Source: a virus. Taken from it: a stretch of DNA of 64,000 nucleotides. Positions 1 through 64,000 of the stretch are shown here, in pieces. Every line of letters starts with the position of its first letter. Position 1 is the first letter of the stretch. The stretch covers positions 114,430 through 178,429 of the IMG/VR virus record IMGVR_UViG_3300012953_000001; one strand, 5' to 3'. The position numbers and the translations under genes were made by a program. The notes beneath the pieces are model-generated. The model did not search any database, had not been told where the DNA came from, and saw nothing but the letters and a program-made list of their open reading frames with translations.

Positions 1-2672
1 TCAGCGCCAAGCAGTACGCGTGTTCCAGCGTTGTCATCCCCTTGGGGGGCTTTATTCGAGAAGTTATAATTACTGCCTGTTTTACGGGCTTTAATTAGAT
101 ATCGTCGGCCCTTCTTATACTCATTAGGACCTAAGACACGATTTGCTGCATCAGGCGATGATTGAATAACCACGCCCCCGGGAACATCTGGATTAGTATT
201 AGTAATAAAAGCCGTGTGTGGTTTACCGTCTTTAGGCGTAACTGGCTTTTTACCATGCCGCGTGTAGGATCTCTCAGTAGTGATCTTGCCATCCTTGGTG
301 TCACCAAATAATCCTGCGTCTTCCCTGTGCCCACGGACTTTTATCAATTGAATAAGTGTCTGTGCGCCACCAGAGACATCGATTGTATGAACGATCTCTG
401 CGATCTGTCCGACGTAGTGCGTTCCTTTAGGTGGGGCAGAGAGATTAACCGTATCTTTGCCTCTGATCTTATCCTTGTTGTCTCCCTCGCCACCAACCGC
501 ATGAAGAATTCGACTGTCTTGCCTAACTGGATCTAACACAAGGCATGGCATCCCAGGGACAAGCTGTGGTGAATACCTAGCTGTGATCGCCATAGTCCTT
601 GTGCCGTATCTCTGGGCAAAGAACATGTAGTTCGCCGCTCTTTGTAGATGCGGTTGTGGTGAGAACTTTGCCTCCCCTGATACAGACCCTTTGTCAAAGC
701 CCTGCAAAGACCCCTTCTCTTCTTTCCACTTCTTCTTGGCCTCTTTCATTTCCTTCTTATGCATCTTCTTGAAAACGTCTCCGTCCCCAAGACCCATGAT
801 GCTAGGAATGATGCCCGTGTACTTCTCGTGCTTCATAACGAAGCCGCCGCCTTTTTTAACGGCCTGTGCGCAGTCTGTTACTGTAGGGCCTGCCAACATT
901 TCCGCATTAGGTGAAAAGTAGCAATCCTTCTTGTTTCTTCCGCTCGAAGTCTTTCCATGAAGCCATAGTCGAGTAATCTCACTCATCCAATTTCGACTAA
1001 AGCGAATTGCCTGGATGTGGTCTGGAAACAAGACATTGCACCTTGGCGGGGGGCACATGTACACGTCCGGGTGGAAATAGGTAGTGTAGAGTCTGTCTCT
1101 AAGCTTTACCTGCTCTCGCTTAGGCACAACAGTTCTACCAGTAGCGGACCCAATGCCTTTCAAGTAGCACTCAAGCTTACGACGTATGTAAAAAAGGTTG
1201 TCCGAGTCGTGCTTGAGCTTGGCCATATTCTTATTTACTGCCGCGTAGTCATTTCCATGCGCGGCCTGCGCTCCCAAAAGTTGGGAGGCACGTATCCTAG
1301 CTTCCGCTAGACATTTATAGGCTTGCTGAATTCTATCCCCACGCTTTCTTAGCGTCTTGTCTCCTGTAGTGGCAGCTTTTTCATTTAGCTCCACTTTGAT
1401 GGCCTGCCCCTTCAGGAAGTAAGGGTCTTTGGTAATGTCTGTAATGTCTGTTCGATCAGTTCCGCTAAGACCACCTGGGTTAGACATGATGCCTGTGCCT
1501 GTATTGGTCTCATCAAACTCTTTGTGCTTGTCAGATCTTAGTTTCCCATCTTCCGCACGTTTGTACGTGTCGTTGGCGATCTGAGAGGACTCCCCAGGCT
1601 TTCGGTCGATTGTTCGACGATCCTTAAGAGCGTCTGATGTCTGCTTATTTCCTAGAGAGTACGTCTTTTTAGCGGCCTTCTCGTCAGCACTTAGCTTCCC
1701 GTTGTGCGTAAACTTCGCCTTGCCGCTCAGAACATATTCCGTGGTAATTACCGCAGAGTCAGAAAAGTAAGGGGGTGCAAGCTGTGAGTGCCATGTGTGG
1801 TAAATCTTACCGCATAGCATGTTTATGAACTGCATAAAGGTCGCAGTGTACTTCACCTGCTTGGATACTTTTCTCAAGTAACGCTTAAACGACTTACTGT
1901 TCGTAAACGTAGCGGAAGTATCGTCGTCTGTTGACGCCCCAATCTGCCTAGTCAGTTTTAGACGTATCTCTGCCTGACTAAGAAAGTCATTACACCCATG
2001 AAACTTCTTTTTAGCATCAGGAGAGTAACAACCGGTCGCTGCCTCAAGTACGGAAAAGATACCACCCATTAACCCTGGGACATTGGGCATCGCTGAGGGC
2101 TTTGCCTGTAGTAATTTAATCAGGTCCCCAGAGCTATCAACCTTACTCTTTCCTCTGTAAAGCTGAGTCGCGCCCGAGAACACTGCTGTCTTATAGGAGT
2201 TGAACACGCTGGAACGCTTCTTACCCCAGTAGACTCGACAGTTGTCCCAGTAGGATGTGTGGTCTTGGCATGCCAGTATGATGTCGCGTCGGCCACCTAT
2301 CTTTGAAAAAGAGTAGCCCATGACTTCACCGACAAATAGCAACTTCCAGTTGTGCCAGTTGTCCTTATCTCGCAACAGGGTGGCGACACCCTTTTCCTTC
2401 GCCTTAGCGAGGTCTTCACCAGACTCTTGCCAATTAGTTTTTGTGGCATCTTTGCCTCGATAAGTACCAAGCTCCCAGCGAGAATCGAAGTAGAACACAT
2501 GCACAAGCGTTCTTGGGAGTAAACTATGTACCTCATCACAGCTAGGAATAGTAATCGTAGCTGTGGCAGGCTGATTCACCCCACACGAGAGCTTCAAAGA
2601 GGTAACATCTACCTCAATACCCTCCATAAACAAGCGGACATCTAGCCGCCTTGCGTGTGTAGTTGACTCCAT
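1..2672 (-). CDS. large virion protein, baseplate hub/tail-associated (3' end truncated, >890 aa)
   Basis: ATG at 2672 overlaps the upstream TAA. The frame has no stop to the window edge (most of it translated by hand), which explains its absence from the ORF track. Motifs PPPRCNVLFP, HEKYTGIIP and PQLVPGMP resemble large-phage hub proteins; tail-gene context. Confidence 0.6.
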   Translation of the reverse strand, partial: MESTTHARRLDVRLFMEGIEVDVTSLKLSCGVNQPATATITIPSCDEVHSLLPRTLVHVFYFDSRWELGTYRGKDATKTNWQESGEDLAKAKEKGVATLLRDKDNWHNWKLLFVGEVMGYSFSKIGGRRDIILACQDHTSYWDNCRVYWGKKRSSVFNSYKTAVFSGATQLYRGKSKVDSSGDLIKLLQAKPSAMPNVPGLMGGIFSVLEAATGCYSPDAKKKFHGCNDFLSQAEIRLKLTRQIGASTDDDTSATFTNSKSFKRYLRKVSKQVKYTATFMQFINMLCGKIYHTWHSQLAPPYFSDSAVITTEYVLSGKAKFTHNGKLSADEKAAKKTYSLGNKQTSDALKDRRTIDRKPGESSQIANDTYKRAEDGKLRSDKHKEFDETNTGTGIMSNPGGLSGTDRTDITDITKDPYFLKGQAIKVELNEKAATTGDKTLRKRGDRIQQAYKCLAEARIRASQLLGAQAAHGNDYAAVNKNMAKLKHDSDNLFYIRRKLECYLKGIGSATGRTVVPKREQVKLRDRLYTTYFHPDVYMCPPPRCNVLFPDHIQAIRFSRNWMSEITRLWLHGKTSSGRNKKDCYFSPNAEMLAGPTVTDCAQAVKKGGGFVMKHEKYTGIIPSIMGLGDGDVFKKMHKKEMKEAKKKWKEEKGSLQGFDKGSVSGEAKFSPQPHLQRAANYMFFAQRYGTRTMAITARYSPQLVPGMPCLVLDPVRQDSRILHAVGGEGDNKDKIRGKDTVNLSAPPKGTHYVGQIAEIVHTIDVSGGAQTLIQLIKVRGHREDAGLFGDTKDGKITTERSYTRHGKKPVTPKDGKPHTAFITNTNPDVPGGVVIQSSPDAANRVLGPNEYKKGRRYLIKARKTGSNYNFSNKAPQGDDNAGTRVLLGA

Positions 2673-3076
2673 TAATCTGTCGGGCCTTGTTGAGCGTGGT
2701 CAAAAGTCGGTGCTTTACCGCGTAGTCTAGTAGGTACTCGCTTCTCTCTATGGCCTTTCGGCTCCTCTGGAAGCTTTGGTGGTTCGGCCATCGTTGGTTG
2801 ATGGACTCCCATGTCGCTCAAAAGGTACTTTAGGGTCACCTGCTGTAAGCTAAGAGTGTGCTCTAGGTTATCCATCCTCTTAGCATTATCATCAACATCC
2901 TCACTAATTTTATCTAGTGTGTCCGCCAGAGCCCGGTAGCTCCGCTTGTTCATCTGTTTGCTTTCGACGACAGCGCCATGATTTACGGAGTACCTATTTA
3001 TCAAAGACGTACCTAAACCGGATAGCCCGGTAATAAGTGCTACGATTACTGCTGATGTTGTTCTATCGATCTTCAT
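2672..3076 (-). CDS. membrane-anchored coiled-coil protein (holin/spanin-like, unproven)
   Basis: Probable ATG at 3076 after AGGGGAG; N-terminal hydrophobic helix followed by a heptad-like segment. Confidence 0.45.
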   Translation of the reverse strand: MKIDRTTSAVIVALITGLSGLGTSLINRYSVNHGAVVESKQMNKRSYRALADTLDKISEDVDDNAKRMDNLEHTLSLQQVTLKYLLSDMGVHQPTMAEPPKLPEEPKGHREKRVPTRLRGKAPTFDHAQQGPTD

Positions 3077-3089
3077 TATACCCTCTCCC

Positions 3090-4952
3090 CTAGAAGTCCG
3101 TAATCGGACTACTGCCAGCATCAAAGCTGCCAGCCTCGTATTGTCCCCAGGTATTATTTGAATCTGTTACGAATGAGGAGCCGGTTTGAGCGCCAGTAGC
3201 AGCGTCGTACCCACTAGTTGCGCCAAGTCCAAGTACCTGCGTGGTGCCTAGCCCCTCGTTCCCATACTGGATTACATCTTCTAGTGGCTTCATCTGCACA
3301 AGAGTCGCTGCTCCAGGCACAGCCTTGCTATATGCGGTCTCTCTTGTATCGTCACCGAGTCTGCCTGCACCTATAGAAAAGGCCATCGCGCCAAGCATTC
3401 TATCGATACTTCCAGACATGAAAGCTTCGCTCATGTTCTCCCCAAAGCCAGCAGGGGCACCAATCCAGTTTGGGTTGTTCTGCGTAGACCCTGGTCCGCC
3501 AGAACCCTGAGTCCCCCCGCCCATGGCCTGCATCTCTGCTGGTGATCTTTGCCCTGGCGCGTATCCTGAGGTATCTGTACCGGCACGACTTTTGACAGAT
3601 ATCCGGTCAACTACATTAGCGATAAATCCGAACCAAGCGTTGATCTCTCCACGCTGGACGCCCATGCCTTTCTCCGCTTCACCAATTCCAGCCTTGGCCC
3701 AAAACTTGAGACTATTATAGGCAAATTGGCGACCCCAATTAGTTAAAAACTGGTTGCCGATAGAGTCGCTCACAGCATAACTAAGCAACCCTTTGCCCAT
3801 ACCGTCGATAAGGTCTGATAAAGCCGCCCCTGTAAACCTAGAAAAGGCTTGGGCTGTTTCACTGTCGCCTGCCCACGCACTCATTGCTCTATTAACAGCA
3901 CCACCAGCCTGGGTTGCTCCGTAAGGACCAATGTACTCCAGTCCATGATTACTTCTAAAGAACTGCGCCAAGTCATCCGTCTTACCTGCTGACCCTGGTC
4001 CGCCAGTGTACCCGCCACGAATTCTGGAAATACGCGCTCTCTGCTGAGCCATGAAGCCTGATTGGGCGGAAGTGTTGATGTAGTTAGTCACATAGAACGT
4101 AAACTGGAAGGTCATGGCGTTCGGACTATCAGCGGTCTCAGCCGCTGCTGCGTTGATTGGGTATCCCTCAACAACAATATCTTCCCAGCCAATGTACATT
4201 CTAGCGCCTAGCTCAATGAGCTTCGTGGCGCGAAAATATCGATCCCAGTTCTCCCAAAAAACTGCTCGCCAGTTGTAATCCAAGCTGTTCAACAGCAAAC
4301 CTTGGAATTGCAAAGCTCTAGGTCTTTCACCAAAAGCATACAAGTAGGTATCGCCAAAGGTCTCTACTACCTGGGTTCTTTCCATGCGCTGCTCTCGGAC
4401 TGATTGCAAAATCCAGTCTGTCCAGGCAGCTTTATTAGGAGGGTTTTTGGGTTGATCTGGTTTATCTTCTTTTGGGGGTGTGGAACCAAAGCTTAGGTTA
4501 GGCACGGGGATATCTGGGATTGCTATCCCGGTAGCAGGCCCTTTTAAGTATGTACCACCGCCAGCACCAGTCACAACGTCTTCTAGCTTTTGTTGTGTGT
4601 ACTTCTCATCCTTGTCTCCGTACTTCCCGCTTCCATACTGCCCTGACAGGGATAGCTGCTCTTCTGACTTGCCTAATCCCACCCCTAACTGATTGAAAAG
4701 ATAGACCGGGGTGCCGTTCTCTCTAAGTACTTGTACAAATGCATGTGTGTTGGGCTTAACTGACATCCCATTAACGGGCCTACTTACTGTAGCAATATCG
4801 TTAAGGTCCCAACCACGGGCAGTAGCTGCTTCTGCTTGGGCTTTTAATGTGTCTTTACTAGACTGCCCATACTGAGGGATGTACGCAGACACCGTATTGG
4901 CAGTCCCAATAAACGCGTCGGGTTCAATTAAAACTAACGGTGTCTTCGACAT
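3090..4952 (-). CDS. virion structural protein, tail-tube-like/baseplate domain with Gly-rich tail
   Basis: 620 aa; LQSVREQRMERTQVVETFGDTYLYAFGERPR is typical of large-phage baseplate/tube-fold proteins. Confidence 0.5.
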   Translation of the reverse strand: MSKTPLVLIEPDAFIGTANTVSAYIPQYGQSSKDTLKAQAEAATARGWDLNDIATVSRPVNGMSVKPNTHAFVQVLRENGTPVYLFNQLGVGLGKSEEQLSLSGQYGSGKYGDKDEKYTQQKLEDVVTGAGGGTYLKGPATGIAIPDIPVPNLSFGSTPPKEDKPDQPKNPPNKAAWTDWILQSVREQRMERTQVVETFGDTYLYAFGERPRALQFQGLLLNSLDYNWRAVFWENWDRYFRATKLIELGARMYIGWEDIVVEGYPINAAAAETADSPNAMTFQFTFYVTNYINTSAQSGFMAQQRARISRIRGGYTGGPGSAGKTDDLAQFFRSNHGLEYIGPYGATQAGGAVNRAMSAWAGDSETAQAFSRFTGAALSDLIDGMGKGLLSYAVSDSIGNQFLTNWGRQFAYNSLKFWAKAGIGEAEKGMGVQRGEINAWFGFIANVVDRISVKSRAGTDTSGYAPGQRSPAEMQAMGGGTQGSGGPGSTQNNPNWIGAPAGFGENMSEAFMSGSIDRMLGAMAFSIGAGRLGDDTRETAYSKAVPGAATLVQMKPLEDVIQYGNEGLGTTQVLGLGATSGYDAATGAQTGSSFVTDSNNTWGQYEAGSFDAGSSPITDF

Positions 4953-4955
4953 TAT

Positions 4956-5168
4956 TTACTCCTCAGAAGTAAGCTGCATCGCCCTAAAAGCAGACCCACC
5001 TAACGATGGTCCGTCTTTGCCAAACGTATCACTGGTAATATTATCAACCGGCTCTACGGCTTGGGATACTTCCTCAGGAATATATTGTTGGTTGCGTTGG
5101 ATCCCTACGCCGCCCTGAATATTTTCCATCTCATCTCGCATAGCGATGAGAGTTTTTAGATCAAGCAT
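4956..5168 (-). CDS. small hypothetical protein with MRDEMENI leader variant
   Basis: 70 aa in an operon; N-terminus resembles that of 7587..8381. Confidence 0.55.
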   Translation of the reverse strand: MLDLKTLIAMRDEMENIQGGVGIQRNQQYIPEEVSQAVEPVDNITSDTFGKDGPSLGGSAFRAMQLTSEE

Positions 5169-5281
5169 ATCAGTTTCCGACTGTTACAAGCACAAGCATG
5201 ATTGCGGCGTGTACTGAATAAGACATAAAAAGGAACTTATAGAACAGCACATCGTCTGAGCGTCTTCGGTTCATAATAAAG

Positions 5282-6703
5282 TCATGTTTTGAGACCATAC
5301 CTATCTCCTGCATCATAATTATCGGGCACAGCGATACCGACCTCTTTCATCCTCGATTCAATCGCAGACGTAGCGGTCGAGCGCCCTTTGTTAAAGTGCT
5401 CATTCTCATGAGCGTACGCTAAAAGTTCATCAAGCTCTCCCCTGCCTAGTGCTTCTGTTAGCTCAGAAACAGTGGAGCCTGCTAACTCAGTCAACTTGAT
5501 TCGCTGTTCGGTCGAAGGGGTCGTAACCTCTTCCGGGGCTACCTTATTAAGAGAGCCGCCCAAACGCGAAAAATTTCGAAGTAACGCTTTTTGAGCCGAA
5601 GCAGCCGTTGAAGCAAGGTCTGCGAGTTTCTCAGCTGTGGTCGTTTCTTCTTCAGACGCAGAAGACCTAATAGCCTCAAGATCCGCTGCTCTCTTGGCAC
5701 GAGCCTCCTCAGCCTGGGCAACGTATGAGGCATTGTATGCCTCAGCGAACTTTGCTGACGCGACTTCAACCGTATCGGAACTATCCCAATCATCTCCTAC
5801 CGCTGCGGCCATAAGGGCCACGCGACCAGCGGGAAGCGCCTCAGCTACCGTACTAACAGTAGTGGTGCGTTCTTCCGCTTCCGATGGCAGAGTTATCTCC
5901 CTAGGTTGGAATCCAAAAGGTGGTATGGGGGTGTTTATAATACCCTCCGCACCAAAGGACCTAAGAGTCTTTCCTGTGGAAGCTGGTTTGGCGAACCGAT
6001 CACTACCGCCCGGAGTTGCCATCCTCTCAATCCTAGCAGGAGGCTCAAACCCAGCAGCGGAAAAAGCGGCACCGCGCCTTTTGGTACTGAGATCCAAGAA
6101 GTCCTGGTACTGCGACCAGTTGATTCCTAATCTGCTTTCGATGTTCTCCGCCGTAAGAGACCCTTTGTCTAAAGCCTTAGCCATCCCAGTGGTCTCTGGG
6201 CCAAAGCCTTGAGAAGCAAGGTGCGCTTGTACCTCAGGGATAAGTTGTAGGGCAGGCGCTCTACCAAAGACTAAAAACCTGTACCCGTTGGCATCAAGCT
6301 CTCCTGCATCACGCATAGTTGCGGCAACCACCGCAGTCATCTCGCGGCCACCAAGAGCTTCCCGCGCATCATCGACACCGCTGTAAGTGTCCGGGTCATT
6401 TAGTACTGCTAATGCAGTTATGCGCTCAGCCTGGAATCCGGTCTCCAGCTTTGCGGCAAGGCCTTCATCAGACTCAGATAACGTCAGTATCGTAGATACA
6501 ATGCTGGACTCAAGCTCTAAACCAGAGACTTCATAGGCCGATGCAATAGCTGCTGCGTTCGGTGATGTGGACTCCGAGATAAGCGACGTGAACACCTCAG
6601 AGGCGTAAGTCAACCTCGATTCCGTCGTCAAGGTGTCACCCACTGCCGTAGCCACGGAAACTAAATTCGCAGCACTGGATACTGCACCTTCATCAATCGC
6701 CAT
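5282..6703 (-). CDS. acidic Ala-rich hypothetical protein
   Basis: 473-aa ORF in the virion gene block; no catalytic motif recognised. Confidence 0.65.
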   Translation of the reverse strand: MAIDEGAVSSAANLVSVATAVGDTLTTESRLTYASEVFTSLISESTSPNAAAIASAYEVSGLELESSIVSTILTLSESDEGLAAKLETGFQAERITALAVLNDPDTYSGVDDAREALGGREMTAVVAATMRDAGELDANGYRFLVFGRAPALQLIPEVQAHLASQGFGPETTGMAKALDKGSLTAENIESRLGINWSQYQDFLDLSTKRRGAAFSAAGFEPPARIERMATPGGSDRFAKPASTGKTLRSFGAEGIINTPIPPFGFQPREITLPSEAEERTTTVSTVAEALPAGRVALMAAAVGDDWDSSDTVEVASAKFAEAYNASYVAQAEEARAKRAADLEAIRSSASEEETTTAEKLADLASTAASAQKALLRNFSRLGGSLNKVAPEEVTTPSTEQRIKLTELAGSTVSELTEALGRGELDELLAYAHENEHFNKGRSTATSAIESRMKEVGIAVPDNYDAGDRYGLKT

Positions 6704-6724
6704 CTCTTTGTCCTCCGATAGTTA

Positions 6725-6907
6725 CTAAGCGTTACGCTCTTCCTGAACCTGCTTACGCAACTCTTTGCACTTAGTCGCAACCGTTTGTAGGACTTTTCGC
6801 ACTCTTCCGCCAGCAGCATTGTTACCGTCTCCATGCTTGTTGGCATCAACAAGGGATTCGGCTAATACATGAATCATGTCTTCCATCTGTTTTTCTACGC
6901 TCTTCAT
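6725..6907 (-). CDS. histone H1-like Hc1-family protein
   Basis: 60 aa with D..KHGDGNNAAGGRVRKVL..LRK, the signature of the Hc1 N-terminal domain. Confidence 0.7.
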   Translation of the reverse strand: MKSVEKQMEDMIHVLAESLVDANKHGDGNNAAGGRVRKVLQTVATKCKELRKQVQEERNA

Positions 6908-6908
6908 A

Positions 6909-7577
6909 CTATCCTCCTATTTTCGTGTTAGGCATTCGAGCAAAACCAATTAACCTAGTTTCTCTATCAAGATCGTGGGTTAATCGTTTTACGTGGGAGG
7001 GAAATCTCCCAACGTTTCCTTCTATTGTTTCTATCACACCGTGCTGATAATTCTCAATAATTCCAATGTGGCCTTGCCAAGACCCAGGCTTTCCTCGATC
7101 CCAGCATACGATATCGCCTGCTGCTGGTATCGTTACCTCAGACCCCGCTTCTTTGATATACTTGTACAGCGCTTTCGCTCCGTGACTAGTTTTGAAGGGA
7201 AGGTCAACGCCGAGACTATCCGCTGCAACCATACAGCAGTAACTAACGAAACTAGCACACCAAGCACCATCATCATCAGGATTGCCGTCGTCAGGAATTC
7301 CTTTATAGCGAGCGATATGCTCCCCAGAGTTGTTACCACCAATTTCACCATTGCCGATCTCCTTGATAGCTGTTTCTAAAGCCATGAGACCGAGATTACT
7401 TGTGGGACCACTATTACCAAACATATCTAATAATAATGACTGCTGGGTTTGTGGGCCGCAGTAACCATCAACAGACAAGCCCTTGCTTTCCTGCCAATGT
7501 TTAACGAGATGCATTATCTGCTCTTGGGTAAACAGCCCAAGCTCGATTTGGTGTTTATTATATGATTCTGCGCTCAT
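6909..7577 (-). CDS. peptidoglycan-binding + CHAP domain lysin
   Basis: WQESKGLSVDGYCGPQT (PG-binding); WCASFVSYC, GHIGII and IEGN (CHAP). Confidence 0.85.
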   Translation of the reverse strand: MSAESYNKHQIELGLFTQEQIMHLVKHWQESKGLSVDGYCGPQTQQSLLLDMFGNSGPTSNLGLMALETAIKEIGNGEIGGNNSGEHIARYKGIPDDGNPDDDGAWCASFVSYCCMVAADSLGVDLPFKTSHGAKALYKYIKEAGSEVTIPAAGDIVCWDRGKPGSWQGHIGIIENYQHGVIETIEGNVGRFPSHVKRLTHDLDRETRLIGFARMPNTKIGG

Positions 7578-7586
7578 ACGTATCCT

Positions 7587-8381
7587 TTAAAAATTCATCC
7601 TGAATAAGTTGCCCTGCCCAGTGGGGCTAAATGGCAATACGCCTGTATTCTTTTGTCCAAAAGGGTTGAACTTTTGTCCAGCCCTAGGGGCTCTTGGAGT
7701 AGCCGGTGGCTTAGCCGGTCTTGTGATGCCTGAATTTGGGTACATGGGCGTTCTCGCCCTCATCAAACTGTTTGGCCCTGCGGCACTAGTCGCATTGGGT
7801 GACGGGGGCGTAGGCATCTTGGGGATCTTCAGCTTTAGCTTCGAGACAAGCGAAAGATTTTTACTCCAAGGGTGGGGTCCAGCCCTTACCGGAGTATGCG
7901 TTGGTCCCGTTGGTCTATTGAGTACGTTTGGTGCTGACTTACCTACCACTCTAGTTGGTTGACTGTATCCCCCAGGGGTAGTCTTGGTCCCAGATAAGGG
8001 TGGGGAAAGCATGGAGCCCTGTAGCAACTCCCCAGGACCACGCATACCAACTGGTTTAGATGAGTCCATGTACCTACTCTGCCTATTAGTAGCTACTGCT
8101 TTTGCTTTTTGGTGCTTAGCTTGGATCTTATTCTGGATCCCTGTCCCTAATGCACCACCCTTACTACCGTAATTGCCTGGAGCTTTAGGCATGTCAAATG
8201 CTTTGCCTCCGGGATGCGGCTTAGGGTTCTTAGTGCCATCCTTTACCACAGGTCTTGGGCGAGCTTTTCTTGGGGAATACGCGACCTTCTCCAACAGACC
8301 GAGGACATAATTGTCCGCAATCTTGGCTACAGCTATTTTTTCAAGCTCATCCCGCATTGACCTAAGAATAGACACGTTCAT
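7587..8381 (-). CDS. basic Pro/Gly/Lys-rich protein with ELEKIA/LEKVA leader
   Basis: 264 aa, low complexity, leader motif present twice. Confidence 0.6.
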   Translation of the reverse strand: MNVSILRSMRDELEKIAVAKIADNYVLGLLEKVAYSPRKARPRPVVKDGTKNPKPHPGGKAFDMPKAPGNYGSKGGALGTGIQNKIQAKHQKAKAVATNRQSRYMDSSKPVGMRGPGELLQGSMLSPPLSGTKTTPGGYSQPTRVVGKSAPNVLNRPTGPTHTPVRAGPHPWSKNLSLVSKLKLKIPKMPTPPSPNATSAAGPNSLMRARTPMYPNSGITRPAKPPATPRAPRAGQKFNPFGQKNTGVLPFSPTGQGNLFRMNF

Positions 8382-8386
8382 TGCAA

Positions 8387-9304
8387 TTAACCCTTTTGCA
8401 TTTTTCGGGCTAATTCAAGCAGTTTATCCTGAACACCCTTCTTACCGCCCAACTCACCACGAGTGCTTAGTGGAACCGAGATAGACCCGTCTCGCTTCAT
8501 ACGGTCAATCGCTTTATCTCCAAAGCGCTTTCTCCAAGCCTTCTCCATTGCGGGAGACAGCTTCGAAGCCGATGTGTCTGGCATAAAGAACGCGCCCATT
8601 GGGTTTCTTTTGCCTCGCTTCGGTTGCATATTAATAATGTCTTTCGCCCCCATCATCTTATGCAGTCTTCGTCTACCAAAGAAGCCAAGGGTTGGAGTAT
8701 CTTTAATGCCCTTCTTCAAGGCTGATACGGCTAACATCTGTGGCCCCATCCCCACTAATTTTGCCTTGAGCATCGGGCTCAACGTGGACTCGCCCTTTCT
8801 AGCAGCCTTAGCCCCCAACGCAGCGGCAGCAACATTACCAGAAGCCCCAGAGAGATAAGTCGTGTAAGCCCACAACAGATCCCTTCGCGCCTTCTTGTAT
8901 GTTTTTGGTGCAATACCTTTGAGCTTCTTTAGAGCCTTAAGTCCATGGTACGTGGCCAAGAATTCTTCTGCCAGTCTGGGTGCTTCCCCTGCGGCTTGAA
9001 CTGCGCCATCTTGAACCATGTGTTTTCGTAGTTCTTTCTTACTTGGGGCCTTTCCAACGCCACGAGAATACCGACGATACTTGTTAATTAGTTGAGAGAC
9101 CCCTGGGCCTGCTCCATAACCAAGCATCCGAAGCTTTCGAACAGTTTTGCTTGAGCCTCTTAACGTCTTTGCATGCCCAAGCTCATGTGCAAGGATAGAT
9201 GCAGGCGCTCTATGAGGAGTGCCTTTTCGTACAAGAGTCTCTAGCCCTCTACCCATCATCTGTTTTAGTGCGCTCTTCGCAGCATACTTCTCTAATGCGT
9301 TCAT
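8387..9304 (-). CDS. basic HExxH zinc-metallopeptidase-like protein with LEKYA leader
   Basis: LAHELGHA plus distal EEFLA and AYTTY, the layout of YugP-like neutral Zn peptidases. Confidence 0.6.
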   Translation of the reverse strand: MNALEKYAAKSALKQMMGRGLETLVRKGTPHRAPASILAHELGHAKTLRGSSKTVRKLRMLGYGAGPGVSQLINKYRRYSRGVGKAPSKKELRKHMVQDGAVQAAGEAPRLAEEFLATYHGLKALKKLKGIAPKTYKKARRDLLWAYTTYLSGASGNVAAAALGAKAARKGESTLSPMLKAKLVGMGPQMLAVSALKKGIKDTPTLGFFGRRRLHKMMGAKDIINMQPKRGKRNPMGAFFMPDTSASKLSPAMEKAWRKRFGDKAIDRMKRDGSISVPLSTRGELGGKKGVQDKLLELARKMQKG

Positions 9305-9852
9305 TAAAATGTCCCCTGTATATTACCGGTAAAGTAGGGTTTTCGTTGGTTCCGACCTGCTCCTACTGGCAACCGCGCCCCAATATTACCACGAATATTC
9401 TTTGATAATCTTCCGCCCCAACCCATGTTTAAGGTGCTTGGTCGTCCACCCGACAAGGTGGTCCCAACGCTAAGTGGACCGGCTTTCACGCCTAAGTTAG
9501 TCATAGACTTCTTCGGCATTACATCTCGCCAAGTCATTCCGACCGGCGCTCCGCTTCTGGCTAAACTTCGATTGATAGAGAGACGCTGCAAGTTATCAGT
9601 TGCGCCCTGACCCCTAGCCATAATGCCTTGTAATCCCTTAGTAGGTCTTTCCATTTTGCTAAGAGAGGTCATCGGGTTGCTTGAATGAGAAGCTGTCACC
9701 TTAACGGGTGACTTAGAGTACGCCTTGCCAATCCCAGAAAGGGTGGCCCCAACAGACGAACTAACTGTTGGCTTAGCCAAAATCTTCTTAGCTATCTCGG
9801 CTAACTTGGTAGTTAGCTTTCGCTTGGACGCGTATTTCTCTAAGGCGTTCAC
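9304..9852 (-). CDS. basic protein with LEKYA leader
   Basis: Probable GTG start at 9852, just after the upstream stop, giving MNALEKYASKRKL. Confidence 0.6.
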   Translation of the reverse strand: MNALEKYASKRKLTTKLAEIAKKILAKPTVSSSVGATLSGIGKAYSKSPVKVTASHSSNPMTSLSKMERPTKGLQGIMARGQGATDNLQRLSINRSLARSGAPVGMTWRDVMPKKSMTNLGVKAGPLSVGTTLSGGRPSTLNMGWGGRLSKNIRGNIGARLPVGAGRNQRKPYFTGNIQGTF

Positions 9853-9854
9853 GG

Positions 9855-10487
9855 TTATGACCCCTTTACCCATTTCTGGTTGTCTTTGTCTTTCGTCTTG
9901 CTTGGGCTCCACTTGACCTTATCCGCCCAATAAGCCGCACTCAAACGACCCTTGGAAATGTTCTTGCCGTGGCGGGACTTAAACGCCTTGCGTTGACCAG
10001 CGGTCTGGTTGGTCTTCACGCCCTGCTGCCCAAAGCGGATAGTCTTTACTTGGTCACCCTCTTTAGCAACAACGATGTGAGACTTAGTAGGGTGATTAGG
10101 TGTGCGCTTAGGCTTGTTGTAGCCAGAAACACCAGCACGTTCTAGCCGTGGGTCTCTCGAAGCGGCAATCTTAGCCCAAGCCTTCTTGGTCTTCTCGTCT
10201 TTAGGGACCACTCTCTCACCCTTATGCACACGAGCGTATGGCTTGCCCTTCTTGTCGGTCAAATAGCCATCCTTCTTCACGGGTCCGCCCTTGGAATAAC
10301 CAGCTAGTCCGCTACCCTTCATCATCCGTTGGGTGAAATTGGAGTTCCCCATCATGGCGATTTTCAGCTTGTCACTGACAGCCTGAAGACGTTCGGCTTG
10401 ACTTTTATGCATCTTGGAAGCCCCGTGAAGTTCCTTAACAATCTTCTTGAGCTTCTTCTTAGCGGCATATTTCTCTAGCGATCTCAT
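9855..10487 (-). CDS. basic protein with LEKYA leader and conserved phage C-terminal domain
   Basis: ATG at 10487 in an ATGA overlap; the IRFGQQG..RKAFKSRH..SAAYWA domain is widespread in phages, function unknown. Confidence 0.65.
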   Translation of the reverse strand: MRSLEKYAAKKKLKKIVKELHGASKMHKSQAERLQAVSDKLKIAMMGNSNFTQRMMKGSGLAGYSKGGPVKKDGYLTDKKGKPYARVHKGERVVPKDEKTKKAWAKIAASRDPRLERAGVSGYNKPKRTPNHPTKSHIVVAKEGDQVKTIRFGQQGVKTNQTAGQRKAFKSRHGKNISKGRLSAAYWADKVKWSPSKTKDKDNQKWVKGS

Positions 10488-11635
10488 ATAGACCACCGGT
10501 CATTCTTTAGGCCTTCCTTCGTTCTCGGCGTAAGGTTTTGCCTATTGATCTGGGGTGTTGGGTAATACTCTCGGTATGGCATGGTTCCTCCGGAAGGAGT
10601 AGTCTTGCCAGTCTTACCGCCTAATCCGCCTTTGGCTTTAGGAGATTTGAGGAAAGCGCCCTTTGCTGCCTTAAGCCTATCGGTGAGACGGTTCTTGTCC
10701 CATGCTTTTTTGGCTTCCCAGCCCAGTACCCCTCCAGCAGCAGCGATTGCTGGTTTAGAGTTAACAAGCCTTGCAGCCATGCCACCCATTCTTCCGTAGT
10801 TTCTTCCAGCACGAGCAGCGAAAGTAGCCCCTCTGTTACCCCAAGTGGTAACAGGTGCTTTGATCCCAGTGCGTCCTCGCTTGAATCCCTCTTGCAAGCC
10901 TTTGCCAGCAGCCTGGGGGATTTGGCGGAGTCCAGTGGCCCCTGAGCGAACAGCAGCCTTTAGTCCTCTCCCTAATAAAGCCAAGTTTGCTGTCTTCACA
11001 GCGTCAACGCTCCCAGCCTTGCTCAACATAGTTAAGTAGGATCCTCCACGGACTTGCGAAGGGGGCGTAGGCGGCTTTATTGTTTTCGCCGCCGCGCTCA
11101 ATGCCCCAGATTGCGCCTTATGTATCCAGCTACTCTTAACCTTTATTGGTTTGCCTGTGGTGTCAGGTTGTCCATTGCTTCCTTTAGGTAATTTGTATGC
11201 ACCATAAGAGGACGCTTGCAGCGTGAGCGGGTGACCGCCCTGGGCGATTTTGCGTAATGCTGAATTTAGTTTCACTTTAGCTCCTGGAAAGACTGCGTCT
11301 TTGACCGGGTTTGGGTGCTCCCAGACCCTCTTCAGGGTTTTCTGGTAGCGCCCTTCTGGTTTTCTTGGTGTAGAGGATATTCCGCCACCACCTTTCATAA
11401 TATCCAGGTAACTTCCCCCACGCGCCTGCCCACGTTGCGCACCACCGCTGCTCCCTTTGGAAGCTGAGGCTACCGCCCTACTTAAGATCTTTGACGTGTC
11501 TTTTGTCTCTGGGTACTTCATTGGAGCGCCAGAGTACGGGTCTAACCCTGACTGCCTAAAAATTTCGAAGTCAGACTTGGCTAGCTTCTCAAAAGCATCG
11601 TTAATATATGCTAAGTAATACTGCTTAGTACTCAT
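10484..11635 (-). CDS. basic Gly/Lys-rich protein with AFEKLA leader
   Basis: 383 aa, strong AGGAGG SD, internal RGGSYL repeat (x2). Confidence 0.65.
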   Translation of the reverse strand: MSTKQYYLAYINDAFEKLAKSDFEIFRQSGLDPYSGAPMKYPETKDTSKILSRAVASASKGSSGGAQRGQARGGSYLDIMKGGGGISSTPRKPEGRYQKTLKRVWEHPNPVKDAVFPGAKVKLNSALRKIAQGGHPLTLQASSYGAYKLPKGSNGQPDTTGKPIKVKSSWIHKAQSGALSAAAKTIKPPTPPSQVRGGSYLTMLSKAGSVDAVKTANLALLGRGLKAAVRSGATGLRQIPQAAGKGLQEGFKRGRTGIKAPVTTWGNRGATFAARAGRNYGRMGGMAARLVNSKPAIAAAGGVLGWEAKKAWDKNRLTDRLKAAKGAFLKSPKAKGGLGGKTGKTTPSGGTMPYREYYPTPQINRQNLTPRTKEGLKNDRWSI

Positions 11636-11644
11636 TATTACCTC

Positions 11645-12061
11645 CTAATATCCAGAAGAAGCTGAAGCTACAGCAGCTTGTGCTTTTCCGCTAGTCCCAG
11701 TGCTCATTCGATCACCAGTTTTAATACGCATGTTAGAATCCTTCAATAGCTGATCTTTAACCAACCGGCTAAACGGTTCGAGAACTTTATTAGATGACAG
11801 CACTCGGTAAAAGCCAGCCATCTTAGACTGGTGTACCAGCAGAATATCAGGAGATACATACGCGAGGAAGCGTATATGGTGGGTTGCGGTGTCATAAGAG
11901 TAGGTCGTAAAGACCTCGTTCCTGTTCGGACCAATAGTTGTGTACTGTGCTGGTTCGCCCGAAAAAGGAGTCTGCTGAAACTGCCCCGTGCTGTTGTAGG
12001 TTTGTCGATTAACTCCATAGAAGTTAGTTACGACATCGAACTTGTTTGCGAGTGAAAACAT
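11645..12061 (-). CDS. tail-associated hypothetical protein
   Basis: 138 aa directly downstream of the tape-measure-like gene. Confidence 0.55.
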   Translation of the reverse strand: MFSLANKFDVVTNFYGVNRQTYNSTGQFQQTPFSGEPAQYTTIGPNRNEVFTTYSYDTATHHIRFLAYVSPDILLVHQSKMAGFYRVLSSNKVLEPFSRLVKDQLLKDSNMRIKTGDRMSTGTSGKAQAAVASASSGY

Positions 12062-12073
12062 TTATTACTCTCC

Positions 12074-15000
12074 TTAATTCTGTCCGGGCGGCTTCCAAGC
12101 CTTCAATTTGTCTGCCAATCCACTGAGTGCTGTTAAGACGCCCTGCACTGCTTCTTGGGCTCCTGCGCCTCCACCACCTCGGCCAGAAGTAGGATTAAGC
12201 GGAGCGAGGTTCGTTGATAGTCTTGTAATAAGCTGTTCACGCTTGGCCTTATCTCCGGCAGAGCCCGAGACAAGATCTTTACTCAGCCCTTCGACCTCCT
12301 CCTCTGTAGCAGTCTTGCCAGACTTGCGGAAGATATCCCTCGCGGTCTCATTTAGCATACTCTCCAGTCTAGTGGTTAGTTCGCCTTTACCAGAAGAGGG
12401 ATCTTTTAAGTACGCTTGTTCTTGCTTAGTCAGCTTATTGAATTTGGGGTTGTGCGAGATTGAGGACAAGAACTTCATGGGAGAGTCTTTCGCCTCTTCC
12501 CACTGTTTCGTGTAATAACGAACGTTTGCGCCAACAACTGCCGCTCTACCTGTAAAGGCTGTACCACCCTTAGCCAACGAAGTAATTGCCCGATCTTTAC
12601 CCTCATCGGTCATGTCATCGCCTAGGAACATCCCGGCGACTTTTTTCATTGCCTCGTTTTCATGGTCTTTAATCTTGAAGCCTGACGATGGATCGTAGCT
12701 TCCCTGACCTTTATTAAACTCCTCAAGGTGCTTAGAAAAAGCATTCTTGCTGGCGTACCCACCAGCCATCGCTGCCATTCTAGAGCCTGAGGTGGCTTGG
12801 ATTGACTCATCACCAAGAGCTTTTGTACGACCACCCAAGTAGCCGATGAGCTTTTTGCCCTCTTCACTGTCCTTGACCAGGGTGTCAAAGTTGGTTCCTT
12901 GGCCCCACCCGGCCTGCGCCAAAGACTTATTGGCACCCGTGTGAAGCATCAGTTTGTCATTGAGCGCACCGGGCTCTTTCATTTTATCAATAAAGTCGCC
13001 TGCGGTCATCTGGTCACCGGACCCAAATGCGCCACCAGTCTTAGCTAACGCTGCACTAAACCCTGGGACAGAACGAAACTCATCTATGTAGGAAGACCTC
13101 TGCGAAGTAGTAAGTTGGCCTCTAGCTCTATCCGCTTTTAACCTAGAAAGAATGCCCTGATACGGAGAACCCTCCGCGCCAGATAGTGTTCTATGAATTT
13201 CTGATAATACCGCGTTGTCTGTTTCTTGAGTGCCGGTGCCCCCGTAAGGGCTTTGCAAGCCTGAGCTGTTCATGCTCAACGCTTTAGCTGTGGGTGTGCT
13301 TGAGGCCCTGACTAGTTTTGTTATCTCTTCATGCGGGGCCAACCCATCCCCCTGCTTAAAGTCAGGATTCTTCATGTTTGTGAGATGCTTTGAGAGCGTC
13401 CCCTCATCTACCCCAAGTGTCGTAGACAGTCTTGATAAGGAATCACCAGACTGGTGCCCCAAAAGTTGCTCAGCAATTCGTTTTCCTTGATCGCCACCCT
13501 TACCCAAAAGAGCTGTGATGTGAGCACCTGTTCTGTGTCCAAGCATTGTTGTTGTTCTGTCCCGAGCAGACTCAGGGTCCATTCGATATTGAGCAGATGC
13601 CTGGAATCGTTTCTTGAGGCTTCCTTGGAACATCCCTTTTCCGGACATGTATTGGTAAGCCTGGGAACTGTTCGCACCGGTCTTCTCCATGAAGACCTTC
13701 ATTCTTCTCTCATCAGATACATTGCCCAGGGCAGCGATATCACCTGCCACGCTCGTGAGCCGTTGCTCTCCCCCTAAGGCATCTATCATAGCTGAGTGGT
13801 CTCCACCCATACCCGCTATGAGTTCATGGATTTTTTTCTGTCCTCCAGAGGTCAGGAATCCCTGCGTTCCACCATAGCCTTTGCCCCCATCTTCAAAGGT
13901 TCCGCCCAGTGGGGTAAGTCCTAATGCTTGAGCGGCCTCTGCATCAAGACCACCAACTGCTCCACCAACCTTGTGCCTCTCAGTGATGCTATCACCCAAA
14001 ACACCTACACCTTGAAGTGATTCAATTAGTCTTGCGTTATTACCAGTAATGGCTCCTGCGGAAATTCCCGACATCCCATACTGACGCATAGCTTCAGGAG
14101 CTTGGTTGGTTATCGCATCGTAAGCCATGAGTGGTACACCTACTGCCCCCAATGCACCGCCACCCATTCGTCCTAAGAATCCACCAACTCGTAAAGCACC
14201 ACCACCAAGTCTAGCTGTGCCACCAACTAGTCCGTGGCCACCCATGCCCATAAAACCAGAACCGCTACCACCAAAGAGACCAGTGTAACCAGAAGGGCCA
14301 CCGCCAGTTATGCGTTGACCAATGTTACTCATCACCGCACCGGTAGCGCCAAAGATATTTCGGCCACCGCCAAAACCTCTAAACGCTGACGCAAATGCGA
14401 GCCCTGTTTGTCCAGGCTGATATTGTTCCAACCCTAGACCGCCCATGGGGAGTTCACTAAATTGGGTGCCCCCTCCTAATCCAGGAAGTTGGAATCCCAT
14501 TGGTGTGAAGTCTCTTGCGAACTGCCCAGCCCAGGTAGTTGGGTTGGGGCGTCCACCAAGTTGCATGCCTGCTTGACCGCCAATTGCTTGGGTTAGTCTG
14601 TTGCTCCATTGATTAAGAGCACTAGTATTACCTGTCCAAGATAAGTTCTGAATCTGGCTAGACCATCCTCGACCTTCTGTTCTAGAGAATGCTCCCGAGC
14701 CACCTTGCCCGGTCAATTGCGTGTTAACATCCTGCACGGCATCTTGGTAATATTGAGTCATGCTTGCGCCGAGTTTTTGGAACTGCTGGCGCACCGGCTT
14801 GGTCAATTCACTAACAGCCTTGCTCATGATATCGGTGATGCCCATCATCCCACCGCTACCTTCTTTGAACCCGGCTCTCGCTTCTTCAAGCATCTTCTGT
14901 CGGAGTGGTCCGGTACTACTAGACAACATCTCCATTGCTCGATGGTCGTTTCGGGTCAGCCCGGTCATCTGTCTAATCATTGACTCGGGCGAACTGCTCC

Positions 15001-16234
15001 GGTTGGCCAAGCTTCGGAGAGGAGAGGCGATGGCTTGGGGTCCGAACTCAGAAATAAACTGCCCAGCTAACTCACCCCCTCGTGCGTTAAGCATGTCACG
15101 GGCCCCGGCCCCTTGAATGTTCTGGTTGTACAGTCCCTGAATTTGTTTCCAGGAGTACCCACCACCAGCAATTCGACCAGCAATGTCAGAGTCGAACTCT
15201 CCTGTGGGGGTCATCATCGCCCCTAAAACTGTTCTACCGTTCCTAGACCCTAGGAATCTCGTAGCTGCTCCTGTATATCTACCCTGCGCTGCACCAGTGA
15301 TACCTTTAATGAGGTTATTACGTTCCGTATACCCATAGACACCTGCACTAACCATAGCCCCGGTAGCTGCTTGTCCCATATCAATGCCAGCGGCTTGTCC
15401 GAAGTTAGCTCCTGCTTGTGCTACTCCCATCATGCCAGCAGGAGAGATATTTGATGCTTGTCCAATTCCCTTCATGGTTCCTAAGAACCCAGCAGCCTGA
15501 TCTCCTGTTATCCCCATACCACTAACAGACTGCATTGCCTGTTGTGCTTGTTGTAATGAGGTATTCATCACAGTGGCTACTTGACGAACGTTGCTCATTA
15601 ATTTGTTAAAGGACTGGGAAAATTGTGTGAGTGTACTTGTGTCAATCGCTCCGCTATGAACACCTTGTTGCATTACAGAGGTAATCTCGCGAAGATTCCC
15701 CATACCCATACGAGCTTGCGACTCTACTTGAGCAGACATCATGCCTAGCCCTTGAGAGTTCATGCCCGGGAACATCTGTCCCATTTGGGAATTAAGCATC
15801 CCGCGATTTTGTGCACCCGCAACCATGTGGTTGGTAGCCCAACTACCCATGGCACCCATACCCATGTATGCGCCCATTGCTGCGCCACCCATTCCGATGG
15901 CACCTGCTAATCCTTGTCGGGCGAATCCTTGACCACCCATATGCATGGACATGGTAAACGGGTCGAGTTGTCGTGGACCGAAACCGAACATGGACATCAT
16001 GCCCAGTCCGCCCATAGCCATACCCGGCATACGAGCCATCCCACCGCCTACACTACCGGCATGAAGACCCATCTGTGCTTGGTGGGTAGACTGTCTTGGG
16101 TCATTTACACCCATTCCACCATGACTCTGGTAACCGTACTGCGCGGAAACCGCATGAGCATACGCGGCTGAGGCACTAAACATCCCTACCTGGGACTGAA
16201 TAATGCCGCTGATCTCGGTACTACTAATTGGCAT
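12074..16234 (-). CDS. tail tape measure-like protein
   Basis: 1386 aa, Gly/Ala/Met/Gln-rich and helical, upstream of tail/baseplate genes. Confidence 0.65.
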   Translation of the reverse strand: MPISSTEISGIIQSQVGMFSASAAYAHAVSAQYGYQSHGGMGVNDPRQSTHQAQMGLHAGSVGGGMARMPGMAMGGLGMMSMFGFGPRQLDPFTMSMHMGGQGFARQGLAGAIGMGGAAMGAYMGMGAMGSWATNHMVAGAQNRGMLNSQMGQMFPGMNSQGLGMMSAQVESQARMGMGNLREITSVMQQGVHSGAIDTSTLTQFSQSFNKLMSNVRQVATVMNTSLQQAQQAMQSVSGMGITGDQAAGFLGTMKGIGQASNISPAGMMGVAQAGANFGQAAGIDMGQAATGAMVSAGVYGYTERNNLIKGITGAAQGRYTGAATRFLGSRNGRTVLGAMMTPTGEFDSDIAGRIAGGGYSWKQIQGLYNQNIQGAGARDMLNARGGELAGQFISEFGPQAIASPLRSLANRSSSPESMIRQMTGLTRNDHRAMEMLSSSTGPLRQKMLEEARAGFKEGSGGMMGITDIMSKAVSELTKPVRQQFQKLGASMTQYYQDAVQDVNTQLTGQGGSGAFSRTEGRGWSSQIQNLSWTGNTSALNQWSNRLTQAIGGQAGMQLGGRPNPTTWAGQFARDFTPMGFQLPGLGGGTQFSELPMGGLGLEQYQPGQTGLAFASAFRGFGGGRNIFGATGAVMSNIGQRITGGGPSGYTGLFGGSGSGFMGMGGHGLVGGTARLGGGALRVGGFLGRMGGGALGAVGVPLMAYDAITNQAPEAMRQYGMSGISAGAITGNNARLIESLQGVGVLGDSITERHKVGGAVGGLDAEAAQALGLTPLGGTFEDGGKGYGGTQGFLTSGGQKKIHELIAGMGGDHSAMIDALGGEQRLTSVAGDIAALGNVSDERRMKVFMEKTGANSSQAYQYMSGKGMFQGSLKKRFQASAQYRMDPESARDRTTTMLGHRTGAHITALLGKGGDQGKRIAEQLLGHQSGDSLSRLSTTLGVDEGTLSKHLTNMKNPDFKQGDGLAPHEEITKLVRASSTPTAKALSMNSSGLQSPYGGTGTQETDNAVLSEIHRTLSGAEGSPYQGILSRLKADRARGQLTTSQRSSYIDEFRSVPGFSAALAKTGGAFGSGDQMTAGDFIDKMKEPGALNDKLMLHTGANKSLAQAGWGQGTNFDTLVKDSEEGKKLIGYLGGRTKALGDESIQATSGSRMAAMAGGYASKNAFSKHLEEFNKGQGSYDPSSGFKIKDHENEAMKKVAGMFLGDDMTDEGKDRAITSLAKGGTAFTGRAAVVGANVRYYTKQWEEAKDSPMKFLSSISHNPKFNKLTKQEQAYLKDPSSGKGELTTRLESMLNETARDIFRKSGKTATEEEVEGLSKDLVSGSAGDKAKREQLITRLSTNLAPLNPTSGRGGGGAGAQEAVQGVLTALSGLADKLKAWKPPGQN

Positions 16235-16244
16235 GTGTTATCTC

Positions 16245-16718
16245 CTAGCCCGCAAGCTTAATGGCAAGTCTCCTACCGGGAGGAGTGTCTGATGGTCTAT
16301 ACACAGTCTTAACAACATGCCTAGATTCCTTCTTGCCAACATCACCGATTATGGCGTGGCCGCGCCCGGGCCATGTGTAATGGTACGTCATTCCTTTACG
16401 CAGTCGCAGCTTCATCAAAGATTTACGTAGCCTATTGATCTCGTCTTGAGATACTTGCGAACGCTCATTGGCACGTTGTTCCACATGCCCAATCCTGGCC
16501 CTCGCTGTCTTCTTCTTTGCTCGATCAAGGATTGCCCGCTTCATTGCAGACAATTGCTTTGGGCTCATCTTATCCAAACAAGACTTACCGGTTAGCTGCT
16601 TAGACCAGCGCTTAAACTTGGGGTCATCGTCCCAAGGTATCCCAGCCTTCGTTGCTAACCTATGTATCTCTTTTTTGCTCGCCATCCAAAGCTCCCTGCC
16701 TACCGCAGTATATGTCAT
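16245..16718 (-). CDS. GemA-like N-terminal domain plus putative RNase-like C-terminal domain
   Basis: IH.LA..GI.WD..F...LTGK..L..MS..QL, then KKTA, then GHVEQRANER..AIIG..VVKTV. Start may be ATG 16685. Confidence 0.4.
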   Translation of the reverse strand: MTYTAVGRELWMASKKEIHRLATKAGIPWDDDPKFKRWSKQLTGKSCLDKMSPKQLSAMKRAILDRAKKKTARARIGHVEQRANERSQVSQDEINRLRKSLMKLRLRKGMTYHYTWPGRGHAIIGDVGKKESRHVVKTVYRPSDTPPGRRLAIKLAG

Positions 16719-16732
16719 TTATTAGGTATAAG
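16705..16732 (+). promoter_or_regulatory. phage promoter-like motif GCAGTA-N14-GGTATAAG
   Basis: Instance of the recurrent motif upstream of 16811. Confidence 0.45.
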
Positions 16733-16810
16733 CACCATGAGTTCTAATACATGGAACTCACTATGTTCAACTGCGGAGATAAACTCTCCCTTATATTAAA
16801 GGAGTCTACT

Positions 16811-16951
16811 ATGGACTGGAAAGAAGTAGGAAAGGTTGTTTTCTTTGGCATCGTTGTTCCTGTAGCTGTGCAAGTCGCGTCACAGTTAGCAGCAGCGTGG
16901 GCTGAAGAAGCAACCCGTAAATCGAAGAATCCTATAAATATTAACCTGTAA
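16811..16951 (+). CDS. small membrane protein
   Basis: AAAGGAG SD, ATG 16811, hydrophobic helix. Confidence 0.6.
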   Translation: MDWKEVGKVVFFGIVVPVAVQVASQLAAAWAEEATRKSKNPININL

Positions 16952-17313
16952 TGCTTATCGCACTACTAGTTTCCTTTGGGGTTCTTCTTATCACATGGGC
17001 ACTTATTTACCCAGGTGGCCCGCTGGGATATTATCTACTTTACAGAGTGTCGAGCTTCCTCGGAAAATGCTTGGATGACAATGAGAGCGCCTTTACCCAT
17101 GTAGATGGGTTTGGTGCCTTATGTGTGGTGTTTCCAAATAATATGTTTTGGATCAACCATAAAAAGAGAACACACCATTTATTATTAGAGGAACTAGCCA
17201 AGGCAGTAGCTATGCACCGGGGCTATAAGAATGGTGTGGCCAGGGTGACTGAGACGGATACGTCTTTTCGGTTCACTGGTGGTACGCGACCTTCGATTAA
17301 AAGCATTCTGTAA
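16951..17313 (+). CDS. membrane-anchored hypothetical protein
   Basis: TAATG overlap; N-terminal TM helix. Confidence 0.6.
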   Translation: MLIALLVSFGVLLITWALIYPGGPLGYYLLYRVSSFLGKCLDDNESAFTHVDGFGALCVVFPNNMFWINHKKRTHHLLLEELAKAVAMHRGYKNGVARVTETDTSFRFTGGTRPSIKSIL

Positions 17314-17370
17314 ATCGCGACATGTGCTGGGGGCGTAGGGTTCCTGCGCTCCCGCACGCCTATGTGATCC

Positions 17371-17399
17371 GCAAAATTGAGCACCCTTCTTGGCATAAG
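17371..17399 (+). promoter_or_regulatory. phage promoter-like motif GCAAAA-N15-GGCATAAG
   Basis: Consensus instance upstream of 17446. Confidence 0.6.
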
Positions 17400-17445
17400 A
17401 ATGATGGAAAGAACAACCACCAGTCGTTTTCCTTAGGAGGGAAAA

Positions 17446-17805
17446 ATGCTCACAGACGTAACACAACAACAACTTTCTACCGATGGCATCAAGCTCCGTG
17501 GAGGAGTGTTCCTGGACGACCAGGATCTCCTTGATGTTATCTCCCTAGCGGAGTTTGTGGAGGACCATCCTCGTGATGGCCACTACTACGTTGGGATGGA
17601 TGGATGGGAAACCATTCGGAAGAATCTACCGGGCTCTAGGCAGTACCGGGGCCTTTCCGAGGATCTTCCCACTGTCCACGCCGCACTGCTATCGGATGGC
17701 CGATGGCTGCTGTGGTGCTCGAAGACGCGTTTCGCTCCCGCGTATTTCGAGGTTCGTATCCCTAAGCCAACTTCATCTGACCGGTTCGGTCTTAAGAGTT
17801 GGTAG
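17446..17805 (+). CDS. hypothetical protein
   Basis: AGGAGG SD, 119 aa. Confidence 0.6.
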   Translation: MLTDVTQQQLSTDGIKLRGGVFLDDQDLLDVISLAEFVEDHPRDGHYYVGMDGWETIRKNLPGSRQYRGLSEDLPTVHAALLSDGRWLLWCSKTRFAPAYFEVRIPKPTSSDRFGLKSW

Positions 17806-17865
17806 GAGCCCCGTCCACGTATGGTGGACTCCAAACGTGCAGAGTCCTTCTCCGCACGTTTTTAC

Positions 17866-18057
17866 TTAGTCATCGCCCCAAGTATTGTCTATCCAATCTG
17901 GTTTATCAATCTTCTCAAGCTGGATGTCTTCGTACTCAGGATGAACATCAAAGAGAACCTCTAAGATCCTCTCTTTAGGGTAAGGAGCCTGGACCACAAA
18001 AGATTGTTCTGTTCTGGTCTCTGCATTAAATACAGTGGCCCTATAAAAAAGCATCAT
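17866..18057 (-). CDS. small acidic hypothetical protein
   Basis: 63 aa, in tandem with 18060..18428. Confidence 0.55.
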   Translation of the reverse strand: MMLFYRATVFNAETRTEQSFVVQAPYPKERILEVLFDVHPEYEDIQLEKIDKPDWIDNTWGDD

Positions 18058-18059
18058 GT

Positions 18060-18428
18060 TTAGATCTCTTCTGTATTATTGATATATTGATGGGCAGGCT
18101 TTCCCTTTTTAGGTGGGGGCACTGGGGTATTGATAACATTCGGGGGGAGTACCTTTCTCAACTCTTTGGGCGGTTTAAGCGCTTGGCAATCCATTGTTCG
18201 TTCCTGCTTCACCCGAAAGGCCACACCTTTATCTGCTAGCTCTTTCACGCTCTTCCCTTTGGGGTTACCTTCGGTAACCACCGCCACCCCCTGTGATACT
18301 TCAATATTTGTCCATTGGCAAATATATGTGGTTGTTTCAGGGGTGTTTTGGAGAGGTTTAGGCGGCGTACAGCAAGCAGAGCTAACTACTAATAAAATGA
18401 CAAATACCTGTGGTGCTATACGCCTCAT
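18060..18428 (-). CDS. putative lipoprotein
   Basis: MRRIAPQVFVILLVVSSAC signal peptide with a lipobox-like Cys. Confidence 0.5.
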   Translation of the reverse strand: MRRIAPQVFVILLVVSSACCTPPKPLQNTPETTTYICQWTNIEVSQGVAVVTEGNPKGKSVKELADKGVAFRVKQERTMDCQALKPPKELRKVLPPNVINTPVPPPKKGKPAHQYINNTEEI

Positions 18429-18500
18429 AACTAATAATACACACGGTAATAAGCTAAGTAGAAGATCTTGATTTATATTTTTATCGTGTCTGTGTATTAC

Positions 18501-18529
18501 GCGAAATACACTGTCAGTATTGGTATAAG
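18501..18529 (+). promoter_or_regulatory. phage promoter-like motif GCGAAA-N15-GGTATAAG
   Basis: Upstream of the CCA enzyme gene. Confidence 0.6.
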
Positions 18530-18576
18530 AACTATGCAGGGAAGTACTCTGTAACTTTGGTTAAAAGGAGAAGGAC

Positions 18577-19317
18577 ATGACTGTTCAACTATTTGAAGTG
18601 GGTGGTAGTATCCGCGACGAGATTCTCGGACTCGAAAACAAAGACCGAGACTTCGTAGGCGTCTGCCCCGAGGGGTGGGACGGTCTACTTTCTTGGGCAA
18701 ACGAGACACTGGACAAAGTGTTTCTTGTAGCGCCCGAGTACTTCACTATTCGTGGCATCTTAGACAAAGAAGTGTTCGACATCGTTCTTGCTCGCAAGGA
18801 TGGTGCGTACAGTGATGGAAGACGGCCCGATGAGGTGGAGCCCGGAACACTAGAGGACGATCTGGCGCGTCGAGATTTCACGATGAACGCCATTGCTCGC
18901 TCTGTAGATACGGGTGAAGTGTTTGACCCTTTCAATGGGATATCGGATGTCCGCAGTGGGGTCATCCGTTGTGTGGGCAATCACGAGAATAGGATTGAGG
19001 AAGATTCTCTAAGGATCTTACGTGCCCTGAGGTTCATGCTCACAAAGGGCCTGTCTTTGGACAGCCACCTAACAGCAATGATTCATCAGGACAGGTTGGC
19101 CTATGACTGTGACGGTTGTGAGGATTGTCCTCGCATATCCGAGCTTCTAAATAACGTAAGTCGAGAACGTGTTCGTGAGGAGATCGCGAAAATGTTTAAA
19201 GCAGACTCTTTGCTTTCAGCAAGGATCCTATTCGACGAGCGACTTGTTCACGTGGACCTTCAGACAGCAATCCTTGGGGATGACATCTGGCTGAAGCCCA
19301 CAATGGAAAGAAGGTGA
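18577..19317 (+). CDS. cca: tRNA nucleotidyltransferase (class II CCA-adding/poly(A) polymerase family)
   Basis: GGSIRDEILG..KDRDF, RRDFTMNAIA and EDSLRILRALRF motifs; short phage-type form. Confidence 0.9.
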   Translation: MTVQLFEVGGSIRDEILGLENKDRDFVGVCPEGWDGLLSWANETLDKVFLVAPEYFTIRGILDKEVFDIVLARKDGAYSDGRRPDEVEPGTLEDDLARRDFTMNAIARSVDTGEVFDPFNGISDVRSGVIRCVGNHENRIEEDSLRILRALRFMLTKGLSLDSHLTAMIHQDRLAYDCDGCEDCPRISELLNNVSRERVREEIAKMFKADSLLSARILFDERLVHVDLQTAILGDDIWLKPTMERR

Positions 19318-19320
19318 CTT

Positions 19321-19446
19321 ATGGACTTTAGATACATCATCGCAGCAGTTGTTGGTGTCGTTCTTTTACGAGACCTGTACGACACATACCGGAGAATCCA
19401 GGATGACAAAGAGTACGAACAAGAAACGGAAAGCGAAGAGTATTAA
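19321..19446 (+). CDS. 41-aa membrane peptide
   Basis: Hand-translated MDFRYIIAAVVGVVLLRDLYDTYRRIQDDKEYEQETESEEY, 3 nt after the cca stop. Confidence 0.5.
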   Translation: MDFRYIIAAVVGVVLLRDLYDTYRRIQDDKEYEQETESEEY

Positions 19447-19591
19447 ATCTCGAAGCTTGCCTGCTCTCGGCTTAGCCCTCCGAACGGGGGGCTTTGCTGG
19501 GAAGCACCATACCCGGGACAGAGATGTTCTTCGGGGTTCAAGCCGAAAGGCAAAACACAAGGAGCGGTTAGGAACCTATGTTGAAGACTAA
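19403..19591 (+). CDS. 62-aa highly basic peptide (ArfA-like, tentative)
   Basis: GGAG SD; ALRTGGFAGKH..SRKAKHK. Confidence 0.45.
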   Translation: MTKSTNKKRKAKSIKSRSLPALGLALRTGGFAGKHHTRDRDVLRGSSRKAKHKERLGTYVED

Positions 19592-19617
19592 CCCTCCTTT
19601 TTACTAGGAGGTTTCCC

Positions 19618-19710
19618 ATGGAAACTAGATGCACAGAAGGACTACTAGTTTTTCTAGGAATGATGGTTTTAATTATCACATATGTCTTATCACCATCTGA
19701 GCTTGGTTAA
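19618..19710 (+). CDS. 30-aa membrane peptide
   Basis: AGGAGG SD; METRCTEGLLVFLGMMVLIITYVLSPSELG; stop overlaps the next ATG. Confidence 0.5.
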   Translation: METRCTEGLLVFLGMMVLIITYVLSPSELG

Positions 19711-20000
19711 TGGAGAACATAAGTCCTTGTATGGGCAGCGGATACTGCTGCTGGAAGGTTTTATGTCCTATAGGAGTAGATAGGCACGGACCACAGTCTG
19801 GTCCGTGTCCATCACTCACCTTCAAAGATGGTCGCCACTGGTGTGGTGTAGTTCTGGATGCAAAAACAGAGGAGGAGAAATCATGGCTAATCGAGACCTT
19901 GTCCGTAGGGGCGGGATGTTGCAGCGCAATGAACAGTTGGCGGAGGGAGCCGATCATAGATCGGACGAAGTACCGCTACCCAGACCGGAATTCGTCTTAG
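19710..20000 (+). CDS. Cys-rich metal-binding protein (YkgJ-like)
   Basis: C-x2-SGYCC..C..CPSL..C..GCC. Confidence 0.55.
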   Translation: MENISPCMGSGYCCWKVLCPIGVDRHGPQSGPCPSLTFKDGRHWCGVVLDAKTEEEKSWLIETLSVGAGCCSAMNSWRREPIIDRTKYRYPDRNSS

Positions 20001-20179
20001 AGTTCTTAAGATCTATTATCAAAAATAATCCAAACGGAGATGTCCTTGCTCTCTCCATGATGGAGGCGGCGAGAAATACCTCCGCCACAAAAGAAGAAAT
20101 CGCAATTCTCAAAGAAGCCGTAAGAGGAGAAATGCGTTCTGGGTCAATGTGGCCTAAAGGATTCTTCTCAAGCCTATGA
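19883..20179 (+). CDS. hypothetical protein overlapping the upstream gene
   Basis: AGGAGGAG SD before ATG 19883. Confidence 0.45.
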   Translation: MANRDLVRRGGMLQRNEQLAEGADHRSDEVPLPRPEFVLEFLRSIIKNNPNGDVLALSMMEAARNTSATKEEIAILKEAVRGEMRSGSMWPKGFFSSL

Positions 20180-20370
20180 GCCACCGACTCTGTTGGCAGG
20201 GCGGGTGTTCTCGCGCCAAGTCCTGTCAGCAGGGGCAGGATGGTGAAGGAACTACTTGCGAAATCCATAGTGCGTGGAGATCTGGCTTTATCGCTGGACT
20301 GATCGTTGGTGGTGCCCTTATCCTTGGCATCACTATTGGATTTGTGCTTGCGTGGGTATTGCATCCGTAA
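20176..20370 (+). CDS. small Cys-containing membrane protein
   Basis: Three-Cys/His N-terminus and C-terminal TM helix. Confidence 0.55.
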   Translation: MSHRLCWQGGCSRAKSCQQGQDGEGTTCEIHSAWRSGFIAGLIVGGALILGITIGFVLAWVLHP

Positions 20371-20379
20371 TTAAAGTGT

Positions 20380-20408
20380 GCAAAATATACACGCGTTTAT
20401 GGGATAAG
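20380..20408 (+). promoter_or_regulatory. phage promoter-like motif GCAAAA-N15-GGGATAAG
   Basis: About 20 nt upstream of the Y-like RNA1. Confidence 0.6.
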
Positions 20409-20428
20409 ATTATTGGAAGCTCTTAGTT

Positions 20429-20685
20429 AGATGCCGACTAGGATTACATCGAACATTAGTATCTTGGTTAACACCTTGCTAATTAAGAGTTTCTTTTTGA
20501 GCACGACTCGTCGTGTTCTTTCCACGTTCCGAATGCGTTTGAGGAGTACATCAAAGCAAGTAAAGACGGTAGTAACGCGACTCCTCTGGAGCGTACAAGC
20601 TACCTGACTTTTCAAACCAGAGGCTGAACCTTATGGCTAGGTCTCTATTTTAACTCTTCAAGCAAACCTTGTCGGAACATCTTTT
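20429..20685 (+). ncRNA. Y RNA-like structured RNA 1 (~255 nt)
   Basis: 5'/3' closing helix AGAUG-CCGAC-UAGG / CCUU-GUCGG-AA-CAUCU plus a U tract; inner helix UUGCU..UUAAGAGUU / AACUCUUCAAGCAA; internal hairpins; upstream of Ro60. Confidence 0.65.
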
Positions 20686-20756
20686 ATCGCTGCTGAATGC
20701 CGTACTGGATTACATAAGCAAAAAACGAATCTAGTACACCCCCTTGTCAGCAGCAT
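20686..20756 (+). ncRNA. Y RNA-like structured RNA 2 (~70 nt)
   Basis: GCUGCUGA/UCAGCAGC lower stem, GUACUGGAUU/AAUCUAGUAC upper stem, and CCUUGUC shared with RNA1. Confidence 0.6.
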
Positions 20757-20797
20757 CCTTAGAGCCTGAACTATTGTCACAATCAAAGGAGTTTCTC

Positions 20798-22390
20798 ATG
20801 AACCCAGCAATCTTCAACACTCACACCGTCGTCAACCGCAGCGCAGAAGCCCCGGCAACTAACACTACCAATGAGGCTGGTGGTGCTGCGTACGAGCTTG
20901 AGCCCAAGGCTCAGCTTGCACAGTACGTTTGTACTGGAACCCTCAACCAAACTTTCTACGCCCATGCTGGAACACAGCTGGAGAAAGTCATCGAGCTTTG
21001 CGAGAAGGTCGAGCCTGAGTTCATTGCTCAGTGCGCGGTCTACGCTCGCACCAAGGGCCACATGAAGGACATGCCTGCTTTGCTGCTAGGTATCTTGTCC
21101 ATCAGGGATACGGCTCTGTTCGCACAGATCTTTCCTCGTATCATTACGAATGGAAAGATGCTGCGGAACTTTGCTCAGGTGATCCGCTCCGGTTCTGTTG
21201 GTCGTAAGAGCTTCGGCTCTCGCGCCAAGAAGTGCATCCAGGAATGGCTTCGGTCAAGAACCCCAGAGCAGCTTCTTGTAGCTACTATTGGGAACAACCC
21301 GACGCTTGGTGACATCATCAAGATGGTCCACCCTAAGCCGGTGGACGAAGTGCAAAAGGCGATGTTCGCTTGGATCATTGGTAGGGACTTCAACATCGAA
21401 GTTCTCCCCCAAGGAATCCAAGAGTACATCTCCGGTACTCGGGTGACCGAACAGATGCTTCAGAACCTTCCTCACAGACTGCTTACAAAGTACGATCTGA
21501 CGACGGAAGACTGGCGCGTCATTGCACTAAATAGTGGGTGGACTGCTAAGCGAATGAATCTCAACTCGTTCGCGAAGCACGGCGTATTCTCCTCAGAGAT
21601 TGGAGACTGGACTGCTAAGGAATTGGCTTCCAGTATCCGAGATCCGAACGAGATTCGTCGGTCCAGATGCTTCCCCTACCAGTTGCTGACTACCTTTCAG
21701 AACGTGAACGATGATGTACCCACTGTCATCCGAAGCGCTCTTCAGGACGCCATGGAGGTGGCTATCGAGAATGTGCCAACCATTACTGGTAATATGGCGG
21801 TTCTCGTAGACACCTCTGGTTCTATGGGTAGTCCCGTAACTGGGTACCGAGCAGGGTCAACTACTTCGACGAGTTGCGTCGATGTGGCGGCACTGATTGC
21901 TTCGGCGTTCCTTCGTAAGAATGAAGACGGCTGCACAGTCGTCCCATTCGATACTAGGGTCCACCAAGCACGCCTCAATCCTCGCGATTCTGTGATGTCA
22001 AATGCACAGACTCTCGCGAACTTTGGTGGCGGCGGTACTGATGTATCTTGCGCCCTTCGGCACCTCAACCATGAGGGACATGAAGGTAAGTTGGTAGTCA
22101 TCATTTCGGACAACGAGAGTTGGATGAATGATGATCAGTACCGCTACTACAATAGCAGTACTTCTACAGCGCAGGAGTGGGAGCATTACAAAGAGCGCAA
22201 CCCTGGGGCTCGCCTCGTTTGTGTTGACATCGCACCGTACGGAAGCACTCAAGTGCCCACGGATAAGGATGTCCTCAACGTTGGTGGCTTCTCGGACTCT
22301 GTGTTTGACGTGATTGCGTCATTCGCAGGGGAGCGACCTCAATCAGATCATTGGGTATCAATGATTGAGGCTCAAGCTCAAGCCAATTAG
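20798..22390 (+). CDS. rsr: Ro60/TROVE-domain RNA-binding protein with vWA domain
   Basis: NEAGGAAY, YAR..GHMKDMP, MLRNF.Q.IRSG..GRKS.GS, MVHPKP and the VDTSGSM MIDAS motif; AAAGGAG SD before ATG 20798. Confidence 0.95.
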   Translation: MNPAIFNTHTVVNRSAEAPATNTTNEAGGAAYELEPKAQLAQYVCTGTLNQTFYAHAGTQLEKVIELCEKVEPEFIAQCAVYARTKGHMKDMPALLLGILSIRDTALFAQIFPRIITNGKMLRNFAQVIRSGSVGRKSFGSRAKKCIQEWLRSRTPEQLLVATIGNNPTLGDIIKMVHPKPVDEVQKAMFAWIIGRDFNIEVLPQGIQEYISGTRVTEQMLQNLPHRLLTKYDLTTEDWRVIALNSGWTAKRMNLNSFAKHGVFSSEIGDWTAKELASSIRDPNEIRRSRCFPYQLLTTFQNVNDDVPTVIRSALQDAMEVAIENVPTITGNMAVLVDTSGSMGSPVTGYRAGSTTSTSCVDVAALIASAFLRKNEDGCTVVPFDTRVHQARLNPRDSVMSNAQTLANFGGGGTDVSCALRHLNHEGHEGKLVVIISDNESWMNDDQYRYYNSSTSTAQEWEHYKERNPGARLVCVDIAPYGSTQVPTDKDVLNVGGFSDSVFDVIASFAGERPQSDHWVSMIEAQAQAN

Positions 22391-22403
22391 GCTTTTCCCA
22401 GGT

Positions 22404-22517
22404 TGCGCTCCCGTAAGGGGGGAGAGGGGTAGATTAGGCATCGGGCCTAACCCTCTCCTCCCATGCGGTTTCTTTTTAGTACTCCGGGTAGTCCGCTGAG
22501 CGGACTGCCTAAACCCC
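22404..22517 (+). terminator. compound structured 3' region/terminator after Ro60
   Basis: CCC-GUAA-GGG hairpin; GGAGAGGG/CCCUCUCC plus UUAGGC/GCCUAA hairpin with U tract; then GGUAGUCCGC/GCGGACUGCC hairpin. Confidence 0.6.
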
Positions 22518-22562
22518 CATTATTCTTACCTAGAGGAGGAAGCTATCGACAATAAATGGACG

Positions 22563-22964
22563 ATGACTATTACTGATGTCATCGATAATGAGCATAAATG
22601 CGTAATAGAAATAGAACTCGATGAAGACTTTGAAAAAGGTTTCATGGAGGTCAACCAGATCAAAAAGTGGAGTAACCCCAAATTCAAAGACTTCTTCAAA
22701 AAGGTCCTCTGGCGAACACTTATGTCGCTGGAAAAAGGTGGTTACGACACAATCTATGACAAGTACACGGGAAGGCCCGTAGGGAGCCTAAAGGACGTTG
22801 CGGTAGGCGATATCATTTCCTTTTGGAAGGAAAGCGGCGGTGAGCACACAAGAGTGATTGCAGATGTGCGCCGTGGGATATTTGTTACCGAGCCCCTCTG
22901 GGAAACAGATAAGTCCCTACGAGTTAAGCATGAAAATGTTACCCGAGTAGTGCGTAAACTATAG
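22563..22964 (+). CDS. hypothetical protein
   Basis: 133 aa. Confidence 0.6.
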   Translation: MTITDVIDNEHKCVIEIELDEDFEKGFMEVNQIKKWSNPKFKDFFKKVLWRTLMSLEKGGYDTIYDKYTGRPVGSLKDVAVGDIISFWKESGGEHTRVIADVRRGIFVTEPLWETDKSLRVKHENVTRVVRKL

Positions 22965-22988
22965 CAGTATCGAGTGGTGCCACGCGGC

Positions 22989-23339
22989 TCAAAAAAGTCC
23001 GTGGTGCCACTCTTTCCACATGATAAGCATGCCAAACAGATGCCAACATAGTACTAGACTGTAGATGGCTACCAGCCCAGAAATAGTCCACCTATACCTG
23101 TCTGCTATTTTTTTATCTATGAACAATAGGCAGGCCGAAACAATGGCCACCTTAGCTATCAGGAACAGATGAGGGCCTACACCATAGATGTAAGCCATGA
23201 TTGGGTTCATCTCCTCAACGCCAGCGCGGAGGAAATACAAGGTGATAACTCCATCTAAAAGGTTTAACGCATGTAGTATTGGTATCTTTAAATCAATACT
23301 AAAAAGATTAACCCAGACTCGGGATTTATTATCAAACAT
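22989..23339 (-). CDS. DUF5658-like membrane protein
   Basis: LNLLDGVITLYFL..GVEEMNPIM, multiple TM helices. Confidence 0.65.
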   Translation of the reverse strand: MFDNKSRVWVNLFSIDLKIPILHALNLLDGVITLYFLRAGVEEMNPIMAYIYGVGPHLFLIAKVAIVSACLLFIDKKIADRYRWTISGLVAIYSLVLCWHLFGMLIMWKEWHHGLF

Positions 23340-23340
23340 A

Positions 23341-23646
23341 TCAGGTCACCAATTTTAAGTCTGCTTTTCCATCTCTCCTAAGAGGAACCATCCCGTCGCT
23401 TAAAGCGCTCCTGTGGACCTCAATTTGTTCAATGCCATAGGGGTTTTCTTCGCCGTGATCTACCGCCACGCGCACATCTGGAAAGACACGCAAAATCGTG
23501 CCAGTAGCTCCCGCTAAAATACGTAGGCTTACGAGATTCCCGAATTGGCCATCCCCCACCTGTACCTCCTTAACGAAGCGAACTCTGGTGCCTTTCTCAA
23601 ACAAGTTTTGGGGCTCCTCCCCTTTTTTCCATATCTTTTCCGACAT
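23341..23646 (-). CDS. hypothetical protein (SH3/KOW-like, tentative)
   Basis: FEKGTRVRF..GATGTI..V pattern. Confidence 0.5.
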   Translation of the reverse strand: MSEKIWKKGEEPQNLFEKGTRVRFVKEVQVGDGQFGNLVSLRILAGATGTILRVFPDVRVAVDHGEENPYGIEQIEVHRSALSDGMVPLRRDGKADLKLVT

Positions 23647-23836
23647 TAAGTGCTCTTTCTATTAAGAGCCCCCTTCATGCCTAAATATTACATGTGTAAT
23701 AACGGTGTGAGGAATGCGCTAATATTTTATAAAAAAGGTGTTCTACGAAAAGCGGGAACCAGCGTGCATCTAGGCCATAATTTTTGGAATAAGAGCACTG
23801 CGGAAAAAAATAACCGCTAATATAAGGAGGAACATT

Positions 23837-24025
23837 ATGGCCAGCGTTGATTGGACAAAACTGTCCGTTGCTGAACTTCTTGACCCTAAGGGCCATGGGT
23901 ATACGATGTGTACCCACTGCACAGGGTATGGAAGCAGTTTGAAGGAATCTTCTTCTCGGTGTACCAAGTGCAAAGGTACAGGGTTAATTACCCAAGAAAA
24001 ACGGAGAAAGAAGAATGGTAGATAA
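23837..24025 (+). CDS. small zinc-finger protein (DnaJ-type CxxCxGxG)
   Basis: CTHCTGYG..CTKCKGTG; AAGGAGG SD. Confidence 0.7.
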   Translation: MASVDWTKLSVAELLDPKGHGYTMCTHCTGYGSSLKESSSRCTKCKGTGLITQEKRRKKNGR

Positions 24026-24554
24026 AGTAGCGGTATTCTCTACATCAGAGATATTCAGACATTGGTACCCCCGATTAGGACTACCGATTGTCGCTGAGAT
24101 CGAAACCGCCGATGGTAGAACATCTAAGTTTGCATCCACTGGCTCATTAGAAAAAGCTTTGGAGGACGACTACACCATCTATGTAGTGTCAACCAGAAGC
24201 ACTCTATCTGAGCACGATGAGTGGTGGTTAGAGCTTGTAGACCGAGAAAACGTGTACCTTGCCGACGCTAAATTTGAAGGTGTCGAACTTGGTGCCTGGG
24301 GCTACGAGGACGAGAACGTGGAAAAAGCAAATAGTGCTTGGATGAGGCTATACACCAAACTTGGTTTTGACTGGCCTAAAGATGGCCTTGATGGGTTTCT
24401 TGACGACTGCCCAGTGGCCCATTGGACTACTGCGCGGTCGGAGTTAAAGCTTAGGCATAGCATACGCTTGGGCAGAGACTTTGAGGTCCCGTCCCCTAGA
24501 CAACTAGAACTAAAACTACAAATGGATAACGGAGAAGATCATGAGCAACAATAA
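24015..24554 (+). CDS. hypothetical protein
   Basis: 179 aa, coupled overlap. Confidence 0.6.
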   Translation: MVDKVAVFSTSEIFRHWYPRLGLPIVAEIETADGRTSKFASTGSLEKALEDDYTIYVVSTRSTLSEHDEWWLELVDRENVYLADAKFEGVELGAWGYEDENVEKANSAWMRLYTKLGFDWPKDGLDGFLDDCPVAHWTTARSELKLRHSIRLGRDFEVPSPRQLELKLQMDNGEDHEQQ

Positions 24555-24732
24555 AATTGGAATCGGCGGAGACATCGACTACCTAAAAGACTTGGTTGAA
24601 AGATATGGTGGTGAAGCAGAGGTAAAAACTGTTTGGGAGGGAGAGAAGAAGCGCCTGTCAGCGGTTATTCCCCCGCTAGATATGCAGGTAAACGTACGTA
24701 GGAATCCAAACAAAACTTTGGATGATAAATAA
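24541..24732 (+). CDS. hypothetical protein
   Basis: 63 aa with GGAG SD. Confidence 0.55.
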   Translation: MSNNKIGIGGDIDYLKDLVERYGGEAEVKTVWEGEKKRLSAVIPPLDMQVNVRRNPNKTLDDK

Positions 24733-24798
24733 TGGCTAGGAAGGTCTACCTCCTAGGCAGTGGGTCTAATAAACTACTAATAACAGGAGGTGGTCTGT

Positions 24799-25239
24799 AT
24801 GCAGGAAGAGACAAAAAGCACGCTTTCAGACATCGAGAACTTTACTATGGCAACGGTAGCCCCATTCTTAGCGGCCTCTTTTGAAGGCCCTCTACAGTAT
24901 GGATACAAAGAGTTTGATAGCCCGGATAGAAACACCACTTACCTGATGTTCTGCCACAAAGACCGTGTTCTGTTTTACGGTATCGACACCCCAAAGAAGC
25001 AGTTTGTTTTCCCAATGTTATCCAAAGAGGCTGACTGGGACGTACTCCATGAGTTATTCTCGCCATGCTTGTTTGTTAAGAAAGGTATCTTCTCAGATAC
25101 AGAGCTTGAGAACCTTTGCTACGCAACAAGTGATGACGAGATTGATGAGTTGGAGTCCATTGAACCTGCTGATGGTGAGGCGGAGAACGACTTCTTTTTG
25201 CGTAACGCAATGTGGCTTCTAAACCCGGTAATTCACTAG
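24799..25239 (+). CDS. acidic hypothetical protein
   Basis: AGGAGG SD before ATG 24799. Confidence 0.6.
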   Translation: MQEETKSTLSDIENFTMATVAPFLAASFEGPLQYGYKEFDSPDRNTTYLMFCHKDRVLFYGIDTPKKQFVFPMLSKEADWDVLHELFSPCLFVKKGIFSDTELENLCYATSDDEIDELESIEPADGEAENDFFLRNAMWLLNPVIH

Positions 25240-25276
25240 TTCCCCCTTCCCAACATTCGGGCTAGAAGCCTTTATT

Positions 25277-25323
25277 AGGGCGGCTCTGTTTTGTGCAGAG
25301 TCGCCCTTCTTTTATGGCATAAG
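25277..25323 (+). terminator. intrinsic terminator overlapping promoter motif GCAGAG-N15-GGCATAAG
   Basis: 12-bp hairpin AGGGCGGCUCUG/CAGAGUCGCCCU plus UCUUUU; the upstream box of the motif lies in the 3' arm. Confidence 0.65.
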
Positions 25324-25345
25324 ACACTTGAAGGAGGATACTGCT

Positions 25346-25609
25346 ATGAATAAACCTATTAAATTCTCCACCTTCAAGATGATTGTGGACCTTAATGCGC
25401 TGCTATTATTTTCGGTGATACCTACTGTCGTCCTGCTACCTTTCTTTGGCTTTTCGTCAGGGACAACTTATGGAGTGGCGCTTGGTGGAGTCTTCTTACT
25501 CACGCTAATGAGTGATGAAGACTTCCGTATTGGGTATCAAGAAGGCGTTGAAGAGGAATACGAAGCCTATCTTGAGGAGGAGCAAGAAGCTCAGCCTAGT
25601 TCTGAATAG
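25346..25609 (+). CDS. small membrane protein with acidic tail
   Basis: AAGGAGG SD, two TM helices. Confidence 0.6.
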   Translation: MNKPIKFSTFKMIVDLNALLLFSVIPTVVLLPFFGFSSGTTYGVALGGVFLLTLMSDEDFRIGYQEGVEEEYEAYLEEEQEAQPSSE

Positions 25610-25631
25610 AAATGCTTACCTTCGCGGTAAG

Positions 25632-25706
25632 AAGTGGCGTCCCTTACAGGGGCGCTACTTTTTTACCTAAAAGAAAAGCGGGGCAACCAATAAAGGCTAC
25701 CCCGCT
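25632..25706. terminator. back-to-back intrinsic terminators for convergent genes
   Basis: Plus hairpin 25632-25660 with T tract; minus hairpin GCGGGG/CCCCGC at 25678-25705 preceded by AAAA. Confidence 0.7.
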
Positions 25707-25730
25707 AATCTTGGTTAGTGTGTGGGTTAC

Positions 25731-25799
25731 TTAGCTACAGCAGCATGACTCACTGCAACAAGGTTTCTCACACGCACATTTACAACAATCCTTATCCAT
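25731..25799 (-). CDS. 22-aa metallothionein-like peptide
   Basis: MDKDCCKCACEKPCCSESCCCS (9 Cys); AAGGAGG SD; followed by a terminator; below the ORF-track cutoff. Confidence 0.7.
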   Translation of the reverse strand: MDKDCCKCACEKPCCSESCCCS

Positions 25800-25815
25800 A
25801 ATCCCTCCTTAGTTA

Positions 25816-27483
25816 CTATCCAACAATGACCCAGCCTCTACCGGCACCAACGTAAACAAGCATCACAGAAGCCATTTTGAAATCGAGGGTAAGGTGTGGC
25901 TTACCTTCAACATGGAATCCCTGTGGATCTACGATTCGAACCTTGGCGTTCTCGGCAAGCCCGGTAGCCTTAACAGTGATTGCCATACCAATCAGGTCAT
26001 GACACCCGTTAGGATCCCCAAACATTCCACCTTCTTCGGCCTCACCGATAGTGGGCGTTGGGGGTGGTGTAACACTTTCGCCGCCACCCTCAGACAAGTG
26101 GCCTTCATACTCCGCCATCGCTGCTTTGTACTTATCCATTTCCGAATTGCTGAAGCTGAAACGTCCGAACTCATACATTGGGTGCCCCTCTGCGGGCAGA
26201 GTCAACGTAAAGGTTTCATCCTTACCAAGCTCATTAATGAGGAAGTTAGTACAAAAGCAGTCAGGACCCTCAAAGCTAATGTAGTGCCCACTCTCTTCAC
26301 CTGTGGTTTCTAAGATCTTCCAAGCATACAGCTGCTTACGCAGATGCTCATGGAGAAGACCTAACTCCATCCTCGCTGAAGAAACTTCCGACGAAGCGTA
26401 CTGTCGAAGATTCGAACTCATCTGTGGAAGAACTGAGTCGTAAAGATTGTCCCCAAACTCATTCTGCGCTTCGACGATCCCATCAATAGAGGCGGTGAAG
26501 GAGTCCTCCATTAGCTGATCAGCATTCTTATACCCCGCTTCGATATCAGCAACCGCACTATCGTTTTGGTTCTTGTAGCTGTTGAAATCAGACAGGTGCT
26601 GCTGAGCATCTTTACGATGCGAGTCTACCGTATCCCCAAGCGCACGAATCGCGCCCTCGTTGGCAACGATAGCCTCGCTCAGATCTTTATTGAAGTTCTC
26701 AATAATCGCCTGAAGACGACTCTCAGTGCTAGATAGCTCATCGGTAATCCTCTTACCAAGTAGCTCGTCCGCCGCAAGGCGAGCGTTTCTTTCACCAGCA
26801 ACAGCAGCTACACGAAGATTCCTCTCAGCGACAACAGCCTCTGAAGCTTCTGCTCGATCCGCTGCTCTCTCAGCGTCATAAGTCTCTTTCTGGACAACTG
26901 CGGCCCCAAGAAACTTAGCGACAGGAACAAACACACCTTGATCGTTTTTGATCTCGATCTGGTCTAGCTCGTCATTGTAGACACAAGTGCCCTCGCCACC
27001 ATCTTCGAACTCCCAAGAAGGAGTGCCCATCTCGTCAAGTCCAGTGATCCAGGCAATCTGGCCTTCTCTATTGTAAAGAGGGTCGCCCTCTTCGACAGCA
27101 GGGTCTGTCTTGACGATGAAGCGAGCACCTTCTTGAAGATCCTCTGGTGCAAGGTCAGCAGACTTACCTACCTGCCTTTTAACAGCATCTCGCCAAGTAA
27201 CCTGTAGGCTGGCAAGCTGTGCTCTAAGGCCAGCAGCCTCCTTCTCCAAGTTCTCAGCGAGAGTCTCGAATGCAGCTTCTGCGGCCTCTCTGACAGCGTC
27301 GTCGCCTGACTCAATAGCGGCCTGAAGCTCAGCTTTCTGATTCTCAAGATCAGATAGGATGCTCGCAACTGAGTTAGCATACTTACTATCTATTGCACCA
27401 AGCTCTGTCTGGTTGACCAACTGACCAACCTGACGTGCTGCGTGTTCAATAAGCTCCCACGCGGGTCTAATATTATGTGACAT
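25816..27483 (-). CDS. acidic coiled-coil protein with phage structural-type C-terminal domain
   Basis: 555 aa, long heptad regions; C-terminal LTLD..ASVMLVYV..GW motif seen in phage fibre/structural proteins. Confidence 0.55.
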   Translation of the reverse strand: MSHNIRPAWELIEHAARQVGQLVNQTELGAIDSKYANSVASILSDLENQKAELQAAIESGDDAVREAAEAAFETLAENLEKEAAGLRAQLASLQVTWRDAVKRQVGKSADLAPEDLQEGARFIVKTDPAVEEGDPLYNREGQIAWITGLDEMGTPSWEFEDGGEGTCVYNDELDQIEIKNDQGVFVPVAKFLGAAVVQKETYDAERAADRAEASEAVVAERNLRVAAVAGERNARLAADELLGKRITDELSSTESRLQAIIENFNKDLSEAIVANEGAIRALGDTVDSHRKDAQQHLSDFNSYKNQNDSAVADIEAGYKNADQLMEDSFTASIDGIVEAQNEFGDNLYDSVLPQMSSNLRQYASSEVSSARMELGLLHEHLRKQLYAWKILETTGEESGHYISFEGPDCFCTNFLINELGKDETFTLTLPAEGHPMYEFGRFSFSNSEMDKYKAAMAEYEGHLSEGGGESVTPPPTPTIGEAEEGGMFGDPNGCHDLIGMAITVKATGLAENAKVRIVDPQGFHVEGKPHLTLDFKMASVMLVYVGAGRGWVIVG

Positions 27484-27689
27484 GATTCGCCCTCCTTTGT
27501 TTATAGCTCTACATCACTATAGTCAGCCAGCTCCCAAAAAACTCATTGAATTCAGAAGACTGGACTGGCCTATGTACAGATAATAGTCACCTCGTAACAC
27601 GAGTAGAATGGGTTTATGAAATTTATTTTTACGGCTACCCATTCAGGTCGCTAACAGCATATCTCAAAATAATACGGTGCCGAAGTCCT

Positions 27690-27718
27690 GCAAACTAAAC
27701 TAAATTTTTAGGCATAAG
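27690..27718 (+). promoter_or_regulatory. phage promoter-like motif GCAAAC-N15-GGCATAAG
   Basis: Upstream of the phosphatase. Confidence 0.6.
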
Positions 27719-27765
27719 AGTATTGGTAAGAAGTGTCGCCAACTAATATTTTTAAGGAGTTGATT

Positions 27766-28539
27766 ATGGCAACAGTTATTATTGGTGATGTACATGGGTG
27801 CGTCGAGGAGCTTAACCAACTTCTAGAAAAGGTTTACGATAACGTAGACGCTGTGGACGAATTTATTTTCGCAGGCGATCTCGTAGATAAGGGCCCAGGC
27901 TCTGTCGCAGTCCTTCGGTACGTCAAGGCTCTAAGTGCTCTCCACAATGTAACTATTGTGGAGGGCAACCATGAGAACAAAAACTTCAGGTTTTGGAAGA
28001 AGGTTGAGGCGGGTGATCATGAGCGTGCCATGAGTATGAAGAACTCTTCGGAGCTTTCTAAGATCATGGAGAAGGCAGACACCCCGCTCAGAAACTGGCT
28101 GCGTGACAAGGTCGTCCCTTATGCAGTCCGTCCAATGCTTGGGGTGGTCGTTGTTCATGGAGGAATCACCCCATCGGTTGAAGACCTCCCCACGGACTAC
28201 ACCTTGCTTGGGGGTAAAAACAAGAAGCGGGTACTACGCAGCATGTATATCCGTTATATTGACGACGAGGGAGTAATGATTCCTTTCGGTAAGGAGCGAT
28301 CTGGAGACAAGTTCTGGGCTGAAAAATATGATGGTCGCTTTGGCCACGTATACTTCGGACACCAGCCTTGGATGAAAGACGGGCCTGAGTACTTTGAGTT
28401 TGCTACGGGAATCGATCTCGGCTGCGTCCATGGGGGCTACCTCTGCGCAGCCGTTGTTCGAGGACCACTGCTTGCTCATAGGGAATTCGTTACAGTCCGT
28501 GCGGGCAAGGAGTACTGCCCTCCCCTCTTGTTGGACTAA
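27766..28539 (+). CDS. calcineurin-like metallophosphoesterase (PrpA/ApaH/PNKP-phosphatase-like)
   Basis: GDVHG, GDLVDKG, GNHE, HGG, FGH and IDLGCVHGG motifs. Confidence 0.9.
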   Translation: MATVIIGDVHGCVEELNQLLEKVYDNVDAVDEFIFAGDLVDKGPGSVAVLRYVKALSALHNVTIVEGNHENKNFRFWKKVEAGDHERAMSMKNSSELSKIMEKADTPLRNWLRDKVVPYAVRPMLGVVVVHGGITPSVEDLPTDYTLLGGKNKKRVLRSMYIRYIDDEGVMIPFGKERSGDKFWAEKYDGRFGHVYFGHQPWMKDGPEYFEFATGIDLGCVHGGYLCAAVVRGPLLAHREFVTVRAGKEYCPPLLLD

Positions 28540-28577
28540 CCTCCCCTCCCCGCCCAAGGCCCGTCCGGGCAAACTTA

Positions 28578-28616
28578 GGGGCCGCTACACTATTTGGTGT
28601 GGCGGTCCCTTCTTTT
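28578..28616 (+). terminator. intrinsic terminator
   Basis: GGGCCGCUACAC/GUGUGGCGGUCC hairpin plus UUCUUUU. Confidence 0.7.
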
Positions 28617-28663
28617 ACCTATTACTCGCCTTCTTTAAATATGATCAGTAATATAATATTAAT

Positions 28664-28885
28664 ATGTTACCGTTCTATTTCAAAAAGAGCCCAAAGATGC
28701 CTAAAAAAGAAAACGGCCCCGTACCCCAAAAAACTCTAACAAAGTCAGAGGTTGAGGGGTGGCTCCGCAAGGCGAGCGTTCGAGAGTTAAATATTTTCGT
28801 AGACAAAAACGCCATCATCGTATGGCTTTGTCGTGCGTTATTAAGTGCTTGGAATGACTCGGATTCTTATAAAGGCAACCCCTGA
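28664..28885 (+). CDS. hypothetical protein
   Basis: 73 aa. Confidence 0.45.
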   Translation: MLPFYFKKSPKMPKKENGPVPQKTLTKSEVEGWLRKASVRELNIFVDKNAIIVWLCRALLSAWNDSDSYKGNP

Positions 28886-28893
28886 CAATCTTT

Positions 28894-28922
28894 GCAAAAT
28901 GTAGTAGCTCCATGGGTATAAG
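28894..28922 (+). promoter_or_regulatory. phage promoter-like motif GCAAAA-N15-GGTATAAG
   Basis: Upstream of 28965. Confidence 0.6.
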
Positions 28923-28964
28923 AATTGTGCATGAAGCACACTTAATTTCCTAAGGAGGGAAGAC

Positions 28965-29540
28965 ATGAAGTTTGGAATTAGCTCTATTTGTTCCGCATTT
29001 GGTAATAACGTAATCGGTACCCGGGTTATGGGCCAGGGTGACTTTCTCGCTGTACTTGACGAAGCCGTCCAAGCACACGACTCATCCAACGACCGTGTGA
29101 AGGGTCAACACTTCGTACAACTACCTGAGTCCGCAGTGGGCATGGTGTCCGCAGGTGTTGGTCGTGTCGAAGGGCAACCTGTTGAGCACTTCGTTGTGCG
29201 AGAGCACCGTGGAGAGGTCAATGCTTATCTGCACCGAGCGCATGCCGCTGAGGCAGATGGTGTGGCCGCTGTTGTGTACACCTTGGATGCCTACAAGGCT
29301 GATCCCGAGGTAGACATGTCATCGGAAAATTTCGATGATGACGTAAGTCATGTTATCGTCGCAGTCCTGGCTTTTGCTGGTCCTCAGTCACCGCTCACTA
29401 CGTGGCGCTTTGTATCCAACCTCGCTGGTGGGAACAAAGAAGCGTTGGAGTGGAACGCTGATGAGATCCGAAGTCGTGCAGAAACAATCAAGAACTACTG
29501 GTCAGAATGGCGAGTGGTTGCTGATCACTACGAGGCATAG
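28965..29540 (+). CDS. conserved hypothetical protein
   Basis: 191 aa, AAGGAGG SD. Confidence 0.7.
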   Translation: MKFGISSICSAFGNNVIGTRVMGQGDFLAVLDEAVQAHDSSNDRVKGQHFVQLPESAVGMVSAGVGRVEGQPVEHFVVREHRGEVNAYLHRAHAAEADGVAAVVYTLDAYKADPEVDMSSENFDDDVSHVIVAVLAFAGPQSPLTTWRFVSNLAGGNKEALEWNADEIRSRAETIKNYWSEWRVVADHYEA

Positions 29541-29543
29541 AAA

Positions 29544-29663
29544 ATGAAAGAACTTTTAGAGCTTTATCGAGAAGACCCTAAAACGTTTTGGCAAGAACTA
29601 GGTGGCGCTTGCCTCCTCACAGTAGGGATGTACGTCTTCACTGTGTTGATGTTCTGTATGTAA
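29544..29663 (+). CDS. 39-aa membrane peptide
   Basis: Hand-translated MKELLELYREDPKTFWQELGGACLLTVGMYVFTVLMFCM. Confidence 0.5.
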   Translation: MKELLELYREDPKTFWQELGGACLLTVGMYVFTVLMFCM

Positions 29664-29695
29664 AAGTTCGGGGGAGAAATCCCCCGACTTTTTTT
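29662..29695. terminator. bidirectional terminator
   Basis: TCGGGGG/CCCCCGA hairpin flanked by AAAA and TTTTTTT between convergent genes. Confidence 0.75.
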
Positions 29696-30674
29696 AGCCA
29701 TCACTCAAAACTAACTTAGCTTTTATGCGTTTAAGTAGATCCGGTAAGAGCTTCTCTGCGGCCTCCACACCTGCCTTGTAGAAGGCAATTGCTTCCGAGT
29801 GTTCATAGTGGAACTGCGTAGTGTAGTCTGCCCACTTATCTGGTGCGGGGGCGTACACAATCTCCAAGTCCAGACCCGCGTCATAAACATCCTCAATGTC
29901 TTCATGAACATTAGAGGTGATAGCCGCCATGCAACCGCGAGCTACAATCTTATGGAACGGCTCTTTCTCCACCCCAGGATTATGTCCAGGGCTTGGATCA
30001 TCTAGAATGATACCGATGATCAAGGGATTCCTCTTTTTAAGCTCAGGCACACCCAACACAAAATCTGCTGGGAAGTACGAGGCCAGTCCTCCATCCACCA
30101 ACATGTCTTTCCCAAAACGATGTTCATCAGGGAAGACATCCTTGATGTAGTCTGGGTAGTCATTCTCGTCAAAGGGGAAGGGGGTGAAAACCGCAGGTAT
30201 GCAGCAACTGCCAATACAAAACTTCTTCCAAGCTTCTGGAGACATGTCTTGGAGATTGCACACGACTTCCTTACCTTGGGTGAGGGAGAAGGCGTTCACA
30301 TAACAAGGCTTACTCAAGGGCTTGGGAAAGAAGTTCGGCTTATTGATGGCTTTCTTAAAAACTTTGGGAGAGCTTATAATCCCGCCATCCTTTAGCATGT
30401 AGTACACGTGGCTTATCACGCGACAAATGCTCCCGCCGATCCTGGCGTGGCGAGACAAGTTATCCTTCTTATCAAAGATAGTAAGCTCTTTGAAGTCCAC
30501 GTCGGAGGCAAGCCATGCGCTAACGATTGCCCCCGCAGAGTCCCCTGCATAAGCAGCGATCTCAATACCCTCATCCTCCAGCGCCTTCTTGATTACACCA
30601 GCAACCGCGCTCAGGTAAGGAAGCCTGCCTCCAGCACCACTCAAGACTAAACAGGTAGGTCTATCACTCAGCAT
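29694..30674 (-). CDS. patatin-like phospholipase
   Basis: SGAGGR, GDSAG (GxSxG) and DGG catalytic motifs. Confidence 0.85.
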   Translation of the reverse strand: MLSDRPTCLVLSGAGGRLPYLSAVAGVIKKALEDEGIEIAAYAGDSAGAIVSAWLASDVDFKELTIFDKKDNLSRHARIGGSICRVISHVYYMLKDGGIISSPKVFKKAINKPNFFPKPLSKPCYVNAFSLTQGKEVVCNLQDMSPEAWKKFCIGSCCIPAVFTPFPFDENDYPDYIKDVFPDEHRFGKDMLVDGGLASYFPADFVLGVPELKKRNPLIIGIILDDPSPGHNPGVEKEPFHKIVARGCMAAITSNVHEDIEDVYDAGLDLEIVYAPAPDKWADYTTQFHYEHSEAIAFYKAGVEAAEKLLPDLLKRIKAKLVLSDG

Positions 30675-30906
30675 CGTCCACTATCCGCAAGTTCCATGGC
30701 CAGTACCACGTCGAAATACCATCGGGGGTTTTAACATATACACGGTAAGCAAGATTATACAGATAACCACACAAGTCTGTAACAACAAACTGTTCGCCAA
30801 GAAAGTCGCCCTGAGTCACCTCAACAAGCTGCCCCACCTTGGGGTGAGAAACATCTACGCCCGAAAATCTTCCGGGGTACTTCCTAAGCTTGCGGTAATC
30901 AGCCAT
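30664..30906 (-). CDS. small KOW-like hypothetical protein
   Basis: VGQLVEVTQGDFLG pattern. Confidence 0.5.
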   Translation of the reverse strand: MADYRKLRKYPGRFSGVDVSHPKVGQLVEVTQGDFLGEQFVVTDLCGYLYNLAYRVYVKTPDGISTWYWPWNLRIVDDAE

Positions 30907-30969
30907 CCAAAACTCCTACATACAGTTGTATCAACTATATGTATTAGCGAGGAAGGCTCTAAAGTATTA

Positions 30970-31257
30970 CTAACTAATTTTCGAACGAACTTCTAGGATA
31001 TGGACTTCTGCGATTGCCAACCTTTCTCTAAAGTTATCCTGCTCTGCCATGGCCTCTTTTAGAAGGCTCTGTTGCATAACAATCATCTCTTTAAGGTTGG
31101 CAGTTTGCTCCTCGGCGCGAACGGCAGTAGCTCTCAGTTCACCAGCTAGTCCCTGTATCTTGGTCGAAAGAAACCAAATCGCAGGGATAATGGAGGCGGT
31201 TACACTGAGCACAATAGAAAGAATCTGCGCCCAATCAGATGTTCCAGACATATTCAC
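30970..31257 (-). CDS. membrane-anchored coiled-coil protein (holin-like, unproven)
   Basis: N-terminal TM helix plus heptads. Confidence 0.5.
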   Translation of the reverse strand: MNMSGTSDWAQILSIVLSVTASIIPAIWFLSTKIQGLAGELRATAVRAEEQTANLKEMIVMQQSLLKEAMAEQDNFRERLAIAEVHILEVRSKIS

Positions 31258-31313
31258 CTCTCATGCTAATTCCTAAGAGGCGACGACGCCCCGATCTTCT
31301 TACCCTATTATAA

Positions 31314-31754
31314 CTAACCTTGTTGCTCTGACGAAGTCGCAGAATTTTCTTTTTCCTCATTTTCAGCCATCGCCGCTTCTTGTGCTGCGCTGTACTTATC
31401 GGCTTCTTCTTTAACCTGCCAGAATGTAAGCAAGTCTTCGTTTTTCATCAAGCCTTCTTGCGCAGCCATGAATTTAGGCCAATCCATGATCTCTTTGTCA
31501 AAGCAAATCTTAAACAAAGAAAACAAATGCGTCTCTAAGCGATTGATCGCCTGACCCGCCATCTGGTAGCCCCTGAGAAGCTCGCTGATGTAGCGCTCCG
31601 CAATGACCAAGCGCTCCTCAGCAGACTGCTCTTGCTGTGCTGGGGGAAGCCCAACAAACTCCGGTGGGAGCGGACTCCTATTTGCTTGATTTACTTCCTC
31701 TGGACTTCCTGGGTGTGGATTTCCGGACTGGTGATTTACGTTTTGGTTTTCCAT
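31314..31754 (-). CDS. hypothetical protein
   Basis: 146 aa, GGAGG SD. Confidence 0.6.
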   Translation of the reverse strand: MENQNVNHQSGNPHPGSPEEVNQANRSPLPPEFVGLPPAQQEQSAEERLVIAERYISELLRGYQMAGQAINRLETHLFSLFKICFDKEIMDWPKFMAAQEGLMKNEDLLTFWQVKEEADKYSAAQEAAMAENEEKENSATSSEQQG

Positions 31755-32016
31755 CTGTTGCCTCCATCGCGTTTAGCGATTTTAATGCGCCTTCTTCTGA
31801 AGACTTTAGTTTTTGTATTTCGCCCAATATGCATTCAATTGCCTCATAAGAGACTGTTGAATCAAGGCATCTAACTTCGTCACTTACCATCAATGTCTCG
31901 GGCGCACCGCCCGTATCGTTTGGGAGGTAGTCGCCAAGGTACACCTCAATGTCGCTGTATACCTCTAACTTATGTTGGGATAGTGTTATCCTAGCTAATA
32001 CCTCTTCAATCTTCAT
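31678..32016 (-). CDS. hypothetical protein
   Basis: 112 aa, TAATG coupling. Confidence 0.6.
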   Translation of the reverse strand: MKIEEVLARITLSQHKLEVYSDIEVYLGDYLPNDTGGAPETLMVSDEVRCLDSTVSYEAIECILGEIQKLKSSEEGALKSLNAMEATDGKPKRKSPVRKSTPRKSRGSKSSK

Positions 32017-32660
32017 TACGCCTCCAAAAGAGCCTTAAACCTCTTCACCAAATCGCCGCCGCCGACAGTATCAGTGATAATACTCTTAAGAGGGTAATAA
32101 ACGCAGTCCCTATCTCTAGCCTGTTCCAAGGTTCTTGTGTACTTCTTGAAATTCATATCTGCTTGAGAATTCAACATCTCTCGTGCTTTGTGATGTAAAT
32201 GATTCTCTTTAGTACGAACCATGTATACATCCGACAACCCCCCAAGAATTGTATAGAACTCTGCCATACGACCAGCAATCTTCCCAGTATCCATGTTAAA
32301 TCCGTAAGAGTCTGGCAGATTCTCCCTAATCTCAATAGTGCCGCAAAGCGGGCAAATGACGGGAGAAACAAACCAGTTCTCATACAGTGCTTGATACTTG
32401 TGCGGCCACTTATGCACATCGTCCATGTTCTCTTCCCCGATTTCATCAATCGAATTCGCGGGAAGACTGAACGAGTCGCTGAACAAGCCTTTACAACCGT
32501 TGGCAGGGCAAAACTTAAGTAGCTCGTCCGCCTTACCAAACTGACCGGCCTTCTTCCAAATGTGGAAGGACCCTAGTCTATTAGATGTCTTAGGCCTAAA
32601 GACAGTGCTGACCTGAATCACATAGTCAGCCACAACGGTATTTGGATCAATTAACGACAT
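32016..32660 (-). CDS. hypothetical protein with two CxxC-type pairs
   Basis: CPANGC and CPLCG. Confidence 0.6.
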   Translation of the reverse strand: MSLIDPNTVVADYVIQVSTVFRPKTSNRLGSFHIWKKAGQFGKADELLKFCPANGCKGLFSDSFSLPANSIDEIGEENMDDVHKWPHKYQALYENWFVSPVICPLCGTIEIRENLPDSYGFNMDTGKIAGRMAEFYTILGGLSDVYMVRTKENHLHHKAREMLNSQADMNFKKYTRTLEQARDRDCVYYPLKSIITDTVGGGDLVKRFKALLEA

Positions 32661-32675
32661 TTATTCTTACCAAAG

Positions 32676-33146
32676 TTATCTAAGGGACTTAACCCGTTCC
32701 TGCATCTTATCCTCAAAGCCAGAGCCTTTAATAAAAGGAAGAGGAACTTCGATCATCCCTGGTTCATCCTTACCGGCAACTGAAGCAGACGGACTTAGGT
32801 TGGTATGGATTCCCAAAAGAAGCTGTCGAATATCCTGCACAGTCTTATCGAGTTCTTCGGACTCGAAAATAAGTACCCAGCCAAATACCACACGGCCCTT
32901 ACTTAAGAAATACTTCTTACCAACAAAGGAGTACCAGCCGCCTTCATTCTCCAAGAAATCACCTAAGACCTTGAGCCAATACTCTTCGTCTAAGACGCGG
33001 CACAAGAACCTAATGTCCCCTCCGCGACTAGACGCGCTAACAACTTCAATGCAGCCACCAAGCGCCTCAAGTGTTTCTTTCATTTCAAGTTGCAGCTTCT
33101 CAAGAGATGCTGCTGGTTTCTTTGGCTTGTTTTTGCCCTGTGCCAT
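32676..33146 (-). CDS. hypothetical protein
   Basis: 156 aa in an operon. Confidence 0.6.
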   Translation of the reverse strand: MAQGKNKPKKPAASLEKLQLEMKETLEALGGCIEVVSASSRGGDIRFLCRVLDEEYWLKVLGDFLENEGGWYSFVGKKYFLSKGRVVFGWVLIFESEELDKTVQDIRQLLLGIHTNLSPSASVAGKDEPGMIEVPLPFIKGSGFEDKMQERVKSLR

Positions 33147-33157
33147 CTTTCGACTCC

Positions 33158-33715
33158 TTACGTTACTATTTTGAGACCAAAATTGATCTCTGTTTTTGTG
33201 CTATTTTTAGCCTCTGCCCCCAAAAGGACCACAACGTCCTCGGCCAAAGACTCCACCTCTAAAAGATTAATACCAATAAAATTGTAGCTAGAGCTTCCAT
33301 CTAAGTTTTCCTGTCTCGGTAACATTACGACCGAAGGAAGACCCACCCAATCACGAAAGTATTTAACAGACCCAACAAACAGATGGCTGGCGTACAGATT
33401 TCGTTGACCAAGAAGAATCATGGCCTCAACCAGAGCTTCTCTAGCGGACTTTGTGCTTGAGAACTCTTCTAGCTCCACCCTGGAAAGAACGACATCTGCA
33501 TCGTCCTCTGGGTCGCCTATCCGCAAAGAGTCAGAGATTGCTTTATACCAAGCAACCTCAATAGGCCTACCAGTCTTTAGGCTAATTGACTGTACGTAAG
33601 GTTTAGATAAAACCCTTTTAAGTACCGTCAGTATACCCTCGACGTTAGGAGGCATATCAATCTCTTCGACCGATAGCATTAGCGAAGAGTCTTTTGCTTC
33701 GCCCGCACTGCTCAT
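33158..33715 (-). CDS. hypothetical protein
   Basis: 185 aa, ATGA overlap. Confidence 0.6.
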   Translation of the reverse strand: MSSAGEAKDSSLMLSVEEIDMPPNVEGILTVLKRVLSKPYVQSISLKTGRPIEVAWYKAISDSLRIGDPEDDADVVLSRVELEEFSSTKSAREALVEAMILLGQRNLYASHLFVGSVKYFRDWVGLPSVVMLPRQENLDGSSSYNFIGINLLEVESLAEDVVVLLGAEAKNSTKTEINFGLKIVT

Positions 33716-34326
33716 ATTTGCTCCACTTTTACAGATTGCTCGGACTTGCGTCTGATGTACTCCAGATACTGGATTATAATCTCGGTCATAGTGGTGTCGT
33801 TTTTAGCTGCGTAAAGCTTCAACCACTTATGGAGATCTCCAGATATCCGAATCTGCATCATCTTTTTTTCAGACAACATAGCTTCTGATACCTCCTCTAT
33901 TGATCCTAGAAAACAGATCTCTCGATCTAACGTGCCAAGGTAGCGACTCCCGTACAGGAACACCTGACACAACCATTGTCTGCTCTTTGGATTTGGTAAA
34001 TTCCCAGTTATTAACTCTAATATTTCTCTCGCTGGGTACGTGGGCGGAAACCTCCCGTGACCAAAACGAAGACCCTCTCTGACCTGATTCGTCGCTTTTA
34101 GCAACTCCTTGGCCACACGAGAGTCCTTGTGCGCCTCGTCCCCCACTCCACGCTTCGCGGTTATACGAATTCTCGGTGGTTTGGTTGATCGACAACGCTT
34201 GCAAGGCTTCTCCTTGGGAGTCCGTTTTCTTCGCGGTGTACCGCATACTGCACATACCCAATACTCGTTAAAATTGCGGTGTTTCGTCAGTCTCGCCTGA
34301 GACAGCCGTCTTTTTGACATGAGCAT
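33712..34326 (-). CDS. zinc-ribbon + ribbon-helix-helix DNA-binding protein
   Basis: CAVC..CKRC; C-terminal MQIRISGDLHKWLKLYAAKNDTTMTEII is RHH-like. Confidence 0.6.
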   Translation of the reverse strand: MLMSKRRLSQARLTKHRNFNEYWVCAVCGTPRRKRTPKEKPCKRCRSTKPPRIRITAKRGVGDEAHKDSRVAKELLKATNQVREGLRFGHGRFPPTYPAREILELITGNLPNPKSRQWLCQVFLYGSRYLGTLDREICFLGSIEEVSEAMLSEKKMMQIRISGDLHKWLKLYAAKNDTTMTEIIIQYLEYIRRKSEQSVKVEQI

Positions 34327-34615
34327 CCCCCACGCCTAGTTGATCTGCAAACGCTCGAACATCACCTTCAGCTTGCCTAGCAGCAATAGAATCCTGCTGC
34401 ATCGTGGCAATATTTTCTGGTGCCTCTGGTGCGCCTCCTGCTTCAAGATGCGAGTACAGCACTCCAGCCTGCTCGTCAGAAATAGGAAGAGCGAAATCGT
34501 TCCCGTTAGCCAGATTAAGAAGAATCAGTTCTGTTGTAGAGGTTTCTCCATCAAATAATACTGTAGACGAAACTCCGATAATTAGGAGTCCGCTGGTAAT
34601 CGGTTCTTCAGTCAT
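34268..34615 (-). CDS. hypothetical protein
   Basis: 115 aa, GAGGTG SD. Confidence 0.55.
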   Translation of the reverse strand: MTEEPITSGLLIIGVSSTVLFDGETSTTELILLNLANGNDFALPISDEQAGVLYSHLEAGGAPEAPENIATMQQDSIAARQAEGDVRAFADQLGVGDAHVKKTAVSGETDETPQF

Positions 34616-34952
34616 CTTTCACCTCGTATTTTTCCTTATTGGTCATCTGCTGCACCACAATCGGTCCTTGTCGGAATGCTTCTTCCAATAGCTCGGTTGT
34701 CTGATCCTTGTATTGACGCCCGGTCGCTTCAATGTATGGATACATGGCATGTTTATAGGACTCGAACATCTCATGTCTCTTATCAGACCCCTCTGCGTGC
34801 ATAGACGCGAGTGAGAGGTAGTACCGCTGCTCCTGACGATACCGCTGAACAAGTATACAAAGAGCCTCCTGTAAGCTTCCGGGTCGGGGTGGAGATGCGA
34901 TCCTGTCGTAAAACAAATTGGCTCGCGCCCAGCCTAGAGGAGACTCTACCCA
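34608..34952 (-). CDS. -1 frame extension of tail-assembly-chaperone-like protein
   Basis: The frame is open from just before the slippery A-AAA-AAT, with no ATG or SD ahead of TTG 34916; it reads WVESPLGWARANLFYD. Confidence 0.6.
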   Translation of the reverse strand, partial: WVESPLGWARANLFYDRIASPPRPGSLQEALCILVQRYRQEQRYYLSLASMHAEGSDKRHEMFESYKHAMYPYIEATGRQYKDQTTELLEEAFRQGPIVVQQMTNKEKYEVKDD

Positions 34953-35656
34953 TTTTTTAGTTTCTCAAAGTCATCGGAGTACAGGCGGTCAACTCTGTCA
35001 TTGAACCAGTGAAGGTGGATCAAAAGAAGCTCAACCAACTTCTCACCCATGTTCATGATCTTTTTGTACTTCTCATTGAACAGGTCCATGTCAATGTCGT
35101 CGCCCTTGCCGACAAGAGGAAGCTCCTTCCCGTTAACGGACTCCAACGACAACGCCAATCGCGCATAACCCATCCAACTACGAATGCCCCAGTCGGTCGT
35201 GGCTTGGTTCTCAGCGTTCCTTTCGATCCAAAAATTCTCAGATGCTAAAAGGGACCTGTACCTAGTAGTAAGCTTCCTCTCCAAGATAGGAACCGTCTGG
35301 TTAACTCGCCCTGTCAAAACAAGGTCTGAGAAATCCATAGGAGAACACTTCTTCTCAATCGCCTTTCGGATTTCTGGGTTGTCTGACGGTGTGTTCCGAT
35401 AAAACACGGGGTCCGTAGAAGTGCCAATGCCTGCGAGGACCTCTTCGTCCACCTCGATCTCTTCTTTGTGGAGCTTCTCAGCTTCAACCTCTTCTTCGTG
35501 CATGGTCTGCACATCTTGCTCGTACTCGCGAAGTTGTTTCGCGAGATCCGGGCTCATAGTCGGCTTCTCTTCCTCAGCCACTACTGCTGGGGCCTCCTGC
35601 TCATCCTCAAGCCTTTTTTTGATCTTAGAAAGATCTGGTTTCATACCGCTGCTCAT
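34946..35656 (-). CDS. tail assembly chaperone-like protein (short form)
   Basis: 236 aa acidic protein ending CTA AAA AAT GGG TAG; G/GT-like two-frame layout. Confidence 0.55.
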   Translation of the reverse strand: MSSGMKPDLSKIKKRLEDEQEAPAVVAEEEKPTMSPDLAKQLREYEQDVQTMHEEEVEAEKLHKEEIEVDEEVLAGIGTSTDPVFYRNTPSDNPEIRKAIEKKCSPMDFSDLVLTGRVNQTVPILERKLTTRYRSLLASENFWIERNAENQATTDWGIRSWMGYARLALSLESVNGKELPLVGKGDDIDMDLFNEKYKKIMNMGEKLVELLLIHLHWFNDRVDRLYSDDFEKLKNG

Positions 35657-36504
35657 TGTCCCGCTTCCTCCATCACTCGGTCAAAAGGAAAGCCCGCTAT
35701 GTCCCACTTTCTTTTTGTAATATGTAGGTGAGACATGTGGCCCTCAAAATTCCAAGGTTCATCGATAACTGTTGTTGAATCCGGATGCACTAATGGAATA
35801 CCGAATTCCTTATATATGAAATTACTTAAATCTATACAAGTCTGTATTTGTGTTTCATACAGGCCCAAAAATGTAGGGGTGCTGTTGTGCACCTTTGCTG
35901 TCCATACAGGGCGCTCGCCCCAGCGCTTCGCATAATACTTTTGGTATTTCATGTAAACAGCATTCGAGATTTCAAATCCTAGGGAGACCTTATTCATCTT
36001 CCGGTCTCCCGCGTGCCATCCAACATGGTCTTTGAAATCAAGGTGTTGCAGAAGAGTCCCATCATTATCAATACTACCGTGACAAGATATACCACGCTTC
36101 TTAAGGATCTTATAGCAAGACTCCGCGCTAAGCGCAGCATCCCAATGCCAAACCACAGAAATAGGGTCTTTCCTTCGAGTCGAATGCCCAGCACCAATCA
36201 GCGAGTAAGCAGAATCAGGTGTGCAAGGAATGCTCTTAAACGGAACAGGCTTCAAGACACCACCAACAGTAATAAACCCTTTGGCATCTGGATAACGCTC
36301 ATGCGCGATAAACTCCGCCTGGGTCTGTAAGCGTCTCCATGTATTAGGTCCGCACTTCCCGTCAACCGCTAAATCCTGTTCTCTCTGAAACTCAGCTACA
36401 GCCTCTGTGATTTCCGTAAACGTGGCACTCTCTGATAGTCCAAGGTGCTCCCTGGTCCAACCGAGTTTGGTCATACTCCTAATGTTATACTCTTCAGCAG
36501 TCAT
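35653..36504 (-). CDS. PG-binding + N-acetylmuramoyl-L-alanine amidase (Amidase_2) endolysin
   Basis: FQREQDLAVDGKCGPNTW; VVWHWD, WHAG..N..SLGFEI, GH..H. Confidence 0.85.
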   Translation of the reverse strand: MTAEEYNIRSMTKLGWTREHLGLSESATFTEITEAVAEFQREQDLAVDGKCGPNTWRRLQTQAEFIAHERYPDAKGFITVGGVLKPVPFKSIPCTPDSAYSLIGAGHSTRRKDPISVVWHWDAALSAESCYKILKKRGISCHGSIDNDGTLLQHLDFKDHVGWHAGDRKMNKVSLGFEISNAVYMKYQKYYAKRWGERPVWTAKVHNSTPTFLGLYETQIQTCIDLSNFIYKEFGIPLVHPDSTTVIDEPWNFEGHMSHLHITKRKWDIAGFPFDRVMEEAGQ

Positions 36505-36770
36505 TTACTTGTTGCTCCCTTAAGCCTCTTGTCCTCGACAAACCGGCCATGTGTAGTCTTTCGGCACCCTTCACAACTGAAGGAGTCCCACCTCTGCTTT
36601 GAGGCAAAAGACAGACAAGCCTCATAGTTAACACAATCCATGTGCCTAGGTATGATATTGTCTTCTGGATAGAGCCTAAATGGCCCCACCGCGTTTTCCC
36701 GGTCGTGGCGCAAAGACCGTTCCCGGGCGACATGATCCCAAAGATTCCACTGCTCATTTGCTAGAACCAT
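36501..36770 (-). CDS. small Cys-rich hypothetical protein
   Basis: DCVNYEACL..SCEGC. Confidence 0.55.
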   Translation of the reverse strand: MVLANEQWNLWDHVARERSLRHDRENAVGPFRLYPEDNIIPRHMDCVNYEACLSFASKQRWDSFSCEGCRKTTHGRFVEDKRLKGATSK

Positions 36771-37320
36771 AACTCCCCCCTGAAATACTGTTCATCAGTG
36801 AGTTATATCTAACCAAAAATTCCTTCTCTGCACTAGACGGAAGTAGTGGGCAGAAAGGGTAATCTGGTTTTTTAACAAAAGGTTCTAGAAACTTAAACTC
36901 CTGCTCCAGAGCTTTCTTGTCCGCGTGACGTACTGCGTCAGGAAAAGGGTATATAAGCGAAAACCTGCCAGCTATGCACTTTTCGACAGCGGTTTCGAAC
37001 TTCATATAACCGGGTAATAACTTCTTAAGCGGGCTTACAACGTCACCCAGATAAGCCTCAGCGGCGTCATGAAGCAGAGCCGTGAGCGCAAGCTTGGGGT
37101 CGTTATCCTCATTGGTCACAATGTCGGAAACCATGACGCTGTGCTCAGCAACCGAGTAGTGCTCCGTGATGTGCCCATTGAATCGGCACTGTAGAGAAAG
37201 AGCATGTGCGATGTCCTCAATGAACACCTCCTCTGGTCGAGGGTCCAAAAGGTAAAACCGGTTGCCTGTCCAGGTATGAACAAAGGGCCCGCGCTCGTTT
37301 TCAGTTGAAGAACTTTCCAT
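36754..37320 (-). CDS. HD-domain phosphohydrolase (YfbR-like 5'-deoxynucleotidase)
   Basis: DIAHALS..CRFNGH, YSVAEHS, LLHDAAEAYLGD; probable ATG 37320. Confidence 0.85.
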   Translation of the reverse strand: MESSSTENERGPFVHTWTGNRFYLLDPRPEEVFIEDIAHALSLQCRFNGHITEHYSVAEHSVMVSDIVTNEDNDPKLALTALLHDAAEAYLGDVVSPLKKLLPGYMKFETAVEKCIAGRFSLIYPFPDAVRHADKKALEQEFKFLEPFVKKPDYPFCPLLPSSAEKEFLVRYNSLMNSISGGSYGSSK

Positions 37321-37439
37321 ACACCCAAATCCTAGTTCGCTGTGTATATACCATATCAAACATTACAGCAAACATTAACCATATTTCAGTATAAGTAAAG
37401 TGTTAGAAACCATAACCACAAACCTATAGGAGGTGAATC

Positions 37440-38174
37440 GTGGGATTAGACTGGTGTGTGAAGGATAAAATTATCCCTGAAATGAAAGAATCTCTGTCTT
37501 TCTCGGATGTTCAAATCGACAGGGTTAAGGCCGAACTAGAAGTTCTTTGGTTGAACTTTGCAAAGGCTTCTGGTGACCCAACATGTATGACTGTTTTTCC
37601 GAATCAAGTGTACGACGACTTTACTGGAGACGCGGCGAATAAGCCACTTCTTGAAAAGTTAGACCACTGGCTAGAGGTTCGTGGCACCTGTGTGACCTCC
37701 CCTATGGAGACGCTGGGTGCGCCAAGAATTGGCTTCGATGAAGAAGCTACTTCTTATGCAAGAGACCAATATACCGAAGCCGTAAAAACTAACGAGAAGT
37801 TGCAGGCTAAGTATCCCTCCGTTGAGGAGTACTTGGAAGCAGAAAAGGGTCTCTACGTACCCCAGCTTGTTAAGTCAGAAGGCATCGCGTCCATCTCCGG
37901 TATTTTCGTTGGCGCTGAGTCCTTTAGGGGCAAGTGTATCGCTCGCATCGAATGGCTACCAGACTATGGTTTCCTGTTCGACTGCTACGAAGATCAATCT
38001 CCGGAAGAGTTAGTAAAAATGGGTAACAGTCTTGAAGAGGCGGCAGACCGTATTGAGGCTATTACCGATAATATTAACAAGGACTTAGAGGAAGAACTAG
38101 AAGTTGTTAGAGACGCATCGAAATGGTGCAAGTTTTGGGGCAGGCACGGACACGGAATGTCTGCTTGGTACTAG
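37440..38174 (+). CDS. hypothetical protein
   Basis: 244 aa, AGGAGG SD. Confidence 0.65.
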   Translation: MGLDWCVKDKIIPEMKESLSFSDVQIDRVKAELEVLWLNFAKASGDPTCMTVFPNQVYDDFTGDAANKPLLEKLDHWLEVRGTCVTSPMETLGAPRIGFDEEATSYARDQYTEAVKTNEKLQAKYPSVEEYLEAEKGLYVPQLVKSEGIASISGIFVGAESFRGKCIARIEWLPDYGFLFDCYEDQSPEELVKMGNSLEEAADRIEAITDNINKDLEEELEVVRDASKWCKFWGRHGHGMSAWY

Positions 38175-38187
38175 GAGGTACTTATTT

Positions 38188-38496
38188 ATGGAAGCTATAG
38201 AAGAGGAGGTAGTTCTCCCCAAATTTGATCTGGGCATGCTTGTAGCTACCCCAAATTTTGTAAGTAACGCTGAACGGCTTGGGCTTAACTATAATGAGGT
38301 AGTTGCTCGGGCGCTGAGGCGTCATACGATAGGTGACTGGGGCGATTGTTGTGAGGAAGACTCTCAGACAAACGATCAGGCACTGAAAGAAGGTTCCCGC
38401 CTACTTTCCGTTTATATGATGGAGGATACAAAGTTCTGGGTAATCACTGAGTGGGATCGCTCAGTAACAACAGTTCTTATGCCTGAGGATTACTAA
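38188..38496 (+). CDS. conserved plasmid/phage protein (GDWG..N..AL..G.RL.S.Y family)
   Basis: RHTIGDWGD..TNDQAL..RLLSVY..WVITEWDRSVTTVLMPEDY. Confidence 0.7.
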   Translation: MEAIEEEVVLPKFDLGMLVATPNFVSNAERLGLNYNEVVARALRRHTIGDWGDCCEEDSQTNDQALKEGSRLLSVYMMEDTKFWVITEWDRSVTTVLMPEDY

Positions 38497-39806
38497 TGGG
38501 AAACAAAAGCAGCACCTATAAAGGTGACAGCCCTGGGAAGAAGGTAGCTCGCGCCCGCCTTTGGATTAATGCAGGGATGGTAATGACCGCCTTAGACGCC
38601 AAGTACAGGGGTGCTTACGTACTTGCTGGCGAAGGTGGAGACGTGTCTACACTTAAAGCACTGTCATTCCCCCCTAATACAATCACCGCAGTCGATACAG
38701 ATAAGGACTACGCGGGCTTTGTAGGGGAGCTATATCCTGGAATACAAACACTTGCTGGTGAGGCTGGTAACTGGTCTGAGGTAGCTGACTACAACGCTGC
38801 TAACTTAGACTTCTGTAATGGCATCACTTTAGAAAACATTGAGACGGCTTACAAGGTTGCGAAAAATGCATCCTCGTATCCAATGTGCTTAGGGGTAACC
38901 CTTATGAAGGGTCGAGAGGCTCTTTCCAAACCAAACTATGGTGTGAACCCAGATCTTCCGAGAGCCATGCGAAAAGAGCTTCGAAGAAGGTCACTGAAGT
39001 TTGGTGAGCAGAGTGGTGACCAACTGCTTATGCGCGGAAAGAGATTTGATCCTGCTCTATGTATTGAGCGTTCTACTAAGAGGCTTATGAATACCTGGGC
39101 TGTTACCGGATTTGCTGAGGCTATCGGTGCCGCTCGGAATGGTAAGTTGACGCCTCTGGGCCACGGAATGGTTCGTATGGATGCTTTCAGAGGGTGTTTG
39201 GATCTAATGCTCTATGAGCATGGTCTCCAAAGTCAGATCGTAAGTTGTTTGAGCTACCACTCAAAGTCTAAGCACAGCGGTGGTACCGGATTTGTATGCG
39301 GAAATTATGTAATAGTTCCCATGCAGGAAAGGGAAATGCTTCAGGCATATCTGACAATACATGCGCCAAGTCTTATGATGTTTGACAATATCCCTGGTGG
39401 CGAAAGTCGAGACGCACTTCGTAAGTTTGCACTCAGTGGGTGCAAAGGTCTTCCTTCAAAGGTGGTCGCGGAGCTTTTCGATATTCCACCGGGAACGGTT
39501 GCGGCATGGCGAGCAAACAACACTCGTGGTAGGTACGTCAACGACGAACCAAACACTGTGGGAAGCTTGGCACTTAGGCGTGGTGGTCTTCTGGTAGATG
39601 GTCATTCAAATATTCCCGGCCTAGGCAGGGTGAATATCGGTGAGGAAGGTGCTCCGATCTCACCCATGTATTCCGGTTGGGGTAACATAGTATACACTCC
39701 CGAATGGGAGCTTCGTATGGTTCGTCCTGAAGAGGGCGCAAACGATGTTGAAAACAAGGAGGTAGGTAATGCCTGCAATAACGAAGTTACTAGAAAAACG
39801 GGCTAG
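38496..39806 (+). CDS. SAM-methyltransferase-like domain plus HTH
   Basis: LAGEGGD, ITAVD and NLDFC Rossmann-like motifs; VAELFDIPPGTVAAW HTH. Confidence 0.5.
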   Translation: MGNKSSTYKGDSPGKKVARARLWINAGMVMTALDAKYRGAYVLAGEGGDVSTLKALSFPPNTITAVDTDKDYAGFVGELYPGIQTLAGEAGNWSEVADYNAANLDFCNGITLENIETAYKVAKNASSYPMCLGVTLMKGREALSKPNYGVNPDLPRAMRKELRRRSLKFGEQSGDQLLMRGKRFDPALCIERSTKRLMNTWAVTGFAEAIGAARNGKLTPLGHGMVRMDAFRGCLDLMLYEHGLQSQIVSCLSYHSKSKHSGGTGFVCGNYVIVPMQEREMLQAYLTIHAPSLMMFDNIPGGESRDALRKFALSGCKGLPSKVVAELFDIPPGTVAAWRANNTRGRYVNDEPNTVGSLALRRGGLLVDGHSNIPGLGRVNIGEEGAPISPMYSGWGNIVYTPEWELRMVRPEEGANDVENKEVGNACNNEVTRKTG

Positions 39807-40203
39807 TCAGAAGTCGAGGCAAGTCTTCCTTACAGAAGACAACCTAAAGTCTTTCCGTGAGGCTTACGCCTCTTGTGACGGACCAATGTTTGTCTTCGAG
39901 GGACAACCTGTTCTCTGCTCATACGCTGAATATCTACTGGAGTACTTTGAAGGTGCTCCGGTATCTAAAGAAAGCACTGCAACATGGTCGTACGAGCAGG
40001 AAAACGACACTACTAACGTCTGGAAAACTTACTCTGAGGCGGTAGCTAAAGTTAAAAAGTATCGCCTACCAGAAATGGAACATGCGACAAAAGAGCCAGA
40101 GTGTTGGGAGCATATGTGTAAAGCAAGAAAGCTGAGTAAGGAAAAGGCGTATGACTGGTGGGATTTTGTGGATTCTGAGGATGACCCTTGGACCATTAAA
40201 TAG
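39769..40203 (+). CDS. hypothetical protein
   Basis: 144 aa, AAGGAGG SD. Confidence 0.6.
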   Translation: MPAITKLLEKRASQKSRQVFLTEDNLKSFREAYASCDGPMFVFEGQPVLCSYAEYLLEYFEGAPVSKESTATWSYEQENDTTNVWKTYSEAVAKVKKYRLPEMEHATKEPECWEHMCKARKLSKEKAYDWWDFVDSEDDPWTIK

Positions 40204-40283
40204 AAGTAATAACAAACAAAACAAAGGGCCGGGTGGTGTGTAAAAAGCATCTCCCGGCTTTTTTACTTTAAGGATAACTACGT

Positions 40284-40706
40284 ATGGCTAATTACTATGC
40301 AACTGCTCGAACGAGCTACACGAAAGTTAAGGACGAGGCGGTGTTCCTCCAGTGGGCCGAAACAATCCCTGATGCAGAGGTCATCACCCATGAAACAGAA
40401 GAACACGGCAAGCTATATGGATTTCTGTTTGGCCCTAACAGTGACTGTGGGAGCTTCCCGCACTGTAAGTACGACGAGGAACTCGATGAGGAGTTCGACT
40501 TAGATATCTTCGCAGAAATTCAACCCCACATCGCTGATGGCTGGTCCATCACGTTCATGGAGGTCGGTGCTGAGAAGTACAGGTATGTGGTGGGTACAGC
40601 GGCAGTAGTCACGCCCGAAGTAATCGAACATTACGACCTAAACAGGTGGGTAGAGGAAACTTTGAATGGGCTTGGCGACCCCATGAGTACGTCGTGTGAA
40701 TACTAA
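40284..40706 (+). CDS. hypothetical protein
   Basis: 140 aa, acidic. Confidence 0.65.
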   Translation: MANYYATARTSYTKVKDEAVFLQWAETIPDAEVITHETEEHGKLYGFLFGPNSDCGSFPHCKYDEELDEEFDLDIFAEIQPHIADGWSITFMEVGAEKYRYVVGTAAVVTPEVIEHYDLNRWVEETLNGLGDPMSTSCEY

Positions 40707-40717
40707 AGGAGTAACGA

Positions 40718-40906
40718 ATGACAGACAAAGTGTTTAACTACGAGTGCTTCGGTGAGACATTGGTTTTCGCTGAAGATCTCGGCTGGGTGGACAATCACCC
40801 AGATGCAGACGACCCAAACTACGATGGCCCTACAGCCGACGAGATTGAACAAGAAGCAATCGAGTTCATTCAGTCCAAAGGCTACAGGGTGGAGGGGTAC
40901 AACTAA
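40718..40906 (+). CDS. small acidic hypothetical protein
   Basis: AAGGAG SD. Confidence 0.6.
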   Translation: MTDKVFNYECFGETLVFAEDLGWVDNHPDADDPNYDGPTADEIEQEAIEFIQSKGYRVEGYN

Positions 40907-41133
40907 TGTTTACAAATAAATGGGAGTCCCTGATGGAAGTCATCGTTCACCACGCCACTATTCAGGGCTGGAATGACCGGGTAACCATCGGCGTACTATG
41001 TGATTTTATTGAATCGCGAATGCGTCCACACCTCGAACAGCATGAGCGTGTAGATGAGCTTCGCAAATACCTAGAGGAAAGAGTGGCGGAAGAAAAAAGC
41101 TGGTGCGGTGGAGGGAGTGATGAAGATTGGTAA
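40906..41133 (+). CDS. hypothetical protein
   Basis: TAATG coupling. Confidence 0.55.
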   Translation: MFTNKWESLMEVIVHHATIQGWNDRVTIGVLCDFIESRMRPHLEQHERVDELRKYLEERVAEEKSWCGGGSDEDW

Positions 41134-41443
41134 TAAGAGATTAGAATGCCTAGTTGTCCAAGAATCTGACCATGGAGAATACGTGCTGATAAAACCTGTC
41201 CCCGGGCAGGTCGTGGCACACGTAGATCCCGGACCTCTTCAGGAGGAGTACGCGAGGCTTTTTGCGGCTTCCCCTGAACTGCTCAGGGCATTGCGTAGCT
41301 TGGTTCTTTGTCTAAGTGATGAACAAGACGATTACCCAGACCTTGGGTACTTCCGAATGGTTCAGCGCAGGAAGAACGCGGCTCATATAGCACTGACACC
41401 ATTCGAAGGTGTTTTAGAAAAAGGAAAAGATAATGAGTCATAA
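41108..41443 (+). CDS. hypothetical protein
   Basis: 111 aa in an operon. Confidence 0.55.
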   Translation: MEGVMKIGNKRLECLVVQESDHGEYVLIKPVPGQVVAHVDPGPLQEEYARLFAASPELLRALRSLVLCLSDEQDDYPDLGYFRMVQRRKNAAHIALTPFEGVLEKGKDNES

Positions 41444-41675
41444 TATAAGAGACTACGGTCTTGTTGACAGCGAGCCAACAGGAATCCCCACAGCCAAACC
41501 AGCGCCAGAGGAGCTTCGAAAAGAAGGATGCCCTCACTGTGGTTGTAAGGAGGTTATGGAGGTGACTGTAGAAATTGAACAACCCCTATTGAAAGGCGGT
41601 GGCGGAAAGGGTACTTACTTTGGATGCCCTGCCTGCCCCTGGGCTTCGCCAATGCTTGCGGTGACAAATGGGTGA
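41433..41675 (+). CDS. zinc-ribbon protein
   Basis: CPHCGC..CPACPW. Confidence 0.6.
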   Translation: MSHNIRDYGLVDSEPTGIPTAKPAPEELRKEGCPHCGCKEVMEVTVEIEQPLLKGGGGKGTYFGCPACPWASPMLAVTNG

Positions 41676-42183
41676 TCGCTGCTACCTAAATATAAGAATA
41701 CATCCAGACGACTACGCACTCGCGAAATCTATACTGGAATCAAGCACATTCCAAAATTGGCCAGATTCGATTCAAGCGTTTCGCGCTAGTGGTGCGCCAG
41801 AGTCTGGTGATTTTTGGGCCGACGAATTGTGCGTAAAAGATGGTTTGCTGGTTGTTGAAGAGTACGAGGCCAACTGGGGCTGGTATGAACAGCTAACCGA
41901 ACTAGGTAAAGAGGGTTGTCGTTTCGTTGCGTACAACGGCGACGGAGACAACTACTCTTACGGTGTCACAATAGGTACCGGTATCTTAGAAAGTGAGGTG
42001 GATGGAGAAAGGATTCATAGGTTTCACGAACTAGCCTCCAACCAGGATGGGAACCCGATTGCTACGGTAAACAAGCACGGGAATATTCCCCCGGAAGTGC
42101 AAAAGTTGCTGAGACAAGCGATGCGTGATTTACGAAACATAGAACGAGAATTTTCAAAGCTAAAAAGAAAACAAGAGCCGTAA
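41668..42183 (+). CDS. hypothetical protein
   Basis: 171 aa. Confidence 0.6.
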   Translation: MGDRCYLNIRIHPDDYALAKSILESSTFQNWPDSIQAFRASGAPESGDFWADELCVKDGLLVVEEYEANWGWYEQLTELGKEGCRFVAYNGDGDNYSYGVTIGTGILESEVDGERIHRFHELASNQDGNPIATVNKHGNIPPEVQKLLRQAMRDLRNIEREFSKLKRKQEP

Positions 42184-42204
42184 GGCTAATAACTTGGAGA
42201 AAGC

Positions 42205-42507
42205 ATGGGACGCGAAAAATCCCGATGGCTAACCCTAGACGAATGGACTTGCCCTAACCACTTACCCTCACCGAGATTTCCAGCAAGCCTGGAGAAGTGT
42301 TGGTATTTGAATTGTGGAAGTCGGCCACCTCTTGAGGACAGACCTACCCCCAAGAACCCTGTCTGCGCATGGCAAATGTGTGATAAGGGTTTCTCGGGTG
42401 GTAGGGCGTTTTCTAGGGAGAAAAGTAAATATTGCTCTAGAGATTGTTCGAACAAGAATGCTAGAGCCAGACACAAAGATCGGAAGGGAGTAGACGATGA
42501 ACGATGA
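42205..42507 (+). CDS. Cys-rich zinc-finger protein
   Basis: C..C..F....KYCSRDC treble-clef-like motif. Confidence 0.55.
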   Translation: MGREKSRWLTLDEWTCPNHLPSPRFPASLEKCWYLNCGSRPPLEDRPTPKNPVCAWQMCDKGFSGGRAFSREKSKYCSRDCSNKNARARHKDRKGVDDER

Positions 42508-42706
42508 GCAGGAATACCGAGATGAGATTAGAAAACTAGAGGCGGCAGTAAAGGCGCTACTATATATAGTTTCTGAGTATGTCCCGCTATCTGACCATCA
42601 TAATGTGTACGGACATAAAATTGATTTTAGTCCTGAGCTAACTGCCGTCCGTGCAGCCCTTAAGCAAACTGAGACCTTTAAGGCCAGTTGGGAAGATAAA
42701 ACATAG
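42497..42706 (+). CDS. hypothetical protein
   Basis: 69 aa, coupled. Confidence 0.55.
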   Translation: MNDEQEYRDEIRKLEAAVKALLYIVSEYVPLSDHHNVYGHKIDFSPELTAVRAALKQTETFKASWEDKT

Positions 42707-42715
42707 GAGGATCGT

Positions 42716-42973
42716 ATGGTACAAGGAGATACCTTTACTGTTGTGATCACAGTAGGAGGCACGCTAACAAGCGAGCTTAAAGAAAAGCTAAACCAAGAGC
42801 ACCCAGACAAAACATTCGTGAAAGCCATAGAGTCTTGTCTGACGAATGCGCTAAGTATGGGTATCCTTGAAGATATTTGTGAAGAGGTTAATATCTCCTA
42901 CACAAACGTAAATGCACAATGTAATGTGTCCAAAAATCAAGTACCGTTGTCTGAAGAAATTATTACTAAGTAA
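42716..42973 (+). CDS. hypothetical protein
   Basis: AGGAGG SD. Confidence 0.6.
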   Translation: MVQGDTFTVVITVGGTLTSELKEKLNQEHPDKTFVKAIESCLTNALSMGILEDICEEVNISYTNVNAQCNVSKNQVPLSEEIITK

Positions 42974-43218
42974 TGGGCCCCATACACGATAGAAAATCTT
43001 ACGAGGAACTGCGAGACGCAGTTTTTTACTGGGAGAGACTCCTCCGAAAAATTTGGAGGTATATCACTCGCCCGCTTAGGAGAACTCAATGAAAAGCTGT
43101 GCAAACAGTGGCCCGCCAAATACGGGTTCCTCTGAGGCTTCTATACGCCTCGGAGATAAAAAAGGGAGTCCCGAATACCCGGACTACGAACAGTCCTTCA
43201 TATTCGATACACCCCCTA

Positions 43219-43617
43219 CTAAGCCTCAGCAATTGGCTTTGTCATAGTCCAAGTGAGGTAGGAGAGGTAAGCCATCAGTTGCTCACAAAAGTCAGCGAGC
43301 AGATCGTGATGTCTTAAGAGTTCCTTCCAGGACTTTTCATCTAATCGGATGTCGCCCTTTTCGGCGCATACAACTCTAACGATTTCGGCTTCTTCATAGT
43401 CGGACTCGTCTATGTATGGGTCTGTCTTCGTCCAATAGGGGTCATCCTTAATCGAAGTCAGACTGCACTGAACTTGCCAATCCTGTCCCGCAACTGGGAA
43501 GCTTACGTAGAAAACCATAGAGTCGTCTACCATTGTAGGGGCTCCAAAATCATACACAAATTTTATCGAAAGGATCGTGATGGACGAAGTATGCAACAAA
43601 AATAAAACAACCAACAA
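43219..43617 (-). CDS. hypothetical protein (start uncertain, possibly ATG ~43533)
   Basis: Acidic globular-looking ORF on the opposite strand. Confidence 0.45.
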   Translation of the reverse strand: MLVVLFLLHTSSITILSIKFVYDFGAPTMVDDSMVFYVSFPVAGQDWQVQCSLTSIKDDPYWTKTDPYIDESDYEEAEIVRVVCAEKGDIRLDEKSWKELLRHHDLLADFCEQLMAYLSYLTWTMTKPIAEA

Positions 43618-43786
43618 TCTCGTAAATCATCTCATGTCTTACGAAGCTGGCGAAATGTCGGACGATGAGCAAATTAAATTTTTCCAAGAGTTAATTAATA
43701 CCGGCTTAGCCTGGAGTCTCCAGGGGCACTACGGAAGAGTTGCTGCATCTATGATCGAAGCCGGTTTATGCGAAAGCAAGGAGTGA
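43577..43786 (+). CDS. conserved small phage protein
   Basis: YEAGEM..FQELINTGLAWSLQGHYGR.A..MIEAG. Confidence 0.6.
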   Translation: MMDEVCNKNKTTNNLVNHLMSYEAGEMSDDEQIKFFQELINTGLAWSLQGHYGRVAASMIEAGLCESKE

Positions 43787-43791
43787 GTAAC

Positions 43792-44199
43792 ATGGGACAA
43801 TACCATATAGTCGTTAATATCGACAAAGAGCAAATCTTGGACCCACATAAGTTTGGGTCTGGTCTAAAGTTGATGGAGTTCGGTAATGACGGGCAGAGTA
43901 TCTTAACCGGCCTAGCCGTTTTGTTGGCAGATAGCAACGGGCGTGGTGGTGGTGACCTTAGGAGTGACAAGCCTATTGTTGGCTCTTGGGCTGGAGACCG
44001 GATTGTTATCGCAGGAGACTACGGTGACGATGGTAAGTGGATCGAAGGCGGAGAGCGAAACCTATATCAGCACGCTGACGAAAACTACGCTGACATCTCA
44101 AACGAGGTGATCGAGGCAATCGTAGAAGGTGAGGGAAGTTGGCACAGGTTGTCCAAGATTAACCTCTCCGAGCCCGGTTGGCGAAACGCCCTCGTATGA
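43792..44199 (+). CDS. conserved hypothetical protein
   Basis: MGQYH..VNIDK..G.KL.E..GSWAGDRIVI.GDY. Confidence 0.65.
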   Translation: MGQYHIVVNIDKEQILDPHKFGSGLKLMEFGNDGQSILTGLAVLLADSNGRGGGDLRSDKPIVGSWAGDRIVIAGDYGDDGKWIEGGERNLYQHADENYADISNEVIEAIVEGEGSWHRLSKINLSEPGWRNALV

Positions 44200-44993
44200 A
44201 ACTCTACCACGGAACCAGTGAAACCGTAGCTCGCCTCGCCATCACGGAGGGGCTTAAAACCAGAGAAAACTCTGGGTCGAAAGGTAACTGGGAACACTCT
44301 ATCGACTCCGCCCCAGACCGGGTCTACATGTCAGTTGCGTATGCTGGGTACTTCGCCTACTGCGCCACGGAGTCAGGCGAGCCCTGGGGAATTGTAGAAA
44401 TAGACACTGACTTACTATTCGAAGACCTTCTACTTCCAGATGAGGATTTCTTAGAGCAAGCTAGTCAAAATGAGGATGTCCCTGAGGACTCCATATTTGA
44501 TGGTCTTAGGGAGGCCCAATCATTAACAACCGTTAGCGACAGGATGAAAGCCAGAACAGCTTTCTACCGAGATAACGCGTTTATGTTTGGGCACTTGTGG
44601 AGCGACTCGATAAAGTTTTTGGGTAACTGTTGTTACTGGGCTAACGTCCCGCCAGAAGCAATATCCCGAGTCACAGTATTTGATCCAAAGTCAAACCATG
44701 ACATCTACATGTCGGTAGACCCGACTATCACGTTAATGAACTACCGTTTCTGCGCACAAAAATACAAAGCGATCACAAGATGGTTGGCTGGTTACACGGA
44801 CGTAGACGCGCAAGATCTAACGATGCTCTTCGGGGAGTACGCTGAGATAACGCTGCCTGATGATGTTGAGGTACCTAAAGAACTCCAAGAGCTAGTTGCA
44901 CTTAAAAATAATAAGATGGCAGTGCAAGACTATTGGAGAGATGTAGTTATCCCTAACAGAGAGGGCCTAGAAGTAATCAAGCAAGGCGCTTGA
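44196..44993 (+). CDS. ADP-ribosyltransferase-fold protein (H-Y type, putative)
   Basis: LYHGTS..GLK..RVYMS..YA.YFA..IVEID. Confidence 0.55.
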   Translation: MKLYHGTSETVARLAITEGLKTRENSGSKGNWEHSIDSAPDRVYMSVAYAGYFAYCATESGEPWGIVEIDTDLLFEDLLLPDEDFLEQASQNEDVPEDSIFDGLREAQSLTTVSDRMKARTAFYRDNAFMFGHLWSDSIKFLGNCCYWANVPPEAISRVTVFDPKSNHDIYMSVDPTITLMNYRFCAQKYKAITRWLAGYTDVDAQDLTMLFGEYAEITLPDDVEVPKELQELVALKNNKMAVQDYWRDVVIPNREGLEVIKQGA

Positions 44994-45008
44994 TACTAAA
45001 GTGTGCTC

Positions 45009-45296
45009 CTATTCCTGGGGCACACTTTTTTTACCTGTGTCCCGTATGACGATCTCTAGCTCAACCTCAGGACTTACCTCAATGTTTACCGTGTGTCCGT
45101 CAAGAGATTGCGTAACCACGCACGGCCCGAGGATGTGTACCTCATGAGCCAAGGTGTGGGCCTTGCTCACATTGGTCACCTGAATGCTCGGCCTGTTACT
45201 TCCCTTAACCTTCTTGTTTTCCATTAAGGCGGGCTGGTTTACGTTCACCTTTACAGGTTTAGGTCCACGTCCCTTGTCCTTATAACGGCGCTCCAT
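45009..45296 (-). CDS. conserved phage hypothetical protein (paralog-like to 56605..56862)
   Basis: VNVNQ..N..P.I.V..AHEV.I.GP. Confidence 0.55.
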   Translation of the reverse strand: MERRYKDKGRGPKPVKVNVNQPALMENKKVKGSNRPSIQVTNVSKAHTLAHEVHILGPCVVTQSLDGHTVNIEVSPEVELEIVIRDTGKKSVPQE

Positions 45297-45829
45297 TAGT
45301 CACCTGTTTCAAAAGCTATCGTTCCTGGGACATCCCCAGGAACAGTTACCCACTTATGTGGGCTTCGCTTACTTAGTTCGTTCTCGATGAACTCTTGGTG
45401 TGAGGTGTACTCCTGCCAGTTTGTCATAACCACCTCATACAAAATGCGGGGCCAGAGCTTCTCGTACTCTTCAGGAGATAGCCTCTCTTTCCCGATATCC
45501 GTGACGCCAACCTCAGTCGCGTAAGGACACCCAAGTCTAAGCCAACCCTTGTCTCTCGCGTAGTGTGTATGACCACACCAGGGAGCTAATTCCATACGGT
45601 CTTCGTATACTGAGCACTGAAATCTCCCTCGTCCAAGGTTCTCCAGTGGGCCGTCTCCAACTCGTTCGAGGTACTTGCAGTGAAGACCCTCGACAACAAT
45701 ATCGCGGTCATCGATGTTGACAGTAGAATGGCACCCAACACCACATCTCTCACACTTGTTTTCGTGGTCATCTGAGCTATCTCCCTGCTTAGCTATTACA
45801 GGTAATACTGGATCGAATTCCTTCTTCAT
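45296..45829 (-). CDS. YkgJ-like Cys-cluster (Zn/Fe-S) protein
   Basis: CERCGVGC..CKYL..CSVYEDR..C..C. Confidence 0.6.
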   Translation of the reverse strand: MKKEFDPVLPVIAKQGDSSDDHENKCERCGVGCHSTVNIDDRDIVVEGLHCKYLERVGDGPLENLGRGRFQCSVYEDRMELAPWCGHTHYARDKGWLRLGCPYATEVGVTDIGKERLSPEEYEKLWPRILYEVVMTNWQEYTSHQEFIENELSKRSPHKWVTVPGDVPGTIAFETGD

Positions 45830-45838
45830 GCGTCCCTC

Positions 45839-47332
45839 TTAGTCGGCTGGGCCATGTATAACCGCTACTAGGCCCTTTTCTTTGTCATGCAAATAAAGTG
45901 GGAGCGACTTAGGTGCGCCCACATATCCAGAGGCGGCGTGCCACCTATCTGGTCCAGATAAACTAGGTAATTGTCTTCTTGTAACTCCGTACGAAGTGTC
46001 TGTCTCTGTTTTCTCATAATGAAGATGGCCCGTATAGATAGTTCTATGGCTAGCCGACCAGTCTTCTTTCGCCTCCCGGGCCATAAGTCCTGCAAGATCT
46101 TTAGTCTTTCCGACTTTATCTCCGTGAACGAACCCAATCAAGTTTTCCCCATACCTAGTATATACCCGGGGAGTTCTAACACGATTTACTGTCACATCGA
46201 TAGATGTTCGGTAATAGGCATCTAAATACAAGAGGAGCGCCAACCCAGAATGGCGATCATGATTGCCGCTCATAAGAACAAGTTCCACCGGACAGATTTG
46301 TCGAAGTCTGTTTACCCAACTAACCATAAACTCACAACCGGAAACAAGGATCTCCGCAGGGGTTCCGTCCATATCTTGGACTGTCCCTCTGGTCGTAGTC
46401 CCTTGCTGTGTGTCCATCTGGAAAAAGTCACTGCCTACAGGTACATAGAGTTTCTCTGGGGTTCCGAACTGAGCCATTCTTGAGAGTACATCATCCGTGC
46501 AAGCAAACAACCTCTTGGCAGCAATTTCTCTATCGAACTGCTCCCAGTTTTCACCAGCGTCAGAGTACTTACCCCAGTGAAAGTCACTCAGGCCAACAAC
46601 GGCTGCGTAAGGACGCTTTGCGGGCTTTAGGTCTAGCTTAGGCGGAACCGCTGCTTTGGTCTCAGACAGCAAGGAAAGAAACTCTCTGAAAATCGTATCG
46701 TCAAAATTTCGCCACTGAGCGGCGTCCTTTTTTATTTCTTTCCACCGGTCGCTCTCAATCCTTCTATATATTGCAGCGCGTCGAATCTGTAGTGCTTCTT
46801 GGGCAAGGTCGTCTTCACTCCTAGTCATGATCTCTTCAGGGGTGAAAGGCTCCCGATCATGCGTTATGCCGTGAATTCTCAGGTACTTTACTAGTGTATT
46901 CCTAGGCAGCTTAAACGAGCGTGCGAGTTCGTTAACCGAGGCTGGGTTGTTGTCGTAGTTACTGTAAGCTCTGCAAATCTCTCTGTGGATAGAGCCTGGG
47001 ATAGCGAGTGCATGGGGCTCCCCTGGCAGGTACGTCGTATACACGTCTGCCTCAGCATCGTACCAAACACGCTTGTCTGTGGTGTAGCTTTTAAGATCTA
47101 CGGACTCCTTCTCTTCAGAAGGTTCTGCATCTTCCGGGCCTTTATCTTGCTGCACAACCCACTTGCCCCACGAGGCAAACTCCTCGTATGTAAATTCGAA
47201 CCGTTCTCCATAACGTGTATGTAGCCTTCGCCAGTCCCTTTTTTGAAGCTGCGCGAGCAGGCGTGCGCCATACTTCTCGCGTAGCTCCTCCCAACGCTGA
47301 TTAACTTCTGTATCGCTCAAGTGTGCCTCCAA
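45839..47332 (-). CDS. HTH + calcineurin-like phosphoesterase/nuclease
   Basis: SDFHWG, GSDFF..D, GNHD, HGD and GHLH motifs; upstream VNELARSFKLPRNTL HTH. Confidence 0.8.
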   Translation of the reverse strand: MEAHLSDTEVNQRWEELREKYGARLLAQLQKRDWRRLHTRYGERFEFTYEEFASWGKWVVQQDKGPEDAEPSEEKESVDLKSYTTDKRVWYDAEADVYTTYLPGEPHALAIPGSIHREICRAYSNYDNNPASVNELARSFKLPRNTLVKYLRIHGITHDREPFTPEEIMTRSEDDLAQEALQIRRAAIYRRIESDRWKEIKKDAAQWRNFDDTIFREFLSLLSETKAAVPPKLDLKPAKRPYAAVVGLSDFHWGKYSDAGENWEQFDREIAAKRLFACTDDVLSRMAQFGTPEKLYVPVGSDFFQMDTQQGTTTRGTVQDMDGTPAEILVSGCEFMVSWVNRLRQICPVELVLMSGNHDRHSGLALLLYLDAYYRTSIDVTVNRVRTPRVYTRYGENLIGFVHGDKVGKTKDLAGLMAREAKEDWSASHRTIYTGHLHYEKTETDTSYGVTRRQLPSLSGPDRWHAASGYVGAPKSLPLYLHDKEKGLVAVIHGPAD

Positions 47333-47467
47333 ATTTTCATCTTGAGGGGTCGTAGCCCTTTTCTATGCGGGGGAGCGTCACGCTTTTGCCGATTCACTTA
47401 TCACAGCTAATAATTAGATTAGCGTCCTACCCCCCGGCAATCGCCGGGGGGAGGAACTGCTATATCT

Positions 47468-48127
47468 CTAAACGTTTCCTTGGCCTTCTCTACCAGCACT
47501 CCATAATTGGTTAATTGTGTCTTGGTAAGACACGTTCAATATATTTCGGTTCAACAACTCTACAGCTGTCTCTACCGCACCATCATACCCGGTACCACGT
47601 ACTAGGTCGAAGACCTTGCCGTACAATGCCGTTGCAACGCCGTTGTCTCGAATGAGCCCATACTGTGTTCGAGTATCGAGACTCATGTCCGATGGGGTGT
47701 GTTCTCTGTTGATCCACATTACATCAAACTCGCCAACGCCTTGCCGCCAATGGAACCCGGTCAACCAAGCACCTTCTCCATTCAACAAAGACCCTCTATT
47801 CCAGATAATATTTGGATAGTCAGTCTTCCAGCCAAGCTTTGCTATTTCACGGAGCAACGGGTCAAAGACCTCATCTTTGTTCCGGGGCACACGGCGACAA
47901 AGAGCACGTAGGTTATTTGGTGAGTAGATGAATGGTGCTACTTGAGTATTACGAGCAACTGGGTTTAGATGTCTATTCGAAAATATAATTGAGTGTGCAG
48001 AAGTAGCAAACGCTTTTCTGGCAACATCGTAGCTATAAAGTGAGCAAAGACTATCTATGAAATTCTTTGACGTAAATGGTCCTGGGCCGGACAAAAATTT
48101 TCTGTTAACCGGAAACAATGCTCCCAT
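47468..48127 (-). CDS. hypothetical protein
   Basis: AGGAGGTG SD before ATG 48127 (shorter than the track ORF). Confidence 0.6.
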   Translation of the reverse strand: MGALFPVNRKFLSGPGPFTSKNFIDSLCSLYSYDVARKAFATSAHSIIFSNRHLNPVARNTQVAPFIYSPNNLRALCRRVPRNKDEVFDPLLREIAKLGWKTDYPNIIWNRGSLLNGEGAWLTGFHWRQGVGEFDVMWINREHTPSDMSLDTRTQYGLIRDNGVATALYGKVFDLVRGTGYDGAVETAVELLNRNILNVSYQDTINQLWSAGREGQGNV

Positions 48128-48184
48128 GATACACCTCCTGCGTGTATGGTTCTTGTCGAATATATAAGGGGGACACTTCAAGTT

Positions 48185-48231
48185 GCTTATACCAATCGGA
48201 CGCACAAAACTGCGTGTTTGGCGGGTATAAG
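48185..48231. promoter_or_regulatory. overlapping divergent promoter-like motifs
   Basis: Plus ACAAAA-N14-GGTATAAG (48204-48231); minus GCAGTT-N14-GGTATAAG (48213-48186). Confidence 0.55.
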
Positions 48232-48362
48232 AGGTTTGCGGAAACTTTATCCGTGTGCATTCTATGAGGGCTAAGAAATAGTTATAGTTACCGCCCAACA
48301 AAAGTAACGAATCCTGCCCCCCAAAAGGTGGCAAAGCAGTAATATTCAAAGGAGGTCTGCTA

Positions 48363-50357
48363 ATGATACAATCCCCTGTTTCTTCGCCAGAAGAACGAAA
48401 AGTGCGTACTTTCTCATTAAGTAACGCGTTTATTGAGGAATACGAGGGCACCCAACCGAAGTGGGGTCCTGTGGGTTATTTCACCTACAAACGAACCTAC
48501 GCCCGACCTAAGGAAGATGGTTCAACCGAAGAGTACTGGGAAACCTGTAAGCGCGTAGTTGAGGGAGTTTATAATATCCAGAAGATCCACTGTCGTCAGC
48601 TTCGACTTCCTTGGAACGAACCTAAGGCACAAAAAAGTGCGCAAGAGATGTTTCGAAGGATGTGGGGCTTTAAGTGGCTTCCTCCTGGTCGTGGTCTATG
48701 GGCCATGGGTACAGAGATGATCTTTGATAAGGGTGGCGCTGCGCTAAACAATTGCGCCTTCGTAAGCACCGAGGAGATCGACGTAGACTTCGCTGCCCCG
48801 TTCACATTCCTTATGGATATGTCCATGCTGGGTGTCGGTGTGGGTGGTGATTGCCGAGGAGCGGGCAAGGTTAAAATCCAAGTCCCTAGGATGAGTGAGA
48901 AGACCTATGTTGTGGAGGATAGTCGAGAAGGTTGGGTGGATATTGTCAGAGTTGCTCTCAACAGCTTTGTCGGAAAAGGTCATTACCCAACAAATCCAGA
49001 CTACTCTCAAGTTAGAAAAAGAGGTTCCATAATCAATGGGTTTGGTGGTGTGGCCTCTGGTCCTCAACCGCTGATCGATCTGATCGATAACCTGACCGAG
49101 TTGTTAATGCCTAAGGATGGTGAGCCTTATAAGATCTCCTCAGCCATTATTGTTGATATCTTCAATATGGTAGGCAAATGTGTCGTGTCTGGAGGTATCC
49201 GAAGGACTGCTGAAATCATGTTTGGTGATCCTGACGATCACGAATTCGTGACTCTAAAGCAGGACAAGGAAAAGCTTCACAGCCACCGATGGGCTTCTAA
49301 CAATTCTGTCTTCGGTACCATTGGTATGGATTACTCTGGTGTAGCAGACAGTATTGCTAAGAATGGAGAGCCTGGAGTTATCTGGCTTGACAACATGCAG
49401 CACTATCGAAGAATGAATGGTGAACGTGGTCGTTATGACATGCGTGTTATGGGAAGCAATCCCTGCTCAGAGCAAAGCTTAGAATCATTTGAGCTTTGTT
49501 GCTTAGTAGAGACATTTCCCGCGCACCATGAAGATCTTGATGACTACATCCGAACACTAAAGTTCGCGTACCTTTACGCCAAAAGCGTCACCCTGATTAC
49601 AACACATGACCAGCGTACAAACGCGGTAATGATGAGGAATAGACGTATTGGTTGTTCCCAATCCGGGATTGTCCAGGCCATCAAAAAGCTGGGTCGTAGA
49701 GAGTACTTACGTTGGTGTGATGAAGGTTACGGATTCATTCGTGAACTTGATAGAACCTATAGTGATTGGCTGTGTATTCCAAGGTCCGTCAAGATGACAT
49801 CTGTTAAGCCAAGCGGTACTGTGAGTCTGTTATGTGGTGCCACCCCAGGCATCCACTACCCACACTCAGAGTACTATATAAGAAACATCCGTGTGGCGAA
49901 CACTTCGCCATTGGTGGCTGCTGCTAAAGCTGCTGGCTATGTTGTTGAACCAGATAGTTACGCAGACGACACCTCAGTGGTGAGCTTCCCGGTGAAGGAA
50001 GATCATTTCTCTAAAGGGAAACGTGATGCCTCTATCTGGGAACAGTTTGCTAACGCAGCCGATCTACAGAAGTACTGGGCTGACAACCAAGTTAGCATCA
50101 CTGTGTCATTTCAGAATGGTGAGCATAAGGACATTAAGACCTGTCTCGAAGTTTACGAGACGAGACTTAAGTCTGTGTCCCTCTTACCGCTCAACGATAG
50201 TGACCACGGATATGTCCAAGCTCCTTACATCGAAATTACAGAAGAGGAATACACCAAGCTTTCTAAAGGCTTGCGTCCTATAGATTTCAGCGCCTCTGTT
50301 CATGAGGTTGATGAGAAGTTCTGTGATGGAGATGCGTGTGAGGTAAAAATTGGCTAG
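48363..50357 (+). CDS. nrdJ: class II adenosylcobalamin-dependent ribonucleotide reductase (monomeric RTPR type)
   Basis: WLPPGRGLW, NCAFVS, GGIRRTA, NPCSEQ and TSVKPSGTVSLL motifs; C-terminal CDGDAC. Confidence 0.95.
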   Translation: MIQSPVSSPEERKVRTFSLSNAFIEEYEGTQPKWGPVGYFTYKRTYARPKEDGSTEEYWETCKRVVEGVYNIQKIHCRQLRLPWNEPKAQKSAQEMFRRMWGFKWLPPGRGLWAMGTEMIFDKGGAALNNCAFVSTEEIDVDFAAPFTFLMDMSMLGVGVGGDCRGAGKVKIQVPRMSEKTYVVEDSREGWVDIVRVALNSFVGKGHYPTNPDYSQVRKRGSIINGFGGVASGPQPLIDLIDNLTELLMPKDGEPYKISSAIIVDIFNMVGKCVVSGGIRRTAEIMFGDPDDHEFVTLKQDKEKLHSHRWASNNSVFGTIGMDYSGVADSIAKNGEPGVIWLDNMQHYRRMNGERGRYDMRVMGSNPCSEQSLESFELCCLVETFPAHHEDLDDYIRTLKFAYLYAKSVTLITTHDQRTNAVMMRNRRIGCSQSGIVQAIKKLGRREYLRWCDEGYGFIRELDRTYSDWLCIPRSVKMTSVKPSGTVSLLCGATPGIHYPHSEYYIRNIRVANTSPLVAAAKAAGYVVEPDSYADDTSVVSFPVKEDHFSKGKRDASIWEQFANAADLQKYWADNQVSITVSFQNGEHKDIKTCLEVYETRLKSVSLLPLNDSDHGYVQAPYIEITEEEYTKLSKGLRPIDFSASVHEVDEKFCDGDACEVKIG

Positions 50358-50360
50358 TGC

Positions 50361-50398
50361 TGAGTGGACCCCCTGGTAACTCCAGGGGGCCACACTCA
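50361..50398. terminator. GC-rich hairpin between convergent genes
   Basis: TGAGTG..CCCCCTGG/CCAGGGGG..CACTCA. Confidence 0.65.
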
Positions 50399-50415
50399 TC
50401 CACTAATCTTTTTAT

Positions 50416-50925
50416 CTATGCACTGCTGGTGGAACTCTGCCATTCCCGCAGTCGATCAATCGCTGCCGTCAAGCCACCAGTTACTTCATCACAAACTTCG
50501 CTTCCTGGGGAATGCTCCCAACCGGCGTCACTGACCGTTTCTGATGCGTACTCGGACGCGCACTCTGCTGCTTGAGATGCGGCGGCACTGATTACGTCAC
50601 TGACCGAAGACTCAACATGACCGTTGACGCTATATGCGTCATCACGTGCAGTAACGAGCAGGTCAAGCACAGCCTCAACAACGTCGCTGCGTGGTGCTGC
50701 TTGTTGTGATGCTTGCTGGCCCAGGACGACCGTCCCATCAGGACTTACCTGTCGCTCGAAAGCAGAGAATACCGCTTGGAAATCCAAGGGCTTCCCGTCA
50801 AGCGTAAGTTCTAGATTTAATTTTGACATATCGTGTTCAGCGATAGCTTGTGGGTTGGACATCAATGCACAACTCAGAAACTTTCCAAAGAGCGTGTCCG
50901 CAACAGTGGTTAGATTGTAGTTCAT
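50416..50925 (-). CDS. acidic hypothetical protein
   Basis: 169 aa, AAGGAG SD. Confidence 0.65.
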   Translation of the reverse strand: MNYNLTTVADTLFGKFLSCALMSNPQAIAEHDMSKLNLELTLDGKPLDFQAVFSAFERQVSPDGTVVLGQQASQQAAPRSDVVEAVLDLLVTARDDAYSVNGHVESSVSDVISAAASQAAECASEYASETVSDAGWEHSPGSEVCDEVTGGLTAAIDRLREWQSSTSSA

Positions 50926-51220
50926 AGTGACTACTCCTTTGTTCTCTAACTTCTTGATTCTATTATATATATGGACGTGAAGGGGACCTCGAAAAGCTTA
51001 TACCAATAAAGGTCAAAAAATTACCCACAAAGTCTAGCTTGTTTGGGTAAGATATACAGATAGTAAAAAACACAGTTAGAACGGGGGCTTACAGAGTAAC
51101 CATGTGTATACACGTATACACAAGTATTACTGGTAATGCTGGTTTGAAGTGGGGGGTACGACGACCCCCGCACACAGAGATATGATGTATAGCAGCACCT
51201 TTTACACTGCGGGCAATGTG

Positions 51221-51580
51221 ATGAGTGACGAAAACGAAGACGCAAAAATAATCCCCTTCCCTTCACGAAAAGTCGTAAGAGAGGACGTGGTCGAAAGGCT
51301 CGCTCTATCAGAAGAAGAAGCATATGACTTGATTATCGCTGTTTCTTCGATCAACATGGCAACGAAGTACAAAGGAGAGTTCGACGAGAACTGTAAGCTA
51401 AACCTCCAAAATGAGAACTTTCCCTGCACAGAAAACTGTGGTTGCTATGTACACATGTTATCCTCTATGGCTTTAGAGGTTGTCACTGACGGGCCGCGTA
51501 AGTCCGAAGCCAAGGAAGCTCTTAGGAGCGAATACATTACTCTGCAAAGAGAAGGACCGAAGAAAAAGACCGATGTCTAG
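51221..51580 (+). CDS. hypothetical protein with C..C.C motif
   Basis: Probable ATG 51221. Confidence 0.55.
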   Translation: MSDENEDAKIIPFPSRKVVREDVVERLALSEEEAYDLIIAVSSINMATKYKGEFDENCKLNLQNENFPCTENCGCYVHMLSSMALEVVTDGPRKSEAKEALRSEYITLQREGPKKKTDV

Positions 51581-51773
51581 AAGAGCAGAATACGTTAAAG
51601 ACGTTGAAGTACTCGATCCCAAGACAGATGACTACATAAGTCTAGAAGTTTGGCGCGACCCGGGTACTGGTAGATTGTTTGCGCTTGAGGTAGAATTCAT
51701 GGCCTCGGGCCAAGGGTCCTTACAGATGAAGTCCCCCTACACAAAAGCGGAAATTTTGCTAGACCCCGTGTAG
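51573..51773 (+). CDS. small hypothetical protein
   Basis: ATG 51573, coupled overlap. Confidence 0.55.
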   Translation: MSRRAEYVKDVEVLDPKTDDYISLEVWRDPGTGRLFALEVEFMASGQGSLQMKSPYTKAEILLDPV

Positions 51774-51774
51774 C

Positions 51775-51802
51775 GCAAAATAAACGAATACGCAGGTATA
51801 AG
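51775..51802 (+). promoter_or_regulatory. phage promoter-like motif GCAAAA-N14-GGTATAAG heading the tRNA cluster
   Basis: Consensus instance. Confidence 0.6.
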
Positions 51803-51825
51803 AGGTTTGTGGAAGGCACACGTCT

Positions 51826-51936
51826 ATGGATAACAAGTTTGATATTAAATCCTACCTAAAATCTAGACTACCGCTGATCTTGCTCTCCGGACTAATAGCT
51901 ACAATACTTAAGATACTTACGCACAGCGCAAACTAG
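51826..51936 (+). CDS. 36-aa membrane peptide
   Basis: MDNKFDIKSYLKSRLPLILLSGLIATILKILTHSAN, ending 9 nt before the tRNA. Confidence 0.45.
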   Translation: MDNKFDIKSYLKSRLPLILLSGLIATILKILTHSAN

Positions 51937-51945
51937 TACCTATTC

Positions 51946-52041
51946 GGGCCCGTAGCTCAGTGGTTAGAGCAGCAAGCTTATACCTTGTATTAGCGCCTGA
52001 TAAGCGCGAGGTCGTGGGTTCAAATCCCACCGGGCCTACCA
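51946..52041 (+). tRNA. trnI: atypical 96-nt tRNA-Ile with two tandem anticodon arms (UAU and GAU)
   Basis: Acceptor GGGCCCG/CGGGCCT, A73, encoded CCA; D arm GCTC/GAGC; arm1 GCAAG-CTTATAC-CTTGT; arm2 GCGC-CTGATAA-GCGC; AGGTC; T arm GTGGG-TTCAAAT-CCCAC. Confidence 0.85.
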
Positions 52042-52058
52042 AACTTGTGGAGGGACTT

Positions 52059-52382
52059 ATGTCCGAAAAAGAAACTATGAAGAAAGAAGCTCTAGAAGCC
52101 CTAGAGTCAATACTCCCAGGCATAAGTCAGTTCTTGGAAAGTGAAGAGTACGAGCAGGACCATGGGGAAGATATCCCCGGTCTGGATGTCGTCGTCGCTC
52201 TGTTCCAAGAAACAAAGAAGATACAGAAGGAATATCCTATTCTGTTCTCTCTTGCGATGGATGCACTAAACGCAATCAAGGACCACGAAGTCAAACTTGA
52301 GATACTCAAGAATATGATTCTGTCACTTGATGGTATGATCAGTGGGCCAATGACTCCACCAGACGATGGGTACCTGAACTAG
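52059..52382 (+). CDS. acidic hypothetical protein between tRNAs
   Basis: GGAGG SD, ATG 52059. Confidence 0.65.
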   Translation: MSEKETMKKEALEALESILPGISQFLESEEYEQDHGEDIPGLDVVVALFQETKKIQKEYPILFSLAMDALNAIKDHEVKLEILKNMILSLDGMISGPMTPPDDGYLN

Positions 52383-52390
52383 GTACTCAA

Positions 52391-52476
52391 GGGGCTGTGG
52401 CGGAATTGGTATACGCATCAGACTTAAAATCTGACGCCCTATGGGATTGAGGGTTCGAGTCCCTCCAGCCCCACCA
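52391..52476 (+). tRNA. trnL: tRNA-Leu(UAA)
   Basis: GGGGCTG/CAGCCCC acceptor, TCAGA-CTTAAAA-TCTGA, long variable arm, TTCGAGT loop, CCA. Confidence 0.95.
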
Positions 52477-52489
52477 CTCTCTACATACA

Positions 52490-52857
52490 TAGACATGGGA
52501 ACAAAAGTGCTTCCGGGCATTCCATAGATAGACTACCGACAGCCCGTCAGGAATCCAAAGACACCTGCTATTGGAGGTTTTTCTCCTTTCTCCCTATTTC
52601 CAATACCGGGAAGTCTAGGAAGTAATACCTGTGCATGAGGGGGAAGGTAGTTAGGTTACCGACAAGAAATCAAGCAAGCTAGCCATACCCAGCGGTATCC
52701 CCCAGATGGATATGGTGAAAAGGTGTAGCGCCCGAGCGAGTAACATCTCATAGTAGCGCCATGGGTCGCGAGACTATGAGTCGCTTACTCTGCACTGATT
52801 TCTGTCGGATAGCAAATTCTATTGATTGTCCCGGGAGCACTTTTGTTCTCATGTCTA
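52490..52857 (+). ncRNA. ~370-nt ornate structured ncRNA (RNase P-like motifs, unassigned)
   Basis: 28-bp terminal helix with two G-U pairs that fix the + strand; many internal helices; no ORF; lies between two tRNAs. Confidence 0.75.
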
Positions 52858-52868
52858 ACAATATAAAC

Positions 52869-52944
52869 GGGCCGCTAGCTCAACCGGTAGAGCACCGGAC
52901 TTTTAATCCGTAGGTTCCGAGTTCGAGTCTCGGGCGGCTCACCA
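52869..52944 (+). tRNA. trnK: tRNA-Lys(UUU)
   Basis: GGGCCGC/GCGGCTC acceptor, CGGA-CTTTTAA-TCCG, TTCGAGT loop, CCA; 76 nt. Confidence 0.95.
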
Positions 52945-52962
52945 ATCAACCATGGAGGCAAA

Positions 52963-53364
52963 ATGAAAGAAACAGACAAGAGGTACTTGTTCCTTGTGCG
53001 TGGTCTGCCCGGAAGCGGGAAATCCACGGTCGCGGCTGAATTGATCGGACACGAAGGTGTCATGGTAGCCGCCGATGACTACTTTGAAAAAAGTGGGGAA
53101 TATATATTTGATCCGTCAAAGCTACCAGACGCCCACGAAGAGTGTCGAAACAACGTAGAAAAGGCAATGCTCGCAGATTGCCCAAAGATCGCTGTGCACA
53201 ATACCTTCTCTCAGAGATGGGAAGCAGAGCCGTATTTCGCACTAGCAACAAAACACAAATACTCTATATCAGTGGTTGAGTGTCAGAGTAACTTTGGTAA
53301 TATCCATGGCGTGCCCGACAGTACCATATTAAAGATGATTGAACGTTGGGAGCCGTTGGTATAA
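52963..53364 (+). CDS. AAA_33/N4BP2-like P-loop (polynucleotide) kinase
   Basis: VRGLPGSGKST, ADDYF, AH..C, NTF..WE..PY. Confidence 0.85.
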   Translation: MKETDKRYLFLVRGLPGSGKSTVAAELIGHEGVMVAADDYFEKSGEYIFDPSKLPDAHEECRNNVEKAMLADCPKIAVHNTFSQRWEAEPYFALATKHKYSISVVECQSNFGNIHGVPDSTILKMIERWEPLV

Positions 53365-53391
53365 ACAACGTATTATCAGTTATGGAGACCT

Positions 53392-53420
53392 GCAAGATGG
53401 CTAACGATCCTAGGTATAAG
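53392..53420 (+). promoter_or_regulatory. phage promoter-like motif GCAAGA-N15-GGTATAAG
   Basis: Upstream of 53464. Confidence 0.55.
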
Positions 53421-53463
53421 AACTATGAAGGAATTACCCTTCTATCTATCCTAGGAGAGAATA

Positions 53464-53679
53464 ATGGATTACCGATGCATTCTATGCGAAAACGATATGG
53501 CTATCGGGAAAATGCCAACCGGCACAGCCATTTACTGCCCAGACCAAGACTGTAGTGAACATACAGTCACGATTATTAGTGGAGGCACAGCAACATGTTC
53601 ATCGAGCTTCAAACAAGGCCTGACGGCTTTCCAGATGGGTACTCACGCACCCTGCTCCGTTCAACTTCAATTGTTCTAA
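53464..53679 (+). CDS. small zinc-finger protein
   Basis: CILC..CPDQDC; AGGAG SD. Confidence 0.55.
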   Translation: MDYRCILCENDMAIGKMPTGTAIYCPDQDCSEHTVTIISGGTATCSSSFKQGLTAFQMGTHAPCSVQLQLF

Positions 53680-53870
53680 TCCGGGAATCAGAAAAGAGCC
53701 CAGGTCATACAGAGGTTGTACTCGATAATAGTAGTTGTCATACTTGCCAAGAAAATATTGAGGAAGTCTTTTCCAGGATTCAAAAAGCTGAGGCCTCAAG
53801 TAATATGGGTTACTCTGTGACAATGGAAGGTAATGGCTTCACAACGACCGCAACTGGGACTAATCTTTAA
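53595..53870 (+). CDS. hypothetical protein
   Basis: GGAGG SD; MFIEL..LL....IV.I pattern. Confidence 0.55.
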   Translation: MFIELQTRPDGFPDGYSRTLLRSTSIVLIRESEKSPGHTEVVLDNSSCHTCQENIEEVFSRIQKAEASSNMGYSVTMEGNGFTTTATGTNL

Positions 53871-53963
53871 ACCAACTCCAGCGTCGGCCCAACTTATGTT
53901 GGGTCGGCGTTGGTCCTATTTATTACGTACTATAGAAAAATGGATAATAAGAACTAGGGGACT

Positions 53964-54440
53964 ATGATGATTTGTATTGACCTATCGCGACTCTACTTCG
54001 CAATTCGTGACCTGAACGTCACGATAAACTATGAGAAGCTTCTTAAGGTCCTCCTAGAAACGTGTGATGGTGAAAACGTAGGTGTGGAGGCTTTTACAAA
54101 AGCTGATCCCAAAAACGTAAACCAAAGCAAGTTCCTAAAGAGGCTAGAAGGACTTGGCTTCAAACTACACGTATATGATGTAGCAACCAGCACAGACTCT
54201 TTCTCTGCTGAAATCGCAACGATTGCTGCGCTTTCAGGGGATAAGGAAATTACTATTCTTTCAAACGATCAATCCCTGATGGGAGTGTTCAAGCTTCTTG
54301 AGGAGCACGAAAGAAACGTAACTCTCTGTTTCTTTAGCGAAAAGCTAGAGAAGGGCTGGACCCCCAAGATTCTATGCGGGGACATCAAGTTTTTAGACTT
54401 ATCTAATCCGGAGGTTCGGAAATCAATCACTAACTCTTAG
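53964..54440 (+). CDS. NYN/LabA (PIN-like) domain protein, divergent
   Basis: CIDLSRLY..INYEKL..ILSND pattern. Confidence 0.5.
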   Translation: MMICIDLSRLYFAIRDLNVTINYEKLLKVLLETCDGENVGVEAFTKADPKNVNQSKFLKRLEGLGFKLHVYDVATSTDSFSAEIATIAALSGDKEITILSNDQSLMGVFKLLEEHERNVTLCFFSEKLEKGWTPKILCGDIKFLDLSNPEVRKSITNS

Positions 54441-54449
54441 GAGGCAAAC

Positions 54450-54950
<501 letters not shown>

Positions 54951-55003
54951 GAACTTATAGTGGGGGGCGATACGTCCCCCGCGAATTTATTAGGAGTAAT
55001 AAG

Positions 55004-55528
55004 ATGACGAACGGTATTCAGTACTATATTAATAGTTATCGAGATCGTATCCAGGTTGGTGACATCCTAGATATGCAACACATTGTTGTTCCCATCAAAA
55101 CTGGCGGGAGAATCTACGGTGCGATCAGCCAACAATTTATGAAGAGATACCCGGGTTTCAAAATCCCAGTACTCGATCTTTGTCAGGCAGAAATGGTGGT
55201 TATCGACAAAGAGAAACAGACCACTGCCACCTTTATCGCTTATTGGAGCGATGAATCGGAGTACACCCAAAACCACATGGCTTTGGCTGCAACGCGTTCA
55301 TTGTCGGTGGCTAGCCGAACAGCGCAAAAACTCCAAGAAGACTGGGACGGAGAAATTGAGCAGTGGCAACTGGCCATGCCGATGTTCCGTGGTGCTGAGG
55401 AGTCTGCGGCTAATATCGCAGCGATAGAAGCGGAACTTCAAGAGTGCTACGATGTTTTGTGCAACTGCGGTATCCCACCTTGTGAGGTAGATATTGTGGT
55501 GCGTAACGCAGAGTTCGTTCCTGTTTAG
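55004..55528 (+). CDS. macrodomain-like protein (divergent)
   Basis: GDILD..IVVP...GRIYGAISQQF..RYP resembles the macrodomain N-terminus. Confidence 0.4.
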   Translation: MTNGIQYYINSYRDRIQVGDILDMQHIVVPIKTGGRIYGAISQQFMKRYPGFKIPVLDLCQAEMVVIDKEKQTTATFIAYWSDESEYTQNHMALAATRSLSVASRTAQKLQEDWDGEIEQWQLAMPMFRGAEESAANIAAIEAELQECYDVLCNCGIPPCEVDIVVRNAEFVPV

Positions 55529-56562
55529 TAGGGCGCTCTGAGGTTCTTTAAAAACTGCTGCTGAAGACGTGAGTCCGTAATCGGGTTTGCAGAAGACCAC
55601 CAACTAAAGTTCCTGGGCAACCTGCCTGCCGTTCTTCGGATCTTCTCAAACATCTCTGGTGTGGCATCACGAATAGTTTGGCCCTTTGTTAACATCCCAC
55701 GACTGAGCATGTTCTGTTCTAGCTGCGCGGCTCTAAGGGCCTCTTGCTGCATACCAGTGCTTGCCCAGTTCATCCCATGGTCTTTGGTCTGGCTTATCAA
55801 TGTGGGTAAATTCTTTCTTCGATGGGAAGCCAGAATGGCGTGGTCCCCAGCCCTTAGCTGGTAGGGGCCCGCTGTTCTGGCTATCGAGTAATCGAACGCA
55901 CCATGATTAATGTTAGGGGCATCTCTAAGAATACGCCCTTCCTGGTGAAGTTTCCCCAGGTTCGCGTGGATACCTTCTGCGTTGTCTCCCCTAAACCACA
56001 TCTTAGAGACCTGCTTTTTGTTGGGGTTCGAGCCTAGAGAGCGCGACCACTCTAACCCAGGCTGTCCCCGATGCCAGTAGACATCGGCCAACCCTGGCCG
56101 AGTGTACTGTGCTCTATTTCCAGTGCTTGGGGATATCTTCCCAGATCTAAGGATATCGTCCATGGCCGCTAGACCCCCGCCAGAAGCGGAGTCGTGGGTT
56201 AAGAAGCCCTTTGAGTGTGCTCTCGCCGCAGGTTGTCCGTGCCCATATAGTTTGCCTGTCTGCATGGCAACATGCTCTCCTATACCTTTACGGTACCCAG
56301 ACACGAGAGAGTTAAACTGTTTCACGGCATCTTCAGGCCTAACCAGACCCTGGAGTTGCGAAGGAACCCTGCTCTTGGTAATTATCGCAGGTGCTTGTGG
56401 TGTCTTTGTAGCCTGGGAAACGGTCTTCAAGGCACTGGAGGGTAACTTAATCCGTGGCGCAGCCTTTGCTCCCACAGCCGCCAGCCTAGCAAGGCTAAAT
56501 GCGGCCTCTTTTTCCAGGGTGTTGTGGAAACACTTTTTATATGCACTAACAAAATCAGTCAT
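55525..56562 (-). CDS. basic protein with LEKEA leader and ART-fold-like segment
   Basis: FHNTLEKEAA; TH......DILRSGKISPS..G..DVYW. Confidence 0.5.
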   Translation of the reverse strand: MTDFVSAYKKCFHNTLEKEAAFSLARLAAVGAKAAPRIKLPSSALKTVSQATKTPQAPAIITKSRVPSQLQGLVRPEDAVKQFNSLVSGYRKGIGEHVAMQTGKLYGHGQPAARAHSKGFLTHDSASGGGLAAMDDILRSGKISPSTGNRAQYTRPGLADVYWHRGQPGLEWSRSLGSNPNKKQVSKMWFRGDNAEGIHANLGKLHQEGRILRDAPNINHGAFDYSIARTAGPYQLRAGDHAILASHRRKNLPTLISQTKDHGMNWASTGMQQEALRAAQLEQNMLSRGMLTKGQTIRDATPEMFEKIRRTAGRLPRNFSWWSSANPITDSRLQQQFLKNLRAPY

Positions 56563-56604
56563 ACTAACCTCAATAAACCAAAGATAGCAGAGTAACTAAA
56601 TGAG

Positions 56605-56862
56605 ATGAAGACGGTAATCCACGTGAACCAACACGTAATAAAGAAAAATGTTCGAGATGGGTCACAGGATCCCGTCCTTACAGTTAAAACTTATAAGCAA
56701 AATGTCTACGGTCATGAAGCTATCCTATTCGACGCAGAAGGTCGAGAGGTTGCCCGTGTAATATACAGACCAGAAAAACCACTCTCCTGTGGGGCTAGGG
56801 TCTGGATAGAAACACACAACCCCGTAGATGTTATCTTACTTGAAGACGAGGAGGAAGATTAG
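56605..56862 (+). CDS. conserved phage hypothetical protein
   Basis: IHVNQHVIKKN..PVLTVK..GHE..YRPEKPLSCGARVWIET. Confidence 0.7.
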   Translation: MKTVIHVNQHVIKKNVRDGSQDPVLTVKTYKQNVYGHEAILFDAEGREVARVIYRPEKPLSCGARVWIETHNPVDVILLEDEEED

Positions 56863-57501
56863 ATGCATGTATTACATCTAATAGCTGTTGAAGCCAACAG
56901 CGAAGAAGAAGCGATTATGGAAGCAGAGGCCGCAATTGACGGGTACGGAGAAGGAAGGGTCTGGGATTGGTTCGAGGTAGGGGGCCGATGGTCTGGGTTG
57001 TTCGGTACCACCAGTGACGGAAAAAACAAAAACGTCCTTGCCTACAGCGATGATCCAGAACAGTTCGAGGAGTCCCTGAGTAGATGCGATGCGTCACAAA
57101 ACAGAGAATTCTGCGAGACCCTAGATAAAATATTCGGGAGAAACATCTTTCCAGAAGAGACCTACGATTTCTTTGGTAGGGACCTTAGTCAGAGTGAGCG
57201 TGAAGAGATGGCAGAAAGGGTAACCAAGACAAACGTAGCTACTGGAAAGGCTTTTGAGTGCTTGCGTACTATGAGCGAAGTGCCTACAAAGAGTTCGTTC
57301 CCAACGCAACCTTTCTCAAGTGACCCTTACCACCTTGGGTATCTCCTAAAGAAATTAGGGATGCAATTAACCAGGGAGTATGACTTTAATGCATACTTCT
57401 GGGATAGAATAGAGTGGACTACATCTACAGGCCCAGCAAGAGAGCGTTGCGAAGAGGAGCCCTCTAAGCAATACTTGGTGGCGTTGGACCTCCATAACTA
57501 A
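56863..57501 (+). CDS. hypothetical protein
   Basis: 212 aa; WDWFEVGGRWSG motif common in phage proteins. Confidence 0.65.
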   Translation: MHVLHLIAVEANSEEEAIMEAEAAIDGYGEGRVWDWFEVGGRWSGLFGTTSDGKNKNVLAYSDDPEQFEESLSRCDASQNREFCETLDKIFGRNIFPEETYDFFGRDLSQSEREEMAERVTKTNVATGKAFECLRTMSEVPTKSSFPTQPFSSDPYHLGYLLKKLGMQLTREYDFNAYFWDRIEWTTSTGPARERCEEEPSKQYLVALDLHN

Positions 57502-57505
57502 AGGG

Positions 57506-57736
57506 TTGAAAATGAGAGAGACTAACTCTGTTTACGAAGAGAAGCCTTTAACTGTGTACCTAGGAGAAAGCGGTACGCCTCATGATACGAGTCGTATTGA
57601 TATTCTCCCTAATGAAAAGGTCGTTAGTGACCGAAGAATTTCTGTCTCGGTAAGCAATCGCGGTATTACAATTACCGATATTGAAAACCAGATAACCTTA
57701 ATGAGTGTGAACTTTAATGACCTACCGAGTAAGTGA
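57506..57736 (+). CDS. hypothetical protein
   Basis: 76 aa. Confidence 0.5.
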   Translation: MKMRETNSVYEEKPLTVYLGESGTPHDTSRIDILPNEKVVSDRRISVSVSNRGITITDIENQITLMSVNFNDLPSK

Positions 57737-57941
57737 TGAAGAGCTTGGCTGTATGCTCCAAGAAGTAAGAAATACAAGCCCGAGCGTATCAACGTTCACC
57801 ATGTCCTTGAGGCAGGCCCGTGCGCTAATTGAAGAAGCAAGCAGAGGCCGCACAAGAACCTTAGATAAAAACAAGCAAATAGACGTATACGATCTCTCTG
57901 CCGGAACCATGGCTGTATGGGGAGGGGACGATACTGAATAG
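57717..57941 (+). CDS. hypothetical protein
   Basis: 74 aa. Confidence 0.5.
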   Translation: MTYRVSDEELGCMLQEVRNTSPSVSTFTMSLRQARALIEEASRGRTRTLDKNKQIDVYDLSAGTMAVWGGDDTE

Positions 57942-57950
57942 GAGAATAAG

Positions 57951-58505
57951 ATGCCTAATTGGTGTAACAACTCAATTTATATAGAAGGGCCAGCAGAGAA
58001 GCTGGCCTTTTTTATTTCCGCGCTTGAAGATAAAAAGGGGGACGGAGTCCTGTCCTCCTTCTTTCCAATGCCAGACTCTAAAATTCAACAGCTGTCAGAA
58101 AGTGAGGAGTGCTTCCTGCACGACATCCGGAGACAGATGGGCAAAGAGCCAGAAGAGGTAAAGCTCGATGAAGCTTGGTACTTCTGGCGCGTACATAACT
58201 GGGGCACCAAATGGGACGTGCCTTTCGATGATGCAAGCTGGGACTTACATGGGGAGTGCCTGTCTCTGAGTTTTGATACCGCTTGGAGTCCGCCCATTGG
58301 TTGGTTAACAACCGTGGCACTACTAAACCCGAACCTAGATTTCACAATAGAGTACAGCGAAATGGGCTGTTGGTTCGCGGGTAAACACACATGGAAAGGT
58401 GGAAGCCTTGCAGAATCCAAGGAAGGTGAACCTGATGAGTTCGATTTCTGTGAGGATGAAGTTGCTTTCATAAAAGAGGCGAACGAGGAGGAAGAGAATG
58501 AGTAA
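57951..58505 (+). CDS. DUF1281/YubB ferredoxin-like domain protein
   Basis: MPNWCNN..WR..NWGTKWD..FDTAWSPP. Confidence 0.8.
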   Translation: MPNWCNNSIYIEGPAEKLAFFISALEDKKGDGVLSSFFPMPDSKIQQLSESEECFLHDIRRQMGKEPEEVKLDEAWYFWRVHNWGTKWDVPFDDASWDLHGECLSLSFDTAWSPPIGWLTTVALLNPNLDFTIEYSEMGCWFAGKHTWKGGSLAESKEGEPDEFDFCEDEVAFIKEANEEEENE

Positions 58506-58767
58506 TGAAACAAATACAGATACTCAAGAAAATGATCACGAAACGAAAAAAGTTTTAGAGTTCGGGCAACTGCTTGAAACCAAAGGAGTTTTTTCTAGAA
58601 AATATGATTTACCAGAATTAGAAAAGCTGTATTACGCAGCAAAACAGGTACACAAGCATTTGTGCACTCTGGACAAGAGCTACTACACAGAAGCCAGGGA
58701 CGTTAAGCTCATATCGCTGGCTAACGCATACGCAGAGGGGCACTCTGGTTTGCGCCAGTTAGAGTAG
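58498..58767 (+). CDS. hypothetical protein
   Basis: 89 aa. Confidence 0.55.
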   Translation: MSNETNTDTQENDHETKKVLEFGQLLETKGVFSRKYDLPELEKLYYAAKQVHKHLCTLDKSYYTEARDVKLISLANAYAEGHSGLRQLE

Positions 58768-58785
58768 CTTAAACGGAGGATACCT

Positions 58786-59112
58786 ATGAAGAAGCTATTG
58801 AAAATTTTAACCATCACTGGCCTTTTCGGGCTTATTGTTGGCGCTGGTGTTGGGGCAGGGATGTACTTCGATTACATCGAAACCCCAGATAACATCGCTA
58901 AGCTTGCTAGTGATGCTAATGAGTCCTGGCATGATCGTTTCGTGGCTGATAACTGCGAAAGATGTCCTGAATGCTGTGTCACAACGCTATGGGATTCCAT
59001 CGAAGCTGAGGTCGAGCCAGACGCAGGTCCTAGCGAAGATGCAGGCCCCAGCAAGGACGCATCCGAGTCAGATGCTAGTGGAGCGGACGCTGCCGAAGCA
59101 GACGCCAAATAA
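58786..59112 (+). CDS. membrane-anchored protein with CxxCxxCC and DA(G/S) repeats
   Basis: N-terminal TM helix, CERCPECC, acidic DAGPSE-like tail. Confidence 0.6.
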   Translation: MKKLLKILTITGLFGLIVGAGVGAGMYFDYIETPDNIAKLASDANESWHDRFVADNCERCPECCVTTLWDSIEAEVEPDAGPSEDAGPSKDASESDASGADAAEADAK

Positions 59113-59126
59113 CAGTAGGAGCTAAA

Positions 59127-59435
59127 GTGAAACGGTCATTACCAAAATCAATCTCAATAGGCGGACACACACTCAAAGTATTGCGCAAGAGGGGATTGCT
59201 TGATGACCACGACGCTTATGGAATGTTCGATGGTGTAGACTTAACAATAACCATCGACGAAAGCCTGACCAACACCATGGCATGGGAGACCCTATGGCAT
59301 GAAGTTATTGAGGCCATTAACTTCTTCTCAGAAGCTGAGATGGAGCATAAGAGTATTCAGGTATTTGGTTTGCTTCTTCACCAAACTATAAATTCGATCT
59401 TTACTGAAAAACGTAGTAAGAAGAAGACAACGTAA
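59127..59435 (+). CDS. small phage metallopeptidase-like protein (HExxE variant)
   Basis: YG.FD....I.ID..ETLWHEVIEAI. Confidence 0.55.
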   Translation: MKRSLPKSISIGGHTLKVLRKRGLLDDHDAYGMFDGVDLTITIDESLTNTMAWETLWHEVIEAINFFSEAEMEHKSIQVFGLLLHQTINSIFTEKRSKKKTT

Positions 59436-59490
59436 AGTATTCAAGTATAATAACTTTACGTAAAGTATTACGAGTAATAGGATACTACCT

Positions 59491-59922
59491 ATGACACCAC
59501 ATCTAGACACCGGACGAATTGTCCATAAACCTTCCCCAATCCAGGGGACTGGAACGTTTAGTAGTCGTGGACACCAAGCAAATGAGCATCTGGGTGTTGG
59601 TCTCGTAAAACTCAGGAACACCGGTAACGCGTACAAGGATTTTTACCAGACCCGAATCGGTGACTATCTCAACCACTCCCCTAAGCCAAACATTGGGTTG
59701 AGACAAAAGGGAAACCAACTACACGTCCACACACTAAGAAATGTATCCCCTGGTGAAGAAATGGTTGCTGACTACAGAGAGCCATTGTCACCAGTAAAAA
59801 ACGAAGTGACACCTGAATGGGATAGGGCCGCAATGGCCGCTATGTCTAAGAAAGCCTCTGTTGCTATGCAGAAGTCTCTCTTGGCGCTCCTTCTCAGGAA
59901 CAACATTACTACTGTAATATAA
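59491..59922 (+). CDS. SET-domain lysine methyltransferase
   Basis: SPIQGTGTF, YLNHSPKPN and PGEEMVADY SET motifs. Confidence 0.85.
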   Translation: MTPHLDTGRIVHKPSPIQGTGTFSSRGHQANEHLGVGLVKLRNTGNAYKDFYQTRIGDYLNHSPKPNIGLRQKGNQLHVHTLRNVSPGEEMVADYREPLSPVKNEVTPEWDRAAMAAMSKKASVAMQKSLLALLLRNNITTVI

Positions 59923-59948
59923 CGCGAGGAGCTTCTTACCGAGTGGAT

Positions 59949-59976
59949 GCAAAAAGTAATATTACTACGGTATAAT
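59949..59976 (+). promoter_or_regulatory. phage promoter-like motif GCAAAA-N14-GGTATAAT
   Basis: Directly precedes the structured non-coding region. Confidence 0.55.
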
Positions 59977-59980
59977 ATAC

Positions 59981-60375
59981 TTGGTAGAATCAAACATACG
60001 TAAATCCAATTGACCGTGAAACCGAGCGTACCGGAGGAATCGCCATTGTCCTAGGCAGAATGGTAGAACTCGTCAGGGCTTATGACACTGTATTGGATAG
60101 TATGATTTGGAACTACCAGCTGCCTGTGGCCAGTCCTCTTCGGAGGGAGTCGCAGTGACCGCCGGGAAAAGACCGCTCTCAGAGTAAGCAGACTTCAGTG
60201 TAAATCCAGAGTTGGTTTCACCATTGTTTCTGTAGTTTGCTTGGCTAGGTTGGCCCGCCAAAACAGGGCCTTGAAGCCCATAGTTTCGCATAGAATGGGG
60301 GTCCTAATAAAGGACTCATAAACTGGTCTATGCGTTCTACGGGAGGCAACTTTCAACGTACGGCGGAGGATTTTT
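59981..60375 (+). ncRNA. ~390-nt structured leader/ncRNA upstream of the transglycosylase
   Basis: Nested helices TGGTAG/CTACCA, CATAC/GTATG and ATCCAAT/ATTGGAT; C(UUCG)G hairpin; further hairpins; no plus-strand ORF. Confidence 0.55.
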
Positions 60376-61002
60376 ATGAGGAGAACGTTTCAAACAGTAA
60401 TCATCTTGGCTTCTACACTGCTACTGACCAGTCCAGCAATATCGCAGGACGCGAAGAGGTATAGTGGGTCAGGAAGAAAGCCACCAAAGTCTTTGAGTGA
60501 ACGGCACATAAAGCAAATAAAAGAACTATTACCACTAATACCTAGTACGTTTAATCCGTACGAAATAGTGGGACTAGGGATGGTTGAGTCTAGCCTAACG
60601 CCCCGAGCTATAAGTCATACGGGCGACTATGGGCTCATGCAGGTAAACTGTAGGATTCACCGAAAACGCTTAAAAACTGTATTCGGATTCAATGACTGTG
60701 AGAAGGACATGCTTGTCGTAGAAAATAATATGAAAGCATCGCTCTTGTTGATTGAACTCTTCCGAAAGAAATACAGGCAATGCCGTGGGAGTCGTGTGTA
60801 CTCTTGTTACAACGGAGGCCAAGGATGGAAAGTCGTTCAAAATCGCTGTTTGAAAAAGTGCTCCTCAGAAAAGCAATGCCGAAAATGCACTAGGCCAGCA
60901 CGCTACGCTGATAGTGTTAAAAGACATATTCGTTTCCTGAAAAGGAAGTATAGCGACCTATTTAAAAATCATCCCTCTTTGGGCAGTAAGCCAGCGCAAT
61001 AA
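60376..61002 (+). CDS. lytic transglycosylase (SLT domain) with signal peptide
   Basis: MVESS..P.A.S..GDYGLMQVN, N.....L, YNGG. Confidence 0.85.
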   Translation: MRRTFQTVIILASTLLLTSPAISQDAKRYSGSGRKPPKSLSERHIKQIKELLPLIPSTFNPYEIVGLGMVESSLTPRAISHTGDYGLMQVNCRIHRKRLKTVFGFNDCEKDMLVVENNMKASLLLIELFRKKYRQCRGSRVYSCYNGGQGWKVVQNRCLKKCSSEKQCRKCTRPARYADSVKRHIRFLKRKYSDLFKNHPSLGSKPAQ

Positions 61003-61010
61003 GAGGATGG

Positions 61011-61370
61011 ATGACTAACATGAAAAGTGACCGCACAGGTCGAGAAGAATTTAATGCTCTTCTAAACCAAGTGCTACAAAAACGTAAACATATAGATAAC
61101 GCTTCTCACAACGGCTGGACCATAGATTGCTATGTAGGGCACAGACCGAGTAAGGAGCAGGCAAACGTGTCTCAAATTGAGTACTCCGCGTATGCTAAAA
61201 CTGGCGATTTGTCTTCTAGTCAAATGCCAGAATTGTCCGATACCCCACGAGCCATTCGTGTAGATTTTGATGACACATCAGTTGTAACCCTCGTATCCGA
61301 TACAAAAGAAGGTATTACGAGCAAGCTACAGCTTATTTTCCAGGGATTCTCCTGGGACAAAGGGATCTAA
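61011..61370 (+). CDS. hypothetical protein
   Basis: 119 aa. Confidence 0.6.
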   Translation: MTNMKSDRTGREEFNALLNQVLQKRKHIDNASHNGWTIDCYVGHRPSKEQANVSQIEYSAYAKTGDLSSSQMPELSDTPRAIRVDFDDTSVVTLVSDTKEGITSKLQLIFQGFSWDKGI

Positions 61371-61375
61371 CAATC

Positions 61376-61870
61376 ATGCAGAATGCAGATTATCTTCAAG
61401 AACAGTTGAACTCCGCTACTACAGCGCGAGACTCCTTTGTTGCCTCTATGGGCAACGACTACAGCCGAGGCAACCTCGACCGACTGCAAGCTTTGCAGCA
61501 GCAGGTCAACGAGGCACAGTCTCGTTTCGATTCCGCTAATGCTAGCAATGGCAGCAACGGTAGTAATGGTGTCGCTTACGCGACCGCAACTCCGCAGGCT
61601 AATGTTGCTGCGGCTAACATGACCGTTGTGACTCTTATCCGAAACGGTAAGAGTGACCGCTGTCTAGAGGTTCGTGCTGACGCGACTCTGGGCGAGATTG
61701 TGGGTACTCTCAACACACAAGAAGGTGGTTGGGATATCCGTAACTTGACCTTCAAGCGTCGAGTAGGACCCGGCCAGACGGCTGATATTACGGACCCTAA
61801 CAGCGCCACTCTTGGCGAAGGTCCGCACGAGATTTGGGTTGGGAACAAGGTCGCTGGCGGAAACGCTTAA
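61376..61870 (+). CDS. coiled-coil + ubiquitin-like (beta-grasp) protein ending GG-N-A
   Basis: N-terminal Q/A-rich helix; VVTLIRNG..LEV..ATLGEI..; C-terminus KVAGGNA; upstream of E2 and JAB. Confidence 0.6.
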   Translation: MQNADYLQEQLNSATTARDSFVASMGNDYSRGNLDRLQALQQQVNEAQSRFDSANASNGSNGSNGVAYATATPQANVAAANMTVVTLIRNGKSDRCLEVRADATLGEIVGTLNTQEGGWDIRNLTFKRRVGPGQTADITDPNSATLGEGPHEIWVGNKVAGGNA

Positions 61871-61921
61871 GCGGTCTCCAAAACAAATCCTCGTTATAAA
61901 TTAATCTAATAACGAGATATG

Positions 61922-61956
61922 GCGAGGGCCCCTTCGGGGGCCTTCGCTATTTTTTT
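61922..61956 (+). terminator. intrinsic terminator between Ubl and E2 genes
   Basis: GCGAGGGCCCC-UUCG-GGGGCCUUCGC plus UAUUUUUUU. Confidence 0.8.
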
Positions 61957-61968
61957 GTGGAGCTTCCA

Positions 61969-63081
61969 ATGGCAACTGCAACAGCAAAGAATTACGTATT
62001 TGACCTCACTAATGACGACGAACTAATAGCCTCACAACTACAGAAGATCGTCACCGACACTAACCGGTTTGAGGCTAAAGAGCTTATCCGACTATCAACC
62101 CAGCTGAACCGCGAAAACGCTTCAGAGCGTATGCACAACGGTAAGCTATCTAAGCGTGCTGAAATATATGAGCGGGCCAAGACAAGGTTGACAGCAAAAG
62201 AGAAAGAGTACGAGAAGGCACGCTACCGTGCTCGTCAGGCACGCGGCAAGATGATGGATCGAACTTCCAAGTCTGCTGCTGCAAGAGAGCGGGCCTCACA
62301 TTGTGAGCGAAGAATCTCTGAGATCAAAGCTCGCATGATGAGAAGTGAGGAACTCTATCAGGAAGACGCGTTTGAAAGACGTGCTCTGATGATCCGATTT
62401 GTTGAAAGTCTAATCAACACCGAACAGCCTATTAAGCTTGAGAGCTACGGTGAGAGACTAACCCTAAGTTGGGAGACTAACGACGTATATATTAAAGATG
62501 GATTTGGCGGTTTTCTGGACCACTGTTTTGGCAGATTCCACGTATCAGTAGTATTCACGCAACGCCCTACAGGAAACTCTATTGATGTGTACTGTCGGAC
62601 AAGATCTACTACAGAAGAAAACTTTCGTAGAGGGTACCCACACCCCCACCTAAACTATAGCTCAGGTCATGCTTGTCTAGGGAATTTGGCCCCAAGGCTT
62701 ATTCACGGCATGGGTGATAAAGATGTCGCTTCAGTTATTCAGGATGTCTCAGAATTTCTGATGCACTACAACAAAGAGAACCCCTACGTTCGCTTAGAAG
62801 AATGGATTCCTAATAGATGGGATAACCCTATTTGTGAATCTAACGAACACCTTCTAGCTGATTGTACCTGCCCTCGGTGTAGCACCTGTGGGTCTATCTT
62901 TGAAGAGTCTGACCTAAGCGACTGCGGAAGCTGCCACAGTTGCTGCATGGTCAACCATATACATAGTCCAGACACAGAAGGTATCAACGGATCAAGTTGT
63001 ATTGAGCGAAGCGAGTATAACGCTCGTGTTCGGGAAAACAGCGTTTCTGAGGGTACAGAGAATCAGACAGGAGTAGTGTAA
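61969..63081 (+). CDS. coiled-coil + prokaryotic E2-like (UBC) domain + Cys/His cluster
   Basis: YPHPHL..SGHACLG active-site pattern; C-terminal 10 Cys/4 His. Confidence 0.7.
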   Translation: MATATAKNYVFDLTNDDELIASQLQKIVTDTNRFEAKELIRLSTQLNRENASERMHNGKLSKRAEIYERAKTRLTAKEKEYEKARYRARQARGKMMDRTSKSAAARERASHCERRISEIKARMMRSEELYQEDAFERRALMIRFVESLINTEQPIKLESYGERLTLSWETNDVYIKDGFGGFLDHCFGRFHVSVVFTQRPTGNSIDVYCRTRSTTEENFRRGYPHPHLNYSSGHACLGNLAPRLIHGMGDKDVASVIQDVSEFLMHYNKENPYVRLEEWIPNRWDNPICESNEHLLADCTCPRCSTCGSIFEESDLSDCGSCHSCCMVNHIHSPDTEGINGSSCIERSEYNARVRENSVSEGTENQTGVV

Positions 63082-64000
63082 TGAAGGTTACAACAAAGCC
63101 TACAGTGCGCTTCACGCAAAAAGCGTATCAACAGATGTTCGCTCTTACGGATGCATGCCCAATCGAAATTTCGGCAATGGGTGTTCTCGCTACAGACGAG
63201 CAAAGAAATGAATGGGGAATTGATGAGGAGTTCTACGTACTAGACTTCCATGTTCCAGATCAAGAATGTACCGGTGGTAGCACGATCATGGAGACAGACT
63301 CATATGCTGACCTGTCTTTGGAGCTTCGTGACCAAGGAATTAAACCAGAGCAAGTCTGCGTTTGGTGGCACAGCCACGTAAACATGGGCGTTGGTCACTC
63401 TGGTACTGATGAGAGGCAAATTGAAGACTTTGGCTTCGACGAAGTCTGCATCAGCATCATCACTAATAAAAGACGAGAGATTAATGTTCGAGTAGATATC
63501 TTTTCACCTGTTCGTTATTCCTTTGAGGGATGCGCGTATGCAGTTGATCAGGTTAGTATTCTAGACGACGGTTGGGCTAAAGAGATGGTTGATAACCATG
63601 TCACTAAGCCTGCTCCCGTTCGGATGAACGTCAGTAAGAAGTCTACTAAGACTACAGGTAAGGGCTACTATGGTTCTTACGTGGGAAACCTAAACGGGGT
63701 CAATGGTCATCACTGGAACAACTGGTCCGGAGACGACGACTACATCGGATGGGACGCAAAAGACGACGACGAAAAAGAAGAAAAGGTTGAAGTGCTTGCA
63801 GAAGAGGAAGAGTCAATCGACCTTTGTCTCCCGCACGAGCTAGAAGAGCTTCAAGAGTTATTCGATGATCAAATCATAAGTTTTAGTGAGGTCCTTGACT
63901 ACCATGCAAAGTGGTACGCCAAAGAGCTTAGTATTGAGGAGATTACCGACGAACTCAGCCAACTCTACTATGACACCTACAAAGGCCGTGGGTACGTAGA
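63081..64000 (+). CDS. JAB/JAMM metalloprotease (3' truncated)
   Basis: TAATG overlap; hand translation gives EISAMG..WWHSHVNMGVGHSGTD (E..HxH-x7-S-x2-D); open to the window edge. Confidence 0.85.
   Translation, partial: MKVTTKPTVRFTQKAYQQMFALTDACPIEISAMGVLATDEQRNEWGIDEEFYVLDFHVPDQECTGGSTIMETDSYADLSLELRDQGIKPEQVCVWWHSHVNMGVGHSGTDERQIEDFGFDEVCISIITNKRREINVRVDIFSPVRYSFEGCAYAVDQVSILDDGWAKEMVDNHVTKPAPVRMNVSKKSTKTTGKGYYGSYVGNLNGVNGHHWNNWSGDDDYIGWDAKDDDEKEEKVEVLAEEEESIDLCLPHELEELQELFDDQIISFSEVLDYHAKWYAKELSIEEITDELSQLYYDTYKGRGYV

Follow-up and report, generated by a model that had tools for sequence, protein, structure and literature searches.

The window, i.e., the whole analyzed stretch of 64,000 nucleotides, belongs to the complete 178-kb genome of an uncultured marine phage. 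The five genes considered here, P1–P5, are all minus-strand genes at the positions given by the first-pass annotation. They occupy the tail section of the operon, with a tape-measure-like gene on one side and the baseplate hub on the other, away from the head genes. The tagged genes form a hypervariable island flanked by conserved tail and hub genes. Its upstream border is the gene of a 1386-aa Gly/Met-rich, tape-measure-like protein (12074..16234, minus strand; the gene-order counterpart in Salmonella phage Arash is gp4), and an untagged backbone gene within the island (6909..7577, minus strand), encoding a CHAP hydrolase and peptidoglycan-binding protein, is kept in the related genomes G001, G002, and G004. 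The comparison included the related genomes G001–G004; the major capsid proteins are 81–91% identical among relatives. Cultured relatives are Arash and Vibrio phages D69/D148/D181, while the clade is very large, with more than 1,300 protease homologues, and almost wholly uncultured. Phages of this group, marine and enteric, have genomes of about 180 kb and encode their own RNA polymerase; in Arash, 80% of coding sequences are annotated as hypothetical.

P2, P3, and P4 start with M/V-N-A-L-E-K-Y-A-A/S-K or M-R-S-L-E-K-Y-A-A-K, so that the shared N-terminal leader noticed earlier on three consecutive genes is confirmed, and it proves commoner than first stated. P2 (8387..9304, minus; 305 aa, pI 10.9) has the strict leader M-N-A-L-E-K-Y-A-A-K, with LEKYA at 9281–9295, minus, and a helical body. 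P3 (9304..9852, minus; 182 aa, GTG start, pI 11.7) also has the strict leader (LEKYA at 9829–9843, minus) and a second K-x-A, T-K-L-A, at residues 16–19; its orthologue in G001 is 37% identical. P4 (9855..10487, minus; 210 aa) is a three-module mini-polyprotein, the other four proteins being single-module or low-complexity. Here, the leader LEKYA (10464–10478, minus) is followed by a helix; KLKIA (10356–10370, minus) by a small beta module; and WAKIA (10164–10178, minus) precedes the 100-aa "DPRL" domain (9858–10154, minus), a widespread phage domain.

The outer two genes carry variants. P1 (7587..8381, minus; 264 aa, pI 11.3, net charge +33) has a Pro/Lys-rich body after a leader of a second type at residues 9–34, retained in relatives in G002 and G003; its LEKIA (residues 13–17; 8331–8345, minus) and LEKVA (residues 30–34; 8280–8294, minus) enclose a conserved helix (8280..8345, minus). 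P5 (10484..11635, minus; 383 aa, pI 10.6, net charge +47) has a looser motif, FEKLA, at residues 15–19 (11579–11593, minus) before a Gly/Ala/Lys-rich body; Pfam and PHROG scans gave no family match for it, its Atlas model has pLDDT 0.43, and an Atlas search found nothing. Both variants had been correctly read from the sequence.

Two types of leader are seen. Type A reads M-N-A-L-E-K-Y-A-A-K-(K/R)-x-L-x-x-x-L, often with a second K-x-A 10–14 residues on; type B reads R-D-E-L-E-K-I-A...L-E-K-V-A. Seven strict copies are present in the 178-kb genome, and the leader has about 31 copies across five genomes. Strict leaders number 7, 9, 2, 4, and 2 per genome among the relatives, the last genome being only 67% complete. 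The pattern [LMFIV]EK.A is found 33 times genome-wide, compared to 4.5 ± 2.0 expected for residue-shuffled proteins, and 24 times within the first 45 residues, compared to 0.9 expected. It is not as common outside virion genes, being carried by 16 of the 74 structural-operon genes vs. three of the 114 others (Fisher p = 3e-5), and an N-terminal K-x-A is present in 17 of the 24 proteins whose pI exceeds 10. The conserved region spans about 17 residues, vs. five for the site itself: among 37 matches to the leader, of which about 31 are unique, the residues N(−4), A(−3), Y(+1), A(+3), K(+4), L(+7), and L(+11), counted from the Lys, are each present in 26–35. The leader is also found internally in proteins, so that an N-terminal position is not required, and such internal copies make small polyproteins. 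The second K-x-A is absent after about half of the leaders, in which case the mature protein would retain part of the leader.

The codons of the leader copies had been reported to differ at synonymous sites. Indeed, in 14 copies of the identical decapeptide from five related genomes the entropy is 0.91 bit at third positions vs. 0.07 at positions 1 and 2, which shows selection on the peptide. An element acting as nucleic acid (a conserved region for translation initiation, a site bound by a regulator, or a hot spot of recombination at gene 5′ ends) could explain why the leader spans the start codon and follows a Shine–Dalgarno-like G-run; it is contradicted by the near-saturated third positions and by the unconserved DNA upstream of the 14 copies, and we regard it as barely credible. 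Once the leader is taken off, BLASTP finds no significant similarity among the bodies (best E = 0.003, from a low-complexity stretch); all are strongly basic, pI 10–12. The earlier view of a modular tag, selected at the peptide level on unrelated carriers, is supported, and the tag is not the product of recent whole-gene duplication.

The conserved core of the leader, [L/M/F]-x-K-x-A followed mostly by A/S/G, recurs in head proteins. In the capsid protein, which shares 27% identity with Arash MCP gp226, residues 22–31 read G-K-E-K-I-A-A-L-G-G, are invariant in five relatives, and align with L-V-K-E-A-G-A-A of Arash and L-T-K-E-A-G-A-A of Vibrio phage D181. The prohead maturation protease, encoded beyond the window at 25605–27290 of the genome, was recognized by PHROG 18299 "head maturation protease" (E = 1.8e-9), with no Pfam match and no PDB sequence match. 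It has K-x-A sites at residues 29–31, 229–231 (directly after the catalytic domain), and 483–485; in the alignment of 107 homologues with identity down to about 44%, K29 and A31 are kept in all 107, K229 and A231 in 105, and K483 in 101. Acidic scaffold-like proteins contain three to five K-x-A sites each, at conserved positions, and their counterparts in Arash and D181 contain 5–10. The K-x-A-rich class of Arash (gp220–226, gp218, gp242, sigma gp10) is present in its virion proteome, a permissive set that comprises 116 of 252 proteins, metabolic enzymes included, and holds no peptide-level N-termini (PMC10585845). BLASTP of the five window proteins against Arash gave no homologue, and they are therefore outside the coverage of the Arash virion mass spectrometry.

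The first-pass annotation had placed the cut after Glu, at a phiKZ-type S/A/G-x-E site, and a protease of the T4/phiKZ type could be assigned to A-L-E, S-L-E, and A-F-E. A/S-L-E and G-x-E do precede the Lys at many sites in the genome, and A-X-E is a proven motif in SPN3US (PMC10052503); the removed tag would then be only five residues long. However, the corresponding sites do not retain Glu: those of the protease itself read L-V/T-K and M-A-K, those of Arash and D181 read L-V-K, I-V-K, L-T-K, and L-L-K, while the Lys and the Ala two positions after it never vary, and boundaries of orthologues and domains fall after K-x-A, not after Glu. Cutting after Glu is thus very improbable.

K-x-A is located exactly at module junctions, where the homology of orthologues begins and where the 100-residue domain has been captured. 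In the G001 orthologue of P4, the leader is fused directly at the point of K-L-K-I-A in P4; homologues of P4 contain these modules in other orders, as many as four per protein, and every joint has a K-x-A. Where the "DPRL" domain stands alone, it begins with M-x-K-D-P-R-L, and tagged copies have K-x-[A/S] 3–5 residues upstream. Similarly, the type-B homology between P1 and a G003 protein stops at the second K-x-A, the bodies beyond being unrelated in G002/G003. This coincidence with module borders suggests cutting rather than membrane binding, and so bears on a further explanation, in which the leader, a helix at the N-terminus in the structure models, would be amphipathic and serve a destination other than the head, its likeness to a head-protease site being incidental. 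The tagged proteins might then belong to the tail lumen or the baseplate and be loaded along with the tape-measure protein, as suggested by the position of the five genes, which have the tape-measure-like gene and the baseplate hub on their two sides and the CHAP hydrolase adjoining; or cationic membrane-active or lysis-associated proteins, as suggested by two further tagged genes (genome 8757–9660) that adjoin small hydrophobic proteins. We consider this improbable, as the five-residue core does not vary in the capsid protein or in the flanks of the protease itself, tagged genes are scattered over the head, neck, and tail blocks of the genome, and the scan of 17 tagged proteins for transmembrane-like segments yielded a single weak one.

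The reading that we favor, with somewhat better than even confidence, is that the leader is a cleavable propeptide of head-internal basic proteins, similar to the capsid targeting sequence (CTS) of T4, and that the K-x-A core is the site of the phage's own protease. The T4 CTS is present on the internal proteins IPI, IPII, IPIII, and Alt, from which gp21, the prohead protease, removes it (PMC3012670; Mullaney and Black, 1996, as cited in PMC10052503). As the leader contains a probable head-protease cutting site, it probably acts like this head-packing tag, in agreement with the tag logic proposed from the sequence at the outset. In both systems a peptide of about 10 residues stands at the N-terminus of otherwise unrelated proteins; it ends at a head-protease motif (here, a putative one) that also occurs in capsid and core proteins; and the cargo is basic and differs strongly from one relative to the next. 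In contrast to T4, the leader has an unrelated sequence, with K-x-A as the predicted site instead of (L/I)-x-E; it often has two sites and is also internal, which results in mini-polyproteins; the tagged genes are grouped between tail genes; and loading and cutting are here predicted.

On this CTS-like reading, the leaders would assign to the head interior at least 17 very basic, mostly low-complexity late proteins (pI 10–12, net charge +15 to +51). The prohead maturation protease would recognize [L/M/F]-x-K-x-A in the N-terminal propeptide. The tagged proteins would co-assemble with the scaffold or core; the protease would trim the leader and split fused modules at internal K-x-A sites, presumably after Ala; and the mature basic proteins would remain with the packaged DNA and probably exit with it at infection. 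Cleavage, the cut after Ala, head location, loading function, and ejection are all what we infer.

Since the conservation over about 17 residues extends far beyond the five-residue site, the leader probably doubles, by analogy with the T4 CTS, as an address bringing the protein into the prohead. Otherwise, K-x-A would be a protease site and the extended leader a cut-site cassette lacking address function, packaging being due to the basic bodies, through binding to acidic scaffold or DNA, or to other contacts; the 17-residue conservation would then reflect a helix context required by the protease, or one cassette spread by recombination. The internal leaders, the many head proteins with bare K-x-A sites outside the MNALEKY context, and the strongly basic bodies next to acidic scaffold-like proteins agree with such a cassette. 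Nevertheless, positions on both sides of the five-residue core are kept in about 31 copies even though synonymous sites are saturated, each of the two leader types is conserved while the bodies change, and several core head proteins start with similar M-N-E-L/F-E-K/N peptides, so that we find an address-free cassette unlikely, if worth serious attention. More tentatively, at somewhat less than even confidence, we propose that M-N-A-L-E-K-Y-A-A-K with its helix is a portable and sufficient head-loading address, that the Lys-x-Ala protease is assemblin-like, and that cargo is acquired by cassette exchange: any gene landing behind a K-x-A leader would become virion cargo, and neighboring cassettes would fuse or split as polyproteins via loss or gain of stop codons.

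The release and maturation sites of herpesvirus assemblin are (V/L/I)-x-A|S. The phage site resembles them in the Ala at the putative P1, followed by Ser/Ala/Gly, and in the layout of the precursor, which has one site immediately behind the catalytic domain and another close to the C-terminal end of a long scaffold-like tail; it differs in the invariant Lys at P3, and no sequence or Pfam link was found between the phage protease and peptidase S21. The prohead proteases of phiKZ and SPN3US (gp175/gp245) also serve large myoviruses that package an RNA polymerase and many internal proteins, and remove N-terminal propeptides and cut at several sites; but there, the motif is A-X-E, cut after Glu, and the propeptides are mostly 111–254 residues long with no common short tag (PMC10052503). 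Polyvalent proteins of phages and conjugative elements, encoded near packaging genes, contain 2 to 15 distinct domains (Iyer et al., 2017; PMC5512222). Similarly to the tagged proteins, they string together unrelated modules, some enzymatic (HExxH metallopeptidase-like), and are predicted to be packaged and delivered; however, the units here are small, mostly single genes, mostly with low-complexity basic bodies, and the joints are K-x-A of the head-protease type, whereas polyvalent proteins are cut by a resident zincin (PMC5512222).

If the CTS-like reading holds, K-x-A plus the leader would provide a simple sequence rule for predicting head-packaged, processed proteins in a large and abundant phage group, would extend the capsid-targeting principle of T4 to a second, unrelated sequence code, and would define a Lys-x-Ala head-protease specificity not found in the literature searched. 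It would also explain how foreign domains, the very widespread 100-residue "DPRL" among them, are recruited as virion cargo, and supply a short tag with which proteins could be loaded into phage heads.

Enzyme-like bodies had been suggested for two of the proteins. In P2, the HExxH signature (9173–9187) is followed by downstream Glu residues, and H40, E41, H44, E107, E113, and E114 are invariant in nine homologues; thus, the HExxH...E signature of the proposed peptidase is conserved, but no zincin fold was recognizable: the similarity to Pfam Zn_peptidase_2 (E = 0.042) is below the family cut-off, and the AF2 model (pLDDT 78) had no Foldseek match in PDB at E ≤ 0.001 (best E = 0.34) and matched generic helical bundles only in VIA-align (Z ≤ 7.5). 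The proposed ART-like segment was not confirmed, as no ART family was seen in the five proteins at E ≤ 0.1 (Pfam) or E ≤ 0.01 (PHROGs), though a remote relationship may exist. The term "effector cargo" fits weakly, given the HExxH...E body and the widespread phage domain, as most bodies are basic and low-complexity.

Two further proteins of the window had been listed as carrying variants of the tag. The distant one (55525..56562, minus; 345 aa, pI 10.5) does have LEKEA at residues 16–20 (56503–56517, minus); it has no orthologue in G001–G004 and is possibly an extra cargo gene beyond the virion operons. The other, an acidic protein of 70 aa (4956..5168, minus), shares the first half of the type-B leader, M-R-D-E-M-E-N-I, but its peptide MRDEMENIQ has no K-x-A, and it is probably not a protease substrate; its counterpart in G001 has gained an MNALEKHA leader.

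Five minus-strand genes of the window (P1–P5: 7587–8381, 8387–9304, 9304–9852, 9855–10487, and 10484–11635) encode basic proteins with the short N-terminal peptides reported in the first-pass annotation: P2, P3, and P4 start with M/V-N-A-L-E-K-Y-A-A/S-K or M-R-S-L-E-K-Y-A-A-K, P1 carries LEKIA and LEKVA, P5 carries FEKLA, and LEKEA is indeed present in the gene at 55525–56562. The phenomenon is far larger than could be seen at that stage. The strict leader, M-N-A-L-E-K-Y-A-A-K, has seven copies in the genome; the pattern [LMFIV]-E-K-x-A is observed 33 times against 4.5 expected under residue shuffling, and 24 times against 0.9 within the first 45 residues. The motif is not equally common elsewhere, being present in 16 of 74 structural-operon genes and 3 of the 114 others (p = 3e-5). 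Among proteins with pI > 10, 17 of 24 have an N-terminal K-x-A, the core of the leader; the tagged bodies have a net charge of +15 to +51 and, in total, one weak transmembrane-like segment.

With leaders removed, mutual similarity of the bodies is not significant, which rules out recent gene duplication as the source of the tag. The identical decapeptide is encoded by 14 copies across five related genomes, with near-saturated third codon positions (0.91 bit vs. 0.07 bit at positions 1 and 2); this synonymous-site variation rules out an RNA or DNA element, and the only common feature of the DNA upstream of the leader copies is a Shine–Dalgarno-like G-run. One open frame (genome 17865–18446, minus strand; L001:9865–10446 in the locus of this genome) contains a complete leader at residue 1 and another at residue 58, the latter (genome 18275) preceded by its own G-rich Shine–Dalgarno-like sequence. 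The frame is either a fused cassette pair cut apart by the protease or a case of internal start. The same layout recurs in the related genome G001 (99548–100156) and in P0004 and P0008, homologues of P2.

The window is the final 64 kb of one 178,429-bp contig (window coordinate = genome coordinate − 114,429), whose ends share a repeat of ~124 bp, hence a complete phage genome. Virion genes occupy two minus-strand blocks, roughly genome 8.7–53.7 kb and 70.7–131.1 kb. The capsid protein (genome 21616–22821) shares 27% identity with its counterpart in Salmonella phage Arash (gp226, the major capsid protein), with further matches in the Vibrio phages D69, D148, and D181; the head maturation protease is encoded at genome 25605–27290 (minus strand, L001:17605–19290; PHROG 18299, E = 1.8e-9); the large terminase gene occupies 30210–31853. 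Gene calls are crude, and the capsid gene was added by hand. A degenerate DNA pattern retrieved the exact leader from about ten IMG/VR contigs, three of them complete 173–181-kb genomes; capsid proteins of these leader-bearing relatives are 81–91% identical to that of this phage. Strict leaders number 7, 9, 2, 4, and 2 per genome, the last count coming from a contig only 67% complete. The phage collection searched with the region and one neighbouring gene, at both DNA and protein level, gave no match, and no relatives of the adjacent 138-aa protein were found in the viral contigs.

The first-pass annotation placed cleavage after Glu, as in phiKZ; comparative data favour K-x-A, with no Glu before Lys in the aligned capsid sites of Arash and D181. 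Near its N-terminus the capsid protein contains G-K-E-K-I-A-A-L-G-G, which is invariant in five relatives and aligned to L-V-K-E-A-G-A-A in Arash and L-T-K-E-A-G-A-A in D181. The protease has sites L-V-K-V-A-S at 29, M-A-K-V-A-S at 229, directly after the catalytic domain (about residues 32–228), and L-T-K-T-A-K at 483. From 1,342 database hits, 107 homologues were aligned, the most distant at about 44% identity: every one has K29 and A31, 105 have K229 and A231, and 101 have K483; Leu, Met, or Phe stands two residues ahead of Lys, and mostly Ser, Ala, or Gly follows Ala. Self-release sites of head proteases are arranged in a similar way, in particular those for release and maturation in herpesvirus assemblin, an enzyme that cuts between Ala and Ser in (V/L/I)-x-A-S. 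Acidic scaffold-like proteins have three to five K-x-A sites at conserved positions; five are found in a 332-aa protein and eight or nine in a 663-aa protein, while the equivalent Arash proteins (gp220, gp223, gp225, and gp242) have five to seven each, and one D181 scaffold-like protein has ten. At the level of sequence comparison, these data point to a cut at K-x-A, not after Glu. A search of the protease sequence against PDB chains yielded no match, and complex prediction for protease residues 1–250 with P4 residues 1–60 (score 0.01) gave no verdict and counts neither way.

Several of the protease homologues P0180, P0197, P0209, P0223, and P0245–P0249 are 740–950 aa long; the long ones carry either intein/homing-endonuclease families (PF14528, PF05203, PF13403) or PF18823, and the source record of one bearing PF18823 names it an inorganic pyrophosphatase. 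The catalytic domain has three invariant cysteines (Cys170, Cys173, and Cys184), a possible metal site. A giant 2,579-aa structural protein (genome 70681–78420, minus strand, outside the window), matched to Arash gp229 on size and name alone, with no hit in BLAST, starts with M-S-Y-K-Y-F-G-K-L-A-G; its K-x-A is kept in the relative G003 and replaced by R-L-A or K-L-V in G001, G002, and G004, which makes processing of this protein doubtful.

K-x-A also recurs at module borders. P4 consists of the leader, a helix, K-L-K-I-A, a small beta module, W-A-K-I-A, and a 100-residue domain starting with D-P-R-L; in its G001 orthologue the leader is fused straight to the beta module exactly at the position of K-L-K-I-A, and in other P4 homologues the module order is changed, with K-x-A at every joint. 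The basic D-P-R-L domain (window 9858–10154, minus strand, ~100 residues) recurs in 1,644 database homologues, many with 80–95% identity over the aligned domain (about 40–50% of the query), in very different contexts, both fusions and free-standing proteins of about 115–135 aa. The shortest free-standing proteins start with M-x-K-D-P-R-L, and tagged versions have K-x-[A/S] 3–5 residues upstream of the domain, so that a cut after K-x-[A/S] would restore a nearly native N-terminus. Similarity of P1 to G002 and G003 proteins is limited to the two-motif leader and ends at the second K-x-A. Two longer homologues in the P2 family have an additional N-terminal module, followed by an internal leader that is complete; one of these, the metagenomic P0008, starts with M-P-F-K-S-Q-A-Q-R-R-F-L-Y-A, apparently a second, different N-terminal peptide that may also occur on other phage proteins.

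Conservation of the leader extends to both sides of K-x-A, with the consensus M-N-A-L-E-K-Y-A-A-K-(R/K)-x-L-x-x-x-L (37 matches, of which about 31 are unique). In roughly half of the copies, the first Lys is followed 10–14 residues later by another K-x-A. The leader-specific positions are variable at the generic sites in scaffold, protease, and capsid. In AF2 models of P2 and P4 the leader begins a long N-terminal helix, and several conserved head-module proteins open with related peptides, for example M-N-E-L-E-K-Q-A-A-K and M-N-E-F-E-N-Y (M-N-E-L-E-K-Y in G003). Conservation in excess of the K-x-A site is the main, indirect argument that the leader may act as an address like the T4 capsid targeting sequence.

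Two of the three domain identities proposed earlier, the HExxH peptidase and the ART-like segment, were unconfirmed; the conserved phage domain is present at the C-terminus of P4. In P2, HExxH and three Glu residues are invariant among nine homologues; the Pfam hit is sub-threshold, and comparison of the model with PDB (Foldseek, VIA-align wide) gave no zincin, only generic helical bundles. P1, P3, and P5 are low-complexity and basic. No ART family was found by Pfam and PHROG scans of P1–P5 or by an ESM Atlas search with P5, which gave no usable lead. For the five bodies and another ten tagged proteins, Pfam and PHROG returned little beyond CHAP, a DnaJ domain, and PHROG 7595/220 (the P4 C-terminal domain). 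The latter, modelled at pLDDT above 90, matches PHROG 220, “minor head protein and DNA pilot”; the P4 model has no match in PDB, and its BFVD matches are limited to uncharacterised phage proteins, including ORF125 of Vibrio phage ICP1 and some that bear the labels ChaB or XkdF. The high conservation of the D-P-R-L domain suggests a conserved host target.

Between the genes for the 1386-aa tape-measure-like and 1201-aa hub proteins, the relatives keep a backbone of 138-aa, CHAP hydrolase, 60-aa, 620-aa, and 149-aa proteins; the tagged basic genes amid it mostly have no orthologues, and G003 has its P2 orthologue at another genomic position, with a different leader and K-x-A retained. Such turnover would be expected of exchangeable cargo. 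The five tagged genes are located in the tail part of the operon, as would suit proteins of the tail lumen or membrane; that role is unlikely, because the tagged proteins share the core with the capsid protein and protease. The Arash virion proteome, which lists 116 of 252 proteins with annotation only and no peptide-level evidence on the mature capsid N-terminus, includes the K-x-A-rich gp218, gp220–226, and gp242, and sigma gp10 (PMC10585845); in BLASTP of all genome proteins against Arash virion-module proteins, the five window proteins had no homologue. The initial proposal of a modular tag similar to the T4 capsid targeting sequence appears right in kind; its cut site was probably wrong, and enzyme cargo was overstated. 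The concept is known from T4; new relative to the literature searched are the sequence code, the putative Lys-x-Ala specificity, the two-site leaders, the apparent polyprotein behaviour, and the clade size.

A 70-aa acidic protein (window 4956–5168, minus strand) starts with M-R-D-E-M-E-N-I, which it shares with the first half of the type-B leader of P1 (R-D-E-L-E-K-I-A...L-E-K-V-A), and lacks K-x-A; in its apparent G001 counterpart, assigned by the M-R-E-E-M-E motif with no BLAST hit, M-N-A-L-E-K-H-A is added in front, which looks like the gain of a leader. Outside the window, in a non-structural region (genome 65133–65414, plus strand), a 93-aa protein has E-A-I-E-K-V-A-S-G at about residue 28, kept in G001–G004; it may act as a decoy or substrate for the protease, encoded away from the virion operons. 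L-E-K-R-A-S at residue 8 of a 144-aa acidic non-structural protein (window 39769–40203, plus strand) is probably a chance match; the G002 orthologue lacks it. In D181, a very basic 151-aa protein starting with ...T-L-L-E-K-I-A-A-K-S-K-K is encoded among neck genes (L064:25685–26140 in the D181 locus, plus strand), and the head proteins have the same K-x-A density as here. D148 and D69 also carry a basic 151-aa protein of this kind (...L-L-E-K-I-A-A-K-S-K-K). The cultured phage D181 provides a practical system for testing the tag.

Follow-up and report, generated by a model that had tools for sequence, protein, structure and literature searches.

A phage genome of 178,429 bp, recorded in IMG/VR as a virus with direct terminal repeats, contains a micro-gene of 22 codons whose product, MDKDCCKCACEKPCCSESCCCS, carries nine cysteines in 22 residues (41%). 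Our analysis makes it most likely that the micro-gene is genuine and translated on its own, although its translation is itself something that we infer. The reading of its product as a phage-encoded, unusually short metallothionein-like molecule with an orphan cysteine skeleton is partly supported. Should the peptide be produced and bind metal, a phage would be shown to encode a molecule of the metallothionein type, one shorter than the fungal molecules of 26 residues that have long been regarded as the shortest. Such a result would also imply that auxiliary genes of a certain class, by which phages may alter the trace-metal handling of their hosts, escape standard gene calling. All positions below refer to the window, which is the whole stretch of DNA that was analysed and comprises the last 64 kb of the record, unless the record itself is named.

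The micro-gene and its expression signals

The micro-gene forms the second half of a two-gene transcription unit that it shares with a gene for a 555-aa protein (Table 1). The initial annotation had described a peptide of 22 aa with nine cysteines in CC, CxC and CCC clusters and without an aromatic or aliphatic core; its frame was said to follow the 555-aa gene at a distance of 16 nt, with an AAGGAGG Shine-Dalgarno (SD) site in front of it and an intrinsic terminator behind. Translation and inspection of the locus bear out each of these points, and add the strand (minus), which had been missing. The cysteines follow the skeleton CC-x-C-x-C-x3-CC-x3-CCC-x, the earliest of them being residue 5. 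The peptide is devoid of F, W, Y and H, its non-polar residues are limited to M, A and P, and with three K, two D, two E and four S it is hydrophilic, lacking both a hydrophobic core and a signal peptide. The cysteine codons (six TGT and three TGC) are mixed with codons for K, A, E, P and S, so that the frame is not a simple repeat.

Table 1. Features of the two-gene unit and of the end of the convergent unit (window coordinates)
Feature	Positions	Strand	Details
555-aa gene, coiled-coil fibre-like product	25816..27483	minus	From the ORF list; own SD AAGGAGG at 27497-27491
Shine-Dalgarno site of the micro-gene, TAAGGAGG	25804..25811	minus	8-nt anti-SD match; 4 nt to the ATG
Micro-gene, 22 codons (69 nt)	25731..25799	minus	ATG at 25799 to TAA at 25731; product MDKDCCKCACEKPCCSESCCCS
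Intrinsic terminator	25668..25706	minus	Stem 25706-25677, 12 pairs (8 G-C), tail TTTTCTTTT; closes the two-gene unit
Apparent hairpin and T run, end of the convergent plus-strand unit (ORF end 25609)	25633..25663	plus	Sequence reading; absent from the consensus terminator scan and thus less certain

The distance from the TAG of the 555-aa gene (25818-25816) to the ATG of the micro-gene is exactly 16 nt. Of the 28 copies of AAGGAGG that the genome contains, 13 stand before ORFs of at least 50 aa, the 555-aa gene included, and that of the micro-gene is the only one to precede the ATG of a short ORF. Both this SD site and the AUG are unpaired in the centroid fold. The spacing between them lies at the short end of the workable range, which counts against the reading as a gene for a metal-binding peptide. 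The terminator, a strong one for which fold prediction gives the identical hairpin, begins 24 nt past the micro-gene stop. It sits after the micro-ORF and not after the 555-aa gene, in a spacer of 110 nt that is otherwise empty. Downstream on the minus strand there is no gene to be regulated, and past the terminator lies only the convergent plus-strand unit. Extension of the 555-aa protein by readthrough or frameshifting was considered and rejected, because stops intervene and the two ORFs do not share a frame.

The gene callers missed the micro-gene, and we compared its cysteine density with expectation. TGY makes up 3.0% of the trinucleotides, which gives a probability of 4.7e-9 for at least nine cysteines in 21 codons and, over 2,551 small ORFs, about 1.2e-5 such ORFs expected per genome. 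In 20 simulated genomes the maximum was 36% Cys, reached in shorter ORFs alone. Genome-wide, no ORF other than the micro-gene exceeds 40% Cys; among the ORFs of 22 aa, the runner-up has five cysteines and is not preceded by an SD site. A six-frame HMMER search of the phage's own genome recovered the peptide once, at 33 bits and E 8.5e-9, without any paralogue, and about 4 Mb of unrelated loci, enriched for TGY-rich DNA, held no comparable non-repeat ORF. The long ORFs of the phage contain 0.93% Cys, with a TGT to TGC ratio of 249:209 that is close to the 6:3 of the micro-gene. Nothing pointed to a structured RNA, a reading that we rejected: the stretch folds no better than its shuffles (z = +1.38), and Rfam gave no credible match over it. 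Given the tiny chance expectation, the perfect SD site, the placement of the terminator and the lack of any special RNA fold, we regard the frame as a coding feature, and consider it quite probable that the micro-gene is a real gene.

Searches for the peptide and its cysteine skeleton

The exact peptide was absent from a collection of 15 billion proteins, and its back-translated exact core had no match in IMG/VR. The full cysteine skeleton with free spacers returned, among the IMG/VR matches listed, only (TGY)n microsatellites. With a non-T first base at five spacer codons, the skeleton gave two matches in IMG/VR, both repeats, and 118 in metagenomes, all of which were repeats or off-frame. 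Skeletons with variable loop lengths and the C-terminal half followed by a stop each produced only noise among the IMG/VR matches listed. The complete pattern of ATG, skeleton and stop was not found in IMG/VR and occurred once in the GTDB species genomes, as a (TGT)n tract.

Searches with the peptide itself led to the same picture. Comparison with phages by tblastn and blastn returned nothing meaningful, a tandem copy of the peptide used as query had no word match to any called protein of 24-77 aa, and six-frame HMMER on 401 sampled Gammaproteobacteria gave chance matches only. Four loosely related IMG/VR records, taken at full length, contained no such ORF. Since the skeleton searches recovered no second member, the exact skeleton is an orphan within the collections searched. 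Separately, the record IMGVR_UViG_3300010327_000378 (locus L272, 616-804, plus strand) displays three tandem units of about 70 nt, two of which open with an ATG and read M(K/N)LG(E/G)CRYCCCWCKCCLLSCCCY; an SD site is not evident, and the units probably represent repetitive sequence read in a wrong frame.

The adjoining 555-aa gene and its genomic surroundings

The micro-gene is co-transcribed with the 555-aa gene and with no other. The two constitute an isolated minus-strand unit, which lies between the convergent plus-strand unit and a divergent gene for a metallophosphoesterase (27733-28539, plus). The 555-aa protein had no significant match in Pfam or PHROG. In a collection of 5.8 billion clustered proteins its only full-length relatives were P0002 (90% identity) and P0003 (77%), P0004 being the window's own 555-aa protein. 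Exhaustive HMMER searching added P0006 (462 aa, 37% identity) and P0007 (589 aa, 26%), both of which match only the N-terminal ~270 residues. The recurrence of this N-terminal part in otherwise different proteins points to a shuffling of domains such as tail fibres show. Atlas neighbours of the protein fall into phage tail-fibre-like clusters, with scores below 0.9 that make them leads only, and the AF2 model, with long helices and small beta domains, has a pLDDT of 49 and is too poor for a fold search. Owing to these low scores, the protein may only tentatively be called fibre-like. Four cysteines (C167, C409, C411 and C494), together with neighbouring His, are invariant in its three full-length homologues.

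Neither the locus nor the 555-aa protein matched any GenBank phage by megablast or tblastn, and searches with the protein or its alignment found no relatives of the locus in IMG/VR, metagenomes or the GTDB species genomes. A family A DNA polymerase is encoded elsewhere in the record (61361-63250, outside the window; locus L495), and as its best GenBank phage matches reach 31-34% identity, the phage appears to be without a close cultured relative. For a 473-aa protein of the phage, likewise, no close phage relatives were found.

Several other genes can be assigned by their domains. A 548-aa protein (20744-22390, plus) combines TROVE and Ro60-type vWA domains (Pfam E 3e-14) and is a Ro60/Rsr homologue. 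Two genes that flank the two-gene unit, for a patatin-like phospholipase (29694-30674, minus; E 5e-10) and for the metallophosphoesterase mentioned above, which is calcineurin-like (E 5e-17), belong to an accessory island with mixed gene orientation. The product of 35653-36504 (minus), with an N-acetylmuramoyl-L-alanine amidase domain and a peptidoglycan-binding domain, is a probable endolysin. Outside the window, at record positions 5777-7394 (locus L481, 417-2034), the gene after a RecA-like one (288 aa) encodes a radical SAM activase of the NrdG type (197 aa), which matches TIGR02491 at E 7e-26, short of the curated cut-off.

The octamer GGNATAAG occurs at 19 sites of the window (for example 17392, 18522, 20401, 25316, 27711 and 28915), against an expectation of 7.2, and in 100 shuffles the number of 19 was never attained. 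The majority of sites lie directly in front of genes on the plus strand, which fits a phage-specific promoter element. The octamer is absent upstream of the 555-aa gene. A search for a T4-like late-promoter motif gave nothing convincing.

Metal binding, alternative functions and comparison with known systems

The composition of MDKDCCKCACEKPCCSESCCCS agrees with the operational description of a metallothionein: the peptide is small, 41% Cys, free of aromatic residues and His, and contains CC, CxC and CCC motifs. The initial annotation, which had called it metallothionein-like, thus holds as regards composition, but not as regards sequence family. Nothing in Pfam (with its metallothionein families, PF02069 included), NCBIfam or the PDB chains matched the peptide at E <= 10, a negative result that is weakened by the composition filters of HMMER. 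Since a match to a curated family is absent, we speak of functional analogy and not of membership.

We posit the following course of events. The micro-gene would be transcribed as the last cistron after the fibre-like 555-aa gene and translated from its own strong ribosome-binding site. Because a signal peptide is absent, the product would stay in the reducing cytoplasm, where a chain so hydrophilic, with its nine thiols and without a hydrophobic core, could not fold alone. To our knowledge, the only folding route for such a chain in this compartment is a metal-thiolate cluster around soft metal ions. Most likely the peptide would wrap such ions into one cluster, of about three Zn(II) or Cd(II) on the nine cysteines (M(II)3Cys9), or of four to six Cu(I), and in the infected cell it would buffer metal on a small scale or act as a sink for it. 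What we infer here is that the peptide is translated, that it binds metal, in which stoichiometry it does so and what it does physiologically, and a role as a Cu/Zn/Cd buffer is suggested by the composition of the peptide.

That the peptide represents a new phage micro-metallothionein is plausible, the proposal resting on one sequence. The combined statement that the micro-gene is real and that metal-thiolate binding is the main function of its product is a tentative one, which we would place somewhat short of probable. Slightly less probable again is the wider proposal of a phage-borne micro-metallothionein with an independent skeleton, encoded by a gene invisible to gene finders and belonging to an unrecognised class of auxiliary micro-genes of phages, that controls host Zn or Cu (or Cd or As) and is maybe used or delivered together with the fibre-like protein. 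Genes for the handling or sensing of metal are missing from the phage genome, among them any for an HMA-domain protein or an ArsR-type sensor, and in the literature searched we found no paper on a phage metallothionein. An earlier suggestion, that the peptide supplies Zn to many Cys-rich phage proteins, is unsupported, since the phage proteome is not rich in cysteine (0.93% in the long ORFs, with about eight ORFs containing two or more CxxC motifs).

Other readings of the micro-gene deserve consideration. The frame might have no peptide function at all, being untranslated, decaying, or recently arisen without a selected role. Such a history would agree with a skeleton that is an orphan in every collection searched, with the silence of the gene callers and with the missing exact peptide among the 15 billion proteins, and yet the chance expectation of ~1e-5 per genome, the perfect SD site and the placement inside a transcript speak against it, as does the fact that decay does not create nine Cys codons; we consider this reading unlikely. 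Somewhat similar in standing, and also rather unlikely, is a role as the dedicated partner of the fibre-like protein, either as an assembly factor or as a small part of the virion by which the fibre is stapled or capped, with disulfides or a metal site common to both as the link. The isolation of the two genes under one terminator, between divergent and convergent plus-strand units, and the invariant cysteines and neighbouring His in the homologues of the 555-aa protein would suit such a partnership, and the modular make-up of that protein and its Atlas leads suggest a tail fibre. However, the fibre assignment is weak for the scores given above (Atlas below 0.9, pLDDT 49), and we know of no fibre chaperone that is a 22-aa Cys peptide. 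The thiols could also act without metal, as a sink for redox equivalents or electrophiles, or the peptide could be an inhibitor or decoy for a host protein. A peptide of 22 residues with nine free thiols is chemically reactive, and the gene has no link to a metal system; nevertheless, cysteine-rich free peptides in cells bind Zn or Cu anyway, and a precedent was not found in the literature searched, which leaves this function improbable.

Two further readings explain the cysteine codons through regulation or through modification. Ribosomes pausing at Cys codons when Cys-tRNA is scarce might alter the fate of the mRNA, a mechanism that is established for polycysteine sORFs (10.1101/834739), and nine Cys codons among 22 followed by a terminator superficially resemble an attenuator. 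The micro-gene is SD-led, however, and forms the last, 3'-terminal cistron; it ends 24 nt before a terminator beyond which there is only a convergent gene, and an alternative RNA structure is not evident. We therefore rejected the attenuator and regard a cysteine-sensing regulatory ORF as very unlikely. The peptide could, finally, be the precursor of a RiPP, and its richness in Cys and Ser does recall the cores of lanthipeptides, sactipeptides and ranthipeptides. A leader is absent, though, with only four residues ahead of the first cysteine; the sole radical SAM gene of the 178-kb genome is the one of NrdG type, 133 kb away; and a YcaO gene is lacking. A search of the phage for LanC gave no match but carries no weight, since its control genomes were equally silent. 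The initial annotation had judged a RiPP less likely for want of a leader and a modifying enzyme, and we agree in rejecting it as extremely improbable.

Metal-thiolate binding, the reading that we prefer, can be set against known cysteine-dense systems. The polycysteine sORFs of mycobacteria share with the micro-gene a short ORF dense in Cys codons; they are leaderless, stand first in their transcript and control the ribosome-binding site of downstream genes for Cys metabolism (10.1101/834739). The micro-gene, in contrast, is led by an SD site and is the last cistron, with a terminator and then a convergent gene behind it. In the prokaryote world, Cys-rich metal binders are represented by SmtA/BmtA (PF02069), which have about 55 aa, use His and Cys as ligands, adopt a zinc-finger-like fold with aromatic residues and are usually under the control of an ArsR/SmtB repressor. 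The phage peptide differs from them in having no Pfam match and no His, and its phage has no ArsR-type gene.

Closer in size are the shortest classical metallothioneins, with 26 aa and 7 Cys (PMC4755600). Like the Cu-thioneins of Neurospora crassa and Agaricus bisporus, the phage peptide is a very short, single-domain Cys peptide free of aromatic residues, and shares with them an existence solely as a cluster, which in its case is putative. The fungal molecules have mainly CxC motifs in their 26 aa with 7 Cys, whereas the phage peptide of 22 aa holds 9 Cys in CC and CCC runs; there is no sequence match between them, and the phage-encoded peptide binds metal only putatively. The beta-type domains of metallothioneins contain nine cysteines that form an M(II)3Cys9 cluster. 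Unlike the free-standing phage peptide, to which the searches run detected no homology, they are parts of 60-aa proteins and differ in Cys spacing, but they resemble it in their equal number of cysteines, similar length, hydrophilic spacers of K, E, S, A and P, and freedom from aromatic residues.

Follow-up and report, generated by a model that had tools for sequence, protein, structure and literature searches.

The window analysed here is a 64,000-nt stretch of phage DNA at the end of a complete virus record, which is 178,429 bp long and has terminal repeats. At positions 51946-52041 of its plus strand lies a tRNA-Ile(UAU) gene of 96 nt with five helices, A73, and an encoded CCA. Two hairpins, arm1 and arm2, stand between its D arm and its T arm. 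The features of the gene and of the tRNA cluster around it are as follows.

51946-52041, plus strand: tRNA-Ile(UAU), whole gene (ARAGORN; Rfam tRNA, 65.7 bits; family covariation)
51946-51952 paired with 52031-52037, plus strand: acceptor stem, 7 bp, with G1·U72
51955-51970, plus strand: D arm, 4-bp stem
51971, plus strand: A26
51972-51988, plus strand: arm1, the decoding anticodon arm, 5-bp stem, loop CUUAUAC, anticodon UAU at 51979-51981 (Infernal alignment; covariation)
51989-51992, plus strand: linker AUUA between arm1 and arm2, in the family 1-4 nt long and variable in sequence (family alignment)
51993-52007, plus strand: arm2, the GAU-displaying hairpin, 4-bp stem, loop CUGAUAA, GAU at 51999-52001 (covariation; GAU invariance)
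52008-52013, plus strand: spacer of 6 nt between arm2 and the T stem, G at 52008 plus AGGUC at 52009-52013, the canonical variable loop of positions 44-48 (family alignment)
52014-52030, plus strand: T arm
52038, plus strand: A73
52039-52041, plus strand: encoded CCA
52059-52382, plus strand: 107-aa open reading frame between tRNA-Ile and tRNA-Leu (tblastn, 33% identity to L002, L005, and L008)
52391-52476, plus strand: tRNA-Leu(UAA), the next tRNA gene of the cluster (ARAGORN)
52869-52944, plus strand: tRNA-Lys(UUU) (ARAGORN)
54874-54950, plus strand: tRNA-Arg(UCU) (ARAGORN)

Re-reading of the sequence, with ARAGORN and Rfam in agreement, gives the 96-nt tRNA exactly the coordinates and anatomy of the original prediction. 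ARAGORN calls the gene tRNA-Ile(tat), 96 nt, and the Rfam tRNA model (RF00005) matches over its full length (1-71) with a score well above the 29-bit threshold. In the Infernal alignment, arm1 occupies the anticodon arm of the model, and arm2 falls in the variable region as an insertion. The minimum free energy structure from RNAfold contains both hairpins; its z-score is only -2.15, and folding energy alone is weak evidence for this tRNA. Arm1 has the 7-nt loop and the 5-bp stem directly after position 26 that are expected of a UAU-type arm, and the Levitt pair is an ordinary G15 and C48. Arm2 does not show the combination of a 5-bp stem, U33, and purine 37 that marks a second anticodon arm. 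The window gene is very likely a functional AUA-reading tRNA-Ile.

The whole virus record encodes four tRNAs only, Ile(UAU), Leu(UAA), Lys(UUU), and Arg(UCU). The last three serve the codons UUA, AAA, and AGA, and all four decode A-ending codons. The phage genome has a G+C content of 48.7% and uses AUA for 17% of its isoleucine codons (448 codons), AGA for 25% of its arginine codons, and UUA for 15% of its leucine codons. Neither TilS nor IleRS was found in a search of the phage genome. For most of the large phage proteins, PHROG and Pfam give no family match. The 107-aa open reading frame downstream of the tRNA-Ile gene likewise has no match in PHROG or Pfam, and is kept in L002, L005, and L008, three relatives syntenic with the window. 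A polynucleotide-kinase-type P-loop kinase sits within the tRNA cluster. A scan of the cluster for promoters and terminators gave nothing usable.

The first pattern run against viral contigs specified both loops and returned 8 homologues. Later scans left arm2 wholly free, avoiding circularity; the viral scan is complete, and the metagenome figures are among the matches listed. With the second loop unspecified, about 30 distinct relatives are found in viral, metagenome, and bacterial DNA, which answers the call of the original prediction for a search of phage and metagenome contigs for double-armed tRNAs. A literature search for the five-helix layout found no description of it. Wherever a closed arm1 is combined with a long extra region, that region holds a hairpin with the loop C-N-G-A-U-N-N, always in the viral scan and with one exception in 23 in the metagenome scan, where 22 of the 23 long UAU tRNAs with closed arm1 among the matches listed have C.GAU in the extra region.

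The 26 other long UAU tRNA genes among the listed metagenome matches are of the eukaryotic/archaeal intron type, and C.GAU is present in none of them (0/26). These tRNA-Ile(UAU) genes with a 37/38 intron are likewise about 20 nt over normal length, but their insert lies inside the anticodon loop, positions 27-31 pair with the 5 nt before AGGUC, and C.GAU is missing, whereas in the window family arm1 is closed on itself and the hairpin lies outside it. The intron genes form a separate class in the metagenome scan. The extra 20 nt of the window gene are not an intron, as had been proposed from the sequence: arm1 is closed on itself, and a bulge-helix-bulge motif is absent.

The family alignment holds 28 distinct sequences from the complete viral scan and the listed metagenome matches, with at least 17 different acceptor stems. 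In this alignment 98.7% of the cells are paired, and compensatory changes occur at 19 of 25 pairs, a value reached by none of 500 shuffles; slid controls also fall far below the observed pairing values. The arm2 helix is 99.1% paired with covariation at all four of its pairs, and four of the five pairs of the arm1 helix covary. Some invariants are fixed by the search pattern and hence uninformative, namely GCA at 24-26, the first six bases of loop1 (CUUAUA), AGGUC, and part of the T arm. In 28/28 members exactly 6 nt separate arm2 from the T stem, and the linker between the arms is 1-4 nt. On the 5' side, the canonical connection with the D stem, via A26, belongs to arm1; on the 3' side, the canonical connection with the variable loop and T stem belongs to arm2. 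Of the pairs in the arm2 stem, 3-4 are Watson-Crick and one never is (A.G, A.A, or C.A); some members have a bulge. The earlier argument that two isoleucine anticodons in one tRNA are no random insertion holds.

The IleRS determinants listed in that prediction fare unevenly. C4-G69, U12-A23, and A73 are indeed all present in the window tRNA, but across the family only A73 is constant (28/28); C4-G69 occurs in 18/28 and U12-A23 in 22/28 members, and C29-G41 is not conserved.

A complete relative of 181 kb, G156, has 144 orthologous proteins in common with the window phage at a mean identity of 68%. Both arm stems of its tRNA differ from those of the window gene yet compensate, and both loops are identical, ruling out an assembly error and recent decay. 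Two other ideas about the paired arms were discarded. Loop-loop kissing between UUAU of loop1 and AUAA of loop2 does not fit, as A37 of loop2 is U in several members while loop1 is fixed, and there is no covariation. A recent duplication of one arm does not fit either, as no member has related stems in its two arms.

Among the matches listed, the commonest metagenome variant resides in Actinomyces chromosomes, directly upstream of tRNA-Leu(UAA). The gene order, Ile(UAU) then Leu(UAA), is common to the window and Actinomyces. TilS was not found in 7/7 Actinomyces carrier genomes; the search that covered five of them was positive in 14/14 control genomes. We also searched an order-wide sample of 151 genomes with the family covariance model. 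Full-length matches occur in three genomes only (G001, G031, and G072), all of them without TilS. TilS is present in 144 of the 151 genomes, and the five-helix tRNA in none of these 144. A Fisher test of 3/7 against 0/144 gives ~6e-5 by our own arithmetic, with the carriers being close kin. The four further genomes without a TilS match have an Ile2-like CAU tRNA and fragmented assemblies; TilS is probably missing there through assembly gaps and not through true loss. A pattern search of these four genomes for a class I tRNA-Ile(UAU) found nothing.

The CAU tRNAs of G001, a finished chromosome, and of G072 are two in each genome, an initiator and an elongator tRNA-Met, with no third; each genome also has one ordinary tRNA-Ile(GAU). 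The five-helix tRNA is the sole AUA reader found in these two genomes, the two that were checked, and must therefore work in translation. The Actinomyces IleRS is eukaryote-like, with scores of 600-716 bits to the structures of yeast-type, Thermus, and IleRS2 enzymes versus 283 bits to the S. aureus type 1 enzyme.

The decoding arm is constant even when left open in the search. In scans with arm2 fixed and arm1 free, all true members have UAU in arm1 (10 viral and at least 12 bacterial, from Actinomyces), one of them with C33. The other listed bacterial matches of the first pattern of this kind are mostly ordinary tRNA-Ile(GAU) with an acceptor stem starting GGGCA. The last base of loop1 is C in the window gene; across 51 distinct class I tRNA-Ile(UAU) genes without arm2 in viral contigs it is A in 26, C in 17, and U in 8. 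C38 was considered as a hallmark of the family and rejected, with C or U standing there also in 25 of these 51 genes.

The meaning of AUA can be read from codon evolution. Across the 144 ortholog pairs with G156, 377 AUA codons of the window phage correspond to isoleucine in 59%, valine in 19%, leucine in 11%, and methionine in 3% of cases. In the same pairs, ATT and ATC correspond to isoleucine in 65%, valine in 15%, and leucine in 9%, and TTA corresponds to leucine in 73%. Judged by these substitutions, AUA clearly stands for isoleucine in the window phage. The Actinomyces loci offer 20 alignable AUA sites only, which have no excess of leucine, serine, or tyrosine. The proposal of a TilS-independent AUA decoder is borne out by the codons of the other three phage tRNAs (UUA, AAA, and AGA), by the share of AUA among phage isoleucine codons, by the evolution of AUA as an isoleucine codon, by the negative TilS searches in the Actinomyces carriers, and by the finding of no other AUA reader in the two Actinomyces genomes checked. 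As judged from genome content and codon evolution, the five-helix tRNA is shown to be a working decoder of this kind.

Loop2 was free in the scan patterns, and G34, A35, and U36 are each present in 28/28 members, as is C32. Next to the triplet, U33 is found in 27/28, position 37 is A in 23 and U in 5, and position 38 is A in 27 of the 28. GAU is constant although the arm2 stem turns over completely and acceptor stems differ at all seven pairs. A route that uses no pattern, BLAST of the 96-nt gene against cultured phage genomes, finds three carriers. In Synechococcus phages SynMITS9220M01 and DSL-LC02, loop2 is CAGAUUA; in Acinetobacter phage vB_AbaS_qsb1, arm2 has 3 bp and the loop CAGAUAA. 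The variable loops of these members differ from AGGUC, and both GAU and the 6-nt spacer are kept. Pipeline annotation of these genes is inconsistent, with tRNA-Ile given in one Synechococcus phage record and in the Acinetobacter phage record, and a blank at that place in the other Synechococcus record.

From this pattern of constancy, GAU in loop2 is very likely under selection. In decoding loops, U33 and a purine at position 37 are universal. A33 occurs in loop2 of the cultured phage members and of one further member, L187. An arm2 loop with A33 and U37 lacks both universal features, indicating a triplet that is selected but would not belong to a working anticodon loop. The variation around GAU (U33 to A, A37 to U) thus argues against decoding by loop2; GAU is maintained for some partner other than the ribosome.

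Which partner reads the second triplet? The explanation that we place first was not among the options of the original prediction: IleRS may read GAU of arm2 as an identity handle, a proposal that we hold tentatively, as plausible but short of probable. The tRNA would let the phage decode AUA without the lysidine (TilS) pathway of the host. Arm1 would supply the decoding anticodon UAU, joined to the D stem like a normal anticodon arm. Arm2, inserted between position 43 and AGGUC, would be non-decoding and would present G-A-U, the anticodon of the major tRNA-Ile. IleRS would be the likeliest reader of GAU, and the element read by the ribosome and the element read by the synthetase would thereby be separate.

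Bacterial IleRS recognises its tRNAs largely by the anticodon, and UAU is poorly accepted. With the E. coli enzyme, charging of tRNA-Ile2(UAU) is 1.1% of that of the LAU form, and a Trp-to-Arg change in the wobble pocket largely repairs UAU charging (PMC3575796). Yeast IleRS is 40-fold less active with an unmodified UAU transcript (PMC11685878). A phage would be unable to alter the IleRS of its host, but able to alter its own tRNA.

The geometry sets a demand. When a tRNA is bound to a class I synthetase, including IleRS, its variable region faces solvent. The ordinary L-shape puts loop2 far from the anticodon-binding domain, and the handle idea therefore needs a second conformation. Arm2 may swing into the position of the anticodon arm on IleRS binding, because its canonical 3' link to the variable loop and the T stem is kept. 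In the full form of the proposal, the UAU arm1 would be used by the ribosome only and the GAU arm2 by IleRS only, probably after the two arms swap on the D stem, giving phages and Actinomyces a portable, host-independent tag for AUA reading without lysidine; we regard this division of labour as possible, with some doubt.

Several points stand against recognition of arm2 by IleRS. It would need arm2 in the anticodon-arm position on the D stem, a placement that the junction pattern would permit. The 51 class I tRNA-Ile(UAU) genes of viral contigs manage without arm2. The E. coli IleRS determinants A37, C29-G41, and C4-G69 are not conserved in the family. Finally, the IleRS of Actinomyces is of the type found in Bifidobacterium, which has this eukaryote-like enzyme, no TilS, and a tRNA-Ile(UAU) gene (PMC3575796).

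The closest known systems are the TilS-independent tRNA-Ile(UAU) of Mycoplasma mobile (tRNA-Ile2; PMC3575796), the Bacillus subtilis G34U suppressor (PMC3919564), Bifidobacterium, and Neorickettsia. These have in common with the window family a UAU anticodon of the unmodified type, AUA read as isoleucine, and no lysidine. The setting is alike, with TilS missing or the tRNA supplied by a phage, and so are the twin problems, acceptance of U34 by IleRS and misreading of AUG. Genes for tRNA-Ile(TAT) are also present in Cyanothece PCC 7424 and Ferrimonas balearica (PMC3575796). The M. mobile tRNA-Ile2 and the B. subtilis suppressor derive from tRNA-Ile of ordinary length, whereas the window family adds a 4-bp hairpin with an invariant GAU. 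M. mobile solves the charging problem on the enzyme side, by Arg865 in IleRS (PMC3575796); the solution here, if it is one, would lie on the side of the tRNA.

The rival that survives best has another partner read arm2. Arm2 could be an antideterminant or shield for U34, acting on enzymes of the MnmEG or CmoAB type and against misreading of AUG; it could make a contact for ribosomal accuracy; or it could recruit a factor such as the t6A synthase. We consider this unlikely, though the least so of the alternatives. GAU is under selection in this case too. We know of no modification enzyme that reads G-A-U specifically, however, and IleRS does so. On the ribosome of E. coli, AUG is misread by UAU tRNAs, and U34 of the M. 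mobile tRNA stays unmodified (PMC3575796). The t6A determinant is 36-UAA-38 (PMC13276492); it is missing in loop1 of the window gene, which has U36-A37-C38, and present in its loop2. Against recruitment of t6A, C38 or U38 occurs in 25 of the 51 class I phage tRNA-Ile(UAU) genes and is hence not tied to arm2, and U37 excludes t6A in loop2 of 5/28 members and of the cyanophages.

In the original prediction, one gene was thought to fold or to be processed into either isoacceptor. Of two alternative folds, one would expose UAU and the other GAU at the end of the L-shape used for decoding, and a single tRNA would serve all three isoleucine codons. Each arm has one canonical junction (arm1 with the D stem via A26, arm2 with AGGUC and the T stem), and both loops are 7 nt long and carry isoleucine anticodons, as such a switch would require. 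The details of arm2 nevertheless make it improbable. Its stem has only 3-4 Watson-Crick pairs beside the pair that is never Watson-Crick, with the bulges of some members, and its loop has U37 in 5/28 members; L187 and the cultured phage members have A33 there, combined with U37 in the cyanophages. Actinomyces keeps a separate ordinary tRNA-Ile(GAU), and the phage tRNA set is aimed at A-ending codons only. For the processed version, bacteria have, to our knowledge, no splicing route.

A decoy against anticodon nucleases, also suggested from the sequence, gains no support, and we rate its chances as poor. Arm2 would divert a host defence nuclease that cuts tRNA-Ile(GAU), or would protect the molecule. 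Phage tRNA clusters are a known counter to anticodon nucleases, and the P-loop kinase within the cluster would suit such a role. We know of no anticodon nuclease specific for tRNA-Ile, however. Fusion of a decoy to a UAU tRNA would be needless, yet UAU is present in every member, and the fit is poor with a gene that in Actinomyces is chromosomal, stands beside tRNA-Leu(UAA), and is the sole AUA reader found.

It is hardly more promising to take arm2 for a relic. An ancestral tRNA-Ile(GAU) would have gained a new arm by insertion, and its original anticodon arm would now serve as a structural prop only. The body does resemble tRNA-Ile(GAU), and the canonical AGGUC loop follows arm2. A prop needs a stem and not a sequence, though, and here the stems turn over while GAU is invariant, retained even where the flanking bases of loop2 have changed.

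It is very improbable that arm2 makes the molecule a class II style tRNA, charged through its long arm by LeuRS, SerRS, or TyrRS with AUA recoded. Nematode nev-tRNA, a class II tRNA with a UAU or CCC anticodon, offers a precedent (PMC3333845): it is likewise long-armed with UAU, and its UAU form accepts leucine (PMC3333845). Nev-tRNA has the body of a tRNA-Leu with a swapped anticodon and is leucine-charged, whereas the window tRNA has an isoleucine-like body and a GAU arm, and its AUA codons evolve as isoleucine. Across the 144 ortholog pairs, AUA behaves like ATT and ATC and unlike leucine codons; the 20 Actinomyces sites, a weak sample, have no leucine, serine, or tyrosine excess, with the five-helix tRNA the sole AUA reader found there. 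The window tRNA resembles the class II tRNAs (Leu, Ser, and bacterial Tyr) in having a fifth helix, placed after the anticodon arm and ahead of the T arm, and it has A73; the long arm of tRNA-Ser is an identity element for its synthetase, and both ARAGORN and Infernal assign arm2 to the variable region. The mode of attachment differs. In class II tRNAs, 1-2 nt separate the long arm from the T stem and the sequence of its loop is not conserved, whereas arm2 is always followed by 6 nt including AGGUC, complete in the window gene and separating the insert from a standard class II arm in all members, as was first noted for this gene. Unlike class II arms, arm2 also has a 7-nt loop that looks like an anticodon loop with a fixed triplet, in a tRNA of isotype Ile with a class I type D arm (4-bp stem) and the ordinary G15 and C48.

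An artefact or a dead gene can be dismissed. Whether as a misassembly that joined two tRNA-Ile variants, as a pseudogene, or as a spliced insert, it has nothing but the odd look of the gene in its favour. Against it stand the recurrence of the design in many independent assemblies, among them finished Actinomyces chromosomes and three cultured phage genomes, and the compensatory changes in both arms of a syntenic relative at ~68% protein identity. The gene has no bulge-helix-bulge motif, and bacteria, as far as we know, have no tRNA-splicing endonuclease and no splicing route for such an insert.

The reading of AUA as isoleucine and not as methionine is a long-standing puzzle of the genetic code, and the solutions known for it are lysidine, agmatidine, pseudouridine, and a changed IleRS. 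If IleRS does read arm2, a non-decoding loop that bears GAU would be a further solution, residing in the tRNA itself. We know of no earlier natural tRNA that assigns decoding and synthetase identity to physically separate parts of the molecule. Cultured systems are at hand in Actinomyces species, Synechococcus phage SynMITS9220M01, and Acinetobacter phage vB_AbaS_qsb1. The design would also be an idea for engineered tRNAs, in which the anticodon may be exchanged and charging retained.

At least 26 distinct tRNA-Ile(UAU) genes among the metagenome matches listed (L164, L183, L247, L210, and 22 further metagenome loci) carry a 15–25 nt insert inside the anticodon loop. In these genes, positions 27–31 are paired with the 5 nt preceding AGGUC. 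They resemble intron-bearing tRNA genes of eukaryotes or archaea and are not related to the five-helix family, in which tRNA-Ile(UAU) has an extra hairpin with GAU.

The five-helix family includes the following viral tRNA:

L401:3427-3531, five-helix tRNA, UAU loop CCUAUAA, second loop CUGAUAU

In its UAU loop the universal U33 is replaced by C. Two further members, on the IMG/VR contigs L129 and L151, have an Actinomyces-like acceptor stem, a UAU arm closed by a C·A mismatch, and the second loop CUGAUAU. Both contigs are listed as viral and are very long (201 and 420 kb, respectively); they may be bacterial DNA carrying prophage.

Two protein-coding genes lie among the tRNA genes of the window:

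52059-52382, + strand, acidic 107-aa ORF between tRNA-Ile and tRNA-Leu, ribosome-binding site GGAGGG
52963-53364, + strand, 133-aa P-loop kinase (Pfam AAA_33; PHROG 2071; weakly PHROG 505, polynucleotide kinase)

The acidic ORF has no family match in PHROG or Pfam, and is kept at the same position in the syntenic relatives L002, L005, and L008 with 33% identity. The kinase gene is flanked by tRNA-Lys(UUU) and tRNA-Arg(UCU), inside the tRNA cluster, and is conserved in L005. Its product may contribute to tRNA repair.

Elsewhere in the window is a larger ORF:

20744-22390, + strand, 548-aa ORF with Pfam Ro60 vWA and TROVE domains (PHROG 850, RNA-binding protein)

By these domain and family matches, the phage encodes a Ro60-like protein. 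The partners of Ro60 are the tRNA-like Y RNAs; an Rfam search across the whole window found no member of the Y RNA family.

Neither PHROG nor Pfam has a family that matches seven of the window's largest ORFs, among them one 1386 aa long. They lie at 3090-16234, 25816-27483, 38496-39806 and 61957-63081.

The 178-kb phage is distant from described groups.

What the first reader, a model, noticed from the sequence alone, without database searches (positions are those of the whole stretch)
52490..52857. ~370-nt ornate ncRNA between tRNA-Leu and tRNA-Lys with collinear RNase P-like motifs
Seen: the ends pair in a 28-bp helix (52490-52517 with 52830-52857) whose only imperfections are two G-U pairs, supporting an RNA on the + strand. 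Inside are CCGACAG/CUGUCGG, a long hairpin domain 52543-52610, a three-way junction 52682-52716, CUCAUAGU/ACUAUGAG, and a pyrimidine-rich loop able to pseudoknot with GAGGGGGAAGG. A duplicated UACCGACA (52534, 52657) gives two competing partners for 52796-52808. Motifs GGGAAGUC, ACAAGAAA, GGUGAAAAGGUG (52714-52725) and GAGCGAG occur in the order of RNase P RNA conserved regions I-IV, and the size matches, but CR-V/P4 and P5 are atypical. Established: large phage ncRNAs such as GOLLD and ROOL also sit among tRNA genes. Inference: a divergent RNase P-like RNA that matures the flanking tRNAs, or a new ornate RNA class.
Basis: partly seen in the sequence, partly recalled or inferred. Interest (0 to 1): 0.85.

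Follow-up and report, generated by a model that had tools for sequence, protein, structure and literature searches.

The report
Orphan folded RNA in phage tRNA operon
A marine phage carries a roughly 370-base non-coding insert between two of its tRNA genes that evolves as a folded RNA closed by a very long stem; it is not an RNase P, matches no known RNA family, occurs in only one phage species, and its job is unknown.

Summary
Positions 52490-52857 form a single-copy, ORF-free element whose ends pair over 28 bp (37 bp with extensions). This is by far the longest distant inverted repeat in the 178-kb phage genome.

The element lies on the + strand between tRNA-Leu and tRNA-Lys, inside a unit bracketed by two copies of the phage's own promoter motif.

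A second lineage of the same phage (L112, 94.5% identical overall) has 100% identical tRNAs but about 30 changes in the element:
- 8 paired positions change on one side and stay paired, all through G-U on the + strand.
- 2 pairs change on both sides and stay paired.
- 5 pairs break, against about 10 expected (joint permutation P about 0.002).
- The element diverges less (7.3%) than third codon positions (12.4%).

This supports a + strand RNA whose structure is under selection.

The RNase P reading fails: RNase P, GOLLD, ROOL, group I intron and YrlA models give no hit. Every more distant relative examined (16 whole records, about 1 Mb of loci) lacks the element and places the two tRNAs 10-16 nt apart. 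No second copy turned up, which argues against a MITE.

Best reading: a helix-closed stable RNA cassette cut out of the tRNA precursor. The scan has noted this kind in other phages; here it is an orphan.

The parts
51775..51804 (+). Phage-specific promoter-like motif (GCAAAA-N14-GGTATAAG) at the head of the unit that contains the element
   Evidence: The motif has 10 hits in the genome, all on the + strand, against 0.2 expected. It is 100% identical in L112. No terminator-like site lies between it and the element.
52391..52476 (+). tRNA-Leu(UAA), CCA encoded; upstream border of the spacer RNA
   Evidence: It is 100% identical in L112.
52477..52489 (+). Unpaired 5' tail of the spacer
   Evidence: Unchanged in L112.
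52490..52528 (+). 5' strand of closing stem P1 (28 bp plus extensions, 37 bp in all)
   Evidence: In L112 the stem has 4 one-sided changes that all stay paired through G-U, plus one U-A to C-G double change at 52525/52821, and no broken pair.
52531..52652 (+). Domain A: closing helix GACUACC/GGUAGUU, with an uncertain interior that includes the pyrimidine-rich loop and GAGGGGGAAGG
   Evidence: The closing helix shows a C-G to U-A double change at 52536/52647. The interior is not significantly structured (z = -0.9). RNAalifold refolds it with a further U-A to C-G pair at 52598/52611.
52655..52813 (+). Domain B: invariant 20-bp closing stem (52655-52676 with 52791-52813), branch B1 (52678-52737) and hairpin B2 (52738-52790)
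   Evidence: z = -5.1 on the + strand. The stem is invariant between lineages; changes cluster in the apical parts of B1 and B2. A covariance model of this domain matches nothing else.
52818..52857 (+). 3' strand of closing stem P1
52858..52868 (+). Unpaired 3' tail of the spacer, ending at the RNase P site of tRNA-Lys
52869..52944 (+). tRNA-Lys(UUU), CCA encoded; downstream border
   Evidence: It is 100% identical in L112.
53392..53421 (+). Next copy of the promoter motif, marking the start of the following unit

Best explanation
The element is an accessory, non-coding, helix-closed RNA cassette inside a phage tRNA operon.

Shown:
- It is ORF-free, single-copy and co-oriented with the tRNAs.
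- It lies between two copies of the phage's + strand promoter motif, with no terminator before it.
- Its helices are kept by selection on the + strand between two diverged lineages.
- It is absent from every more distant relative examined.

Inferred:
- It is transcribed in the precursor ORF36 - tRNA-Ile - ORF107 - tRNA-Leu - element - tRNA-Lys - kinase.
- RNase P cutting at the 5' end of tRNA-Lys and 3' trimming of tRNA-Leu release a 392-nt spacer RNA.
- The 37-bp closing stem brings the two tRNAs back to about their ancestral distance (13 + 11 unpaired nt), so the insert does not disturb tRNA folding.
- The stem also shields both ends from exonucleases. At this length it is a likely substrate for host RNase III, as in rRNA leader-trailer stalks.
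- The released RNA of about 340-390 nt is then a stable phage RNA. Its conserved domain B core probably binds a protein or RNA of the RNA-handling machinery; the partner and effect are unknown.
For: - Position and strand. The promoter motif has 10 of 10 hits on the + strand against 0.2 expected, with copies at 51775 and 53392. No terminator precedes the element.
- The closing stem is an extreme outlier in the genome.
- Second lineage L112: tRNAs and promoter 100% identical, element 91.6%.
- On the structure predicted from the window alone: 12 changes unpaired, 8 pairs changed on one side and kept, 2 changed on both sides and kept, 5 broken.
- Placing the same substitutions at random gives 9.8 +/- 1.9 broken pairs (P = 0.013) and 0.35 double changes (P = 0.046); joint P = 0.002.
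- All 8 one-sided kept changes are G-U on the + strand, against one A-C. This favours + strand RNA over DNA or the - strand.
- Element divergence is 7.3%, against 12.4% at third codon positions.
- In three further marine studies the element is present in the same orientation. Its two SNPs are G-C to G-U and a bulge change.
- One metatranscriptome contig (158 nt, 52575-52732) lies inside the element while the flanking ORFs have no cover. This is a weak hint.
Against: - Only two full-length sequences exist, so the covariation statistics are thin. The tool's own shuffle control is uninformative with two rows.
- Five predicted pairs break, and domain A is not significantly structured.
- Transcription, processing sites and stability are not shown; the RNA evidence is one low-depth contig.
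- No homologue, partner or target was found, so a trans function is pure inference.
- The element is much less conserved than the neighbouring tRNAs.
Confidence: 0.6

Rival explanations
1. Cis-only insulated insert. The insert has no job of its own. Selection keeps only the closing stems, so that an accidental 370-nt insertion stays folded on itself and does not disturb maturation of tRNA-Leu and tRNA-Lys. The stem may also serve as an RNase III cut that separates the two halves of the precursor.
For: - Compensated and G-U changes concentrate in the closing helices P1 and the domain A closure.
- Relatives do without the element and have 10-16 nt spacers.
- Divergence is close to neutral in the apical parts.
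Against: - Overall divergence is significantly below third-codon positions.
- Three blocks of about 40 nt in the domain B core are invariant, though runs of that length are not rare at this divergence.
- A useless 370-nt insert in a compact phage genome would be expected to be lost, yet two lineages and several ocean samples keep it.
Confidence: 0.22
2. MITE-like mobile DNA. The element is a non-autonomous transposon with 26-bp terminal inverted repeats and a TA target duplication (IS630/Correia-like) that landed in the tRNA spacer and is transcribed passively.
For: - It has terminal inverted repeats flanked by TA on both sides.
- It is present or absent as a clean indel between relatives.
Against: - It is single-copy in the genome.
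- The 26-mer repeat has 0 hits in IMG/VR.
- The 21-mer gives one single-arm chance hit in 185,579 species genomes. The 18-mer gives three single-arm chance hits in IMG/VR.
- Nothing was found in INPHARED or PLSDB.
- TA is self-complementary, so it may simply extend the helix.
- The repeat arms change between lineages in a strand-specific way that keeps pairing through G-U, and one pair co-varies. That fits selection on pairing, not on a transposase binding site.
Confidence: 0.08
3. Divergent RNase P-like ribozyme that matures the flanking tRNAs.
For: - The size, about 370 nt.
- Short strings resemble CR-I to CR-III (GGGAAGUC, GGUGAAAAGGUG, GAGCGAG) in the right order.
- A 7-bp GGAAGUC/GAUUUCU pairing is possible.
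Against: - RF00010 and RF00011 give no match in the genome at E<=10, while each search rings in 11 of 14 control genomes.
- The local scan at E<=10 also gives no match.
- Relatives with identical tRNA-Leu and closely related tRNA-Lys lack the element, so the tRNAs mature without it.
- The element evolves fast, and GGGAAGUC itself changes in L112.
- The P4-like pairing competes with an invariant helix.
Confidence: 0.02
4. DNA-level element: an invertible segment (inverton), a retron template, or a cruciform or origin.
For: A 28-bp inverted repeat flanks about 310 bp, a size typical of invertons.
Against: - The phage has no serine or tyrosine recombinase and no reverse transcriptase.
- No promoter motif of either kind lies inside the element.
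- Contigs from three independent metagenome studies all carry the same orientation, with no strand-switch joint.
- The strand-specific G-U pattern points to RNA.
Confidence: 0.03

Closest known systems
Bacteriophage T4 small stable RNAs RNAC and RNAD (species 1 and 2)
   Same: They are non-coding RNAs of a lytic phage. By my own knowledge they are encoded beside the tRNA genes and made from the same precursors. Their function is still unknown (PMC9697503 calls them 'RNAs of yet unknown functions').
   Different: - The T4 RNAs are about 120-140 nt; this one is about 370 nt with a 37-bp closing stem.
- There is no sequence or model similarity: nothing was found in INPHARED or Rfam.
- This element is confined to one phage species.
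Leader-trailer processing stalks of bacterial rRNA operons (RNase III sites)
   Same: Sequences on both sides of a structured RNA pair into a long helix within a polycistronic precursor that also carries tRNAs. By established knowledge, a helix of this length is an RNase III substrate.
   Different: The enclosed RNA is not rRNA. Cleavage is untested. The phage encodes no RNase III of its own.
GOLLD and ROOL large ornate RNAs
   Same: They are large structured RNAs of unknown function, often near tRNA genes and in prophages (PMC5737381; 10.1101/2024.12.08.627333).
   Different: - There is no match to their Rfam models.
- This element is about half their size.
- Those families span phyla; this one spans one phage species.
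Bacterial RNase P RNA (Rfam RF00010, RF00011)
   Same: Similar length, and a few short look-alike strings in the same order.
   Different: There is no covariance-model match at any threshold tried. No conserved core is seen, and relatives with identical tRNA-Leu and closely related tRNA-Lys do without the element.
Correia elements and other IS630-type MITEs
   Same: They have terminal inverted repeats of about 26 bp flanked by TA. By my own knowledge, their transcripts fold into hairpins cut by RNase III.
   Different: No second copy was found anywhere searched. The arms evolve by pairing-preserving, strand-specific changes.
Y RNAs (YrlA) with Ro60/Rsr
   Same: The ends pair in a stem that closes structured modules. 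According to an earlier scan note (unchecked), this phage encodes a Ro60-like protein with Y-like modules at 20379-22390.
   Different: The YrlA model does not match the element. It lacks the AUGC...GGA(U/G)UACAU motif of this phage's own Y-like modules. It lies 30 kb from the rsr gene.

Membership tests
Bacterial RNase P RNA (RF00010 type A, RF00011 type B) | Match to the family covariance model (conserved core P1-P4, CR-I to CR-V) | tested here: not met
   No match in the whole genome at E<=10 for either model. The same searches ring in 11 of 14 control genomes. The 701-nt local scan at E<=10 also shows none.
Bacterial RNase P RNA (RF00010 type A, RF00011 type B) | P4 long-range helix between CR-I and CR-V | tested here: inconclusive
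   A 7-bp GGAAGUC (52609-15) / GAUUUCU (52797-803) pairing can be drawn, and the A52611G change keeps it as G-U. But its 3' strand is already used by the invariant helix GAAAUCA/UGAUUUC.
Bacterial RNase P RNA (RF00010 type A, RF00011 type B) | Pre-tRNA 5' cleavage activity | not testable with these tools
   This needs an in vitro assay. Indirectly, relatives with identical tRNA-Leu and closely related tRNA-Lys lack the element.
GOLLD / ROOL / other Rfam large RNAs, tmRNA, SRP, 6S | Match to the family covariance model | tested here: not met
   cmscan of the window at gathering score finds only the 4 tRNAs. The local scan at E<=10 finds only tRNA-related and noise hits.
Group I intron (RF00028) | Match to the model, and interruption of a host gene | tested here: not met
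   No match at E<=10. Both flanking tRNAs are intact.
YrlA-type Y RNA (RF02553) | Match to the model; tRNA-like module; proximity to rsr | tested here: not met
   The only weak hits are near tRNA-Arg (just downstream of position 54874), not in the element.
MITE / IS-derived element | Several copies with the same terminal repeats, in this or other genomes | tested here: not met
   Single copy in the genome. No true second copy in IMG/VR, GTDB species genomes, INPHARED or PLSDB. The pattern scans need exact repeat words.
MITE / IS-derived element | Target-site duplication | tested here: inconclusive
   TA flanks both ends, but TA is self-complementary and may be part of the helix. Relatives' spacers are too diverged to show an empty site.
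Inverton (invertible promoter segment) | Recombinase, both orientations in populations, internal promoter | tested here: not met
   No resolvase or integrase family in the genome. One orientation in contigs from three independent studies. No promoter motif inside the element.
Retron msr-msd | Adjacent reverse transcriptase | tested here: not met
   No RVT_1 match in the genome.
Helix-closed stable RNAs of phage tRNA operons (T4 RNAC/RNAD kind) | Non-coding, between co-oriented tRNA genes in one transcription unit | tested here: met
Helix-closed stable RNAs of phage tRNA operons (T4 RNAC/RNAD kind) | Structure maintained by selection on the transcribed strand | tested here: met
   Two-lineage comparison: 8 one-sided and 2 double pairing-preserving changes, and broken pairs at half the expected number; joint P = 0.002. 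The sample is thin, with only two full sequences.
Helix-closed stable RNAs of phage tRNA operons (T4 RNAC/RNAD kind) | Accumulates as a discrete stable RNA | tested here: inconclusive
   One 158-nt metatranscriptome contig at depth 2.4 lies inside the element, with the flanking ORFs uncovered. Contigs show neither RNA ends nor strand.

The most novel reading that the evidence does not exclude
The excised RNA of about 370 nt is a new trans-acting phage ribonucleoprotein RNA. Its invariant domain B core would dock a phage RNA-handling protein, and the RNA would act on host or phage RNA metabolism during takeover. Candidate partners are the adjacent polynucleotide-kinase-like ATPase, the NYN nuclease 1 kb downstream, or the Ro60-like protein. 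This would be an evolutionarily young large ncRNA caught soon after its birth in a tRNA spacer.
Probability: 0.15. Interest if true: 0.65.

Novelty: new member of a known kind. Interest (0 to 1): 0.42.

Why it matters
Large structured RNAs with no family are rare in bacteria and phages. Most are recognised only when they are widespread. This one is an orphan whose origin can be bracketed in time: it is absent from relatives at 78-88% RNR protein identity and present in two lineages that are 94.5% identical.

It already shows pairing-preserving evolution. That makes it a possible snapshot of how a new RNA gene settles in a tRNA operon, sealed off by a long stem.

It also adds a case to the helix-closed RNA cassettes that this scan has repeatedly noted between phage tRNA genes. 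It removes a tempting but wrong 'phage RNase P' annotation.

Its practical weight is limited: there is no isolate, no function, and it occurs in one phage species.

Tried and rejected
Known RNA families:
- Rfam at gathering score and at E<=10 gave nothing.
- Single-family searches of the whole genome for RNase P A and B, group I intron and YrlA gave nothing relevant.

Homologue hunts that came back empty:
- blastn against INPHARED, strict and at E<=5: only chance hits.
- PLSDB.
- nhmmer and blastn against 100 relatives' loci, 1.24 Mb.
- Covariance model of domain B against about 1 Mb of loci and 16 whole relatives' records.
- Exact-pattern scans of IMG/VR for the repeat 26-mer, the repeat 18-mer and an interior 18-mer.
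- Repeat 21-mer in GTDB species genomes: one chance hit at a gene start in a Hyphomonadaceae MAG.
- tRNA-Leu anchor in JGI metagenomes: only two already known relatives.

Same slot in relatives:
- Leu-Lys spacers are 13-16 nt and the Leu-Met spacer is 10 nt.
- One relative has a protein gene there, and one has a 129-nt spacer with a simple hairpin.
- So no analogous cassettes occupy this slot.

Within the genome:
- No antisense target or shared motif above chance.
- No internal ORF of note.
- No recombinase, reverse transcriptase or RNase III gene.

Population data:
- Contigs show no joint that skips or inverts the element. Contigs drop rare variants, so this is weak.

Context of related proteins:
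- Contigs of more distant kinase homologues (P0005, P0007) have protein genes, not tRNAs, upstream.
- Short ENA contigs break at the tRNAs and gave only two partial haplotypes, L118 and L126.

Not possible:
- The L112 assembly is not held, so no host could be read from it.

Full report
**What is there**

The window is the last 64 kb of a complete 178,429-bp marine phage genome with direct terminal repeats. Four tRNA genes lie at 51946-54950 on the + strand. The 392 nt between tRNA-Leu(UAA) (52391-52476) and tRNA-Lys(UUU) (52869-52944) hold the reported element.

Positions 52490-52517 pair with 52830-52857 over 28 bp, and the only imperfections are two G-U pairs on the + strand. Three short helices extend this to 37 bp. 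It is the longest distant inverted repeat in the genome; the next is 17 bp. No credible ORF lies inside. GC content (48.1%) equals that of the genome (48.7%).

**How structured it is**

- The whole spacer folds far better than shuffles (z = -7.75).
- Without the terminal helix the interior gives z = -3.3 on the + strand and -2.8 on the - strand.
- By domain, only domain B (52655-52813; z = -5.1) and its hairpin B2 (z = -4.4) stand out.
- Domain A (52531-52652) does not stand out (z = -0.9).

A single sequence therefore supports nested long stems but not every detail of an 'ornate' fold.

**Transcription context**

A bipartite motif, GCAAAA-N14/15-GGYATAAG, occurs 10 times in the genome, always on the + strand, against 0.2 expected. 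Earlier notes of this scan pointed to it, and I re-counted it. Copies at 51775 and 53392 bracket this unit: ORF36 - tRNA-Ile - ORF107 - tRNA-Leu - element - tRNA-Lys - 133-aa AAA_33/polynucleotide-kinase-like protein. No terminator-like site precedes the element. So the + strand of the element should be transcribed with the tRNAs.

**Known families**

- Rfam gives only the tRNAs at gathering score.
- At E<=10 on the local 701 nt it gives nothing but noise.
- Single-family searches of the whole genome at E<=10 find no RNase P type A or B, although each search rings in 11 of 14 control genomes.
- They also find no group I intron and no YrlA in the element.
- The phage has no serine or tyrosine recombinase, no reverse transcriptase and no RNase III.

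The RNase P reading therefore fails its membership test. The inverton and retron readings lack their enzymes.

**Distribution**

Relatives were collected in three ways: through an exact tRNA-Leu word, through the class II ribonucleotide reductase 2 kb upstream, and by searching whole records.

- They keep the Ile-ORF-Leu layout.
- They place the next tRNA 10-16 nt after tRNA-Leu.
- One has a protein gene in that slot, and one has a 129-nt spacer with a plain hairpin.
- No sequence or covariance-model match to the element exists in 1.24 Mb of loci or in 16 relatives' records.
- None exists in INPHARED or PLSDB.
- Exact scans for the repeat arms found no second copy in IMG/VR or in 185,579 species genomes, only single-arm chance hits.

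So the element is an insertion confined to this phage species. The MITE reading (26-bp repeats plus TA) has no second copy to stand on.

**Population data**

Contigs from three independent marine metagenome studies carry the element in the same orientation. They show two SNPs: 52683 C>T, which turns a G-C pair into G-U in the predicted fold, and 52781 T>C, which lies in a bulge. No contig skips or inverts the element.

One metatranscriptome holds a 158-nt contig (52575-52732) inside the element, while the two flanking ORFs are uncovered. This is only a weak hint of an abundant RNA.

**The decisive comparison**

The upstream orphan ORF107 has one 96%-identical relative. Its 65-kb contig from an NCBI assembly (L112) is a second lineage of the same phage, 94.5% identical over 5.9 kb.

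| Segment | Identity or divergence, window vs L112 |
|---|---|
| tRNA-Ile, tRNA-Leu, tRNA-Lys, promoter | 100% identical |
| Element | 27 substitutions and 4 indel columns (91.6% identical) |
| Third codon positions | 12.4% divergent |
| First and second codon positions | 1-2% divergent |

On the structure predicted from the window alone:

- 12 changes fall in unpaired positions.
- 8 pairs change on one side and stay paired.
- 2 pairs change on both sides and stay paired: 52525/52821 U-A to C-G, and 52536/52647 C-G to U-A.
- 5 pairs break.

Re-placing the same substitutions at random gives 9.8 +/- 1.9 broken pairs (P = 0.013) and 0.35 double changes (P = 0.046). The joint P is 0.002.

All eight one-sided changes pass through G-U on the + strand; only one change is of the A-C type. 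This argues for RNA on the + strand, not DNA-level symmetry or a - strand RNA.

The closing stem takes 6 substitutions without losing a pair. The domain B stem is invariant. RNAalifold refolds domain A with a third compensated pair at 52598/52611.

Two partial haplotypes, L118 (3' part) and L126 (5' part), show that more variation exists. With only two full sequences the tool's own shuffle control is uninformative, so this evidence is real but thin.

**Reading**

The best-supported picture is a helix-closed RNA cassette that arose in, or was inserted into, the Leu-Lys spacer. This happened after this phage split from its 88%-RNR relatives. The cassette is transcribed with the tRNAs and its helices are kept by selection.

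I infer the following:
- RNase P (at the tRNA-Lys 5' end) and 3' processing of tRNA-Leu release it.
- The 37-bp stem restores the short effective distance between the tRNAs and protects both ends.
- The stem is a likely substrate for host RNase III, as in rRNA leader-trailer stalks.

Whether the released RNA acts in trans or is merely tolerated is open. I put about 0.6 on an excised stable RNA and about 0.2 on a cis-only insulated insert. Intermediate constraint (7.3% against 12.4%) and the invariant domain B core lean towards a function, but nothing identifies it.

**Comparison and novelty**

The closest known things are:
- the T4 stable RNAs RNAC and RNAD, whose function is still unknown (PMC9697503);
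- rRNA processing stalks;
- more loosely, GOLLD and ROOL near tRNAs in phages (PMC5737381).

Earlier reports of this scan describe the same kind on other phages: helix-closed cassettes in phage tRNA arrays. None of them matches this sequence. I therefore file it as a new, orphan member of a known kind, not as RNase P and not as a new widespread class.

Noticed in passing
window 54874-54950: tRNA-Arg(UCU) is only 85.7% identical (11 mismatches) between the window and lineage L112. tRNA-Ile, tRNA-Leu and tRNA-Lys are 100% identical, and the neighbouring genes are 94-96% identical. This could be an allele replacement or a relaxed tRNA.
   Followed up: no
window 51775, 53392 and eight further + strand sites in the genome: The promoter-like motif GCAAAA-N14/15-GGYATAAG(AAYTRTG) occurs 10 times, all on the + strand, against 0.2 expected. 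It probably marks the promoter class of the phage's own RNA polymerase or sigma factor.
   Followed up: partly
L019:1041-1501 (relative G002): In one relative, the slot after tRNA-Leu holds a protein-coding gene of about 130 codons instead of a short spacer. The slot after tRNA-Leu is therefore a hot spot for insertions in this phage group.
   Followed up: no
window 52059-52382: The 107-aa acidic ORF between tRNA-Ile and tRNA-Leu is an orphan. Among 5.8 billion proteins only its own 90% cluster was found, and there are no Pfam or PHROG matches.
   Followed up: partly
window 52963-53364 and 53964-54440: The element is followed by a 133-aa AAA_33/polynucleotide-kinase-like P-loop protein, which has 391 relatives at E<=0.001, mostly in marine metagenomes. 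A weak NYN-domain nuclease follows further on. In more distant relatives the kinase and NYN genes are adjacent but lack the tRNAs.
   Followed up: partly
window 52747-52766 vs 28894-28917: The B2 hairpin shares 15 of 16 bases (TAGTAGCGCCATGGGT) with the spacer of the promoter copy at 28894 (E about 3). This is probably chance.
   Followed up: no
L112 (NCBI GCA_902566275.1, contig CACFIM010000005.1): A 65-kb piece of a sister lineage of this phage sits in an NCBI genome assembly. If that assembly is a single-cell or binned genome, it may point to the host. The assembly is not held here, so this could not be checked.
   Followed up: partly
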